Shown here: piece after piece, positions 1-64,000 of the stretch
How positions within the stretch are numbered: the stretch's first letter is position 1
Layout: each line of letters begins with the position of its first letter
Source of the DNA: Takakia lepidozioides
Taxonomy: Eukaryota; Plantae; Bryophyta
DNA length: 64,000 nt
Direction: 5' to 3'
NCBI GenBank assembly: GCA_030704615.1
Contig: CM060734.1
Span: 5,518,001-5,582,000, forward strand
Made by a program: the position numbers and the translations under genes
Notes under the pieces: generated by a model
Told to the model about the DNA's origin: nothing
Seen by the model: only the letters and a program-made list of their open reading frames with translations
Database searches by the model: none

Positions 1-829
1 TCTTTCCAGAAATAGGGGTGTTTGGAATTGCACAAGCTGCACCGACAACTGAAGAGCCTGATTTCCCTGGCTCACTGCCATGAAAACCATTGATGTTGAG
101 GAATTCGATCCTGGTATGCGATCCAGCAGTTTACTTGTGGTACTCAACCGTCTGTTCACCTTGTAATACGTTGGTTGAGGGAAAAGAGACAGAATAAAAG
201 TTAACGTCCACGCAAAGCTCAATGAGCTTGTGGGACAAAAGTGGACAGCCTCGCGTAGGTATCCCGGCACAAAGAAAGCGCAAGTGAAAGACCTCGAGAC
301 ACATTCGGCAAGCATTGAATAGTTGACTGGTCTTGTGCTGTATTTTAAGCTTACTGTCCTATTGCGTGTATATGTGGGGGTGTTTTGGTACTACGTATCA
401 AATATTTGTAGAGGTATAGATGTTTCTGTGACGTTTTGAGGTCGTTGCCCAGTTGTGAAGTGGTCTCTTGTTTTGACATTTGTCTATATGTCTCAACTTC
501 TGTTTGTAATTTTCTTCTTTAGTAGGAAGGACTGGGGGTTGCTGGCTGCTCCTGTTTCCAAGGTCTGTAGCAAAAGATAAACTGCAGTTTTTATCCCAAG
601 ACATACAGATCTGTTTCAGGTCTTGTATGTGAGTGTGATGCTGTTATTGCAGAGTTGTTGAGTTCGAACAATGAGAGGCAACCCTTAGAATGTCAAATTT
701 GTATGAGTTAAAAATGTCACATTGTTGACAATGTATACATCCCAGATTGTGAAGCAACATATTTCATTTCGTTACTTGTAGCTGACCTATGAAGTTGATT
801 TTGAACTCTGTTGACCTTGACTTGTGTAG

Positions 830-1162
830 GTGTGTCCTACGCAGTTGTGTCCCAAAGAAAATTCTAGTCTATGGTTCTGCCTTCAGCGCCGAGTGTGAAG
901 TGAGTTGGACTTCTTGGCACCCCTTTGCTTCCATGAAGGGTGGTGAGAAAAGGGTCTGTTTCAACCTAAATTTAAAGTGTCACGATGTGTAGTGCCTGTC
1001 AAGCATGCTCTCAATTGTAAGCTTGCGAAAACAGCTAGAGTGGAGTATTGACAGCTCGATTGCTCGGCTCTTTTTTGTTTGGTGATACCAGGACGCCAAG
1101 AATTTTGGATGGGACATCCTTGGTGAAATTAAGTACAACTGGAAGAGGCTTATTGCAAACAA
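830..1162 (+). pseudogene. Two-exon fragment of glutathione reductase (plant cytosolic GR type)
   Basis: Exon 830-899 (ag|...|gtgagt) reads CVLRSCVPKKILVYGSAFSAECE, matching the GR redox motif CVxRGCVPKKILVYG with G>S. Exon from 1092 (cag|) reads DAKNFGWDILGEIKYNWKRLIAN. No further GR exons recognised. Confidence 0.8.
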
Positions 1163-2770
1163 TTTTGTATCCCCTCTCCTGGAGGTTTTATTTTCTCGGT
1201 TCCATTTGTGAAAGAGATCACAACTTCTTGCTGACTTGTAATATAATAGTCTCCTCTATCAAATGTACTAGAGCTGGATGCTGTCAGTTGAAGAAGGGTT
1301 TTATCACAGCATCTTACCTTCGCACAGTGTGGTGATTGAGCCCTGGCACCTAGGCTCACAAAATATCAATTTTTACTTGGCATGCATACAGTGGTCAGAT
1401 GCACAAGCTTTTTCTTCAGCTTTAGACAGATAGCTCCCTGGGTCAGTGCACTAGGCCCACCACATGGTAGGTCTGGGTTCGGGTCCCTTCCTGGCCTATG
1501 TTGAAAGCTTTAATGGACAGTGTGCCCAGAAGGTGTTGGGGGCTACATGCTGCCAAATTGATTACCTAGGATCTGCCAAATGTCTAGGGGACCATCTTGT
1601 AACAATCAAGGAGGCAGTTATGATCAGTTGGCGTCTTTTGTCCTTGTTTCTTTTTTGTGGGTGTTCCTTGACAAGCGGAGCAGACTGAGCACAACTGGGA
1701 GATGGTGTCAAAGGCTAGTGCTAGCCCTGGACCTCTGCGGCTGCTGCAGCAATGCCCAGAAAGCGGTGCATCACTGATGATAGGCACGTTGATTGAAGGG
1801 TTACATGGTACCGATGGCGTCAATACCTCGGACCATTGCCAGGAGCATGTATGCTCCTTCTCATTCGATGAGGTGCCTGCTTACTTTCTGTGCATCTTTG
1901 CATGTGTGAATTGCTGACTCAAAGGTGAGCATGTTAATGTCCAACAAGCATCCAGGACTAAGCTGCTTTGCTTGCATGAATCTCTTCATTACAAGTAGAC
2001 AATTAGGGACTCCACTAGCATAACGTCCATTGACAACTCAAGTACGTGATTCGTCTTCCTTCTATGCACGTTTTCAGTTACAATGTGAATGATGCCTGAA
2101 AATCTGTTTGTATCCACGAGAGGGTTAAATACTGGTATTGTCTTTTACAAATATTTGTTGGACAGGCTCTTCTATTGATTGCAAGCCTCCATCTCAGTGA
2201 TCTGATCTGGAAATTGATGGAGCTTGGACAAGGCCCAACACCTCAGATAGTTCGTCAAGCTGTCCATTCCAATAGTGAATCAAGTTATGGTATGAATTGT
2301 CTTCTAAGGCTGTCATTATGCTCAACATAGAGAAGGCACATGTCTACAGTATTCTTGACCAGAAAGCTATCAATTTAATGCAGAATGTCGGCAAGACTCT
2401 ACTGCCTTAAATAGCCCAGTATTAATGGTTGTATGCCAACTGGTAATTGCACCCAATCACAATTGAGGGTACTGCCAGGTAGGGATGGGTAACTTCAGCC
2501 ATAAGCAACGTGTCATCAGCTGATATGCTTTTTTTTGTAGGATTACATGGCTGGGATGTGAGTATCCAGTTGCACACATTGAAACTATGCATTGATTTCT
2601 CCTAAATAGAAAGGAGGACCTGCTTGGACTGTTGTGCTGTGAGGAGAAGTCTCTCTCACTACTACTTGCACATCACTTGAGCAGTTATGCATCAATTTGA
2701 ACTTCTTGCCTGTGAACAACGTATAGCTTATCAGGGAAAGGAGCTGAGAAGAGAGATGTGGAGGTTGCAG

Positions 2771-3237
2771 GGAGATTGACTTTGTACAGGAGACAGTCCG
2801 GACACTTGCTGGGGATGGCACAAAGGGAAATGATTACAAAGGTGGCAAGAAAGGTGCATCACAGGTACTTAGTCTTTGCACAAATCTTTTGTTGATGTAG
2901 CCAGAGATCACTTGTTAACAGTAATGTGAAAATGTTGCAAAAAGCTTATCTAGAGCCTCTCTGCATGAGCTCATGGTGTCTAGAAGCAGCTGGATATACA
3001 ATACTTTCTGTACACTGGATCTTCAAGTTGAGGTCATCAGCAATTTTGAGAAGCTGGTTTCAAACTTGACTGTGTTGGAACTTGCTAAGCAGGTACTTAA
3101 TTCGCCATGGGATGTATGTCTGCACCCGAAAAATGACATTCTTTATATTGCAATGAGGGCAGCATCAGATTTGGCAACATGACATTTCTGAGGGTGTTAC
3201 AAAAGTCTTCAGTGATGGCTTGGCGCAATCTGAATGC
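2771..3237 (+). pseudogene. Two-exon fragment of a SOQ1/NHLRC2-like NHL-repeat protein, frameshifted
   Basis: Exon 2771-2864 reads EIDFVQETVRTLAGDGTKGNDYKGGKKGASQ|gt. Exon from 3093 reads VLNSPWDVCLHPKNDILYIAM, then after a frameshift GQHQIWQHDISEGVTKVFS. Confidence 0.75.
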
Positions 3238-3699
3238 CCGAAGGTTCTCTCCTCTTTTGCCACATATTCACAGCAAATGGATGAGGACTACATGGAGGAC
3301 CATGACCTCCAGTTCCATAGAGTCTGTGAGGCATTGCCTGTGACATGTGCAGAGTGGGACTGGCCGCAGAGAAAGTACCAGGCTGGAAAGGAGTGTAGCA
3401 TTTTGTGAAGAAGTATTGGCCCAAGAGACAAGGAAGTAGTCAGTCCCTTGGGCAGGTATGTCAAAGGTTCTTTATGAAGTCCAATATTGCTTTTCCATCT
3501 CAGTAGCTATTTTCAAGGAGGGGATTTTATGGAATGATGGGGTGGCAGGATGCACATGCTATAATTTTTTTTCTGAGATTTTGCATTGACATTTCTTTTC
3601 AAACTTGACATTAATTGCAACAGGAGTCCATGTATCAGCTTGGGACTTCCAGTTGAGACATGAGCTACATTGATTTCATACATTGATTTCATTGCACTT

Positions 3700-3866
3700 G
3701 AGCAGGTAGCCCAGTGGTTGGGTATTTGTGCCTTGCCTGTGCATAACCTAGGTGATCCTGGGTTCAATCCTTCAACATGTGCCTTCAGACCGTCCAATGG
3801 GCCTTTGGCCCGGATTGAGCAGTAGGCTCTGTAATTCCACGTTAAAGACTTTATCTTATCTTATCA
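3700..3866 (+). mobile_element. tRNA-derived SINE-like element
   Basis: Pol III A box TAGCCCAGTGG (3707-3717), B box GGTTCAATCC (3761-3770) and a (TTATC)3 tail near 3850-3865. Confidence 0.55.
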
Positions 3867-3926
3867 TACTTTTTAAGGTACATGGTGGGCTACGGCGCTG
3901 CGCGCTTCCGAAAACTAGATAATGGA

Positions 3927-4170
3927 ATTTGAGTAAAATTCATAGGCTTCGCATCAAATGTAAATCCAGCAAGGATATCAATGTTGTTGTGAGAGCTTGG
4001 GACCTTCAAAAAAGAAATGTGAAGTTGAGACATGAGTTACACTGATTTCATACTTTTTAAGGTGCAATTGGCCTTCGATTCTTTAATGGCCGATAGTTGA
4101 TTTGAGTAAAATTCATAGGCTTCAAATCAAATGTAAATCCAGCAAGGATATCAATGTTGTTGTGAGAGCT
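3927..4170. repeat. ~70-bp direct repeat (3927-3997 / 4100-4170)
   Basis: ATTTGAGTAAAATTCATAGGCTTC..ATCAAATGTAAATCCAGCAAGGATATCAATGTTGTTGTGAGAGCT occurs twice. Confidence 0.85.
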
Positions 4171-4520
4171 ACAAATGAGTGAATGGACTTGAATAGTGAT
4201 ATTTAAGCGCCATATTCGTGCTTGGAATGAGGTCAATCAAGCATGTACGGAGATGGTGTGAGTATGTTGCAAGCCATCACTTCCATGTGAAAAAATTACT
4301 TAAAATGATGTTGTAGTAATTTGCATTGTTAAGACATGAAATTCGTAGAGATGAAGTTTAAGCAAGATTTTGGCACGGAAGTAGTATCCCAACACTATGT
4401 ATTAAAATTGACACGTAATCCATGTCATAATAAAGCAAACGTAATTAGTGTCATTCTCATGTCATCAAAGTAACGTATATTACATAGATGATTTGTTTGA
4501 CAACATCTGTGCCACATTCG

Positions 4521-5770
4521 TTAGGTATTCGTGGCCTGGCAAATTTGAGATGGTGCCATCGATGGCATAGTTGGTTCTGTCTGAGCCGATGTGAAAGACT
4601 GTGGAAGCCTTATCTGACGACTTGATTCCCCCATTTGTGGATCGAAATCCACATCCGGTCCTCTTGGCTCAGGAGCACATGTTGCTGCTCGAGTGACAAC
4701 AGCAGCATCAGAGCCCAGTGCATGCAATGGCCTTGCAAGTGCGGCTCCACACACGAAGCCCATACCAATCTGGTCTGCCCTAGGCAATGCAACGACATGA
4801 TTAAGAGATTGTGCAAGTGGGGCTTGAACCTCCAGCCTTGAAGCTGGCACAACATGAGTAATGGCCATGGCAGCAAGCCGTTGCTCTAGCTGGGCAAGCC
4901 TATCCACCATGCCTTGGTCATGACATTGACCGGCTGACCATGGTTGGTTACGACCTCCACCACGATCTCTACCTCCCCTTGCTCTCTGAACCACATTGTC
5001 TTGTCCGCGACCACCGTTGTTTCCTTGGAACTGGCCTGGTCGTAGCTCAGGATGCAAGTCATAACAATGGGCCTTTTCATGCCCATACTTGCCACAATGC
5101 CCACACTGCAGCTGTGTAGGCTGTGCCTGTACCGACCCTTTGCTTCTTTCTGGGCAATCCTTCTTAACATGGTCTCCTCCACAATCCCAACATGTCACAC
5201 CCGACTGTTGTTGGCCTGAGAATGATGGAAGAGACCTCTGCATTTGAGATCCTCTCTGACCTTCCATGGGCTTCATCTAAGCCCATTTGTTGCCTTGAGT
5301 TCGTTGAGGGGTTGGTTGTTGTTGGTTAGGAGCCTCACTTTGTTGTGTCTCTTTGCAAAATCCCACCATAACCACCCGCTCCTCCACCATGTTGAGCTCT
5401 ATCCGCTTTGCCAGCAAAAACACATTTGCTACGTTCTAGAGTTGGGCCACTTCTAGGAGAGTTGCATCCCGCACCCTTCTCCTCAGCTCTTTATCCAATA
5501 TCCCATACTACCTGAGTTTCAGTGACCCCTTGAGTCACACTTATCAAACGTCTCATACGAGTGTAGGCCTCCTCAAACTCTCAGTAAGCTTGCGTTGGAG
5601 CTCTTGCAGCTCCGCAACTTATCTGTCATCACTCCCTGGTAGTTCCCCCTCAATTCCTCGAAGAACTCTACAACTGAGTTAAAAGTAGGCACAAGTGCCA
5701 GTATTGCGGCATGAGCATGGGTGGACGTCCTAGCTCATGTACCACTTGTCCTACTGCTGCTTATAGAAGC
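4521..5770 (-). mobile_element. Degenerate gag fragment of the same family as the DNMT-carrying Gypsy element
   Basis: CWDCGGDHVKKDC and CGHCGKYGHEKAHC Zn knuckles, plus LRPGQFQGNNGGRG and RLPQSFT; colinear with 24500-25700. Confidence 0.85.
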
Positions 5771-6575
5771 TGTCGGTGTTGCTGTCATTAGAAAAAAGAT
5801 GAGGCCAAAGAAAGGCTGTCCCAAGCCATTTGTGCCCTATAGCCCCTCAAGGCGGGCAGAAATATTTTGGTCGATTTCAACTGCCACGGTGGCAACACGG
5901 TAGCAACATGGGTGCCACGCGTGTTTTCGCGCGCCGGTTCTCTCCGGGGTTTTCGCGCGCCTCCCCGCTGGCCCGTTCTGGCGCGCTTCTTGCCCACAAT
6001 TCAGCTACTCTCAGCTTAGTTCCAGCTCCACGCTCAAGCTCCCGCTTTGCTGCCCAGACATGCCAGTGACTTGATGGTGCTTTCTTCGTAGGGTATGCTA
6101 CAGCCGTTTTGGATTTGTTGGTTGGAATGTGCAATTGTATCTGCGCCAGGTGAGAGAAATGAAGGCCAAGGCGCGCGGCATTGCCTACGAGAAAAAGAAG
6201 CGCAAGCGCCCATCTCCTGCGAATAGTGCTCATGTTCTCCCAGCTGCCACCCAATAATCTTTGTGACTGTCAAGGATCATAGGCAGTTGTATTTCTTGAC
6301 GGAAAAATCCAATGCTGACATGTGAGTCCGGGTATTGTCAAAGGAGCTACTCACATCCCCTTGCACCCGGCTGTTTTGGAAAAAAATCCAAGGCTGTTCT
6401 TTTGAATCAAGAATTTAGTTACATAAAAAATGCGGGTCTACCTTAGCATCGAGATGCTCCTTTGGTTGAAGGCCATTCTGCAGCACACTTCAGAAATCAT
6501 TCGACATCATCCCCATTAATGTGACTCATTGGGCGACTGCGCGCCGCCGATGAAGAGAATGGTGGGAAACCATAA

Positions 6576-6755
6576 TCAATCCATTTGGGGACAGGAAGGC
6601 AAGTGTACTTTGGTTTTGCCGAACTGGTCCAGATACCTCACAAACTCTAAAACATTGTTGCCATTGCACCTTGCAAGAGGTAGAGGGGGGCCATGGTTCC
6701 GCAAGTACTGCCCAAAGGTGTTCCAGTCTCGCCTCTTCTGTGCTTCATATTGGAG
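6576..6755 (-). pseudogene. ALOG (LSH/G1, DUF640) domain N-terminal fragment
   Basis: [49 protein letters not shown] is the ALOG signature; it stops at HLPSCPQMD*, so the C-terminal half is missing. Confidence 0.85.
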
Positions 6756-7425
6756 TACCCACATTTTACAGCGGAGCTCCTTCACAGGCCTGCTTTCCAC
6801 ATTGACGGAGTGAATCATTTGTAGACTTTGCTTGTAATATATATCCACAGCATAGGAGAGTTTCCCTCACAATTTTATCACTACCTAACGTTCCTTTTGA
6901 AGTAAGTTAAGGAAACATGGCTCCAGGTTCCAGCAGCGGACTCTCTACAACATACACATTTGGATCATGAATATTTGATGTGACTGATTACCTGTACTGT
7001 ACGTCTCTTCAAACTTGATCAGTTCAAAAATAGAATTCAGTCTATCAAGGAGTCATAATGCCCCTCTGAGCTGACGGTAGATCCAAAAATGAGAGAAGGT
7101 GAGGTGAAGCGATTTAGCACTAAGATGGCTGACTTATGGCACCAACCTGTTTAGAGCAGATATCCCTACCTAGCTGACCCTCTACATGGACATAGAGTTA
7201 CCAACAAGCTGAAAATCAATTACAGTGGCAGAATGACCAGAAAGAATGAACATTGCAGGGCGAGTCGGTACTTTTGCTCAACCTCCAAAGCTATTATTTC
7301 TATTCGCTGGATTACCAAGCTGGCAGAGGCATTGTTGGCCTACACTACACTACACTTGAGGCCCTTAGTTGGCCACAAGTCATAGTCATTTGGGAGGCAG
7401 CACATCGGCAGCAGTGTACTTCTTC

Positions 7426-8720
7426 TCATTCCTGATGTTTACCTGTCAACGAGAAACATGTAATTTTGTCAGAAGCTGTCACTGACATTTGCAAGCTGTG
7501 AATGGATTGCCATAATTTCAAGCTATTGATTTCACATACGTTTTTGGGCTTGATCCCATCTTCATCCACCAACATCGTGAGGTCCTCAGGAATGTCTGAA
7601 CCAAAAGCAATCATAATCTCATGTGCCCAATTGTCCAATCTCATGTGCCCAACCTCAATCTCTTGTTGTCTTGCTTCATATTCACAACATAAGCTGACCA
7701 ACCTGATCCATAGTCTCCCATTTGTTCTCGGATACCATGCGTTGCTGATTGAATTGAAATGTGGCGTATAAAGCAGATCGGCCAATGTGATATCTAAATC
7801 TCAGTGTTGAACGATCGACAACACATCTGATGACATCTGCTCCAATACTGATTTTTGTATCACATCCACTATCCATAAGTGATTCTAACAGCTTCTCACA
7901 TGGTGCTTTGAAAGTGAACATGGTATTGCTCTTAGAGATACTGCTGGCCACGGAAAATAAATCTACCATCACTCCGATTGGCATAAACCATTGTAAGTGG
8001 GTTGACTTACTTCCTGTTCTGGATTTCATAGAAGATAAGAAATCAGACCGCAATTTAAGTCTGAAAGACTCACTGGTCGTTATGTCCGGTAACGGCCCAG
8101 ATAGGTCACTAAAACCAGGAAGAGGGATTGGCTGCACTGTTCCAAACTCGGATCTACCATTGCATGGGGTATAAAATGCATTGTAGAAGTACACATGATC
8201 TTGCAGAAGCTCCTTGTGCGTCCAATTTCCACGGCAAGTCTCACTTACTTCGGCATGCACCACATACAGGACATCCATTATACTCTTCGGATCAATCCAA
8301 TCTTCGAAGGTGGAAAGGTCCAGGTCTGCAATAAAACCCCACAATCATCATATCGCTGTTCCATTGTGTACAATACAAGGTAATAGCAAATAATGTAAAC
8401 TTATGAGGATCTTAAACATCTTACAATTGAAAGCGCCTCTGCTGAAAGCTGCATCTGGAGGCAAATCGAGTTGGCGATGCGTGTAAGCATGTTGAACACA
8501 ATTTTTGGATACAACTGTCGATCCACCTTCGAAATGAAACTTCAGCACCTTCGCCTTGTACGCCCCCTCTGTAGTAGAAGTTCCGCCGTGCTTCAATGAA
8601 TCTTTAGCATGATCACCTCTTCTACCCGACATCAATGCTACCCAAGAATCAGAATTGCTTTGCTTCTGTCCCATACCCCGGGTCGTGGCATAATTGGTTA
8701 TATGTGATGATGCCTTGTTC
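7426..8720 (-). pseudogene. Spliced BAH-like domain gene remnant, 5' end replaced by a gag fragment
   Basis: A GT-AG intron at 8424-8326 joins ...YKAKVLKFHF...VQHAYTHRQL...AFN to YLDLSTFEDWIDPKSIMDVLYVVH, which resembles a BAH C-terminus. Frameshift near 7700. Confidence 0.45.
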
Positions 8721-8724
8721 CATA

Positions 8725-9410
8725 GGGCAGAACGTCGCCATATGTCCTTCTTGTTGGCAAATCTTGCATAGCTCGACAACCCTTGGTAAGGTCTTGCTAG
8801 CTGAAACCTGATCAGTCATTGGGCCCTCACCGTAGACCTCCTGTGTAGGATGCTTCAACGTGTCATGGTGCTTGTCCATTGAGTCCATGAATGTGATCTC
8901 CTTTCCATTATCTCCCCCAAATAGTTCCTGAGAGCTTTCCTTCAGCACACCCAAGCTCCTTCAGCCTAGATAGCATTCTCAAATGCTTCCTTCACATCTC
9001 GCATTGGCCGACCAATCATGGCCGTCACAATCTCCAGGCGCAGCCCCTTCACACATCTTCCTAATTTTTCAGAGCCTGAAATTTGACTTCTAACACACAA
9101 CCGGTTAACGTGGTTGAAATAGCTATGCACTCCCTCCCCAACATTCTGTTTGATGCTATTCAACACCATTTTGATTTCAGTGATCTCCTTCCTGCCATAC
9201 TTAGCCATGATGCACGTGTGGAACTCAACCCAGTTGGAGGGCCTTGGTTTCTGCATCATGTACATTTTGCATTGCCCTGTAGGTTGAGCCGAGCGACCTT
9301 GTACAGCTTATCAGCTGATCCGAGTCAGCCTTCACCTGTAACTTCTCAGTCCATGCATATATGTCCTCTCCACAACGGCCATGGAAAGGCAGATCGATTA
9401 TTCCAGGCAC
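8725..9410 (-). mobile_element. Degenerate LTR-retrotransposon gag
   Basis: FHGRCGEDIYAWTEK...WVEFHTCIMAKY...IKQNVGEGVHSYF capsid-like segments and a CKICQQEGHMATFC Zn knuckle; stops and frameshifts. Confidence 0.7.
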
Positions 9411-9709
9411 ACTGTCTCTGAGTCCCCTATCTTCCCCATTGCTACCACCTCTGCAGCAGCTTCAAGTTTAAAGGGAGACTCAATTGCATGAGATCGCCCT
9501 CTCCCACCTATAAGCACCATTCTTCCATCCTCGTCTCCCCGCTCATGTCGTTGTAGCTTCACGTCAGTGAGACACACATTGGCTTGTTGCTGGTCCACTG
9601 TATCTCTTTGGCAACATGATCTGAACTCTCCTGGTCTAAATGACCAACACTCATCTCCATCTCCATTACCAATCAGTTCAAGAAGAAACAAAGCCACAAG
9701 GAAGGCCTT

Positions 9710-9721
9710 GCTCTGATACCA
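9710..9721 (-). other. Primer-binding site (tRNA-iMet) of the 8.7-9.4 kb gag element; its LTR probably follows at higher coordinates
   Basis: Minus strand TGGTATCAGAGC about 300 bp upstream of the gag. Confidence 0.75.
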
Positions 9722-10906
9722 AAACGCGGGGCCACACAAATGCCCAGAGTTACTAACCTTTACCCTATTACAATCGTATCCCCACACCTGCTGCCCCGCA
9801 GCGGAAGAGAAGAGGAAACAGGTGCAGACCAGCTACTTAACAGCTTAAACTACCCTACTATAACAGAGATCAAACTGAGGTAGACACAAACCAAATTACC
9901 CTGGATAAAGAACTATTCCTCAGCTCTCATGATTAATTGGCATTCCTGCTATACAGACATGTACTTCTCTCTAAAGGTGACCGCTCAAAGCATGAATCGA
10001 GATCAACCCCGCCAGCCTATACGGGAGACCATGCAACCAGTTCCCACTAGTACAGACTTCCCAGCATTCACCCTCACCAAAGCAAAGGCAGCTGTTACAA
10101 ACCAGAAAGAACTCTTGAATCTACAACTTGAAGTGGCCATTGCAGGTTAGTTACCCAAAGCGAGACTAAGGTATCTCAGTGACATTCCATAGCCCTCATG
10201 CCCACAACAACAACTACTCACAGAGATACATAAAGGCAATTACTACGATCAGTGGAAAGCCCTATTGAAAGAGTAAACTTAAGATGGTCGCTGTGTTATA
10301 TTCCTGACAAACCCCTTTTGTCAACTAACTATACGCTGGAACACTCGTCCTCCAGGGATGCAAAAGCATGCACATGCAGGGGAATATCCATTGTAGGAAT
10401 CACCACAAATCAGACACTACATAAACACCATGAGGATTTCACAAATACTTAGTTGCATGCCGTGGAACTTGGCCCAACGCATACGTACACACCAGATGCC
10501 ACAAAATCTGGTTCTTGCCCCCACTTCCAAGTAAAATTGTATCAGTTTTCTATCACCAAAGTACAGCCTCCTCCCAACTAATCTGGCTATGCGCAATGGC
10601 TACCTTGAGCTCCAGTCATCTCCGGCACTTTCAATCTACCTACTCTCAATTGTGAAACTAAGCCAAAATTGGTTCCATTTGAGCAGCATGATGAGGCGAA
10701 GGCCATGGTAGCAAATAGAGATGTGGAAAAAAGAGGCAAGCTGCTGAGAGGAGAGAGGGAGAGGGGAGGTAGCGATGGCTGCTGAAGAGTGCTTCGCAGA
10801 CGCAGTAGTCATGGATAGGATAGCGGAAACGCCTATTTGAAGGGTTAATAAGACTGGGTAGGTAGAAACTGGCGGAACCCTACATGATTAGTCATGGCTA
10901 AAGACA

Positions 10907-11893
10907 GTGCTAAGGCACGGATGTGGGCACGGCAGGAGGGCGGAGCTCCGACGAGCTCTCTCACCGGCAGAATTAGAACAATATGAGACACATGTAGGAA
11001 TGAAATTGAGACTTTTTACTGATGAAGAGTATGATAAGTGGATGAAAGATATGTCAAATGTTGTTCCACAGAAAGGATGGAAATCAGACATGCCATATAT
11101 GAAATAAAAGATGGTTGGAATTCCTGGATGCATTATGATCAATCCTCCACATGACCCATATGAATTTAATGACGATGATGCTGCAATATATCCATCCTTC
11201 GATGACCTTGTTGTTGATGAACTACGACATGGTGTCATCCCAATTGCGGACCCTCTTCCCCCACTGGAGCACACTCTCAACAATGAAGTTGAGGTCAACT
11301 CTCCCCAACCACGAGTTCCACGGACTGCGAGAGATGTGCAGGTCGAATCGTCGGATGATGACAATCGGCCATTGTCATTCCTTCACCGACATCGTACCCC
11401 TGTGAACCGTGCTTCATCTCGCGCCGCTTCATCTCATGTTTCTCTTTCTCAAGCCGGTCCATCCCATGCTGGTCCATCTAGTCTCTCTCCCCCTCATGTA
11501 ATTCCTTCCATCGCTACTCCGATCCTGAGAGATGCTTCTTATGCTGCGGGACTTCTGCAAGTCGAACCATCGGATGACGACGACCGGCCATTGTCGTTTC
11601 ATCTGGCCCGACGACGTCCGCATGTGAACCGTGCTCCCTCGACCCTCGTTGGTCCATCTCATGCCCCTTCCTCTCATGTCGGCCCCTCTTATGTACGTGC
11701 GAGTAGCCTTCCTCATACGAGACCTGCTCCAAGGCCACCACAAAATCCGGGACAAGCCCAGAAACGGCAGAGAATTGTGCAACCTTTTGTTGGTGACCGA
11801 CCTGTGAACAGGCCTGATACCCTAAATGATATTCATGATAGGAATGGAAATCGACCAGAGAGACAACTGAACGTACTCCGAGGACGACTATAG
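10907..11893 (+). pseudogene. Unassigned Pro/Ser-rich ORF, probably a TE accessory gene, with one in-frame stop
   Basis: ORFs 10907-11107 and 11111-11893 are in frame across a TAA. Internal duplication QVESSDDDNRPLSF / QVEPSDDDDRPLSF. No family recognised. Confidence 0.3.
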
Positions 11894-12349
11894 GTCCAAC
11901 GGCCAGTTGTCTCTGGAAACGAAAGAACAGATGAAGATCATGATTCTAGCACTGATCATGGGAACGGGGGTGAAGTGAGTGGGGACGAAGACTTTGTACT
12001 AGGCGTGAGATCATACCATCGTCGTCGTGCCAGACGGAACTAAGTACAGCTATAACTTCTGTCACATGATGTGTGGTATGTTTCCATGGATATCCATGTT
12101 TTAGTTTGGGTACATGCATACGTGTACGGAAATAAAAATGGTGGAATATGTGTACCCAAGAAAGGGTTTGGTGGTTATGCGTGTGTTTGTGTTTCGACAT
12201 TACCTTTACGTTGTTGATTTCCTATTATGGTTTCGAAAGCCACAAAGACCAGGTGCAGCTCCCAACATTCATCTTCCCCTTCAAAAATCCATGGGGAGTC
12301 GATTCATGTGCTTTTCATCTGCCTCTCCAAACATACATACAGGTGCAGG

Positions 12350-13530
12350 GGGACCAACCTCTTGGTGGTCGTACCTATTTAAGAAAAAACAATTGTGCGA
12401 CCACCAGTAGCGGTCGTTGCAACTGTTAAAATAAAAGAAAAATGTTGCGACCACCCCCCTGCTGGTAGTCGCACCTATTTACTGATTTAGTAGGTAGTAA
12501 GTTAGTACGTAGTAAGAGGGGGGTCCTTTATATAGCATCTCAGGGCGGCGGGACCCTTCTAGAAGCTCGCCGACCGTGGGAGCCTTCTAGAAGGCCCTAG
12601 ACACATGTCAACCCTACATGACTCCCTATTCTAAATTTAGCCAATTCATCAATTCTTTTTTTGGACCCCCTCATCTCATTCCTTAATACACGTGGCCTTC
12701 GTACATATGCGCCCCACTCTAATTCCTGGGCCACAGTAATTCCTGGACCACTCTAGAATCAGGGCCCGAATGAAACTGCTCTACATATTATTCGCACATA
12801 TTTAACAAACAGAAAAATGGTCCGACCACCCCCATGTTGGTGGTTGCAGCTATTTAAAAATAGAAAATTCTGCGACCATCTCCTTGCTGGTGGTCGCCCC
12901 TAAAAAAAAATGGTGCGACCACCCCCCTGCAGGTGGTCGCAGATTATTTATTTTTATTTTTTTTTTAAAAATATAAAGGGAAACGCCTGGGAGCGACAGC
13001 TCACAAATCAGGCCCCTTAGTAGTGAGAGGAGAAAATAACCTCTTTCATTTATGCGCCATGAGGCGTAGGAATGGGGCACTACCCACGAACCATACCACA
13101 CCCATCAAGTAGCAAGATTTGACCCCAGAATCGTTCGGGTCGCACTTAGTGCACTTAACCAACTGAACTACTGACTGTTGGTAGATATTAAAAAATCGGA
13201 AAATTATGCGACCACCCCCCTGCTGGTGGTCGCATCTATTAAAGAAAAAGAAAATAGTGTGACCACCAGCACGTGGTGGTCGCACCTATTTTTTTTTAAC
13301 CAAAATTTCTGCGATCACCCTCTGGTGATCGCGCCTATTAAAAAAAAGAAAAATTATGCGACCACCCCCGTCGCACCCATTAAAAAATATATATATATCT
13401 GCGACCACCCCCTGCTGGTGGTCGTACCTATTAGAAAAAATAAATTTTTTGCGACCACCCCCCTGCTGGTGGTCACACATAATAAAGAAAAAAAAAAATA
13501 ATGCGACCACCCCCTACTGGCGGTCGCAGC
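12350..13530. repeat. Array of ~13 palindromic units GCGACCACC-(N)-GGTGGTCGC with A-rich linkers (DNA-transposon subterminal type)
   Basis: Units at about 12397, 12446, 12821, 12871, 12914, 13207, 13259, 13310, 13356, 13399, 13450 and 13502. Confidence 0.8.
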
Positions 13531-15453
13531 TATTACTAGCGTGCGTAGTCATGATGACAGCGCGCGCCCCGAGTGTGGAGGGGGGCTTATAAGGCCTTCG
13601 AGGCCATTCTCTCCCTCACTTTTATCCACACCAGGACTTGGTGGGCGATGGGATGTTGCATTCCTTGTCGTTGAGCCCGAGTGGAGGGGGGTGCTATTGG
13701 TTGGGTGGGGGGTATTTTGGGCCGTTGGTTTCTACGAAATCGATGTTGAGTATCTCCCGGGAAGCCCTCCTCTGACACCCACGTTTTTTTCTGTCACTTA
13801 GAACTGCAGAGGGAGTGACACGTGCCTCTAGTACTTGGGGAGGATTCATTAGGGAGTAGGATTAGGTACAATTTAGGAGGGTTGGGAGAGCATTTTTCTT
13901 AGCAAACATCTGTCGAGTAGGGATAAGCCAGAGCCATAAATGGCGGAGGAGGAAGACAGAGGAGGTCATCCCAGGGATGACGATAATGAACCTGGACCTC
14001 CCAAAAAAAAACCGAAATGGGCCAGGCGCGAATTTCGTTGGGACATATACAATGACCCCAACATTGTTGCGGAACCAGGTTGGGAAGTTTGGAGGTGGGG
14101 GCAGTGATGGTCGCTTGGTGACTGCAGGAAATTTGTGGACTGGTGTCACATAAATCGTTTGTGGCCCAGAGATAGGCATGATCCACAAACCAAACAAAAT
14201 CAAGCTAGCTTGCATTCCGGCACCAACCCGCATTTCCGCCATAGGGTAAAGGAGGTATATACAACATTGTGGGGTCAACCGCTCGTCAACAACAAGATCC
14301 CGTATTTATTTGCGGCCATGTTGTACACAAAGTTGATTTTAATGCGACCAGTGGATTGGCAAACTGCCACTACGAGACAGCGTACTAGACTATACATGTT
14401 CTCTGATATCCCAGACTTGTATATACGTCAGGGGTAGGACATCATACGGTTGGATGGAAACGACGAGGTGGAAGAATGAGGAAAGACAGACGCAGTGGTG
14501 GTGTGGGAGGTGTAGGGGACCAACCTTCAGATTATACGCCGCAACAGGTCTCCGCAGCCGGGCCTTCAACGTCTGAGGTGGAAGGGGCAATAAAAAAAAA
14601 ACATGAGCACGCGAAACGCAGTCCAACAGGTCCTAAGGTAATAGCAGATCCAACAGAATATATTCAATGGGTGAACGGATGGTTGCCCATCCAAATCATT
14701 TTTGTTTGCTTCCAAACTTTGCCAGTACGTTTAAGACACCCTCTCACAGGTCCCGGACTAATATCAGATCAATCAAAATTCATTCAATGGCTCAACGGAT
14801 GGTTGGCCATCGAAATGATTTTGGTTCGCTTTGAGACTTGGCCAGTATGTTCAATATACCATGGAAGAGGCCCCAGAGTAATATGAGATCAATCGAAATT
14901 CGTACCCTCTCATAGGTTCCAATGTAATATGAGATCAATCGAAATTCGTTCGATGGGCCAATGAGGCATTTAGTTGTCATCTGGTTTTTGTTCATTGCGA
15001 AAAAGAAATCTTGCAATGCGTGCACGGCTATTGCACCCATTGAACGGATGTGGTTGAAGCCCCTCTTTTGCCCGCATGTGCTTGAACATGTGTACGACAC
15101 ATGTGCGGAGACACAACAAACGAATAAATCATTTGTCTCCCCATCGACGCCAAGCCATTCCATAATGTAATTGAATTTAAATTAATTTTAAGCCAATAAA
15201 TAGGTTTGCACTGCCTTTCATTGGGGGTTTTGGCACGTATCGATTTGCTTTTGGCTCAATTTTGTTTTGCGGCTTCAAGCATCCCACTGCTACTCCCCCG
15301 TTAAAATTTAGACCAATAAAAAATGCCCCAAAAAAAAAGTGTTCTCTTCGCTCACTATTGCAGAACTCTCTATGAAGAGTGCATTAAGTAAAACACAAAT
15401 CAAGTTTGGAGTGCAAAACGGGTTAAAAAATTGTGGTTTTGGGTCCAAATGAA

Positions 15454-16045
15454 TCGTAATCTGAGAGCAGAGAGAATGCAGACCTTTTATCCATTTGGTA
15501 TTCAAGTCCAAGGATAGAACTACATTGTAGAGGGAGAGCCTTATGAGAATGGGTCTGGTATGCGCACTCCCTTACGGAGTGAGTGCATACCAAACTCACT
15601 CCATAAGGACTGCCATACCAGGGGGGGGTTGGTGGGTGCCCTCTCTCCTCTCTCTCAATTATCTGTTTGGGATTAACAATTTTTTTCCTAAGCCTATCTG
15701 GTTTGGAAATACCTTCTTTCTAATCCCTTTCATCCGGTAGGGATGAAATCCAAAACATATTCCATTAGGGATTAGAAAGAAGGTATTTCCAAACCAGATA
15801 GGCTTAGGAAAAAAATTGTTAATCCCAAACAGATAATTGGAGAGAGGGAGAGAGGGGCCACCCACCATCCAACCCCTGGTATGGCAGTCCCCTTATGGAG
15901 TGAGTTTGGTATGCACTCACTCCGTAAGGGAGTGCGCATACCAGACCCATTCTCATAAGGCTCTCCCTCTACAATGTAGTTCTATCCTTGGACTTGAATA
16001 GCAAATGGATAAAAGGCCTGCATTCTCTCTGCTCTCAGATTACGA
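15454..16045. repeat. ~590-bp foldback/MITE-like palindrome
   Basis: Arms TCGTAATCTGAGAGCAG...TTCTAATCCC and GGGATTAGAA...CTGCTCTCAGATTACGA, ~275 bp each with few mismatches, around a ~40-bp spacer. Confidence 0.9.
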
Positions 16046-17229
16046 GTGAACATTGGCACAACATAATTCAAACTTGGCAAGAGTTCAGAAATTACAGGTG
16101 TTCTTCAACCAATGGCAGCAGACTACTGCACATCTTCCCACCATATCAGCCAACTTTTTGGTTAGAACCAATTTATGAATAAGAACTTGTGTTCTTCAGC
16201 AGCACTGGCAGTAGTCTACTGCCCCTGATTCAAACAAGCCATCTTCCAGCAACATAGTAAGATTGGGTACTTTTTTTGGTGCTACAAAGAGCAAAGCCAT
16301 AACCAGGAGAAACATGGAAGCACTTGAGCCAAGGACAAGGAAGTCACTCGTATCATAAGGTAACTAAACTGACATAAAGGCATCGGCTACAAGAGACCAG
16401 CTAACAAGAGTAATGTGCATTGACCGGATCATGTGTAAGGTGTACAGTACATATACTCTAGCAGGCTGTCTTACCAGGGCCTAGCTCAGAATATCATCAT
16501 TCAGAAGTCATTTAGATGCTCTATGTTTATTTCAGGTACCATCAAGGATGCCTTACTCTCCATGCCCAATCAACCAACATATTTTTGCTGGAGAGGATCA
16601 TACCTTACGAGGGATTTGTTGCTCCATATTATTGTTATGGAGGTATAGGGGCTGATACCCCATGGCTTTGCCAGACCTCTGCAAAAGCCATTAAAGGTGT
16701 TAGAACATCAAAAGTAAGAAGACTGGAAAATGACAAGTGAGAGGTAGATAGTGTGTACAGAAACCACTAAGTACACTGGGCAAAAAAACAGAGGGAAGAT
16801 AAATATGTCTTGTCAAGGCACAGACAAGACAAGTGATGTCATTGTCAAATAAAGACAAATCAGCCTCATGACAAGGCACCATCTAACTTCACCTCGCATA
16901 CACAGTATCTTACTTGATAGAAACTCATGTCATCTTCCTGAAAGTACATGAAAAGTTAGGCTGGGAGGGTGGGATTTCCAAGACAACCATCACCTTGGAT
17001 TCAGATGTCATTCATCGTTGAAGGAGTCTTGTTCAAAAAAAAAAAAAAAAAAAAAACCAGGACAAACACCAACCCTTGGTACATACCATCAACAGAAACA
17101 CTTGAGCCTTAAAAACGAGTTGCAGGTGTTTGCAATTCCAAAAGCCCAGCCTGATAAATTTAGTCTATGTTCCATGAATGCATAAAGGTGTGGATCTGGA
17201 TTTCCATCATCTCTCCAAAACTCAATCAG

Positions 17230-18200
17230 AAGCAGGAGTGCTACATTGAGCATAATCAGAACTTTATGGACAACACCAGCTCAGAGGGTATTCCAAAAAG
17301 CCCAGTTTGAAAAATTAAACCAGACATTGTGTATTTTGAAAAAGCCAGACCAGCCAGCCACTGCTTGGTATTTTTTCCAAGTCAAAACAGTGTGCAAAGG
17401 TCTTGCTTTCAAATCACTGGGTATGTCCAAAAGTACTACTCGGTACTTTTTCAAACTTATAATAGCGTAACCAGGCCTGTTTAAACTCAATGGTTAATTT
17501 CAAAGATACTGCTTGGTACACCTAAAGCAGCCATTATGTAATCTGAAAAGCCATCAAGCCAAAACAGCTTAGACAGTTCAGTTTTAAACTCAGAGAGTAG
17601 TTCCAAAAACTTGCTTCATAACTCAGACCAGACGGTGGTAATTTGGCAAAGCCCTTCAATACATCTGCTTGGTATTCTTCAAGCTAAAACAATATGAATA
17701 TATCTGCCTTAAACAAGTTAAAACAGTAAAACCAGATCTGTTTCAGACTCAAAGGGTGGTTCCAAAGGCATAGCTTGGCAACCTTAAAACAGATGTTATG
17801 TAATCTGAAAAGCCCGTCATGCCAGGTGCTTGGCCTGTTTTAAGCTCAACGGTTAATTTCAAAGATGCTGCTTGGTACACCTAAAGCAGCCAGTATGTAG
17901 TATGAAAAGCCATCGAGCCAAAACAGCTTAGACATTCTGTTTTAAATTCAGAACGTAGTTCCAAAGACCTGCTTGATAAATCAGACCAGACAGCCTGTAA
18001 TTTGCTCAAAGGGTGGTTCCAAAGGCATTGCTTGGCAACCTTAAAACAGATGTTATGTAATCTGAAAAGCCCATCATGCCAGCAGCTTGGTAATCTCTCT
18101 AAGTTCGAACAGTGTAGTCGTAACTGTTTTAGTCTTAGAACTCTAACCTCAATGTCCAAAAAGTACTCCTTGGTACTTACCATGTTAAAACAACATAAGA
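17230..18200. repeat. Diverged non-coding internal repeats
   Basis: 17475-17640 resembles 17833-18000, and 17750-17825 resembles 18005-18085. Confidence 0.6.
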
Positions 18201-18486
18201 AGGGACGTTTTAAGCATCACTGGATAGCTTTAGGTCTGAAGATGTTACTCCAGCACCATATCAATATGATGCCAAAGTTCAGACTGGTATCATGCTAGAA
18301 AAACTGACTTATAATCAGGTTAAAAACCCCCGAGTCTTAATAGAACGTATGTATTCTAATAACCACTCCAGGGCCTAAATCTGCCTTGACCCCTGGATTG
18401 ACACTTGGGCCAATTACAAATGTCAATATGTAAAAGCTAGCTATTTCCTAGCTAGTTTCACACTAGTGGTAAAATAACTTGACAGC

Positions 18487-18676
18487 TGTCGTGCGCATAC
18501 ATATCGCTACACAACTACATCGCTATCCAAAAACCACACAACACATGTGCACACCACACACTAGTATACCACTAGTCCAGCCACTAGTCCAGCCACTAGT
18601 CCAACCACTAGGCTACAACTAGTCAGTCACTAGGCTGCCACTATGCTGCCCACTATGGCAGTCACTAGTCCACACA
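18487..18676 (-). repeat. 3' terminal repeat (LTR-like, 190 bp; TGTGTGGAC...GCACGACA on minus)
   Basis: Reverse complement of 28596-28785 with 2 mismatches; contains a CTAGTCCA(G/A)CCA x3 sub-repeat. Confidence 0.92.
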
Positions 18677-18678
18677 AT

Positions 18679-18690
18679 CGCCCCCCTAGC
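18679..18690 (-). other. Polypurine tract
   Basis: Minus strand GCTAGGGGGGCG-AT immediately before the TG of the 3' repeat. Confidence 0.7.
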
Positions 18691-18936
18691 TGGTGCTTAG
18701 GTCCCTCTAAGTCAAGGTAGCCACAAGATGTGATAGTGACCATAGCCTCACTAAGTCCTCCACCACTATCCCTACTACACTCAAACTCGATAGATCAAGA
18801 GGCCGGGTGCAAGAGTTGCCCCATCGTTAGTCGCCGTCTTGCAACCTGTGAACTTGAGCTTGGGATCTCATGTATTGACTCCTATGAGCTTGGCCTCCCA
18901 TGTCTTGTTAGCTGCCTCCAGTCATGTCCACTGCCA

Positions 18937-19080
18937 CTATCCCAAGCAGTGTGGACACAACCAATCTCCGTCAGGAACCTTCTCAAGAGGTGGTGTCAAG
19001 CATCACATATGCCAACCCCTTGAGCATTGATCACACACCAGCATGGTGGCTGCCCCTTTGGCAGACCCACAGAGCATGCA
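18937..19080 (-). pseudogene. PHD finger at the integrase C-terminus (one in-frame TGA at 19003-19005)
   Basis: Manual translation CMLCGSAKGAATMLVCDQCSRGWHM*CLTPPLEKVPDGDWLCPHCLG* gives C4-H-C3 with the WxCxxC end. Not in the ORF track. Confidence 0.9.
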
Positions 19081-20270
19081 CCTCAAACCTGCAGGTACCA
19101 CTGCCAAGTTTGGGTCAACTCTGCCATCGACATTGGGAAGGTGACATGGCGCACAATTACGCACATGGTCCTTCCAATCATGCCATCCTGACCCTCCAAG
19201 ATCAGGACCCCTGAGGGCAACACCTCTCGAACCCTCAGAATAACACGCCCTGCAGTAACATCCAGAGTCGTAGGAGCAGTCTGCTGCAAATAAACATAGT
19301 CACCAGGGCTAAACCTCCGAACCCCAGGACGATATCATCCACCACGTATAGTAGCATACCTCAACGTATCACGGTGTTGTGCAATGGCAAGGTTCTCAAA
19401 AGCCATGGGCATGACTTTCTTGAACAACTCTGCACGCTGATCACATACACGTACCCACACGTCTGGGTCGTCAAGGTTAAGGACTTGAGCAGTGTCCCTA
19501 CGAATGGCTGCAGGCAAATCCGGCTCTCGGCCAAAGAGAAGGAAATATGGTGAGAAGGAGGCAAGTGATGCTTGTTTGCTGAACCTGTAGCCCATGGCTA
19601 ACCAAGGAACCTAAAGATCCCAATCTCCTAGGTGTCCCTTCTGCAAGCCATACTTGCGCAAACCCCTCTTCACTGTCTGAACAACTCTCTCTGCTAAGCC
19701 ATCGGCCTCAGGATGATCCCGAGAAGTGGTGCGGTGGTCTATCAAGGCTTTATCACACAAAGCCTGAAACTCCCCCAAAAACTCTCTCCCTTGGTCCGTG
19801 AGTACCTCAGCTGGAGCACCAAATCGGCTAAGCACACGATCCAAGAATGCATACGCAGCCCCCTCACTAGCCTTGTCAGGCAATGGAACCAACTCAATCC
19901 ACTTGGAGAAGTGCTCCACCATCACCAACACATATCTGTGGTGGCGCATAGTCAGTGGCAACGGTCCTGCGAAGTCAAGACTCCACCTGTAGCCCAATCC
20001 CATGATTGGTAAAGGATGCAACTGTGGTGTAGGGGCGTTGAATGAAGCACGCACCCTGTCACACACCATGCACCTAGCCACGAACTGTTGCACCTCTGTA
20101 TGCATACCACGCCACCAATACTGCCCCTGCAGTAAACTGTGAGTGCGTCGCACTCCAAAATGCCCCAACTCCTCATGGGCATGCCGCACTAACCGTGCAC
20201 GCTGTGTGGGGTGAGCACAATCCTCACCCGACCATCCTCCCACACTCGAAGTAGGTGTATCCCCTCCCAC
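19081..20270 (-). pseudogene. Gypsy DDE integrase
   Basis: HEELGHFG...CMVC (HHCC), SLDFAGP, VLTDQGREF, DGLAERVVQTVK, FSPYFLLFGREP; stops at 19611 and 19335. Confidence 0.92.
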
Positions 20271-21177
20271 TTGAACCTCTTGGCTCGTTGCAGGATCCGA
20301 TCCCTCTCCCTGGCAGTCACAATGGCTGCCGTGTCTCCCGTGCGGAGGTAGTCCAACACAGCCGAATCCTCATGTATATCTCTGGCACCACCTAGCTCAT
20401 CACTAGCCTCAGGGTCCTCAGACACTCCGTCTACAGTCATCCCTGTTGTAGGTCCAATCTGACCTCCCGATGCCAAGATACACAAAAATGCAGATGCATG
20501 CCATCCCGACACCATCTCCTCGTCCGTCTCACCATGCCACCGAGCTCCAGTGTCATCCTGCTGGCTCATGCATGGATTGCGACTCAATCCATCCGCATCC
20601 CGATTGACCAAACCTGGTCGATGCACAACCTGAAAGTCATACTCCTGGAGTATAAGTGCCCACCGTGCAAGCTTCCCCGTAAGCTTGTCTGACTCCATCA
20701 ACCACTTGAGTGGCTGGTGATCCGTGACAAGGGTGAAAAGATTGCCGTATAGATAGCACCTGAAGTGTGCCACGGCCCACATTGCAGCTAAGCACTCTCC
20801 CTCATATGAGCTGTACTTAGCCTCTGCAGCGTTGTTCGAGCGGCTAGCGTAAGCCACTACGAACTCTCTTCCCTCATCATCCACCTGTGTGAGCACCGCT
20901 CCAAGCCCCAGCATGCTCCAATCCGTATGCAGCTGAAAGGGACGCCCCCTGATAGGTCGTCTCAAGATAGGCGCCGAGGTCAACCTCGCCTTGAGCTCTT
21001 GAAAAGCTCGTTCCTGCTCATCTTCCCACTGCCACTCCTGGTCCACCTTGGTCAGCTTGGTTAGAGCCTTTGCAATGGTACTAAATCCCTTGACAAACCG
21101 TCTATAATAGTTTGCCAACCCCATGAAAGCTCGAACTCGGCTCACATCCGTGGGGCGTGGAATTTGTGCAATGGCCT
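20271..21177 (-). pseudogene. RT connection and RNase H
   Basis: FMGLANYYRRF, LHTDWS, YEGECLA, LVTDHQPL, DADGLSR. Confidence 0.92.
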
Positions 21178-21960
21178 CTACCTTAGTTGCTGTACCCCCA
21201 ATCCTCCAGGATATATCATGTGACCCAGATACTCAATCTGGTTGTGGAAAAACTTGCACTTCCCCGGATGCAACTTCAATCCGTGCGCTCTCAAGCGCTC
21301 CAATACCACCTGAAGGTGTCTCTCATGCTCCTCCATCGTAACACTAAAGATGATGATGTCATCTATGTAGCACCGAGCAAAGTCCACCCCTGCTAGAATC
21401 CTATCCATGACTCTCTGAAACTCTGCAGGAGCATTCTTAAGCCCAAATGGTAAGAACCGCCACTGATATAGGCAATCCTTGCCGTGCTCATTGATCCCCC
21501 AGAATGTCGTCTTCTGCTTGTCCGCCTCCTTGATTGGCAACTGGTGATATCCGGATCGTAAATCCAAAGTGCTAAAGGCCTTAGCATGCCCGATGGCATC
21601 AAAGATCTCCTCTGGTGTTGGCATGGCATACTTATCGGACTTGGTCTGACGATTTACAGGCCGGTAATCACCGCACATACGTCTCTCCGTCCAATTGCCA
21701 TAGACATCCTTCTTGGCTGGCATCACTGTGGCTGAAGCATACTCTCCACCAGAGAGCTCCACCAAACCTGCCTCCCAGAGATCTTGAGTCCTCATCTGAA
21801 TCAAAGACCTCTCCATGTCACTGTATCTATAGGGTCTCCGAAAGATTGGCGTGTCAGTGGCCAACTCAATACGGATCTCTTGACCCTTCAGTGCTCCCAA
21901 GTCCTTCAAACTGAAGGCAAAGCAATTCCTGTAAGCCCTCAGGAACCGCCGTATACGTCG
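21178..21960 (-). pseudogene. Reverse transcriptase
   Basis: [32 protein letters not shown]; frameshift near 21190. Confidence 0.95.
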
Positions 21961-22369
21961 TCTCTCTCCTCCGGTGACAATGGGTCCAATGTCAGGCTCC
22001 CAATTGTCCTCCGTAACTACAACCTTAAGTCCAGTGGGCTTAGAGGTAGAGGACGCGTCAGTGGTTGCTATGCTGCAACCTCTTGAGCAGTACTCCCTGC
22101 CTGCTCAGTCAATGACAAGACCTCATCCTGCCCCATCATCTCATCATTGAGGACCTCCTCAACCCGAGAAGAATCCCCAACCTCATCATCACAGCCGCCT
22201 TGGCTGCCAACTCCCTCTGAACCTCGAGCACCTCCCACGTGTGCCATGGATGCATGCACCCCGTGGTCCTCACATGCTCGCCCCCACTCACTGCCTGTAC
22301 CGTCTCGGTAGGCAGAGAGACCATTGAGGGAAGTGTACTCCGCACTCTGCGTTGCTCAGCCAGAGCCAA

Positions 22370-23320
22370 GCTGATAATCCAGGTCAAGCAATTGAGATCC
22401 ATTGCTTGCCCCAACACTTGACGACGTGATGCCTCAGAAAGAGACGACACCGCCGTGGTACCAGTGGTAAAACCCATTGCCCGCTCACGCTCGTCAGCAT
22501 TAGGCTCCACTAACTGCTGCAACTGAGCATCCCACAGGAGGCCAGGTCCACTATCCCGGAAAGCATGCGATCCTGGGAAGCTGAGCAGTGTAGGTAATGC
22601 TGCTCGTGGTTGACCCACCTTGTTGACCACTGCCAAAGGCGAACGGTCATCGTGTCTCACACGCTGAGACTGCCTCCCTGTGTCCAGAATGTTATCCACT
22701 GTGAGATGTGCTGGCCGCTGCACCCCATCAAATGCACGCTTGAGCAGTGCGGGTGGCATCAAGTTAGTCCACCATAGCCGTGGACGATGAGCCCGTGACC
22801 CCACTGTAGCTGCATCTAGCAACACTGCTGACCCAAGCCACGACCGGACTTGATGCACACTGGCCATCACCCTGGCCCGAGAATCGCCCATCAGTGGCAC
22901 ATTCTCCAAGATGTATGCTGGAGATACAGCTTGATGAAGCTGCAAGTGGCGCAAAACCCGCACCATCTCCCAAAACAGACCCGACCTCGAGTCTCGCAAT
23001 CCATTGCCATGCCCGGCTGATGAATGCCCTTGGCAGGGCCAACCTGCCACTACCAGATCAATGGAGCCAACCCGCTCCAAATCCTGCGCCCCCAGCAACG
23101 AAATGTCTGCTGGCAAGGCCTGCTGATATCCACGAATTGCAGACACCGACAACAACTCAGGGTACCGCTGCACCAACTGAGCAACATGGCGAAGTGAAAC
23201 GCGTCGTGCAGTCTCATCCCTCTCCACATACAGGTAACGCCAAACTCGTACACCTGCTTGTAACACAGCAGCCAATCCGGTGCTGATCCCGCCAAACAAG
23301 TCCAGAAGACAAATGCCTTC
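22370..23320 (-). CDS. C5-cytosine DNA methyltransferase domain (DNMT3-like) inside pol, part of ORF 22136-23950
   Basis: Motif I LDLFGG, motif II YVERD, motif IV GWPCQG (catalytic Cys), SGLFWE, motif VI ILENV, motif VIII AHRPRLWWTN, motif IX ERAMGF, motif X LGQAMD. Reading frame uninterrupted. Confidence 0.93.
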
Positions 23321-23729
23321 ATCCGGATACTGCCACACAATAGGTGTGGTGTCCAATGGAGACAATTGAGGTGGTCCTGGTGCAATCCCCACACTCTCCT
23401 CCTCTCCTGACGGTACAAAAGCCTCCACCCAGGCTTGTTGCACCCGTCGATCAGCATCCCGCTGCAAATCCTTGCTCGTGCCCCACAATGGAGTCTGAGC
23501 AACCATGGTAGGCAACTCCGCCATACCATACATGTCATCCTGCTCTCCCGGAGGTGGTACATCCTCTGAATGAGCATTGCCCTCAAGCAACTCTCTAGGC
23601 CAACTCACTGCCGCTGTGAATGCTGCTAGTGTCGGCATCTTGCCTCGCTGGGCAACCGCAACTCCTCCTATGAACGTCACAGGGAGCTGCACACGCCGGC
23701 CCTCCCCTGACTGCCATGCAGGCCTATAG

Positions 23730-24060
23730 GAAGCTGACTCCTCCCAAAAATCCAGGGTGAAGCCCATGGGGTACAACACTGCCCCACCAACCAGGACATC
23801 GTATGAGACTGCGTCTGTCACAATGGCCTTGGCTCGCATCACTGAGCCATCTGTAGGGTGATCCGGCCGTAGTCTGATAGCCAACTCACGCCGTGTCATG
23901 CCCCGAGCCTGCTCCGATCCTCCAGAGACGTCTGTATCTGGAAAGGACAAGGCTCCATATCCGCCTCCGTGAGGCCCAAGCCTGCAATAGCAGCTCTGCC
24001 CAGCATCAATGGCTGAGCTCCCGAGTCCAACAAGACCCGCAGTGGCCGGTACCTCTTGCC
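23730..24060 (-). pseudogene. Aspartic protease
   Basis: VLLDSGAQPLMLG...YDVLVGG; 1-nt frameshift near 23930. Confidence 0.85.
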
Positions 24061-24099
24061 TGCCGGTCCACTCAAACAGAAAATGCCATCCTGGTTGTC

Positions 24100-26061
24100 T
24101 AACATGACAACTCCAGGTGTCACCATGGCGCGCTCAATGGCTGGCCTAGCTGGCAGCTCCATCAACCTGGCAGCTGCAGCTTGCCATGGCGCCGCCGTGG
24201 CAGTCTTGACCCTCAAATCCGAGGATCCCTCCGGCACTACACCTCCCACTATCTCCGCAGAAGATGAAGTAACCTCCCCACTCTCACAGAGTGTAGCTGC
24301 CAGCCTGAACACCTCAGCTGGTCTTACCCCCGGCGTCGCAATCATGGTAGCCGAGAACAATGGAGCCTGGCACACAGATGTGGCCGCTCCTAGCAGCACA
24401 CTAGCTGCCGTAGCCTTGGCAACACTAGGTAGTGGTGCTACCCGTGTAGCTCTCCCCAATGGCATAGTAACCTCCGCCTCGGTAACAGTCGGGCGAGAAC
24501 TAGGTGCCATGGATGGCGTCGACACTGTCTCCGCCAATGTGAATGACTGAGGAAGCCTAGCCTGACGGCTTGCCTCCCCACGCTGTGGATCCAACTCCAC
24601 CTCTGCACCTCGTGGCTCAGGAACTCGTGCTGCTCCTCGAGTCACGGCTGCAGCAGACTCCACCTGCACTAGTGGTAGTGCTGCTCCACACATGAATCCC
24701 ATGCCTCCCATATCTCCTCCCTCAGGAGCAGGAGGTGGACCATCCGGCCTTAGAGCCGGTACCACCTGAGCTGTAGCCATGGCAGCGAGCCTCTGCTCTA
24801 GCTGCTAAAGCCGGTTGGCCATGCCTTGGTCAACACCCTGACCTCCGCGTCCTTGGCCACGTTGAGCTTGCCCTTGGCCTCGTGGCTGGCCACCTCGTCC
24901 TCTCTAGGCTGCTCCACCTCGCCCCCGGCCACCATTGTTCCCTTGGAACTGGCCTGGGCGCAACTCAGGATGCAAACCATAACACTGGGCCTCTCCATGC
25001 CCGTGCTTGCCACAATGCCCACACTGCAACTGTGCAGGCTGTGCATGTGCCGACCCTTTGCCTCCCTCTGGGCAATCCTTCTTGACATGGGGTCCTCCAC
25101 ATGTCCAGCACACCACATCCGCCCGTTGTTGGCCAGCAAATGAAGGGAGAGACCCCTGCATCTGAGGTCCTCTCTACCCTTCCCTGAGCTTCACCTGAGC
25201 CCCCTTGTTGCCTTGAGCACGTTGAGGTAGTGGTTGGCTAGGAGCACCACTACCCCGTGGTGTCTCCTTAGCAAATCCCACCATGACCACTCGTTCCTCC
25301 ACCATGTTGAGCTCTATCCGCTCTGCCAGCAAAAACACATTTGCTAAGGTGGGTTGGGCCGCTTGTAGGAGAGTTGCATCCTGCACCCTTCTCCTCAGCT
25401 CCTTGTCCAATATCCCATACTAGAATTGGACTGCCTGAGCTTCCGTAACCCCTTGGGGTTACATTTATCAAGCGCCTCATGCGAGTGAAAGCCTCCCTCA
25501 AGCTCTCGGTCGGCTTCCGTTGGAACTCTTGCAAGCTCCGCAACTTCTCTGTCCTCACCCCTTGGTAGTTCCCTCTCAACTCTTCGAAGAACTCCACAAC
25601 AGGGTTGAAGGCAGGCACGGGTGCTAGTGCTGGTGCGGTAGTGGCTTGGGTGGACGTCGTAGCTACTGTACCACCAGTCCCACTGCTCCTTGCTGAAGCT
25701 GCCGGTGCAGCGGCAGGTGTAGCCACTGCCCTCGTGGCTCTAGTGCCCCTAGTGATAGAGACATAGTCGGGTGACTAGTACATCCTCCACTCCTCGATCT
25801 CAACCTCATGCCCCCGCCTGAACTCATGTAATCATCCATAGGCGGCCCCTCAAGGTGCTGAAACAGCCCCTTCCATGCCATGAAAGGCGTAAATAGTTGT
25901 GGATTGCGCATTTGCTGCAAATCACACCAACTATCAAACTCTTGGATAAAATCATCCAACTCGATGGTGCCCACCGCCCCAGAGTACCTTCGTGGCCCCT
26001 TGGTAGCTCCATACATCTCCTCCATTGTGTCCCACAACAATGGCAAAGAAACAACTTGCAC
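24100..26061 (-). pseudogene. gag with two Zn knuckles
   Basis: LDDFIQEFDSWC, FQRKPTESLREAFTRM, CWTCGGPHVKKDC, CGHCGKHGHGEAQC; several frameshifts. Confidence 0.85.
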
Positions 26062-26967
26062 CGCCGTTATGAGTCATCCTGATTCACAATCCGAATCAGA
26101 ACCTTCCGTAGAAGATACAGGAGGTGAAGGTGGCCTAAACCGCACACCTCGTCTCGTGTACCCACTAGTATCGCTAGTGCTCGAACCAGCACTATCCCCA
26201 GCAACTAGTGGCACCTCCGTGTTGACACTCAACCGGTCATGAACATGTCCCTAACCCCCTCTCCACAAGGTAACCGGGTAGAGAACCTGTTGCGGCTTAT
26301 GGTTTGGAATACTAAGTTCCTAACATAGCCTACACCTGTACCTGCATCCACCGCAAGCACTCCTATGGTTGGCTGGTCATCACCTCCAACCTCACCACAG
26401 GAGAAACAATGATGGTCTGGCTGGTCATCACCCCAGCCTCACCATCGACAGCATGCTCCAGGACTGGCCGGTGATCAAATCCGGACCAATCACCTATAAA
26501 AACAAGCGCCCACACAAAACTAGCATGGCGCACAGTCAAGCATGCAGGTATGGAGGGGATCCAAACACAAGAAATCAGAGCGACAACTCCCCCACACCAA
26601 AAACAACTCCACGGTGTTGCTCCTGCAAGGACACCCCAGCCCAAACCCGGACTGACCCTTGCCTCCACCTACGGAAAGGTCTTGGCCTAATGAGAGGGTG
26701 GAAACTACGAGGAAGAAAAGCTAAAGCAATGCCTAACCCCAGCATGCCCTCATCCCAACACTCTTCCTCTGCTCTCTTCCCTCACTTGCATGACCATGGG
26801 AATATCATGAAGATACTCCTCAAACCGCCCTCCACGAGCTTCAAAATTCGGCCTTCCAGACCACATGCCAGTCCTTAGGCAGTCCACCAGTGCCTCCACG
26901 AGTCAGCACAGGCCGTCCACAGGTCAACACGGGCCACCACAGACCAGCACATGCCCACACAGCTCAC

Positions 26968-27985
26968 TGGTCACAGCCGTCACAGCCCCAAAGGCCTCAG
27001 GCACGGCCTGTCACAGCCCCTCACAACCCGTCACAGCCCCAAAGGCCTCAGGCACGGCCTGTCACAGCCCCTCACAGCCCGTCACAGCCCCAAAGGCCTC
27101 AGGCACGGCCTGTCATAGCCCCTCACAGCCTGTCACAGCCTCAAAGGCCTCAGGCACGGCCTATCACAGCCCCTCACAGCCCATCACAACCCCAAAGGCC
27201 ATGGGCACAGCCTGTCATAGCCCCTCACAGCCCGTCACAGCCTCAAAGGCCTCAGGCACGGCCTGTCACAGCCCCTCACAGCCCCACAGGGCACAGGGCA
27301 CAGCCTGTCACAGCTCGCCACAGCCTGTCACAGCCCCTCATAGCCCGTCACAGCTTGCCACAGCCTGTCAGAGCCCCAAAGGCCTCAGGCACGGCCTGTC
27401 ACAGCCCGTCACAGCCCGTCACAGCCTCTCAGGCACGGCCTATCATAGCCCCTCACAGCCCATCACAGCCCCAAAGGCCATGGGCACAGCCTGTCATAGC
27501 CCGTCACAGCCTCAAAGGCCTCAGGCACGGCCTGTCACAGCCCCTCACAGCCCCTCACAGCTCGCCACAGCCTGACACAGCCCGTCACAGCCCCACAGGG
27601 CACAGGGCACAGCTTGTCACAGCTCGCCACAGCCCGTCACAGCCCCTCATAGCCCGTCATAGCTTGCCACAGCCTGTCACAGCCCGTCACAGCCCCAGAG
27701 GCCACAGGGCACAGCCTGTCACAGCCCCTCACAGCCCCTCACAGCTCGCCACAGCCTGACACAGCCCCACAGGCCACAGGGCACAGCCTGTCACAGCCCC
27801 GCACAGCCCGTCACAGCCCCACAGGCCACTTGGCACAGCCTGTCACAGCCCCTCACAGCCCGTCACAGCTCGCCACAGCCTGACACATCCCGTCAGAGCC
27901 CCACAGGGCACAGGGCACAGCCTGTCACAGCCCCTCATAGCCCGTCACAGCTTGCCACAGCCTGTCACAGCCCGTCACAGCCCCA
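26968..27985. repeat. ~1-kb TCACAGCC/GTCACAGC minisatellite in the element's 5' leader
   Basis: ~51-bp higher-order units such as GTCACAGCCCCAAAGGCCTCAGGCACGGCCTGTCACAGCCCCTCACAGCCC. Confidence 0.9.
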
Positions 27986-28595
27986 CCCATGGCCGCTCTG
28001 GCAGTTTAGCCATTTCTCCAAGGGGTTTAGCCACGCCAAGCTAGGGTTTGTGTCTCTTAGACTCTAGGCTTCTTTCCACTGAGCTATGGTGGCTGTGAGG
28101 AAATCAGCAAGGTATCCTTGCTCTTTCGGCTCCCACACACCACCATAGTAGCCCTAAGCCATGAGGTGGTTGCCACAAACCAAGCCTTCTTTCTCACTTA
28201 GCCTCCCCAAACACGCCACTAAACTCAATGGCAAACAACCAAGCCCTGCTGGTTCCCAGCCCTTGTGAGCACTCATTCAAGCACTCTCATTGGCCATAGC
28301 ATCTGTCTTAGAGCCTATTTCAGCCCTCTACACCTGTTGCTTCAAGAGTTGCGCTCCCTTCAAGCTTGAAGTTGAAACCCCAACTCACATAGGCCCTACA
28401 AGTGCTTTTCTTTCACTCCAAGTGGAAACCAGCCCTAGACCTTCCGTTCTAGCTCTCTAAGGCTTGAAAACAAGAGCCTCAATGGGCTGAAGGCATGCTC
28501 CACACATGCCCCACTCTCACCATAAGAGAATCAGCTCCTTTGCTTCATTTCTTGCACCCGCATGAGCTTGTGCTTGTATTCTTCTTCTTTATCAT

Positions 28596-28785
28596 TGTGT
28601 GGACTAGTGACTGCCATAGTGGGCAGCATAGTGGCAGCCTAGTGACTGACTAGTTGTAGCCTAGTGGTTGGACTAGTGGTTGGACTAGTGGCTGGACTAG
28701 TGGTATACTAGTGTGTGGTGTGCACATGTGTTGTGTGGTTTTTGGACAGCGATGTAGTTGTGTAGCGATATGTATGCGCACGACA
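28596..28785 (+). repeat. 5' terminal repeat, inverted relative to the 3' repeat
   Basis: Plus strand TGTGTGGACTAGTG...ATGCGCACGACA is the same sequence the 3' repeat carries on the minus strand. Confidence 0.92.
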
Positions 28786-31285
28786 AGTGCCGCGGTGCGC
28801 TTGGCTCCGCCGTGGCCCGCAAGCGGGCTATCATGACATTCTCTCAAGAGACTATCTCTGATCCCTCCCTTCGGCACGTAGAGACGTTTTTGCTTATACC
28901 GGAGCAGTCCATTTTGCAAGTGGAACTGCGATTTAACCCCCATCCTCAAGTCCTGCATCACGGACTTCGTCAGCTCATCCTTCCGGCAAGCCTTTCGGAT
29001 CTTCCTTTGGAGCGCCGTCTCGCCCTTGTACACCAACAAGAGCTGCTGCTTTCTACTTAAAGCATCGGCCACCACGTTGTCTCGTCCCGGTTTGTACTGG
29101 ATATCCACGTCGAACACCGCCAAAGTATCTTGCCACCTAAGTTGTTTTGGGGACAACTTGGGCTGCGTGGCAAAATACTTCACCGTGACATTGTCCATGA
29201 ACACCTTCACTGGGTTGGAACCAACATAGTGGCGCCAAAGCTCGAGGCAATGCACCACCGCCTTCATCTCTTTTTCGTGCGTCGGCCACCGTCGCTCCAC
29301 TTCATTCAGTTTCTTACTTTCGTAAGCCACTGGACGTCCATCTTGCATAAGTACACCCCCAATCGCGAAGTCCGATTCATCTGTATGAATCTCAAATGGA
29401 CGATCGAACTCCGGGATTTTCAAGACTGGAGCTTCCGCCATCCGCTGCTTCAATTCAGCAAAAGTTTGGCCACAAAATGTATTCCATTCCCAAACTTTGG
29501 ATTTACACAGAAGGTCCGACAACGGCCCCGCGATCTTGACAAAATTTCTCACATACTTCCGGTAATAGGAGGCGAGTCCTAGGAAGGATCGCACTCCCGG
29601 GACCGAAGTCGGAGGCTCCCAGTCCAAGATCGCCCTCACCTTTCTGTTATCCATTTTGATCCCATCTTGTGTAATCACATGCCCCAGGAACTCCACTTTT
29701 GTGACCCCGAATTCGCATTTTGAAGCTTTGGCATACAGCTTCCCTTCTCGCAAGTTTTGGAACACCCTTTTTAGGTGCTCCAGGTGTTCTTCCTTTGTTT
29801 TCGAGTACACCAAGATGTCGTCGATGTACACGATCACAAAGTCATCCAACCACTCCTGGAAAAGGCTGTTCATCAGCGTGCTAAATGTCGCTGGTGCATT
29901 GGTGAGCCCAAAAGGCATCACCAAGAACTCATATGAACTATACCTTGTCATGCACGCGGTCTTCTCCTCATCTCCTTCCGCCACCCGAATTTGATGATAG
30001 CCGGAGCGCAAGTCGATCCGGCTGAAATACTTCGCTCCTGCCAACCGATCGAAGAGGTCGTCGATCTTTGGCAAAGGGTACCGGTTTTTTATAGTCACCT
30101 TATTCAGAGCCCTGTAATCGACACACATCCACAGCGTCCCATCCTTCTTGTCTGCAAATAGCACCGGGGCTCCGTAAGGTGACTTACTCGGCCGGATATA
30201 CCCCTTTGACATTAGATCCTTGAGATGAGTTTTCAGCTCGACCAACTCTCTGTGGCTCAACCGGTAGGGCGCCTTGGCAGGCGGTTCCGATCCCGGTATC
30301 ACCTCAATCTTGTGGTCAACTCCTCTTCGCGGTGGCAAGCCGCTTGGTAAATCCTCCGGCATCACATCCTGGTATTTCTCCAAAATCCCCTTGATCCAAT
30401 CTGGGCTCGGCTCCCCATCGCCTTCTCCTTTCACTTCTCTAATGTAAAGCAAAAATTGGGGCTCGTGTGCCTCCTCCACGGCCCACTCCTTTGCTGACAG
30501 AAGGTTTATTCGCCCTCCCACGGATTTGGGCGTTTCCGACACTCGTAAACCTCGCCACCATTCCCACATGGCAGCGTGACTACTCTCTTGCGGCCATCTA
30601 TGACCGCTCCGGATTTGCTCAAAAAGGTCATCCCCAAAATGAGATCCACTCCATCGATCTCGCAGATGGTGAAGTTCTCACGTCCCTCCCAACTCCCCAG
30701 TTGAAGAGGAACATCAAATGCCAACCTTGTCGCCAACTGTGGTTCTCCTTTGGCAGAACGCACCTCAATAGAGGCCCCCACGTCACTTGTCGGGAGTCCC
30801 AACTTTCGCGCCGCCGCCGGCGTCATGAAGGAGTGCGACGCTCTTGTGTTCACCAACAATGACACGTTAGTTCCGGATATTATCCCATCCACGAACAATA
30901 ACTGACTCCCTTTACGCAGGGCGCCAGTTTCCTGATACAACTCACAAGAATAGTTGCCTACCTTGCAAGTCCTGGCGACCACCGCTTCCACCAAGCGACT
31001 GATGGTATCTTCCGACAGCTCCGTGGTTGCCCGAGTCATGTTCAATTGTCGAGGTTTTGTGCACTTCTTGGCCATGTGCCCGGGCTCCCCGTAATTGAAA
31101 CACACTCCATCAAAGGTCGCCTTCTGTCCGCCATAAGCCGCTCCACCCGCTTTTCCTTTCGAAGCACCGGGTGCCGCCTTGACGTGTGAATGCCCTCCCT
31201 TCGATTTCCACGTGCCATTGTCGCCGCGTGGCCTATCCCACTTCTTTTCCGGTCGGAAGGAGTGCAAACGTGTGACGGACCGCAA
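28786..31285 (-). mobile_element. Second Gypsy (chromovirus-like) gag-pol, integrase cut off by the DNMT element
   Basis: Zn knuckle CFNYGEPGHMAKKC, mutated protease LVNTRASH, RT YIDD, RNase H (DES/EKE/DN/ADALSR), integrase start [11 protein letters not shown] ending at 28786. Confidence 0.9.
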
Positions 31286-33567
31286 GTGCGGCCCTTACTC
31301 TACGTAAATGTTCCTTCAAAAAAATCCCGCCATAGCCGCCCAGATTTCTTTTAGGCTTCTTCCACCCGCTGCGGCATCTTCTTTGCTTCCCGCTCCTTTA
31401 GTTCGTCTGATCTCGGAAAGATGCTGGAAAGATGCTAGAAAGACGTGGAAATGGGGGAATAGTGGCAGGAGTGACCTTATGGGATGGAACATCACTCCGC
31501 AAATTTCGGTTACGTTCCATGCCCGTCAAGGTGGGAACACATCTCACGAGTCAGGAGATTGCAATGCTGGAGGAAGCAGATTTTTCCCTTGCGAGCATAA
31601 TTCAACTTCTCCCCCGGGGCGTTAGGGTTCACAAGTATAAGCCAACCAAAAATACAAAGGATTTTATTCAAGCAACGTTTAGGAAATGATACTTTACAAC
31701 GATCGCGGGAAGGTAAGATAGTTTATGGGACAACGAAAAGCAAAAAAAACAAGGGAAGTGGGTCGCCCAACAGTCAGCTACCACAACCAGAAGATTACAA
31801 ATCTAAGGTGAAGATTCAGCTAGAAACCACAAGGCATCAAAGATTGGGTGTCTCTAAATAATAGGCGGAAGTAGCAGCCCAGCAGTTTCCTAGTCACCAG
31901 AAAGTCAAGTGATGCTGAGTCTCAATCTCCAGCCTTTCTCTGAGCAGCTCCATCCACCCCTGTAGAGGAACATGCCAATTCTTCTTTGAATTAGGAACAT
32001 CTCTCATCCATTCTTGCCGTGTATTTTCATCTATCCTCTACGAACTGCTGCATGGTAATACCTGACACTCTGTCTGGAGAGGATAGATGCTATTTCACGT
32101 ACAGCAGTGCGATCCTTGCTACGCGTCGGACGTGTACTGTGTGGCAATACTGCTATGTACATGTGTGGTCCCACAGGAAAAAGCAAGGCCAACAAACCAC
32201 ACCTCCTGTGCCTTGAGCTGGAAGGTCGAATTGGGTTTGTCATGCGGCAACATTCTGTATGGACGTGTTTAGACTGTGAATCGGATTCACAGCATATTTG
32301 ATGATGAGCAAAGCAGCAGCATCAAAACAACTGGGATAATCCGCTCTGAAAAGTCTGGCACTGGAAGTCCAGCGTGCTGTTTTGGGGGTCACAGCAAACT
32401 TGGAGCTTACATCCAAACAAAAAGACAGATGGATCTTGCAACTGTAGCCTGAAGTGTTGATGTTCTCGGTAAGCTCAACCCGCATCCACATTTTGGGGGT
32501 TGCCGGCCCACCAGACTATTCTCCTTGTGAAAAAAATGAGTTTCAACATCATCCCTTGCATGGTAATTTTTCTCCTGAAGGCCATGGCCCCATGTACCAA
32601 GTACAGGGTGTGGTATGCTCATAGAAGGGAAGAGAAGCCCCAAAACTGCAGCAGGACCACCTGCCTGGGAGGTAACACAACCTGGGGGCACTATACGTGT
32701 GGGCTTGGACCACTGCACTGACGAAACCCATCAGTTGGTGGAATTGCACTTCAGTCTTTGTTGACCGCTTCACTATGATCTGCTGGGATGTTGCGCTCGA
32801 TCACAGAAGATTCTAAAAAGTTTAATTAGTCGAGAATAGTAAGCTCTAGGTTTAACAAAATTGCGCTGGGTGTGAGTGGCCGTTACTAAGTGCTCTACCT
32901 CCTAATAGGAAGCAGCAGCTGTTCCCAAAGGGGGGATCAGTTATCTAGAGCATGACTTCTTCATCATCTCCTAAAGTACTTTGCTAGGATGTGGAGATCC
33001 AAAGCTCGCAAGACCCTGGTTATGTTTGGCCAGCAATGTCCATGGAATGTATGAAGAGTGGGCATGCATCGCCAGCCGTATGCCATGCTGAGAGAGACAG
33101 AAAAGTCTGGGCCCACAAGAGCAACGGAGGGATAAGAGATGTTTGTCGGCATGCTGGTTCTTGGTGTTTTCCAGCCCCGTGGCATGAATTACATGGATAC
33201 CTCCTCCTGTTTTGTCTGATGAGCTTGGACCAACCTCTGCTGCCTCACAACTACCAGCGTCACCCCTACTGTCCTCCTCCCCCCCCCCCGCCTGCAGCTC
33301 TCTCTTCTCCGAGCCGCTTCAGAATACCGGCCAACCGCCCCCGGCAGCTGCTGGTGATGCTACTGTACCAGTTGTTGCATGCTGTTGCCACAAGTTCTTT
33401 CCTCCCTCAGGACAACACCCACCGGCCTGCAACACCACGATCATTGAGAAGAATGCTGGTGAATTGTACAACCAGAACGCAAAATTCAAGCGAAATTCGA
33501 GGTTCCTAGAACGCAGGTTTAGGAGACCCTGGCTTGAGGGATCAAGTGCAGCTCGCACATCAGATCA

Positions 33568-34236
33568 ATGAAACCTGCCCTACGTGGGCAGGCTGTGATT
33601 GCAGCAGAGAGGAACACGAGGCATTTACAGTATGTGCCTTCACCGTCGGATCCAGTTTCTTTTGGTGGGCCATCGTCAATGTTCAGCCCCAACCTGGTGG
33701 TGGTGATGGCAGTGCTTCTGGTGGCATTGTTCCTGGCAGCATTCATAAACACGGTGGCGCGGTGCCTGATGCGGCGCCAAGCCCGTGCCTCAGAATCGGA
33801 GGGAGCGCCTCAGCGTGACAAGGGCCTGAAAACATGCGAAATCGAGTCTCTTCCTGTGGTAGCCTACGGCGAATCTTCCATGCTGCATTTGGAGGGTGCC
33901 AACATTAACGAGTGTGTCATTTGCTTGGGTGAGTTTGTAAAGAATGACAAGATGCGACTGCTCCCAGTTTGCAGCCATGGCTTCCACCTGAGCTGCATCG
34001 ACCTGTGGCTGTCCACCCATTCCTCCTGCCCTGTGTGTAGACACAGAGTCCTTGATTTTGGCGATCTGTCCGGTTCGCAAGATGGTCCACCGGATGTGCA
34101 CCATGATATTCAGCCCGACAGATTAGTCAGCCGGCCAATAGATAGTGAGAGGTCCGATCAGCATATTACGATCGAAATGCAACCTAGGCAGGAGGCGATG
34201 GAATATACAGCTGCAGCCGGCACCAGCCGATTGTGA
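33568..34236 (+). CDS. ATL-family RING-H2 E3 ubiquitin ligase
   Basis: N-terminal TM (LVVVMAVLLVALFLAAFI), GLD-like KGLKTCEIESLP, and RING-H2 CVICLGEF...LPVCSHGFHLSCIDLWLSTHSSCPVC; intronless and intact. The start could be the Met at 33679. Confidence 0.92.
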   Translation: MKPALRGQAVIAAERNTRHLQYVPSPSDPVSFGGPSSMFSPNLVVVMAVLLVALFLAAFINTVARCLMRRQARASESEGAPQRDKGLKTCEIESLPVVAYGESSMLHLEGANINECVICLGEFVKNDKMRLLPVCSHGFHLSCIDLWLSTHSSCPVCRHRVLDFGDLSGSQDGPPDVHHDIQPDRLVSRPIDSERSDQHITIEMQPRQEAMEYTAAAGTSRL

Positions 34237-36037
34237 GAAAGACGTGTGTACTTCTAATGAGTTCGGCGTTTTCATATCTGAAGTGCTTAGTAGCAGGTAT
34301 CATCTCTGGAGCTGGGGCAATACGCTGGACGCCAAGGTATCAAGGGCCTGCTACCTGATCAGCGACTTGAGTCGAAATTAGAAACAGGACCTGGAAGCGT
34401 TGGCCCGAGCTATATATACAATCCATCTTGAGTACAGACCGAGAGCGCAGTGCAGAAAACCAGGCCGGGCCCTACCAACCGAGGAGAAGCTTGCAGAAGT
34501 TGGTGTGCACACAATTTTACAATCTGTCCAGACTGAATGCCAGCAGGATCCCTGCAAGGAAGTGTTCCAGCATAAGCAGCAGCTACCACAAACCTAGAAT
34601 TAGAGTGTTATCAACTGTGTATTCGCTTCCAAAGACAGGATCCACGTGACATTGAACTCCTGTTGAGATTGCGTTGTGTGTATTTTGTTAAGCTCCGAAA
34701 ACTCTTGATCAAATGGTCCAGGTGATCAATTGATAATTTAATAGCTTTATATTTGAGCTGGGAATTGTTCATGCATTTTCTGTTAGTGAAGAGTACTGTA
34801 GACTTGAGCAAGCTCGGAAACAGAGTGAGATCAATTTGCAGTGATAAGTCTTTCGGGATCTTCAGGATCTTACCTAATTAATTCTTACTTCACTGCCTGC
34901 TGCTCATGTATGGTGGCATGAGGGAAGGAGATCCCTGACGACACCACTGTGGAGTGGGTATTGAATTTTTATTTACCCTCAGGGTAAGGGTAACCTGAAT
35001 TTTTAGAAAAGAATTACCCCCCGGGTTAGGGTATTATTATTTTTCAAACATTAAGGGTCAGTTCCGGGTAATGCAATACCCGCCGAGTGAATAGAGGCTT
35101 AGGTAGGATAAGGGTCGGGTAAATGGCAATTTATGTATGGATTTTCGGCAACATAACCAATATAAACTAATCAGATATTAACCACAAGAAAACAAATTTC
35201 AAAATATAACTTGCGCATAATATATCAATGCTTAAAAACCAAGTTTCTATCGCAAAAATGTGGGGGGCTGGGGACTTAGCCGTGTTGCAAGTCATCCCTC
35301 ACTGCTGATGAATGCGCCTCCCTTCCTGTTTTCTTTCTCTCTTCTCCTTGGATGTGATCATCCTCGTTTTCTTCCTCTCTGTTAATTCTCTGTGAAGCAG
35401 AACTTCTTCAAAGCTCTTGTCTCTACCTCTTCACTTCGCAAACATCGAATATCTGGTTTTCACGAGCTGTGGACAGGCGGTGCTTCCACCTTCACACCGG
35501 CTGCCACTCCCCCCCTCTACAGCTGCAAGACGAGCCGTTCCTTTCATTTATGCTCCAATACGATTTCCTTGGCGTGCGCGTCTTTATTTGAGGCACAAGC
35601 CCTTCTTATAATCTCTCTCTTCTCTCTCCATGAATGAGGTCATCCTTGCATCCCCCCCTCTCTGTTGGATTTCTATGAAGAAGAGTTCTTTCATGAAGAC
35701 TTTTGTCTCTATCTCTTCACTGCGCAAGTATCGAAGAACGTGTTCTAATGTGTTGTGAACTGGCTGTATTACTCCCTTCAAATCCGCTGGCTCACCTTCT
35801 CCTACAGATGTTGGAAGAGATTCTCCTCTGTTTTCAACTTCAATGCACATGCTTCGAAGTGTGCTCGCATTTCTTAGACAAATATGTGTTTTCTATATCC
35901 CCTCTCTTTCCCGTCTCCATCTCATGAGGTGTGGTGCAACGCCTCACGCCTTCTTCAACTTCTTCGCCTGATTGTGCTTCTTTTGTCTGCTACTGCCTTT
36001 GTTTAAGTTAGTGTGCTTCTCCCTGCTTCTTCTCCTC

Positions 36038-36740
36038 ATGGCTCCATTAGCCAATGCTTCTTCTGGTGGTCCGCCGTCTTATCGGGCAAACAAGCCTTAT
36101 GGGGATTGTAGAAGAGGTGGAAATAACCTCAGGCGTAGTGGTCCTGGGTTACTGGCTTTGGCCCCAGTCTTTGGAAGTTGGATATGGGTGTTATCAAGGA
36201 TCATTCTAAAATCTTGTTAGAACAAGGCATTCTCTTGCATTTTCCTGGCAGGGTGAGGGGTAGGCATTGGGCCCACATGTGGACTTTAGAGCATGTGGGA
36301 GCAGATGGGGGGCTTACCTCCCACTTCTGTCATCCCCTGGGAAGAGGTTCTTCTCAATAGTCTTCAATTATGCTGACTATGCAGCTGAAGCTCTCAAATT
36401 CAATGTTAGGAAATCCAGATATAGGGTTCATATATTCCCTTGGTCGGCGGAAGGGGGTCACAAGCTGGGTGTAACTTACAAATCTAGAGTGATTGTTCTT
36501 CCTTACCTCCCAGGCAAATATCTTCACTCTCTTCCTGAGATTGGAGCCCACTTTGGAGCTTACATAGGCTCTATGAACGTCACCGATCTTGAAGAGGCTG
36601 ATTTGCTTGGCATTGATTCTGAAGGATTGTTTGACCACACCTCTTTCATCACTGTTGCTATCATTGAAGAATGTTTGAGCATCCTATGTCATCTGTGTCA
36701 CTTAGAGGGTCACATCAAGGAAAAGCCTAATCAGTTGTGA
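36038..36740 (+). mobile_element. Degenerate L1-type LINE ORF1
   Basis: GKRFFSIVF...HIFPWS...LPYLPGKY...EIGAHFG (DUF4283-like) plus the knuckle CHLCHLEGH. Confidence 0.55.
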
Positions 36741-37232
36741 CATGGCGGATAGGACTCTCCAGGCTGGCTGTGACGTGGCGCTTGAGCAGCTGTGGGGGTA
36801 GTCATACACGTTGGCTTTACTGAATGACTGAACGGACAGTGTAGTCCATGTCAGCGGCTGTGCAAGAGTGACACGTGCTCAATTACAAAAAAATGCACGT
36901 GGCAGAGTGTTCACTCTCCATGACTGTGAACTATGACTACAGGCGTGCTAATCTGGTTGCAACACGTGGCGCGTTGCAGTTTTTACACGTGGTCCCTCAG
37001 CAAATGGGTGATTTTTTTGGGTGTATTGCTATTTTTTTGCATATTTGTATTTCCACCACGTGGTGTAGTACTATTAGAGAGTAAAAATACATGTAGTCAT
37101 TATTATGACTATGGTAGAAGTCATATACATGTATAAATGCATATATAAATGCATATAAATAAATGCATTATGAACAATATTATGCATATTATGTTCTGTT
37201 TGTATTATATGCATAATAATATTATATGCATA

Positions 37233-38948
37233 AGGTGAATGCCTGCTACATTTCAAAGAGTAGCAGACGCAATTCAGCATAGGAACTAGTATGCTACGCT
37301 GAGTTGGGTGTTTCCTAGAACAAATGTAGGCTGTCATTGTCAGCTGCTAGCAGCAAGGCAAGGATGAATGCTTGATTTGTGCAGAGGCATGGATAGCTGA
37401 GAGAGTAGAGATAGAGTGTGGGTGACGTAGGGTGTTTGGCCGTGGGCAAGACGTCTTTGTATAAACGTGAGTGACCTTCCTATCCTCCTGGCTCTCATTT
37501 TTAGTGCATGTTTTTTTGTGAAGTATCTGACTTCGCCAACACACACCAACCTGTTTGTTTACGAGTCCATGGGATAGAAGTTACCATAAACAACACTGGC
37601 ATTGGTTTTTCATATATTGTATTAGATAATTCTCTTAATTGTTTCCGCCTTGGCAGGTTGCTCAATGACCTTCCCTGGACGCTTTGGAGTATAGTGAGTG
37701 AGCGTCTCACAATGCAATGTTGGTTGGTGCATCTTATGCAAGAACTTGGAAAACAAACAGATGTCCTTGTTGTAGTAATTCTTAAAGCCATGCAAGCCTT
37801 AGTTTTTGATGGGTTGCAGATTGATGGAATACATGAGTAGTTAGAAGATTCGGGTGAACACTTTTCAAAGTGTTATAATTAGACAATATAATTCACATGA
37901 GAACATGTGACTATTTTATGTGTTTTGAGATCGCGACAAAAATGATAATGATAAATAGAGATGGTGTACAATCTCTTGGTTTTGCTCAGCTTGTTGCAGT
38001 TATGTCTTGCTGCTGTTCTGTTTGTATTATATATTATATTTCATTGTTATTATTTCATATAAATGCATTTATCTTATATGCATTATAAATGCATATATAT
38101 ATAATGCATTTATTTTATTTTATTTCATATAAATGCATATATATGTATCATTGTGTTATATTTCATACATGTATAATCATTACGACAATGAAATATACTA
38201 TATAATACAAACAGAACAGCAGCAAGACATAACTGCAACAAGCTGAGCAAAACCAAGAGATTGTACACCATCTCTATTTATCAATCTATTTATCATTATC
38301 ATTTTTGTCGCGATCTCAAAATACATAAAATAGTCACATGTTCTCATGTGAATTATATTGTCTAACTATAACACTTTGAAAAGTGTTCACCCGAATCTTC
38401 TAACTACTCATGTATTCCATCAATCTGCAACCCATCAAAAACTAAGGCTTGCATGGCTTTAAGAATCACTACAGCAAGGACATCTGTTTGTTTTCCAAGT
38501 TCTTGCATAAGATGCACCAACCAACATTGCATTGTGAGACACTCACTCACTATACTCCGAAGCGTCCAGGGAAGGTCACTGAGCAACCTGCCAAGGCGGA
38601 AACAATTAAGAGAATTATCTAATACCATATATGAAAAACCAATGCCAGTGTTGTTTGTGGTAACTTCTATCCCATGGACTCGTAAACAAACCAAAGCAAA
38701 CAGGTTGGTGTGTGTTGGCGAAGTCAGATACTTCACAAAGAAACATGCACTAAAAATGAGAGCCAGGAGGATAGGAAGGTCACTCACGTTTATACAAAGA
38801 CGTCTTGCCCACTGCCCAGCACCCTACGTCACCCACACTCTATCTCTACTCCTTCAGCTATCCTAGGAAACACCCAACTCAGCGTAGCACACTAGTTCAT
38901 ATGCTGAATTGCGTCTGCTACTCTCTGAAATGTAGCAGGCATTCACCT
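37233..38948. repeat. ~1.7-kb inverted duplication (arms ~37233-38047 and ~38185-38948) around an AT-rich spacer
   Basis: Mirror ORFs 37508-37840(+) / 38404-38787(-) and 37501-37791(-) / 38453-38866(+); scattered substitutions and indels between arms. Confidence 0.9.
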
Positions 38949-39199
38949 ATCTGCCCTGGTTGACCCATCAGTGACTGGGCTCAGATAAGTATTCATTCCA
39001 CAGCTTCTCCTCATCTCTGTCACCTGTTTTTTGATACTTTCATGTTGTCACATTGGCAGTATCATGTCAAAGTCATTCCAAACTAGATTCACTCAACCAG
39101 CTAACTTGCAGAATTGAACATGGCAATTTAGGGCCGATTCTGATAAGAGGGAAAAACAGGGTGAAATGTGTTGAAGAAGATGCCTTCATTAGCAATGCC

Positions 39200-41030
39200 T
39201 GATTTTATCACTTGTGCCGCTGCTGCCAGTTGACCATCTACCCATACAAGTTTTTTGTAGCTATTGATCCACAGGGAATCACAGATAATCTTGTGCTTGA
39301 AATCTGGCCCTCTTGCATGAATCTGGACCCACACAAAATCCCTGCTCCTTCAGCTATCCATGCCTCTGCACAAATCATGCATACATCCTCGCCTTGCTGC
39401 TAGCAGCTGACAATGATAGCCTAGAATTGTCAAAGCAAACACTAGCAGGGAAAACAGGGTGAAATATGTTGAAGAAGGTACCTTCACCCCTTTCGCCATC
39501 ATTTGCTTTCAGGTCTCCAAAGCCCCATCCCGCGCTCCTGCTCTGCACACCCTGCAAGCATCGCATTCCACGACACCAATCCTCAATGCTCCGACATTTA
39601 GCATACATGGCCACCAGAGCAATGTTCAGGATGACATCTCGTGCTCTCTCTTTTTATGTCTCTCTAGTCATTCACGGCCAGAGAAACAGCAGGATTGCGT
39701 ACCTGATTGTGCAGGGGTTCAGAAAACCATCCCTCTGAACATCCAAAAATCCAGCAAATTTTTTACTGGTAAACCAATGGCCTAGAGTTCTGAGTTGGTT
39801 TATATCAGTTCTTTGTTATTGCCATTTGTGCAGAAGTCCAAAGGTTAACTGCAGGTAGACCCGAGCAGCAAAGCATGGAGCATTCCTGGCAGCAGTCACT
39901 CTACCCCTGCTCCTTCAGTATCCATGCCTCTGCACAAATCATGCATTCATCCTTGCCTTGCTGCTAGCATCTGACAATGACAACCTAGATTTGTTCTAGG
40001 AAACACCCAACTCAGCTTATCACAGTAGTTCCTATGTTGAATTGCGTCTGCTACTCTCTGTAATCCAACATACATTCACCTTTTTGCCTCGATTGTCCCA
40101 CCATTGACTGGGGTCAGAAAGTATTCATTCCACATCTTCGCCTCGTCTCTGTTACCTGTTTCTGGATACTTTCCAGGTGTCACGTTGGCAGTATCATGTC
40201 AAAGTCACTCCAATCTATCAAAGATCCACTCAACCAGCTAACTTGCAGAATTCAACATGAAAATTTAGGGCCGAAAAACAGGGTGAAATGTGTTGAACAA
40301 GGTACCTTGATTAGCAGTGTCTGATTTTATCAATTGTGCCGCTGCTTCTGCAGCTTCCAGTTGACCATCTACCCATGCAGGACCTATGATGGACCTCTGT
40401 GCCCTTTCCCAGAGCTGCCAGGCTCGCATTGGGCATACATGTCCACCTGGGCATAGTTCAAATGACATCTGGTACAATTCCAGCTTTGACATTGACACCA
40501 TGGATCTGCTCCATTTTCCAGAGCTGCCAGGCTCGCATTTGTCCACTAGAGCAGAGTTCAGAATGACATCTGGTACATTTCAGCTTTGACAATATCACCA
40601 TGGACCTGTCCGTCCATTCCACAGCTATCAGACTCACATTTGGCATACATGTCACCAAGGCAGTGTTCAAAATCAGATTTGGTGTACAGTTCCAACTTTG
40701 ACAATGTCACCATGGACCTCTACTCCCTTTTCCAGGGCTGCCACGCTCGCCTAAACTTGTGTTCAGAATCACATATGGTACGTTCCAGCTAATTTGACAA
40801 TGTCACCATGGCCTCTGCTCTCTTTTCCAGGGCTGTTAGGCTCACATTTGGCATACATGTCCACGAGGGCAGTGCTCAGAATCACATCTGGTACAACTCC
40901 AGCTTTGACGATGTCACCATGGACCTCTTTGCCCAGTTCTAGAGCTGCCAGGCTCACATTGGTATACATGTGCTGCATGGCAGTGCTCAGAATGACATCT
41001 AGTACAATTCCAGCTTTGACGATGTCACTA
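39200..41030 (-). pseudogene. Decayed, tandemly duplicated PLS-class PPR motifs
   Basis: Repeated SLAALELGKEVHGDIVKAGVVPDVILSTALVDMYAKC; 38860-39400 is also duplicated at 39900-40400. Confidence 0.75.
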
Positions 41031-42419
41031 GGAACTTTGCGCCCGTGGGCGCACACTTCCGAAATGCAGCCCTGTGAAAATGCCACCTACATTCAACGGA
41101 GCGGGCTTCGAGGTTCGCAATCGCGTGAGCCGGAGATGGGAGACATTCTTGCAGACCCCATTCAACACAACATCAACCCCACATTGACATGCCAGAATAT
41201 TGCCATACACGCTCGAAATACAAACATCAGCAAATCCATGTTTTTATTTTGTATAGCGACAACTCCGAGCTTCCATCCTCAGAAATGGACCACTGCACCC
41301 GAATGGATTCTATAAGAAACCTCCGAAACTACCATAACTCGGAGCCTGTGCCCTCCAATCACCCTCAACAATGATCCTTAACAATTATCCTTCATGTGGA
41401 GCCTTCATTGCTCTATGCTGTTGCGTTGATATCCACAACACGAACCACCGACTCGTCAAACCACAGGTCGAGAAGTAGGAGTGGCGCGGTAGTCGTCCAC
41501 TGCACATTGTCGTTTTCTGGATTCAGATGGCGCACATGAAGATACAAGATATCTATAGAGGTCAGGTTCGTGAAAACATGCAGATATTGGAGGCCAGGTG
41601 GGAGCTCCTCCACAGCGTCGTGAAATGCGCAAACATCCAGGACAAACCTGTTCTGATTCTCCTTAGTGTCAACAATATATTCCCTGGCCCAGAAGAATGA
41701 GTGAGCAACTCAAGAGCCCTATCCGGGAGCAAATACTGTGGAGGTGCAGTACAGTTATGGTAGTAAGACCTCAAGAACTCACCGTAGCAACATCTCATGA
41801 TGAAGAGACGAACATTCCGTCTTCCAGGTCTATCTCGCACAACAAGTATCCACTGTTGTCCACTGGCAGGCCTCACCCAAACAGAATCCCACAGAAGTGC
41901 TCGGAAACTCGTCACCCTGCGTGTACCTTCAGTGAACTCCGGGTGACCCTAGACATGTTACCCTAGCACTACAATGGCTTCTGAGGGCTACAAGTTTCCT
42001 GTCCTGCACAATGTTTTTCAATCGTAACGGGGAATAACGGCGCCGAAATACCTCATTCCGCATCCGAATCCAGAAGAAAGAGAACATATTACCGAGGTTT
42101 GAGGACCTAATACCGTCAATAAAGGCACGAGCTCATGGGCTCATGGGCTCATGAAATAGTAAACCTCTCAACAGCATCAGCAGCCATTGTCATCACGCAT
42201 GCACACAGACATAGACACATCAAAATTGATGACCTAAGGAGCTATAAATTGCCACAGCTTCAAAAAGAAAGCATTACAAAGAATGAATCAATTCCCAATT
42301 AAAACATCAGGGAGTAGTAGCTCACCCAACCCCCTTGATGTGTTTCTAAGACCACTATTTTTGTCTGCGTCAACACTAAGGGTCCCCTCTACAAAGTTGG
42401 ACTATGCTTCGTTCCTTGC

Positions 42420-43200
42420 CAAAGGTCAGGTGGATCTAGTGGGTGACTTCAATGCCCGGGCGGGCAAAGGTCTCCATCAGGATGATATCATTTGACCTTT
42501 TGGTGAGGACGAGCTGAATTCTCATGGCAGACGGTTAATTAACTATCTGGAAGAGATTCAACTTTTGACCTTGAATAATAGGACAAGAAGTAATCAAGTG
42601 CAGTGGACTCGTGATAGAACCCAAACTGGGGAACGTTCCATTGTGGATTATATCATAATGGACAAAAATTTGTTTCCCCAGTGTGCCAATGTGTTGATCG
42701 ACAGAACTGATATTGGTACCTCTGACCATTTCCTGGTTTGGACTGAGATCAAAAGGTGTTTTCCCAACACCAAGAGATCTGTGAAATGTTCGATTTGGAA
42801 GTGGCGCATACAAAAATTCCATAATGAAGAGGTCAAGGCTGAGTATGTCCAGGCCTTGCAAGAGGCTCTCCCTCTTGGGACCTGACGGCATAGTCAACGA
42901 GCTTATCAAGCACGGCGGCAATCCCATGATAGAGGCCCTACTTCTCCTCTTTAACCTTATCTGGAAGACTGAAATGATCCCCTTTGGCTGGCGACAGGGG
43001 GTCATTGTCAATCCATACAAGAAGGGTGACAGAGAAGAATCGGGGAACTACAGTGGCATCACGCTCTTCAATGCTGTTTGCAAGATATTTTGCAGAGTTA
43101 TAAGTACTCGTCTCGAGGTTGATCTGGAAGCTAGAGGTTGTTTCCACGATGGTCAATCTGGCTTTCGGCAAAACAGGGGTTGTGTGTCAAACAGGCTAAG
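42420..43200 (+). mobile_element. LINE ORF2 fragment (APE endonuclease end and RT start, internal deletion near 42870)
   Basis: GDFNAR, IVDYII, SDH; then GPDGI, YKKGD...NYSGITL, QSGFR. Confidence 0.85.
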
Positions 43201-43582
43201 TCTAGGCAGAAGACCGTAGAAGAGATTCTCAAGGACCTGGATCTGGATCCGCAAGTCTTGACCCTGCTGGATAAATCTGACTTAGAGGCTGTAGTGTCCA
43301 AAGCCATGTCTGTTGCCATGAAATTGTCTGATGAAAATGAAGTTAGGCAGAAAACTTCCCTGAACTTGTTTCCAATCTGTGACATGGGGGAGGACATCTT
43401 GGATGACCGAGCAAGGGTCTACCCACTCTCGGCACTAGACTGAAATTTAAACTCAGGGCAGGAAGCCTACCTTTGAACAGCAAACACAAGTAGAGAGGAA
43501 AGGGAGAATACTGCAATTGCCTGTTGTGTTGGCAACCTGAACCAGTATCTCCCACAACTAAAAATCAGAAAAAGAACAGATG

Positions 43583-45134
43583 CTACTCTACACTCACTCT
43601 CCACAAGGCAAGAAGGCAGCACGCTAGCGGATCAAGATGGCCAAATAGAGAGAAGGACAAACTCACCAACTTGATGGCGGCACCTTCAATGCCCGCTCTT
43701 CCAACATGAGACATACACTTGACTGCAGCACGTGAAGCCGCTCGGTTTTTTGCCTCCTTCTCACCCTCTTTTGACTTCCAATATGTTACAAGAGCACCCC
43801 ATGCTTCATCTGTGACATCTAAGGGTCTCACCCCATTGTCTTGCCAAGCTTTCTTCCAAGCTGAACGCTCACTCTTCATGAAATCCTTCATGTAATTGTA
43901 GATAGCTTTATCTTTGAGGGGATAAGGAGCATATGAAAACTCAGCATCCATTTCAGTCTGGATTAGGTCCAAAAGCTTTTTGTGTTGACCTTGGATATGC
44001 CAAACCCCCCAATCGAGCAACCGGCAAACATGTCCTTTCACTTTGTTTTGCCACTGTGTCTTCCCCTCACAATGCCACCCTTTGCATTGGTGGTTAGAGT
44101 GTACCTAGGTTTGCCCTCCTCCACATTACTCTTTGATTGTTCAAGGAACTCTTTGTTGTCCCGCCTGGCCTCGCGTCGCAACTCATTTGTCCTTGCTTTC
44201 ACATCCGCTTCTGATGTGGCAGCAGAAACCCCTCCAGCAGTGTTCAACATGCCTTCACCTGCAGCAAGAGGACCTGTCCATGTTGTAGGCCCTTGCATCC
44301 AACCACTTGGCCCCCAATTCCCTTGACTCCAATTTCCCTGTGGGTAATTTGGGTAACCCTGCTGCGGATATTGAGGGTTGGGAGGTGGAAACTGTTGTGG
44401 GAAGGTCTGACAGGGGTTCTGCGGGTTCTGGGGATACATCACTTGACCCTGATATGGCTGTTGGGGAACACCATAGTGCATGGACAAGCCTGTCCTGGAG
44501 GCGAGTTAGGAGCTATTGGGTTAAAAGAAGTTCCATGTCTAGGAATCTGTCATGGTGGTAGTGGTGGCAGGTGTGGAGTGCGATTTTTGACAGGGCTCGA
44601 CATATGACTTGGAGCAGCGGGAGCAGCGGGGAGCTCCGGCTCAATCTGCTTTCTTGATCGCTTTGCCTTTTTCTACAACCATGCAAACACACTTCAGTGC
44701 TAGAACAGTATCGCTTGTCTCCTTCATGCATTCACACACTTTTTACAAAATCACACTATTTCCAAAAACAGTAGAGGTCACGCGCCAACCCAAAAAAGCT
44801 CTGCATCTGCTACCGTGAACGACCCAAACTTGATAGGGTTGACCTCTTTGCCCTTTGCTCCATGTCCAGCGTCGCGTTTGTGCAACTCCTCTCCCAGCAA
44901 TCCTCCACTACTCCCTTCGGAAGCCATTTCGTCGCCTTCCGAACCTTCGTAGCTTTTGTCTCTTTTGAAATCCTCGATGTCACTGCTGTCACTGCTCTCC
45001 ACATACGGTCGTTTGTATCCTGTTGTGGCCATGACGGCTACGCGTCCGCTTCTTCGCACAGGGCCTTCTGCTGTTTCAAATTGCTTCCGTGGGAGTTTGG
45101 CCTTCCGCGCTGCACCTACTAGAGACCTGCGCAC
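43583..45134 (-). mobile_element. CACTA/EnSpm accessory (Transposase_24/TnpA-like) gene remnant
   Basis: DEAWGALVTYWKS...AKNRAASRA...SHVGRAG pattern; Q/P-rich exon upstream. Confidence 0.55.
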
Positions 45135-45409
45135 TAGTGTTTGGCAATGAAGACAGGCACTACATACTACGCAGACTGCGTGAGGAGCAAAACTAACACT
45201 TAGACAAAATCATGGAAGACAAAGCGAGAGGAGCACGAGCTCGACAGTCAAATGCACAGCACAGCACATTGTGGGGAGACACGTCTAGGGCAGCTACTGG
45301 CAGACTGGGTGCACATTCATGTACTGACAATCCTAGTTATCCATTTTCAAACACACGTAGTGACTTTACTCACCCAAAAGTTTTTTGTTGGCTCTGTCCG
45401 GCAAGGGAT

Positions 45410-45870
45410 AGGCCGAGAACGGCGAACTAGGCTTATCCATTAAGCCTTAGAGAGAGATAGAGAGAGCCTAGTCATTTGAGGGTTGATGGGACCCCAAGGG
45501 ATAGATGCATTGTGGAGACATCTTTAGGGAGAGAACTGGGCTTATCCATTAAGCCTAGAGAGAGAGAGCCCCTAGTCTTTAGAGGGTTGATGGGACCCGC
45601 AAGGGATAGAGGCATTGTGGAGACTTCTTGCCTAGGCGGAGAACCAGGCTTATCCATTAAGCCTAGAGAGAGAGAGCCTAGTCTTTAGAGGGTTGATGGG
45701 ACCCGCAAGGGATAGAGGCATAACCAGGCTTATCCATTAAGCCTAGAGAGAGAGAGCCTAGTCTTTAGAGGGTTGATGGGACCCGCAAGGGATAGAGGCA
45801 TAGTGGATACATCTTTAGGGAGAGAACTAGGCTTATCCATTAAGCCTAGTCTATCGAGGGTTGATGGGAA
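45410..45870. repeat. Tandem array (~5 units, 80-120 bp) with internal hairpins
   Basis: Unit AGGCTTATCCATTAAGCCTAG(AG)n CCTAGTCTTTAGAGGGTTGATGGGACCCGCAAGGGATAGAGGCA. Confidence 0.85.
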
Positions 45871-46553
45871 TAATTCATGAAGCCCTAGAAAAAGTATGAA
45901 ACAACAACCACAAAATCACCAAAGGACAGAGCCTCTTGTGGCGGAGCCGCTTGTTTCACTCCACAGCGATCTAATTTCACTAGGTAGTACCTTTTCCGCA
46001 ACATAGTCACTTCATATCACTATGTAGTAGAAAGTTAAAGTACATAGTACTTTAAGGCACTAAGTAGCAGTTGGAATGAACTAATTATATTGTAGCAACT
46101 TTGTGATGAGAGTAACTCTGTCTCTCTGCACGCTCGACTTCTATAAAAGACAAGAACGCAGGGCAATGTGAAATGCAAGCAGTACTACTTCTCGTGTGTT
46201 GGTTCGAGCTGGAAGTCCTCAAGTCCAAATGCCTGCAGTCGTCTTTTGTCTGCAATCCTTTCGAGTTGTTGTATTTCTATGACAGTTAGGGTGTCAGCAG
46301 CTGAGACGCCATCCGTAACGACGTCCTTTCCCTTGTCCATAGATAGTGGACGCGCCCAGCAACGACGAGCGCAGAGTTAGGGTGACAACGCGGCGACCTC
46401 ATGCACTGATGTCGGGCGCCCTCATTTCTTTTTCCTCCACATTCACCCCTGCCAAGTGACAGCATACAGTGAGAAGGATACTAAATAACATACACGAAAG
46501 GCCTGTGAACTCCTGCAGGTCTAACAGAAAATAGACTGACAACGTATGCATTC

Positions 46554-46781
46554 ATGTGGCGAGTAGAGGAGCCGAGACCCCGGCGACGAAGCATACACGA
46601 TCCCATTCGAATGCAACAGCGGGACGAGAAACTATGGGTCCGAGAAGAAGCTCGTGCTGCAGCTGCACGGCGGCGGAAATCACGTTGTCCCTGTAATGTA
46701 TGCCATGGGGGTGTCCCTCAACGAAGAGAGACCATTGAATGGCACCTTAGGGTGCATGAGAGTATGGTTTCACGCTTGTAG
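46554..46781 (+). mobile_element. CACTA transposase-associated Zn-domain exon
   Basis: RCPCNVCHG...ETIEWHL matches the Transpos_assoc CPCxxC...HL pattern. Confidence 0.5.
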
Positions 46782-47109
46782 ACTTCACACGTACACCAGC
46801 CCTTTATTTTTCCCTCACAAGTGGAGCAGGTGTTCTTTTCTGACGGTACAACACACATTGGTTGGAAGGTAATACTACACAAAGATCCCAGGTCTCGAAG
46901 GGTCATTGCCGTGGGGAACTTCCTTTGGAGAGAACCTGGATGACGCGCCTGGCCTTGAAGCACCCAACCTCTTTGATCAGCTACAACCTGTGGCAACTGA
47001 CGAGGGTCACACCTTTACTGCAGAGGAGGCTGCTGCTGCTCTCATTATCCAGCCAATTTCTAGGGAGGAATTAGAGAGAGATTACATGCAAGCCGGGGTG
47101 AGGAAATGC

Positions 47110-49030
47110 AAAGCTTGCTAAAAATGAAGTCTATGGCAGCAGATTTCCCGGTCAAGGGAACGAGCATCAACGGTGCTTTGTGTTCAAGATGTCGACTGTT
47201 GGCTCGGCATCCGGGGTGCATTGGTGGATATGATGAATGTTGGCGGGCCATTGGAAAATAGCTGGGTGATGTTCGACAATGTGAAACGAGCAAATGGATG
47301 GAGCACGACAGCCTGCCATGTGTACGAGCCCAACTATAGGAAGCTGATGACCATCGCCATTTGCGAGATGAAATCAGAAGACACAGCCTCTCAAATGATC
47401 ATGTGGGAGATCATCAATGAGCAGATGGTCCGAGCAGGAAAGAGACCGCCGCATTTTAGAGGATTCATGGCGGACAATGCCAATGCGAACTGGGCAGCGG
47501 TTCGAAATGTTTATGGTGGCGGGAAGCCTATGCCCGGTAGGGAGAGCACTTGCGGATTTAATTGGGGACAGAGTCTTCAAAGGCATACAAAAGACCTCAT
47601 TCGGCCCAACTTTCAAGTGACACACATTAAATTTTGTGGACAGTAGAGGTCGGCCGCCACAGCAACAGAAGCTGAGATGGCATTCATGTCAATCAGATCA
47701 TGGTGGATATCTTCGGGAGCTGCAACCGAAGAAGATATTCCCGCCCTTGATAGCTAGCTTTCGTGGTGGACATACCGGTATGCTCAACTGGGGTCATTCG
47801 TGAGGGAGGTAAAAATCCAACTGCCAATCACACCACTACTCTATCCATTGCTTTTGTGGCTGCTAACGTGAGTAGATGGGTGGGCTGTCACTGCCACAAG
47901 GGGTGCTCCGGAAGTCTGTGCCGACTTCCCATCTCTTGCATCATGCATGCGGAGTGCGTGACAGGGAAGTCTGTGCCGACTTACCACTGTGCTTTTCGGA
48001 TTCTGTGTCCATAATCCTCTGTAAGTCTGTGCAGACTTCCTATGTCCGGCTCGATGCCAGCGGAGTACAGACAGGGAAGTCTGTGACGACTTTCTAGTAT
48101 GTTTATTCCATTTGTCTGCCCAGGTACGTCCGTAATTCTATGCCGACTTCCCATGTCCGTCTCTATAACTGAGTAGTCCTCAGAGGCATGTATGTGCATT
48201 GGGGTTTTTGGGTGCCTCTAAGTCTGTGCCGACTTCCCATATTACAAGTTCTTTCGTCTATCTTAGGGACTCAATTTGGAGGAGAACGCGGACATGCCAA
48301 ATGTGAATATGTCCGAATCGATACACACGAGCTGGCAAGCAGGTCCAGTGGCTCGGTGAAGTCCGACTTGTACACGGCAACATGACATGATATCGCGCGT
48401 GCGCGCCTGCAGACATTCGGGTACCGTTTGTTCCTTAATGGGGGCAGAAAAGGAGTTGGACCCAGCCGAGAGGATTTGCTGGTGTGTGCGGCATCGAGGT
48501 CAAGTGACCCAAACAAAATGGCGGAGGCTCTCAAGACATTTGTGGTTGGAACACCACTGCATAACATTGCGGATGGTTTGGAAGGTGATCTTCTCACACG
48601 CACTACAAAGAGGAAGATATTCGTCTACAATCTGGACAAGGAGGAGGATCAGCATTCATGGCGGGCGGATATGAACCTACAGACTGGACCGAGGCGGGCT
48701 TCTGGTGCAGGTGGCTCCCAAGTGCATGTGGAGCAGCTGGATGAGGAGGATGACATGGCACCGACCAACTACAACAATGTTCCAAAGCAGTACGGAAAGC
48801 CAGTGTTGGAGACTTCAGTGTCCGGTCCTTACCTGGAGCAGGGAGCTCGCACAGGGGTCACCATGGAAGGGGTCCAGCGGCACCTGGCGTAGATGTGGTG
48901 CTCACTGTAGAGAGACGGCAGAGAGCTCTAAAGACGTTGAGAGACAACGCCCTGAACCACACCTACAGCTCTATTTTGCATCTTCTCCGAAAAGGCCACC
49001 CTCCGCGTGTTCCCTTGTGCAAGATGAGGA
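47110..49030 (+). mobile_element. MULE-like transposase, C-terminal (DDE) half
   Basis: FPGQG, FVFKMS, WVMFDNVKR, FMADNANANW, CGFNW (CxxH-like); in-frame stops; intron with GGAAGTCTGTGCCGACTTCC repeats. Confidence 0.6.
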
Positions 49031-49203
49031 CGCTACCTGCAATTCGGCAAGCTGAAAGGCCCGGGATAGAAAAGTTGAAGCTCTTTTTGGAGGGATTCCA
49101 ACAAACAAAACAACGTTTCACCAGTAATCCTCACAAGAACAATCCCCATCTTCAAAGTGGTGAAAGCGGTTATCATCCCGTACAACAATTGCTCGACAAT
49201 TGC

Positions 49204-49735
49204 TCAACAATTGACATCTGGTACAATCCCAGCTTTGATGATATCATCATGGACCTCTTTGCCCTTCTCCAGTGCTGCCAGGCTTGCACACGCATTGCAA
49301 ACAAAACAAACGTGATGTGGTTGGGCTTCATCCCTTCCCTGCATCATTTGCTCGTAGGTTTCCAAAGCCTCCATCCCAAATCCATGCTGCACATATCCTG
49401 CAATCATAGCACTGTGCACGACACCACATTTTGTTTTGCCATACTGTCGAACACTCATTTTCCAACCTTGATGCTGCCGCATTTTGCATACATGTCCATG
49501 AGGCAGTGTTAAGAATGACATCTGGGACAATCCCAACTTTGATGATATCATCATGGACCTCTTTGACCTTCTCCAGTGCTGCCAGACTTGCACACGCATT
49601 ACAAACAAAACAGACGTGATGTGGTTGGGCTTCACCCCTTCCCCGCATCATTTGCTCGTGGTTTCCAGAGCCTCCATCTCAAACCCATGCTGCACATATC
49701 CTGCAATCATAGCACTGCATGACACCACATTTCGT
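49204..49735 (-). pseudogene. PLS-class PPR fragment (two duplicated units)
   Basis: AMIAGYVQHGFGMEALETYEQM; [28 protein letters not shown]; frameshifted. Confidence 0.8.
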
Positions 49736-50267
49736 GATCCAAGTGGGGCTTGAACCCACTGGCATGCCCAGCCATAATCTGGTTTGCACGTGGATCAAAG
49801 TACGGTGGGGCAAACTGTAAATCCTGTGGCCTCATGCTCAGATAGGCCAGAGGACTTGCCCCCCTCTTAGCATGCATAGTATGAATGCAATGGATGCAGG
49901 TATGAGCAAGTGGATGCAATGCCCCCCCTCCCCCCCCAAATAAAAATAAAAAACCCCAAATGCAGCAATATCATGCAATTTGTACCTAATTGTCGCCTCC
50001 ATCCAGTGTAGCAAAGATAGAGCAGTGGTCTCTTATCTTTCAGTGAAGCCCTGTGTCCTCCTGGAGCAGTGCGCATGTCTGCACCCACCCCTAAAAGCAA
50101 CCTCTTCACAACAATCAATCACACTTGGCTAGAGAGGCAATGTTTGCATGTGTCCAAGTCAATTCGAGCTGGGTATAACATGTCTGGTTGGTTGAATTAA
50201 TACAGCTGGGACGATGCCCGGAAGCATACATCACTGTAAATACCTAGCCTTCTTCATCACTTGAAGA

Positions 50268-51840
50268 CTAATGAGCTGAATCATGTGACTTCATTTTATT
50301 GATGGTATGCTTATTGGCCGGGCTCCCAAATGCTTCAACTGCATCCAGTAGAGCATCGAACTCGTCGGTGTCAAGCTTGCATCTTTCGCCCCCATCGGCG
50401 GATATAATATGCTGCATGACAATGGTCTGCGCCGCACTCAGTTCGACAGCTTTTGGTCGTGCCGACGGAGACCTAATGAGCTCTTCTTTCAAAACCTCCT
50501 TTGCACGCGTCGCAGCTTCTCTAGATGCGCCTGTCGCACTCCTATGGGTGTGGCATCCCACATGGACTGCACATCGTGTCATAGCAGGAGGTCCACAGAC
50601 GTAAAACATCTTTGCCGGACAAGCCTCCATACTGGTTGGAGGCTGGTTGCAAATGGCGCAGACAAACGTCTTTTTTGCGCTTGAAATTTGGTATCTGACG
50701 TTCCGAGCCACAAAGTGTCGTTGTGATACCTCTCCCTCACAAAAAAATGGGCAAGCTGCCCGGACACATTTCAAACTCCCAACACAGGTGACATATCTGC
50801 AACGCACCGCCATCCCAAGAAATTCAGTGAAGTGGGAAGACAATCACATTTTGGTTGACTTTGGGAATTCGGCACAGACTTCTCAAAGGATGTCACCGAT
50901 CCTGAATAGTACCGGAAGATAGGAAGACATACACGGGAAATCGGCATAGACTTCTCAAAGTAAGTGACACATTCTGAAATTGATGAAAATTCTCACAAAA
51001 CCGGAAGATAGCAAGAGACACACGGAAATCGGCACAGACTTCAGGAAGGATGAGAGACCAACAAACCTGACTGCCGTGTCTTTCTTCTCCAGCAACGGCA
51101 ATTTCAGATTTGTGGTTTTTGTTATAGTCCAGGGGTTTCCGTCATATTTCCGGTCCATGCCGTCCAGCTGGCCCGCTGCAGTGCTATTTTCTATCAGCGG
51201 CAACTCGTACACAATGTCCCCATCTACTCTTCTGGGTAAATGGTTCACCTTCACTATTTGAATACTACCAAAGTCGATCCTTGAAAGCTCGCTACGGGAT
51301 GTGGTGTTGGTGCGAAGAAGCTGCAAGACCTCCACCATTGATTTTTTGTACCGACAGCTGCGGCTCTGTGAGTAAACACCTCGGCGTCCACTTCAAGTGC
51401 ATCCTCGTCCTTCATGGTCTTTGTGCGCATGCGCGGAGGTGCAGAGTATGCTCGTCTGCTGCCAACCACCATACAGTCCTCATCCTCGTCACTTAAAATT
51501 TGAATACCCTCCGTCTTCGCAGCACGTGGGCCAAAAATGGATGCGGCAGTTGGTGGAGTAAGGGATGCCGACACACTCGACGATGACGCTTGCAGGTGTA
51601 TTGTGTGGAATGACGTAGGCCCTCGCAACATCATCTCGTGCCGGGCTGACAATTTGTGTCTCCACAACGCCATCCTCCCCCACCTCCTTGACTTCGAAAA
51701 CAACCGTCCTAGGCTGTAATGCAAAGCGAGATCTAAGAACCTTATCTGTGAATATCATTGAACCGTCCTTGGCTTCCACTCTTACAGTTGCATTTGCAGA
51801 TGGACATGTTAGGCAAACGCACTCTGCCATGTTGACAATG
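50268..51840 (-). mobile_element. MULE-like transposase, N-terminal half (GCM/WRKY-like Zn region)
   Basis: CVGSLKC...CPF, CAIC, CPAKMFYV...CAVHVGCHTH; intron 50860-51065 carries the same repeat motif. Confidence 0.55.
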
Positions 51841-52019
51841 AAAGAGTAGAAGGTGTGCTTAGAAACAGAGTGTAAGTACAAAACAGAATGATGTCAGTGT
51901 ATATATATACATTGAAAAATTTGAAAGGGAGGGGTCCTTCTCTAGTACTTTCCAGGTGGCGGCAACTTTGGCATTTAGCAAACGGCATTCGTTTGGCATT
52001 TTATCAACGGCACCTTACA

Positions 52020-52600
52020 TTTCGGAATCCGCGCCAATCGCAAACCTTCGGAATGATTGCCGGAAGTCTGCAACGACTTCACGGAAGGGCACTGTATCCC
52101 GGAGTTGGACCCACGAAGTCGGTCATTGCCGGGAGAAGTGCAACCAGGAAGTCGGTGCAGAATTGCTGGCCAGCTTCCGGCGACACTAACCAGAAGCCCA
52201 CCGCTGGTAGCCCCAAACACGACATCGCAAAGAATGCGCAGCCGACGGTCTCAGCCTACTTCGGGCATTATACTGCCGAAAGTCTGCGCCGACTTCCGGG
52301 AATGGACTACCGGAATCAAGTTCTTGCCCAGTTGGATGCACGAAAACGGCAAGTCTGTGCTGGCTTCCGGTATGTCCTGATAGGAATTTTCCAAAATATG
52401 CCAAAATGGCCTTGGCGGGAATATGTCTTCTGGGATTGCCCGAAATATAACGGGGGAAGTCTGTGCCAACTTGCCGGAAGTGCACTCCAGGCAACCATGA
52501 AACTCCTACTCTGTGCGGACTTACGGCAATGTTCCCGGAGAGTCTGTGCCGACTTCCCGGAAAACGGTCAGGGAAGTCCGCGCCGGCAATGTGCGGCGGG
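52020..52600. repeat. Subterminal array of the GGAAGTC-N6-GACTTCC palindrome
   Basis: About 10 imperfect copies of GGAAGTCTG(T/C)GCCGACTTCC. Confidence 0.75.
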
Positions 52601-52809
52601 CAGGCTTCACGGAGATGAGGGGGTAGAGTTGCGTCTTCCGGGGCGCCCAAACCGCCTCATCGTTTCCACAGTAGCTCCTTCACTTCATCGTTCACTCTAT
52701 CCAAACCTTCTGCCCCTTCGTGGATTGTAGCAGTATTGCAATGCTTGCGGAGAGCGTGCACGTTTTTTGCAGCAGCCATGGAGGTTATTGGTGAGCTTCC
52801 TCTCCTCGA

Positions 52810-53680
52810 GGTGTGCAAAATAATGTGCAAGCTCTTCAAGCTCCTCCAAACCATTTAAAGGAAATCCAAGCTTCAGAAAATCAAGTGCAAATAGTCTTGG
52901 CAGCTCAGGGAAATGGTGGGAGACTGTGGACAAGTCCCTGCATTGAGTCTTTGTTGAATTTGTGGGAGGAGAAACATTGGGGACACATGAGAGAGGTGAA
53001 TTGAAAAGAGTTTGCAAAGTTGTTCAACCTGAACTTTGCAAATCATGTGCAACGGACCTGGAAGCAATGTAGAGCCAAAATCAACAAGATGAAGGACAAG
53101 TATATAGACGAGAAAGAGAAGACTAATGTAACAGGTGCCGTTCCTTTATAATTGGTCTTGGTTTGATAGGTTCGACAACATTTTGGGAGGAACCTCGAAA
53201 ATTAGTGGTGTACCTCATGTTGTCGATGAGGGAGTTCATTCTACTCATACTGAGATTGTTGAAGTGAGTGATGATTGATGATATGTTTCCACACACTCAG
53301 CAGGAAGATGTGTCGAGGACTCCTAGTGAACGCAGAACTCCTGTTTTTTGTGAAGGTGTTGAGGGTGTTGCACTCGAGCAGTCTGCTTCGCCTAATTCAC
53401 CATGGACCAGAGCTTGCAAGCTCCCTGGTGTGTAGGGAAAGCCCAATGGGAAAGCAGAGAAGAAGAAGAGGTATTTGTCTGTGGGGTCCTCTACAATTGT
53501 AGATGCCATCAAAGACTTCGGTGATGGTGTGAAAGAAATAGAGAAGCTAAAGATGGAAATGACTGCTCGAGACTCATAACTCAGATGCTTCAGAGTGAAC
53601 AGGCAAGGAGAGAGATGATAGTGCAAGGACAATTGCAAATGACCGCCCTCTTTGCAGAGGTTATGAAGCCTAAAGAATAA
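52810..53680 (+). pseudogene. Myb/SANT-like trihelix ORF (Harbinger ORF2 or GT-factor type), decayed
   Basis: Manual translation LWTSPCIESLLNLWEEK...N*KEFAK...RTWKQCRAKINKMKDKY...WFDRFDNILGG, with a C-terminal coiled coil. Confidence 0.65.
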
Positions 53681-53847
53681 TACAGAGCTTGGTATGGTTT
53701 ACCTGGTGCTTCTTTAAGTTATGTGTGGGAAAGCATCCAATGCAGAGTGAGAGCTTGCTGCAATAAAAAATGGTTTGATTTCAATACCAAATGGAGTACA
53801 GAATGGGCGTTTAGGCCTCAGCTGGATTATCTGTCAACCACTGCTCA

Positions 53848-54570
53848 CACTACAGGAAAAAGGGGGGGGGGTAGCGACGCCTCGGCGTCGCTAACCGCCC
53901 GTTTTGGGCACAGGGACGGCGCCATTTTTGCGACGCCGGGGTGTCGCAGGCCCATTGCACGAGAGTCGTTAAAAAAACGTTGCAATTATGCGACGGATGG
54001 GGGTTGCAAGCCCCCACCCCCCTCCTGCGACGCCCGACGTCGCCTTTTCGGGCTGGTCCATGGCGCTGGCGGGCCTCCTGCTAGCGACGCCGGACCGTCG
54101 CTGCCCTCCAGCCGACGACATTGGATGGGGCAATGGCTCGGCGTCGCAAAAAAGTTTTTTTCTAAAATGCCCCGGGCGTCGCATACAAAAACAAAAAATG
54201 CCATGGCACAAGCCGGGTGTTGGATCAGCGACGCCGCTCCGTCGCTGCTAGCGACTCCGGGCGTGGCAAAGAAAAACACCCGTGCCAGCTGGAGCCAGTC
54301 GGTGCGACGCCCAGCCGTGGGTTCCGCGACGCGCTGGCGTTGCATGGTAGAATTTCAATCAAAAAATAAAAACACTGCGCGGCCAGCCGGTGTTGGGATC
54401 AGCGACGCCATGTGTTGCTACTAGGACCCCCGGTGGGAAAAAAACGTCGCAGAGGGGGTCGGGCGTTGCTACCGGCGTGGGTTCTGCGACGCCCGGCGTC
54501 GGATCTTGCGACCCCTGCCAAAAAAACCGTCGCAAGAGCGCTAGTCTTAGCAACGCCCTTCCGTCGCAAG
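53848..54570 (+). mobile_element. CACTA element terminus with subterminal repeats
   Basis: CACTACAGGAAAAAGGGG TIR followed by many GCGACGCC/GGCGTCGC motifs in both orientations; no partner TIR seen. Confidence 0.75.
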
Positions 54571-54991
54571 GCCATCCTGGTGGGGGGGGGGGGGATTGGG
54601 GGTTGATTTTGGGGGTGAATTGGGAGTGGTTTTTGTTTTTTCCCTGGTTTGTTTTGGGGTGTTGGGAGACCTTACAGCTTCCATTGCTCTGATTTAGCAG
54701 GTACACATTGAGCAAGCATGAATCGAGGATGAGCCGGTGCGACACATGAATAAGATGAAAGATGGAAAGATTAAAATATATTTACAAGCAATGAGCAGAA
54801 ATGCTTTGCTTATAAGGGTTCAGTAGGCTGACCCTGGGACCTACACGGACTATGACTAGTATCCTCATCCTCATCCTAAGAGGAGGACTCATAGCTATCG
54901 ATGAGCCTGAGTGACTCCGCGCCTTGTGGAGCACCTAAGCAGGGCGGGTTCCCCTAAGTCCACAGAGTCTCATCCGATCCCTGCCATGACC

Positions 54992-55031
54992 ACCCCCCCC
55001 CCCCCCCCCCAAAAGAAAAAAGAAGAAAAAA

Positions 55032-55070
<39 letters not shown>

Positions 55071-55089
55071 AAAAAAAAAAAAACAAAAA

Positions 55090-55140
<51 letters not shown>

Positions 55141-55422
55141 AAAAAAAAAAGAGAAAAAACAGAAAACAAAAAAAAAAAAAAAAAACAAAAAAAAAAAAAG
55201 AAAAAAGAAATAAAAAAAGAAAATAAAAAAAAAACAAAAAAACAAACAACAAACCAAAAACAAAAAAAAAAAAACAAAAAAAAAAAAAAAAAAAAAAAAA
55301 AAAACAAAAATAAAAAAAAAAAAAACGAAAACAAACAACTAAAAAAAAAAAAACCCCACCCCCACCCAGCACCCCCCCCCCCCCCCCCCCCCCCCCACCC
55401 CCCCCCCCCCCCCCCCCCCCCC
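54992..55422. other. Poly-C/poly-A/poly-C low-complexity tract, probable sequencing or assembly artefact
   Basis: Only long homopolymer runs; gives spurious poly-Phe and poly-Lys ORFs. Confidence 0.7.
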
Positions 55423-57139
55423 TCATCCATACTAGTGCCCGTTAGTGCAATCATCCCCTACGTGTTGGCCATGTTGTCATGAGGGATTGCCAACCATGCT
55501 CCCTGGCGTAGTTATACTCTACCGGAGATGGCTCCTCTCAACGCGCGTTGCTATACATGCCACAAATTAAAGTCAGTTCCTCACGATGATGGAGCCAAAA
55601 AGAAGACAACAAAATACATAGGGAAGTATGACTTACAAATTGCAAGATAAAACCCTTGGATCCACCGGGGCCCCACTTGTGTGTGGGTTCGTGCTTGTCA
55701 AGGCGGGCTGTTGTTGCTTCGCATGCTTGCTCAAATTTGGCCTTTTTTGCCGCATTATTCTCTCCCGCATTGAGTGCATCCCATGATACCCTACCTATCG
55801 CCCCCCCCCCCCAAAAAAAAAACAATTAGTGAATTACACACATACGTTGCATCTGTTGAGCAGCTTTTACTCACCCATCCCTTAGTTATCCGAGGTGGAA
55901 ACTCCAAGATAGAAGAGTTGGAAATCTCTTAAGTACTCAACCCGCTCGAACAATCAGTCATGACCTACAGTAGTGTATCATGGGGGTGTTTTCCTATATC
56001 GGTTCCTTCTTGCATTCATGTTTGGTATGTTACCCTATTGCCTATGATTTAGTATCAGATTGCTTCTGCAATTTACCATGTTCCATCTACTTAAGCATTC
56101 ATTCCACAGCTTCACTCGGGTCTCTCTACACAGTGTGAGTATAAAATGTATCGTATTAATATCTATCATGTGTCAGGCCGAAGCCATGGTGTCGCACACC
56201 TCCACTTCGGTAAGCTCCCCTTCAAGTCATAGGTACTTGCTTTGATGCGCGGCGCCTAACTCCCAACCTGGCCGCCGGGCCAAACTTGGAGCTTCGGGCT
56301 GCTCACCGGGGCATAACGGTCCCCCTTTGATCTCCCAAAGAACCCTCCACCGATTTGGGTCCAGCGGGAATTCCCTTTGGTAGTTGGTAGTCCGGAACAG
56401 CTCCCCACTTTGGTCGCTTTCCGGCTCGCCTCGCTTACTCACTAGTTTTTGGTCACCAACGGGCTTGCACCGTTCTCGGGGTTACTACTCCCTATATATA
56501 CTCTGTAGTGTCCGCGGGGGTTTCACAACCAGCCAGCCATTGCCTTTATGGCGAACCACCACGAAAACCCTCGACTCCCGTGATGAGTCGCGGTGAGTCT
56601 TGGCCCACTCACAAGGGCCCCTATGGACCGTGATGAGTCCCAAGACTCTCCACGACTCCCACCACGAGGTCTCGCCCCCATGGTGAGTCCTATGCCACCC
56701 CACTAAGTACCGCTAGCTACCACCACCCCTTTGTGGAGCCACCCCCACCGCAACCCGGTGTGCGGGGCTCCACCTAGTGAGTGCCTCCGCCTCCTTGAGT
56801 GCCTTGGGCACTCAAGGGTGCTTCAGCCCCCCCATACCTATCGCTGCCGCTGCCCCCACCACAGGGGCAGCCCCTCATGTGTCCCGACCCCCTGCCCTCA
56901 AGGCAAAGGGCCGCGACACATGGTGTCTCTATTCTGCCCTACAGTACATCTTCTACAGCTTGCATGTATCAAACAACAACAGATCATCTCTCTTCCTCCG
57001 TGTGCTCTCCATCCCTGTGCTCCCTGAAGTGATGCCCTCCATGTAGCTACTCTACATAATATGTTTGCAAGCTGTTCTAACCGCTTAACTAACTAACTAA
57101 CTACCAGCCAAGACAGTACGTAAGTACTGCCGTTCCCTC

Positions 57140-59545
57140 TGTTGGTGACGTTCCCTGTGTCAAGTTGTGACCTGTGTGACACTTTGACGGGCTGTGTCAG
57201 GCTGTGACTGTGTCAGACTGTGACTGGCTGTGACGATGCCTAGCTGTGACAAACTATGACAAACTGTGACAGGCTGTGATAGGCTATGTAAGCCTGTGAC
57301 TGCAGACTGTGTGAGCCTGTCTACCACCCCTAAGGCCTGTGCTGGTCTGAGTCTGCCACACCTTCAGGACTATGCTAGTTTGAGTCTATCACACCTTAAG
57401 GCCTACGCAAAATTAAGGGTACCCCACAGAACCCTTAAAACTGTCTAAGTCCCAGACAACCCTATAACATTATCCCCCCCCCTCTCTCAAAAAGCCGTGC
57501 CCTCACGGTTTATTGCTTAGAGCCAGGAAACCTTTGAAATGTGGCACCAGTATGCTGATGAGAGCCTTTAGGAGGGCTCTGTGTATGAGCCCGAGCCGTG
57601 TCTTTGGCTGGTGGGGATGATTGCCGACTAGATGGAGCAGACTGTCCTGTCTTGGGTTGATATGGTGGCAATTTCTCAAGCATAGGAGATCCTCGTCGTT
57701 TCTTCTCCTCCATTTGTCTCTCATAATCCTCAGCCATGTCAAAATTGCCCTCCAAAGAACCAGTGGTATTAGAATCAGTGTCCCCCCTCTGGCCTTTCGG
57801 TCTCATGGGCTTCATTGGAAGTTTAAGTGGCATACAGTGTATGCCCACCATGTCTGGAACATTGTGTAATACGACTTGTGCAAGCTTCTTGCGAGCAAGA
57901 CTAGTATAAGCCCGTAGCTCCGCATCTGTATAGCTGCGTGGCATGCCTATCATCTTTTGAAAATTGCAGCCATTTCCTGGCCTCATGCCCCTTGGGAAAA
58001 ATGTGGTCATAGTCCAAGTTCTCCTTGGCCAAGTGCTCTAGAGCATAAGAGAACCAAAGACAAAGTTTTGGATCTCATTGAAGCATGACCCTCACATCAT
58101 ACAAATACTTGTGATTTGGAACTGGAGGTAATGTCCAATGCTCCCCACTGGAATAAGTTTGGAACCTCATCTGCATTTTCTGCTGCTCGGTGTGGTAGCG
58201 TAAAACAAAGCAAGCAGCATAGTATATCCCATAGCCCATGACAAGACTAGGAACTTCTCTTGTCTTGGTATAGACAAATCCATGAACGACTTGAAAGGCA
58301 AGTAATTCCTTCAACATTGTTCCTGCCTCAGCCCAACAACGTGCAAAATGATGATCCTCAATGGGTCTATCGGTTGGAAGAACCTTGGTCCGAGTTGCCA
58401 ATGGCAACCAAATGCGCATAATCTGGTAATAATGTGCCAAGGACTAAGGATGACTGAATTCTTTCCAAGCCACATCCATAATTATGGGAATTTGGTTGAA
58501 GGGAAGAACCATAGCTCTACTGCATTCAAGAGCAGCAGGAGTAGCAGGTAGGTTAAAAGAAGCATCACCCCAAACATAGGTACTGATTGCTGCTGTGCCA
58601 TGGTATCAACACTGGCTATCTGAAGTGGCTGATGTGATGTTGCCACAGTCCCTCCTTATGTTAGCAAGGCCGGTACTTCCTGTGCTGGAGATTGAAAAAT
58701 CAAGTCCTTGCTCGCAAATAAGTAGCCAGTAGCTGTTCCTCTCGAACAAAGGCCTTCTTCTCAATGTTGAAACTCAACTCATCCACTTGAGTCTGAAGTC
58801 CTTCCACATCCTCCTGCAACTCGGCTATTCGACTATAGACATTGTCTATAGTGCTTGTGGCAATATTCTGCACCCGTAGCCTGAGATCATTCATCTCATC
58901 TTGAGTCAATTTCCTAGGTACTTTTCCTTCCACTGGCCCTTGTGTCAACAATTCTTGTAAGAGGTGATTGTCCACCAAGTCCTGCGTAGCACTTCGGACG
59001 CTCTACTCCTCCTTGAGCCTATATGTTTCCATCTGCTGTTGTAAACTCTCCATTCGCTGAGGTTCAAACAGAGCTGCATAGGAAGCTGACAGGTTATTGG
59101 CTTCTTTCAATGCCCTTTCACTCACAGAAAGTTCATTATCCCTTACTGTGATCTTTTGTTGCAACTCTAAAAGTTGCCTTCTCGACATTGACCTGTTTCA
59201 ACTGTTGAATTGTATTATCATTGCGACAGAGAGTATCCTTCATGTTAGCAACAAGTTTCCCCTGGTCCAATGCCTCTGTCTCTGCCCATATACATCTCTC
59301 ATTTTGCTTCTTGACTTCCATCGCAGCCAGCTCCAAATTGGTCGTTAGTGTGGCACACTGCATGTTCAGTTTAATGTAATTTCTCCTGCTCAAGACCTGC
59401 CCTGATTAAATTCTCAAGCTGCAGGGCAGCTTTAGAGTCTTCCAAGTCTTGCTGCAACTTGAGGTTGGCCTCCACATCCTCCTTGTTTGCACACTCAGTG
59501 ACAATTCTGGCCTCAAACTCTTGTTTGAGCTCCTCCCGTAATGTT
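57140..59545 (-). mobile_element. 3' end of a non-chromoviral Gypsy: extra coiled-coil ORF remnants, PPT and putative 3' LTR (~57140-57469)
   Basis: Minus-strand PPT GAGAGAGGGGGGGGATAA then TG at 57469; TGTT...AACA ends (left boundary uncertain); broken coiled-coil ORFs at 57510-59545. Confidence 0.55.
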
Positions 59546-59549
59546 GCAA

Positions 59550-62495
59550 ACTGAGTGGAAGGAGGAAAACGGCGAGATTCTGGATATGAGAATTGTAGAA
59601 GAGGTCGACCTAGAAAGGGATGTCCTGAAACGTAGCGCCCCCTACATTCCTTATTTGCAGCAGGGATCAAACGGATTTCGATTTGAGCCGAGGTCATGTT
59701 TCACATCGGAACCAACGACGCAGTTGATCGACATGGCAGTTGGTGGAGAGTCACCAAAGATGGTGAAGGTGGGAGCCCACTCGACAACAGAGCAGGCCTT
59801 GGAGTATCAGGCACTGTTCAAGGAATTTCGGGACATTTTTGCATGGTCCTACACCGAATTGAAGGGAGTGCCTTTCTTACGTGGCAATGCATTCCATTCC
59901 CTTGATTCCGGGAGCCACCCCAAGACGACAACGCGAGAGGAGGGTGAACCCCAACTTAGCACTGCTCATTAAAGCAGAGATTGAAAAGCTGCTGGCCGCA
60001 GAATTTATTTTCCTGGTGGAAACATCAACATGGGTGTCCCCGATGGTGATCGTCCAAAAGAAGAATAGAGGCCTAAGGGTATGCGTGGACTTCCGCCCCC
60101 TTAACAAGGTAACACACAAAGATCATTTTCCCTTGCCATTCATAGATACTTTGGTGGAAGATGTAGCAGGAAAGGAGCTCTACTCCTTCATGGATGGCTT
60201 TTCAGGGTACAATCAGGTATTGATTGACCCAAAGGACGAGTTGAAAACCACCTTTACTTCACCATGGGGCACCTTTGCCTATACACGGATGCCCTTTGGC
60301 CTGTGCAACGCACCCCTGACATTTCAGAGGGTCATGACGTATGCCTTCTCAGACATCGTGAGAAGAAATTTGGTCATCTTCTTAGATGACTTTTGTTGCA
60401 AAGGGGATGCAAAAGATCACGTTGCAGCATTACGGGAGTGCTTCATCCGGTGCAAGGAAAATGGGATCTCTCTCAACCCAATAAAGTGCGTGTTTGCAGT
60501 CACACATGGACTGCTACTAGGGCACATAGTGTCCAAAGATGGCGTGGTGACAGATCCAGCAAAGGTGAGCGCCATAGTCGAATTGCCCGCACCAGAGACA
60601 TCATCTAAGGTGAAAGGGTTCCTTGGGCACACAGGGTGGTATAGGAAATTTATGGACAAGTATGCAGTAGAGGCCTTACATCTGACTCGATTATTGAAAA
60701 AGAACCAGGTATTTTCCTGGGATACAGGGTGTCAGGAGTCTTTCGAGACGCTCAAGCAGCGCTTGGTGTCCGCTCCCGTTTTGGCCACTCCCGACTGGAA
60801 CGACCTTTCCATGTTTATGTTGATGCTTCAGCGGTGGCCGTAGGCTGTGCCCTGTGCCAACCAGATGCTGATGGCCATGATCATCCAATATCTTTCGCCA
60901 GTCGACAGCTGACGTTCGCCGAAATGAGGTATAGCACCACGGAGCGGGAGGCTCTGGGAATGATTTTTGCCGTAAAGAAGTATCGGCATTATTTGTTGGA
61001 GACACCTTTCATTTTTTTTGTTGATCACATGGCATTACGATACTTGATCAACAAACCCGATTTGACGGGAAGAATAGTTAGGTGGGTTATTCTGCTTCAG
61101 GAATTCGACTACAAGGTAGTCTACAAGCCCGGAAGGCTTAATGCTCAAGCCGATCACCTTTCCCGATTGTCGGAGGAAACAGGGGCCGAGCCTGTTGACG
61201 ATAACTTCCCGGATGCATTTTTGTTCTCCATAGAGACCGTTCCTCCATGGTATGAACACATAGCTCAGTATTTAAGCACCATGGAATTTCCCCCAGGATT
61301 GGATCGACATGCGCGACGAAGGCTTTGACTGCGCAGCATGAAGTTTGCTCTTGTGGGAGGGCAACTTTATAGAAGGGGATTGGATGGACTCTTGAGGCGA
61401 TGCGTCACCCCGGAGGAGGTTCCCCAGATTTTAGAGTCAGCCCATGATAGCATGTGCGGAGGACACTTTGCAGGGCGGCTCACAGTGCAGAAGGCTTTGA
61501 GAGCAGGATACTACTGGCCCTCCATGTTCAAAGATGCGCACATGCATGTGCAAAAATGCGACTCTTGTCAGAGATACGCCAAGCGGGATAACAAGCTCGG
61601 AATGCCGTTAGTTCCCACTCTCCCCCTTGCTCTGTTTGAGAAGTGGGGGATCAACTATGTAGGGGAAGTGCACCCCTCATCGAGTCGACAAAATCTCTAC
61701 ATCATTGTAGCCACTGAGTATCTGAACAAGTGGGCAGAAGCCAAAGCGGTTAAGAGAGCCAACGCAAAGGTAACCGCCTCTTTCATTTATGAATATATCA
61801 TTTCCCGATCTGGATGCCCAAAAGAGATAATGAGTGATAGAGGATCTCACTTCATCAACGATGTCATCGAGGAAATGGTGGTGGCATTCTCCATCAAGCA
61901 TCGAAAGGCGACCCCTTATCATCCACAAATGAGGGGGCAGGGGGAGCGCGCCAACCAAACCCTGTGCAACATTCTCTCCAAGACAATCAGGGAGCACAAG
62001 AGGGATTGGGACACCAAGTTAATTTTGGCCTTGTGGGCATTTCGCACAACCCATAAGGTAACTACTTGACGTACCCCCTTTTCATTGGTTTATGGGGTAG
62101 AGTCCATCATGCCAATCGAGACAGAAATCCCATCTCTGCGATTGGCCATTACCGAATGGTTGGCGACATCAGAGTCATTAAAGGAACGACTCGAGATGTT
62201 GGAAGGACTGGATGAACTCCGGCAAGCAGCAGCTCAGCACATTGAGGCAGTGCAACGGCGAAGGAAGGCTCGCTTTGATGCTAAGCGCAAAAAGAGAATC
62301 TTCAATCCAAGAGATCTTGTACTATTATTTGACAGTCGGAACGAGGAGTTCAAAGCCAAGTTCGACTTATACTGGATGGGCCCTTATCTCGTCAAGACAG
62401 TCTTTGACAACGGCTCATTACAACTAGAGACACTAAGGGGAGTGGAGTTCCCCAACCTGGTGAACGGTGTCCGGTGCAAGCACTACTACATGTGA
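59550..62495 (+). mobile_element. Non-chromoviral Gypsy pol (RT-RNase H-integrase) lacking gag and protease upstream
   Basis: FAWSYTELKG, MDGFSGYNQ, FLDD, YVDAS/EREAL/DH/ADHLSR, GGHFAG...CDSC, SDRGSHF, GQGER, WMGPY; frameshifts and stops. Confidence 0.93.
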
Positions 62496-64000
62496 GTTCC
62501 ATTAACCAATGAACTATTTCCCCCCACTAAGGGAGAGATCTTTAGGATTTCGTCTTGGTTTGTCGGAAGGAAATGTTGGTATTTCCTATCCATTGACTCA
62601 TTGGTTATTGGAGCTCCACAACGAGGTGGAGTGCAGGGCAACTAAGTTGCAATAATCCAATGAAACTTCTCCAATGGGAAGAAGTCAGTAGGGCTCTTAC
62701 CCAAGTAGGTTATTGACACCCTTTCTTGGAGTTCCGAGGGTAGATCTTGGGATGCGGGGCAACGCAATTGCATTAAAGAGGTGGTTTGTACTCCAGAGTG
62801 AATTTTCGGGTAGTTATTGGAATCCACAAGGACAGACCTTGGGATGCGGGGCACATAGCGTGCAGTAATCTAACCCACCTTGCAGAAATAGAATTCGTCT
62901 GATATGGCATAAGCTATGAAAACTATGACCATCCAATTGCCAAGTAAAAGATTTCATACATCTTCATTACTAATCACGTGTTGTGAGTTTCTTTTCTTCT
63001 TCACCAAGTGAAGAACCACAGGTGCAGGAATGGGAACAATGGGTTGGCTAATATATGCACTCTTGTTCAATGCACACTGTCGATCATCATTTGTTTTTTT
63101 ATCACAGAGTCTATCTGTGTCTGCTCAAAGCATATCTCGAGAAAAAGTAAATGCTTGCTGTATCAAGCATTCTGCAGTATATTAATGCTCCCTGCATGGA
63201 GCACAGCGACTTCCCGCACGGGGATTCTAAACCTTAAACCTTTTGTCATTTTCACCTTACCCCGCTACAGCATTCCTCGTAGAGAGAGAAAAGTCAGAAG
63301 CAGTGAGGGGGTAAAAGGTGACTTGTAGAGCAGTGGTTGCTGCTCCCTTCACATGAGTGAAGGGCGTCAGGCACAGGAAAACCCAGAAGGACCTGTGACC
63401 TCTTCAGACTCCGAGGAGGAAGAGCCTGAGGGGAATTATTCTTATCTTTACTCAAGGGAGTCGTTGACTCCAAGGGATATCAGGGATACCCTAGTAGGGG
63501 ATTTTTACGAACCAGAGATCCTGGATTCTCTTACACTCGGGACGAGTGTTCCCCATTGGTCGCCATATATGTAGATGCATATATTGGTACACTTTTCTTT
63601 TCAGATCGTTTTTTATCATAAGACAAGCGGTTTCGGCATTGTACTGCCAAAACACGTTAGTTTGTTAGTTGTCTGGAAATCGTTGGTAAAGCACGTAGGA
63701 AATTAGACAATGTCTGCGACGACCATGGAGTGGAACTCTGGCGTCAAGATGACCGTAGGAAGCTGCATCGACAGCAGATTAGGCTGCCAATTCGGTACCA
63801 GAAACGGCGAGTTAATCCTGTTCGAACAATACAGGACGGCTGTCCCAGTCCCTATAGCGATGAAATATCGCAACAAAGTAATTGGCCGCATCGGAATGAC
63901 AGCAAGTCAGGACGACTTCAAACGGCGAAGCGTGGACTTGTTAGCGGTGCGGGACAACTAGAGGGGACTCCGGAAAACCTATGACTCAGTGGCAGGGTCA

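What the first reader, a model, noticed from the sequence alone, without database searches (positions are those of the whole stretch)
22370..23320. Retrotransposon carrying its own intact DNA cytosine methyltransferase inside pol
Seen: a complete C5-MTase (FGG, PCQ, ENV, RxR, motifs IX and X in DNMT3-like, non-permuted order) lies between protease and RT, in frame with the protease C-terminus, so it would be made as part of the polyprotein. It is open across ~950 bp while gag, PR, RT, INT and PHD all carry lesions. Known, from memory: DNMT-carrying retrotransposons were reported in dinoflagellates and the charophyte Klebsormidium (de Mendoza et al. 2018); I cannot confirm a description in land plants. 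Inference: the enzyme could be packaged in the particle and methylate cDNA or the insertion site, for self-silencing or camouflage.
Basis: partly seen in the sequence, partly recalled or inferred. Interest (0 to 1): 0.92.

Follow-up and report, generated by a model that had tools for sequence, protein, structure and literature searches.

The report
Jumping gene carries its own methylase
A broken copy of a land-plant retrotransposon encodes a DNMT3-like DNA methyltransferase at the end of its capsid gene, just before a conserved, likely leaky stop codon, so active relatives would pack many copies of the enzyme into each particle and likely methylate their own new DNA.

Summary
Minus-strand 22376-23320 is a complete, non-permuted DNMT3-like C5 methyltransferase between protease and RT of a Ty3/Gypsy-PHD element. 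It is a family trait, not a one-off: relatives are named from Marchantia, Riccia, Calypogeia, Sphagnum and Closterium. Catalytic residues are conserved and dN/dS is 0.03-0.20 between intact-looking lineages. First, the open frame is chance in a dead copy (P 0.14-0.24). Second, the enzyme is not simply inside pol. It ends ORF1 (Gag-PR-DNMT) before an in-frame stop at 22070-22068, TAG CAA CCA, which matches the CAR-YYA readthrough signal. A like stop stands in 29 of 29 loci that reach the junction, across five divergent families. In an alga-like sister group the same domain sits between RNase H and integrase. The family has split A-ORF-B-A-B repeats, as reported for KnitGypsy-Dnmt3 of Klebsormidium. 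Verdict: a land-plant variant of a known kind, with a new expression logic. Readthrough, packaging and cDNA methylation are inferred, not shown.

The parts
22376..23320 (-). DNMT3-like C5 cytosine methyltransferase domain, 315 aa, open; catalytic Cys codon near 23035, ENV near 22906
22071..22375 (-). C-terminal linker of ORF1 (about 100 codons, acidic); broken by a frame shift near 22186 in this copy
22062..22070 (-). ORF1 stop and 3' context TAG CAA CCA (CAR-YYA type); likely readthrough site into RT
   Evidence: motif definition from PMC2194720 passage
23714..24067 (-). aspartic protease (LLDSG motif); frame break near 23920, C-terminal half in frame with the DNMT
   Evidence: Pfam PF13650/PF13975 in relatives
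24800..26025 (-). gag with two CCHC-type knuckles; several frame breaks and stops
21181..22020 (-). reverse transcriptase; frame breaks near 22060 and 21187
20600..21232 (-). RNase H
19200..20210 (-). DDE integrase (H2C2 + rve); internal stops and frame breaks
18940..19083 (-). C-terminal PHD finger, one internal stop
   Evidence: PF00628 E 2.5e-12 read with X at the stop
18678..18687 (-). polypurine tract before repeat B
   Evidence: same motif in L010, L013, L015, L017, L022
18487..18676 (-). terminal repeat B1 (TG...GACA)
18481..18490 (.). 10-bp palindromic B|A junction GACAGCTGTC
   Evidence: 16 loci including the window against about 1.2 expected
18359..18484 (-). start of terminal repeat A2, truncated (left limit approximate)
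   Evidence: (loose ends)
26970..27986 (.). tandem-repeat array, likely in the 5' leader
   Evidence: family contigs run up to both edges
28559..28785 (+). inverted piece, likely the tail of repeat A plus repeat B2; abuts the truncated integrase of a second Gypsy element

Best explanation
This is a dead copy of a land-plant Ty3/Gypsy-PHD retrotransposon family that carries a DNMT3-like methyltransferase as the last domain of ORF1 (Gag-PR-DNMT), and RT-RNase H-integrase-PHD are likely made only by readthrough of a conserved UAG-CAR-YYA stop, so the enzyme would be packaged at capsid abundance and likely methylates the element's own cDNA before integration. Shown: domain, fold, order, family-wide presence, purifying selection, position and context of the stop, split A-ORF-B-A-B ends with a palindromic junction and 4-bp target duplications in relatives. 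Inferred, in falling order of confidence: (1) the domain is catalytically active in intact copies (about 0.8); (2) the stop is read through at a few percent, giving roughly 20 DNMT per RT if the rate is like MuLV's 5% (about 0.75); (3) protease frees the DNMT inside the particle, where it methylates the new double-stranded cDNA, probably at CG, so that new insertions arrive marked and are kept marked by host maintenance methylation (about 0.5). The cDNA is likely circular at integration and opened by the DDE integrase at GACA^GCTGTC. The PHD finger likely guides insertion. This particular copy makes no polyprotein.
For: Fold and motifs. Cys96 is present in 118 of 122, Glu139 and Asn140 in 122 of 122, and Arg181 in 117 of 122 near-full-length relatives (the set is redundant). 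dN/dS for the DNMT is 0.03-0.20 in the 8 pairs between intact-looking or distant lineages where dS was measurable; 9 further pairs were saturated and 2 near-identical. DNMT and RT distances track each other (Spearman 0.53 over 17 elements, 0 of 2000 permutations; RH-RT control 0.62), and the two trees share starred groups. Stop: of 33 PR-DNMT-RT-type loci (32 fetched plus the window), 3 end before the junction and 1 has it deleted. All other 29 have TAG or TAA followed by CAA CCA, CAA CCC, CAG TTA or TAG CCA. They form five families with at most 61% nucleotide identity around the stop. L017 has a 1369-codon ORF1, one TAG CAG TTA and an open RT-RH-INT-PHD frame of at least 1036 codons. Many database proteins end 65-190 aa after the DNMT. 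CAR-YYA alone directs readthrough in plant viruses (PMC2194720 passage). Ends. CpG o/e is 0.27-0.78 in 15 of 15 relatives examined and 0.52 in the window element.
Against: No activity, RNA or particle data. The Klebsormidium relative gave no methylation in yeast, reported as inconclusive. The largest family (24 of the 29 loci) has CAA CCC rather than CAR-YYA, has TAA in 8 of them, and has an in-frame ATG two codons after the stop. A sister lineage (P0040, P0041, P0232) has no stop at all, so Gag-level dose is not required by the clade. The stem predicted downstream of the stop is weak (z -0.1 to -2.5 in six sequences, covariation term -0.48). CpG depletion is not specific: a DNMT-less Gypsy in the window has 0.62 and the host RING gene 0.67, though another DNMT-less Gypsy has 0.95. 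Among dead copies of one family the DNMT dN/dS is 0.43-0.60, like RT. The loop that reads CpG in DNMT3A differs here, so the sequence context cannot be predicted (alignments; the role of that loop is recalled).
Confidence: 0.5

Rival explanations
1. Same enzyme and same ORF1 position, but pol is made without readthrough. Either the TAG is a splice acceptor that removes the stop (as recalled for Ogre elements), or RT is translated by re-initiation or from an internal transcript (as studied for Tca2).
For: The large Sphagnum-like family reads TTTTTGCGTAG before the stop, which resembles a 3' splice site, and has an ATG two codons later. Some Marchantia and Sphagnum gene models join DNMT to RT or later domains (P0005, P0008, P0012, P0014, P0015, P0045).
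Against: The window, L001, L017, L019 and L023 have no ATG there and a weaker pyrimidine tract. CAR-YY is kept after the stop while flanks diverge to 49-61%. The gene models use different junctions from one another. A contig from a run only guessed to be RNA spans the junction without a skip (X12 record 2; weak).
Confidence: 0.2
2. The abundant Gag-level DNMT acts mainly in the nucleus, in trans, on integrated copies or insertion sites. It would act as a brake on copy number or a chromatin modifier, not on cDNA in the particle.
For: Being made at Gag level would supply free enzyme in excess. de Mendoza et al. list slowing of transposition as an option. Host CG methylation could equally explain the CpG depletion.
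Against: A trans-acting silencer is open to cheating by copies that drop it, yet the domain travels with RT across the whole sampled clade (DNMT-less members were not searched for). In the alga-like group it is embedded between RNase H and integrase, which fits action on cDNA.
Confidence: 0.25
3. A one-off host-gene insertion, or a domesticated methyltransferase kept intact at this locus.
For: The frame is open while its neighbours are broken.
Against: The domain lies at the same place in the fetched relatives and in contigs of other runs across the element (504 contigs laid in X6). The open frame is expected by chance. The ORF1 start is cut off from it by several lesions. It has no introns.
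Confidence: 0.02

Closest known systems
KnitGypsy-Dnmt3 of Klebsormidium nitens (de Mendoza et al. 2018, PMC5890265)
   Same: Gypsy element with an intronless, non-permuted DNMT3-like domain under purifying selection, and DIRS-like repeats (A-coding-B-A-B) with Gypsy domains.
   Different: Reported in a charophyte alga only, with the DNMT in the same ORF as RT and RNase H. Here it is in land plants and ends ORF1 before a conserved stop. The paper's main text does not mention PHD (0 hits). I could not see its Fig. 4c, and no named Klebsormidium sequence came back to compare.
SymbioDIRS-Dnmt3 of Symbiodinium
   Same: DNMT3-like domain in a retroelement with A-B-A-B repeats; shown to methylate CG de novo in yeast.
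   Different: Uses a tyrosine recombinase; here a DDE integrase with 4-bp target duplications.
Stop-readthrough retroelements and plant viruses (MuLV gag/pol, SIRE1 env, TMV CAR-YYA; PMC2194720)
   Same: In-frame stop setting protein ratios; CAR-YYA 3' context.
   Different: Here the stop lies after gag, protease and a chromatin enzyme, so it would set the dose of a DNA methyltransferase.
EpiLTRs of Cymbomonas and Euglena (bioRxiv 10.64898/2026.05.21.726589)
   Same: Ty3/Gypsy-like elements with a cytosine DNMT and a chromatin reader.
   Different: Their DNMT is sister to DNMT4, they add a DAM and a chromodomain, and the authors call it a distinct capture.
Host plant DNMT3 and DRM
   Same: DNMT3-type catalytic fold.
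   Different: Host DNMT3 is multi-exonic with an N-terminal domain; DRM is permuted. Neither fits here.
Gypsy-7a_cRei and other PHD-bearing Chlamydomonas Gypsy elements
   Same: Gypsy polyprotein with a PHD finger.
   Different: No DNMT is listed for it; the relationship was not tested.

Membership tests
C5 cytosine methyltransferases (PF00145) | motifs I, IV (PC), VI (ENV), VIII (RxR), IX, X and fold | tested here: met
C5 cytosine methyltransferases (PF00145) | methyl transfer to DNA cytosine | not testable with these tools
   no assay; the Klebsormidium relative was negative/inconclusive in yeast
DNMT3-like | closest to DNMT3A/B, motifs not permuted | tested here: met
   no plant host DNMT3 was in my tree
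DRM | circularly permuted motifs | tested here: not met
   motif I is N-terminal and motif X C-terminal
Ty3/Gypsy | PR-RT-RH-INT order with DDE integrase, PPT, TG...CA ends, target duplication | tested here: met
   4-bp duplications in 2 of 2 relatives with both ends, L022 and L016; none in the rearranged window copy
Ty3/Gypsy | two full direct LTRs and a tRNA primer site | tested here: not met
   repeats are split A...B-A-B; the 5' repeat is followed by TTTTCA, not TGG, in L004 and L022
KnitGypsy-Dnmt3 type | intronless DNMT3-like domain in a Gypsy element under purifying selection | tested here: met
KnitGypsy-Dnmt3 type | A-coding-B-A-B repeats | tested here: met
   complete in L022; B-A junction in 16 loci; the window copy has B1-A2 and a displaced B but no 5' A
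KnitGypsy-Dnmt3 type | DNMT in the same ORF as RT and RNase H | tested here: not met
   stop in 29 of 29 junctions; met only in the sister lineage P0232/P0040/P0041 and in the RH-DNMT-INT group
KnitGypsy-Dnmt3 type | common descent with the K. nitens elements | not tested
   no named Klebsormidium protein
DIRS/Ngaro | tyrosine recombinase | tested here: not met
   Pfam finds rve and H2C2 and no recombinase in the ORFs scanned
CAR-YYA readthrough sites | stop followed by CAR-YYA, downstream frame open | tested here: met
   exact in the window, L001, L017, L019; one mismatch in 24 loci and in L023
CAR-YYA readthrough sites | measured readthrough | not testable with these tools
   no translation data

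The most novel reading that the evidence does not exclude
One ancient green-plant Gypsy lineage captured a DNMT3 once, kept it from green algae into liverworts and mosses, and moved it across the gag/pol boundary. In land-plant families it became a capsid-level component, dosed by a leaky stop, that methylates a circular cDNA which the integrase then opens at an internal palindrome. New insertions would arrive already epigenetically marked, and this can be tested in Marchantia.
Probability: 0.35. Interest if true: 0.85.

Novelty: new variant of a known kind. Interest (0 to 1): 0.62.

Why it matters
What a retrotransposon gains from carrying a silencing enzyme has been open since 2018, and the known hosts are hard to manipulate. 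The family is present in many copies in Marchantia polymorpha (18 of 83 hits are Marchantia gene models, named as hypothetical proteins), a model plant with methylation mutants. The conserved stop gives a specific prediction: enzyme at Gag abundance in land-plant families, Pol abundance in the alga-like group. The split repeats with a DDE integrase point to an unusual integration route. These ORFs can also inflate DNMT gene counts in bryophyte annotations. I found no description of the land-plant elements, the stop or the palindrome in ten full-text searches. That library lacks most subscription journals, and two later papers already use the wider word 'streptophytes' for Gypsy-DNMT3, citing the 2018 work.

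Tried and rejected
No whole genome is held, so copy number and orthologous sites were not measured. The viral-contig scan found no relative (13 pattern matches, 0 confirmed). Sequencing runs: no RNA holder listed; X12 is only guessed to be RNA. I first read the 192-nt inverted pair as terminal inverted repeats. I rejected this because relatives have split direct repeats and other copies diverge at 28559; the pair is better read as B1 and a displaced B2. Openness of the frame as evidence of selection at this locus was rejected. A stimulatory stem after the stop is inconclusive. CpG depletion as a footprint of the element's own enzyme is inconclusive, with only two DNMT-less controls. RH dN/dS values involving L004 are unreliable (a wrong-frame hit was used) and were ignored; the window PR values span a frame break and were ignored too. 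The RT tree does not firmly resolve the root or the order of the two architectures: the PR-DNMT-RT group has 90/83 support and its stop-bearing subgroup 95/93, and the DNMT tree leaves that group open. No clade test was run, so the direction of the move is a guess. P0015 dropped out of the DNMT tree (partial domain). The deep HMMER search never ran. Earlier scan findings: none returned. The host is placed only loosely: the best named hit of the neighbouring RING gene is a moss (55%) ahead of angiosperms (31-56%, mostly 34-45%, lower scores), among 20 hits. No vascular-plant name appeared among 83 hits or the 120 listed of 249; most hits are unnamed, so this is not evidence of absence.

Full report
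Observation. The minus-strand stretch 22376-23320 encodes 315 residues of a C5 cytosine methyltransferase inside the stop-to-stop frame 22136-24133, which also holds the C-terminal half of the protease. Pfam gives PF00145 at 1e-12. The best solved relatives are DNMT3A and DNMT3B by sequence and by structure. The model has pLDDT 92.9, Foldseek E 6.9e-20, and Z 28.8 with rmsd 2.4 over 263 residues. Around it lie gag, protease, RT, RNase H, a DDE integrase and a C-terminal PHD finger. No genome is held. The neighbouring RING-H2 gene has a moss as best named hit, so the host is a land plant, probably a bryophyte (inference).

The open frame means little. I count about 13 lesions in 7.1 kb of coding sequence. 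Simulations with 10-14 lesions leave a 945-nt stretch clean in 14-24% of runs. In the dead relatives L001-L032 the DNMT is as damaged as gag, PR, RH and INT, at about 10-11 lesions per 1000 aa; RT has 5.9. Contigs from other runs cover the whole element (504 laid in X6, 321 in X7) and most differ from the window at its frame breaks. So this is one dead copy of a multicopy family.

The domain is a family trait. A search among longer proteins gave 83 hits. The named ones are Marchantia (18), Sphagnum (2), Closterium (2), Calypogeia (1), a JGI model coded Chrzof1 (recalled as Chromochloris) and one insect DNMT3. A profile search added Riccia and Marchantia paleacea (120 of 249 listed). The metagenome scan kept the best 80 of 98 confirmed loci. 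Thirty-two (L001-L032) have, or belong by identity to, the window's order PR-DNMT-RT; 42 have RT-RH-DNMT-INT; 6 could not be placed or are stand-alone. Catalytic residues are nearly invariant. dN/dS is 0.03-0.20 between intact-looking or distant lineages and 0.43-0.60 among dead copies of one family, where RT gives 0.29-0.51. DNMT and RT distances are correlated (0.53 over 17 elements; 0.66 within 12 of the second group). The two trees share several starred groups. This fits one old capture and a later move. The direction of the move and single origin are not proven.

The stop. In the window, TAG CAA CCA stands at 22070-22062, in the frame that continues the linker, about 100 codons after the DNMT. 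Of the 33 loci of this order, L007, L021 and L032 end too early and L010 has the region deleted. The other 29 all show TAG or TAA with CAA CCA (window, L001), CAA CCC (24 loci of one family whose translation resembles the Sphagnum models), CAG TTA (L017, L019) or TAG CCA (L023). The five families share 49-61% identity over 300 nt around it. In copies without nearby frame breaks RT follows in the same frame. L017 has exactly two open frames joined by this one stop. Database proteins agree: Marchantia P0003 and P0004 and many unnamed 1230-1775 aa proteins are Gag-PR-DNMT ending 85-176 aa after the domain. CAR-YYA right after a stop is the sole readthrough signal of TMV and other plant viruses, and MuLV reads through at 5% (PMC2194720, passages). 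I therefore infer ORF1 = Gag-PR-DNMT and RT-INT by readthrough. Against: the largest family deviates by one base and has a nearby ATG and an acceptor-like tract; a sister lineage has no stop (P0232); the downstream stem is weakly supported.

The ends. L022 is complete: A, ORFs, PPT, B, GC, A, B, with a 4-bp target duplication; L016 has another. The B|A junction is the palindrome GACAGCTGTC. It is found, with one variant, in 16 loci of both architectures against about 1.2 expected, and in 12 of 15 loci with at least 2.5 kb after the PHD. A-ORF-B-A-B is a circular permutation of a two-LTR circle. A cut after CA on both strands of the palindrome would give the usual integrase ends (established retroviral chemistry; the application here is inference). 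The window keeps PPT-B1-GC-A2 at its left end, has a second B in the opposite orientation at 28596-28785, and has no 5' A, so its ends are rearranged.

Mechanism. Most likely the DNMT is made with every Gag, released by the protease, and methylates the double-stranded cDNA in the particle, so that insertions start out marked. Alternatives are action in trans on chromosomal copies (0.25) and pol expression by splicing or re-initiation (0.2). CpG depletion without CHG depletion in the window element and most relatives is compatible with CG methylation, but the controls are few and mixed.

Comparison with print. de Mendoza et al. 2018 (PMC5890265; abstract, sections 9-11, passages, and passages of the peer-review file and data sheet read; figures not visible, and the supplementary figures were not among the three files held as text) describe KnitGypsy-Dnmt3. 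It has DIRS-like A-coding-B-A-B repeats, a DNMT in the Pol ORF with RT and RNase H, Ka/Ks under 0.2 and no activity in yeast. They treat it as a capture in the K. nitens lineage. Passages of PMC12344493 and bioRxiv 10.64898/2026.05.21.726589 refer back to it as 'streptophytes' without naming land-plant elements; their supplements were not seen and may list such sequences. Passages of PMC6453930, PMC11982613, bioRxiv 2021.11.30.470311 and bioRxiv 2022.06.16.496473 (also section 17) gave nothing on it. bioRxiv 363937 was seen only in a search listing. The Ogre intron and the DNMT3A CpG-reading loop are recalled and come from no call.

Verdict. Real, and a known kind of system, but a new variant. 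It extends into land plants including a model species, shows two domain positions in one lineage, and has a conserved stop that would put a DNA methyltransferase at capsid abundance. Interest 0.62; the boldest reading has probability 0.35 and would merit 0.85.

Noticed in passing
window 20688-23408, run X8 (organism B): One 2724-nt contig closes on itself (30-nt overlap) and covers the DNMT, linker, RT and part of RNase H at about 99% identity, with no cover on the rest of the element. The length is a whole number of codons (908). It may be a tandem array or circle built from this segment; three more runs of the same study hold a similar share.
   Followed up: no
P0273 (cluster of P0078): 4799-aa protein with OTU-like, RT, PHD, PCIF1-like, C5 DNMT and RNase H domains: possibly a different retroelement class carrying two methyltransferases.
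   Followed up: no
L033-L073, L076, L080: 42 loci carry the same DNMT clade between RNase H and integrase. Upstream of RT they show one long open frame, an in-frame TAG in another context (L043, L044, L046, L056) or a frame change. Many have WECQ in place of WPCQ (33 of 122 sequences).
   Followed up: partly
L010:9838, L013:7057: Copies that end after B1 with no A2-B2, as expected from B-B recombination or from integration cut at both palindromes.
   Followed up: no
window 4552-5778 (-): Second, truncated gag fragment of the same family, 74% identical, without protease or DNMT.
   Followed up: partly
window 28786-31294 (-) and 59863-62069 (+): Two other Gypsy elements without DNMT; the first is cut in its integrase zinc finger by the displaced B repeat.
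   Followed up: partly
window 33568-34236 (+): Intronless ATL-type RING-H2 host gene; best named hit is a moss protein.
   Followed up: partly
window 15454-16045 and 37232-38863: Long near-perfect fold-back (inverted) repeats, MITE-like or hairpin loci.
   Followed up: no
window 54940-55440: Long A-rich run flanked by C-runs, possibly an assembly artefact.
   Followed up: no
L078, L079: Stand-alone C5 methyltransferases on 512-kb and 195-kb contigs, distant from the retrotransposon clade; used as outgroup.
   Followed up: no
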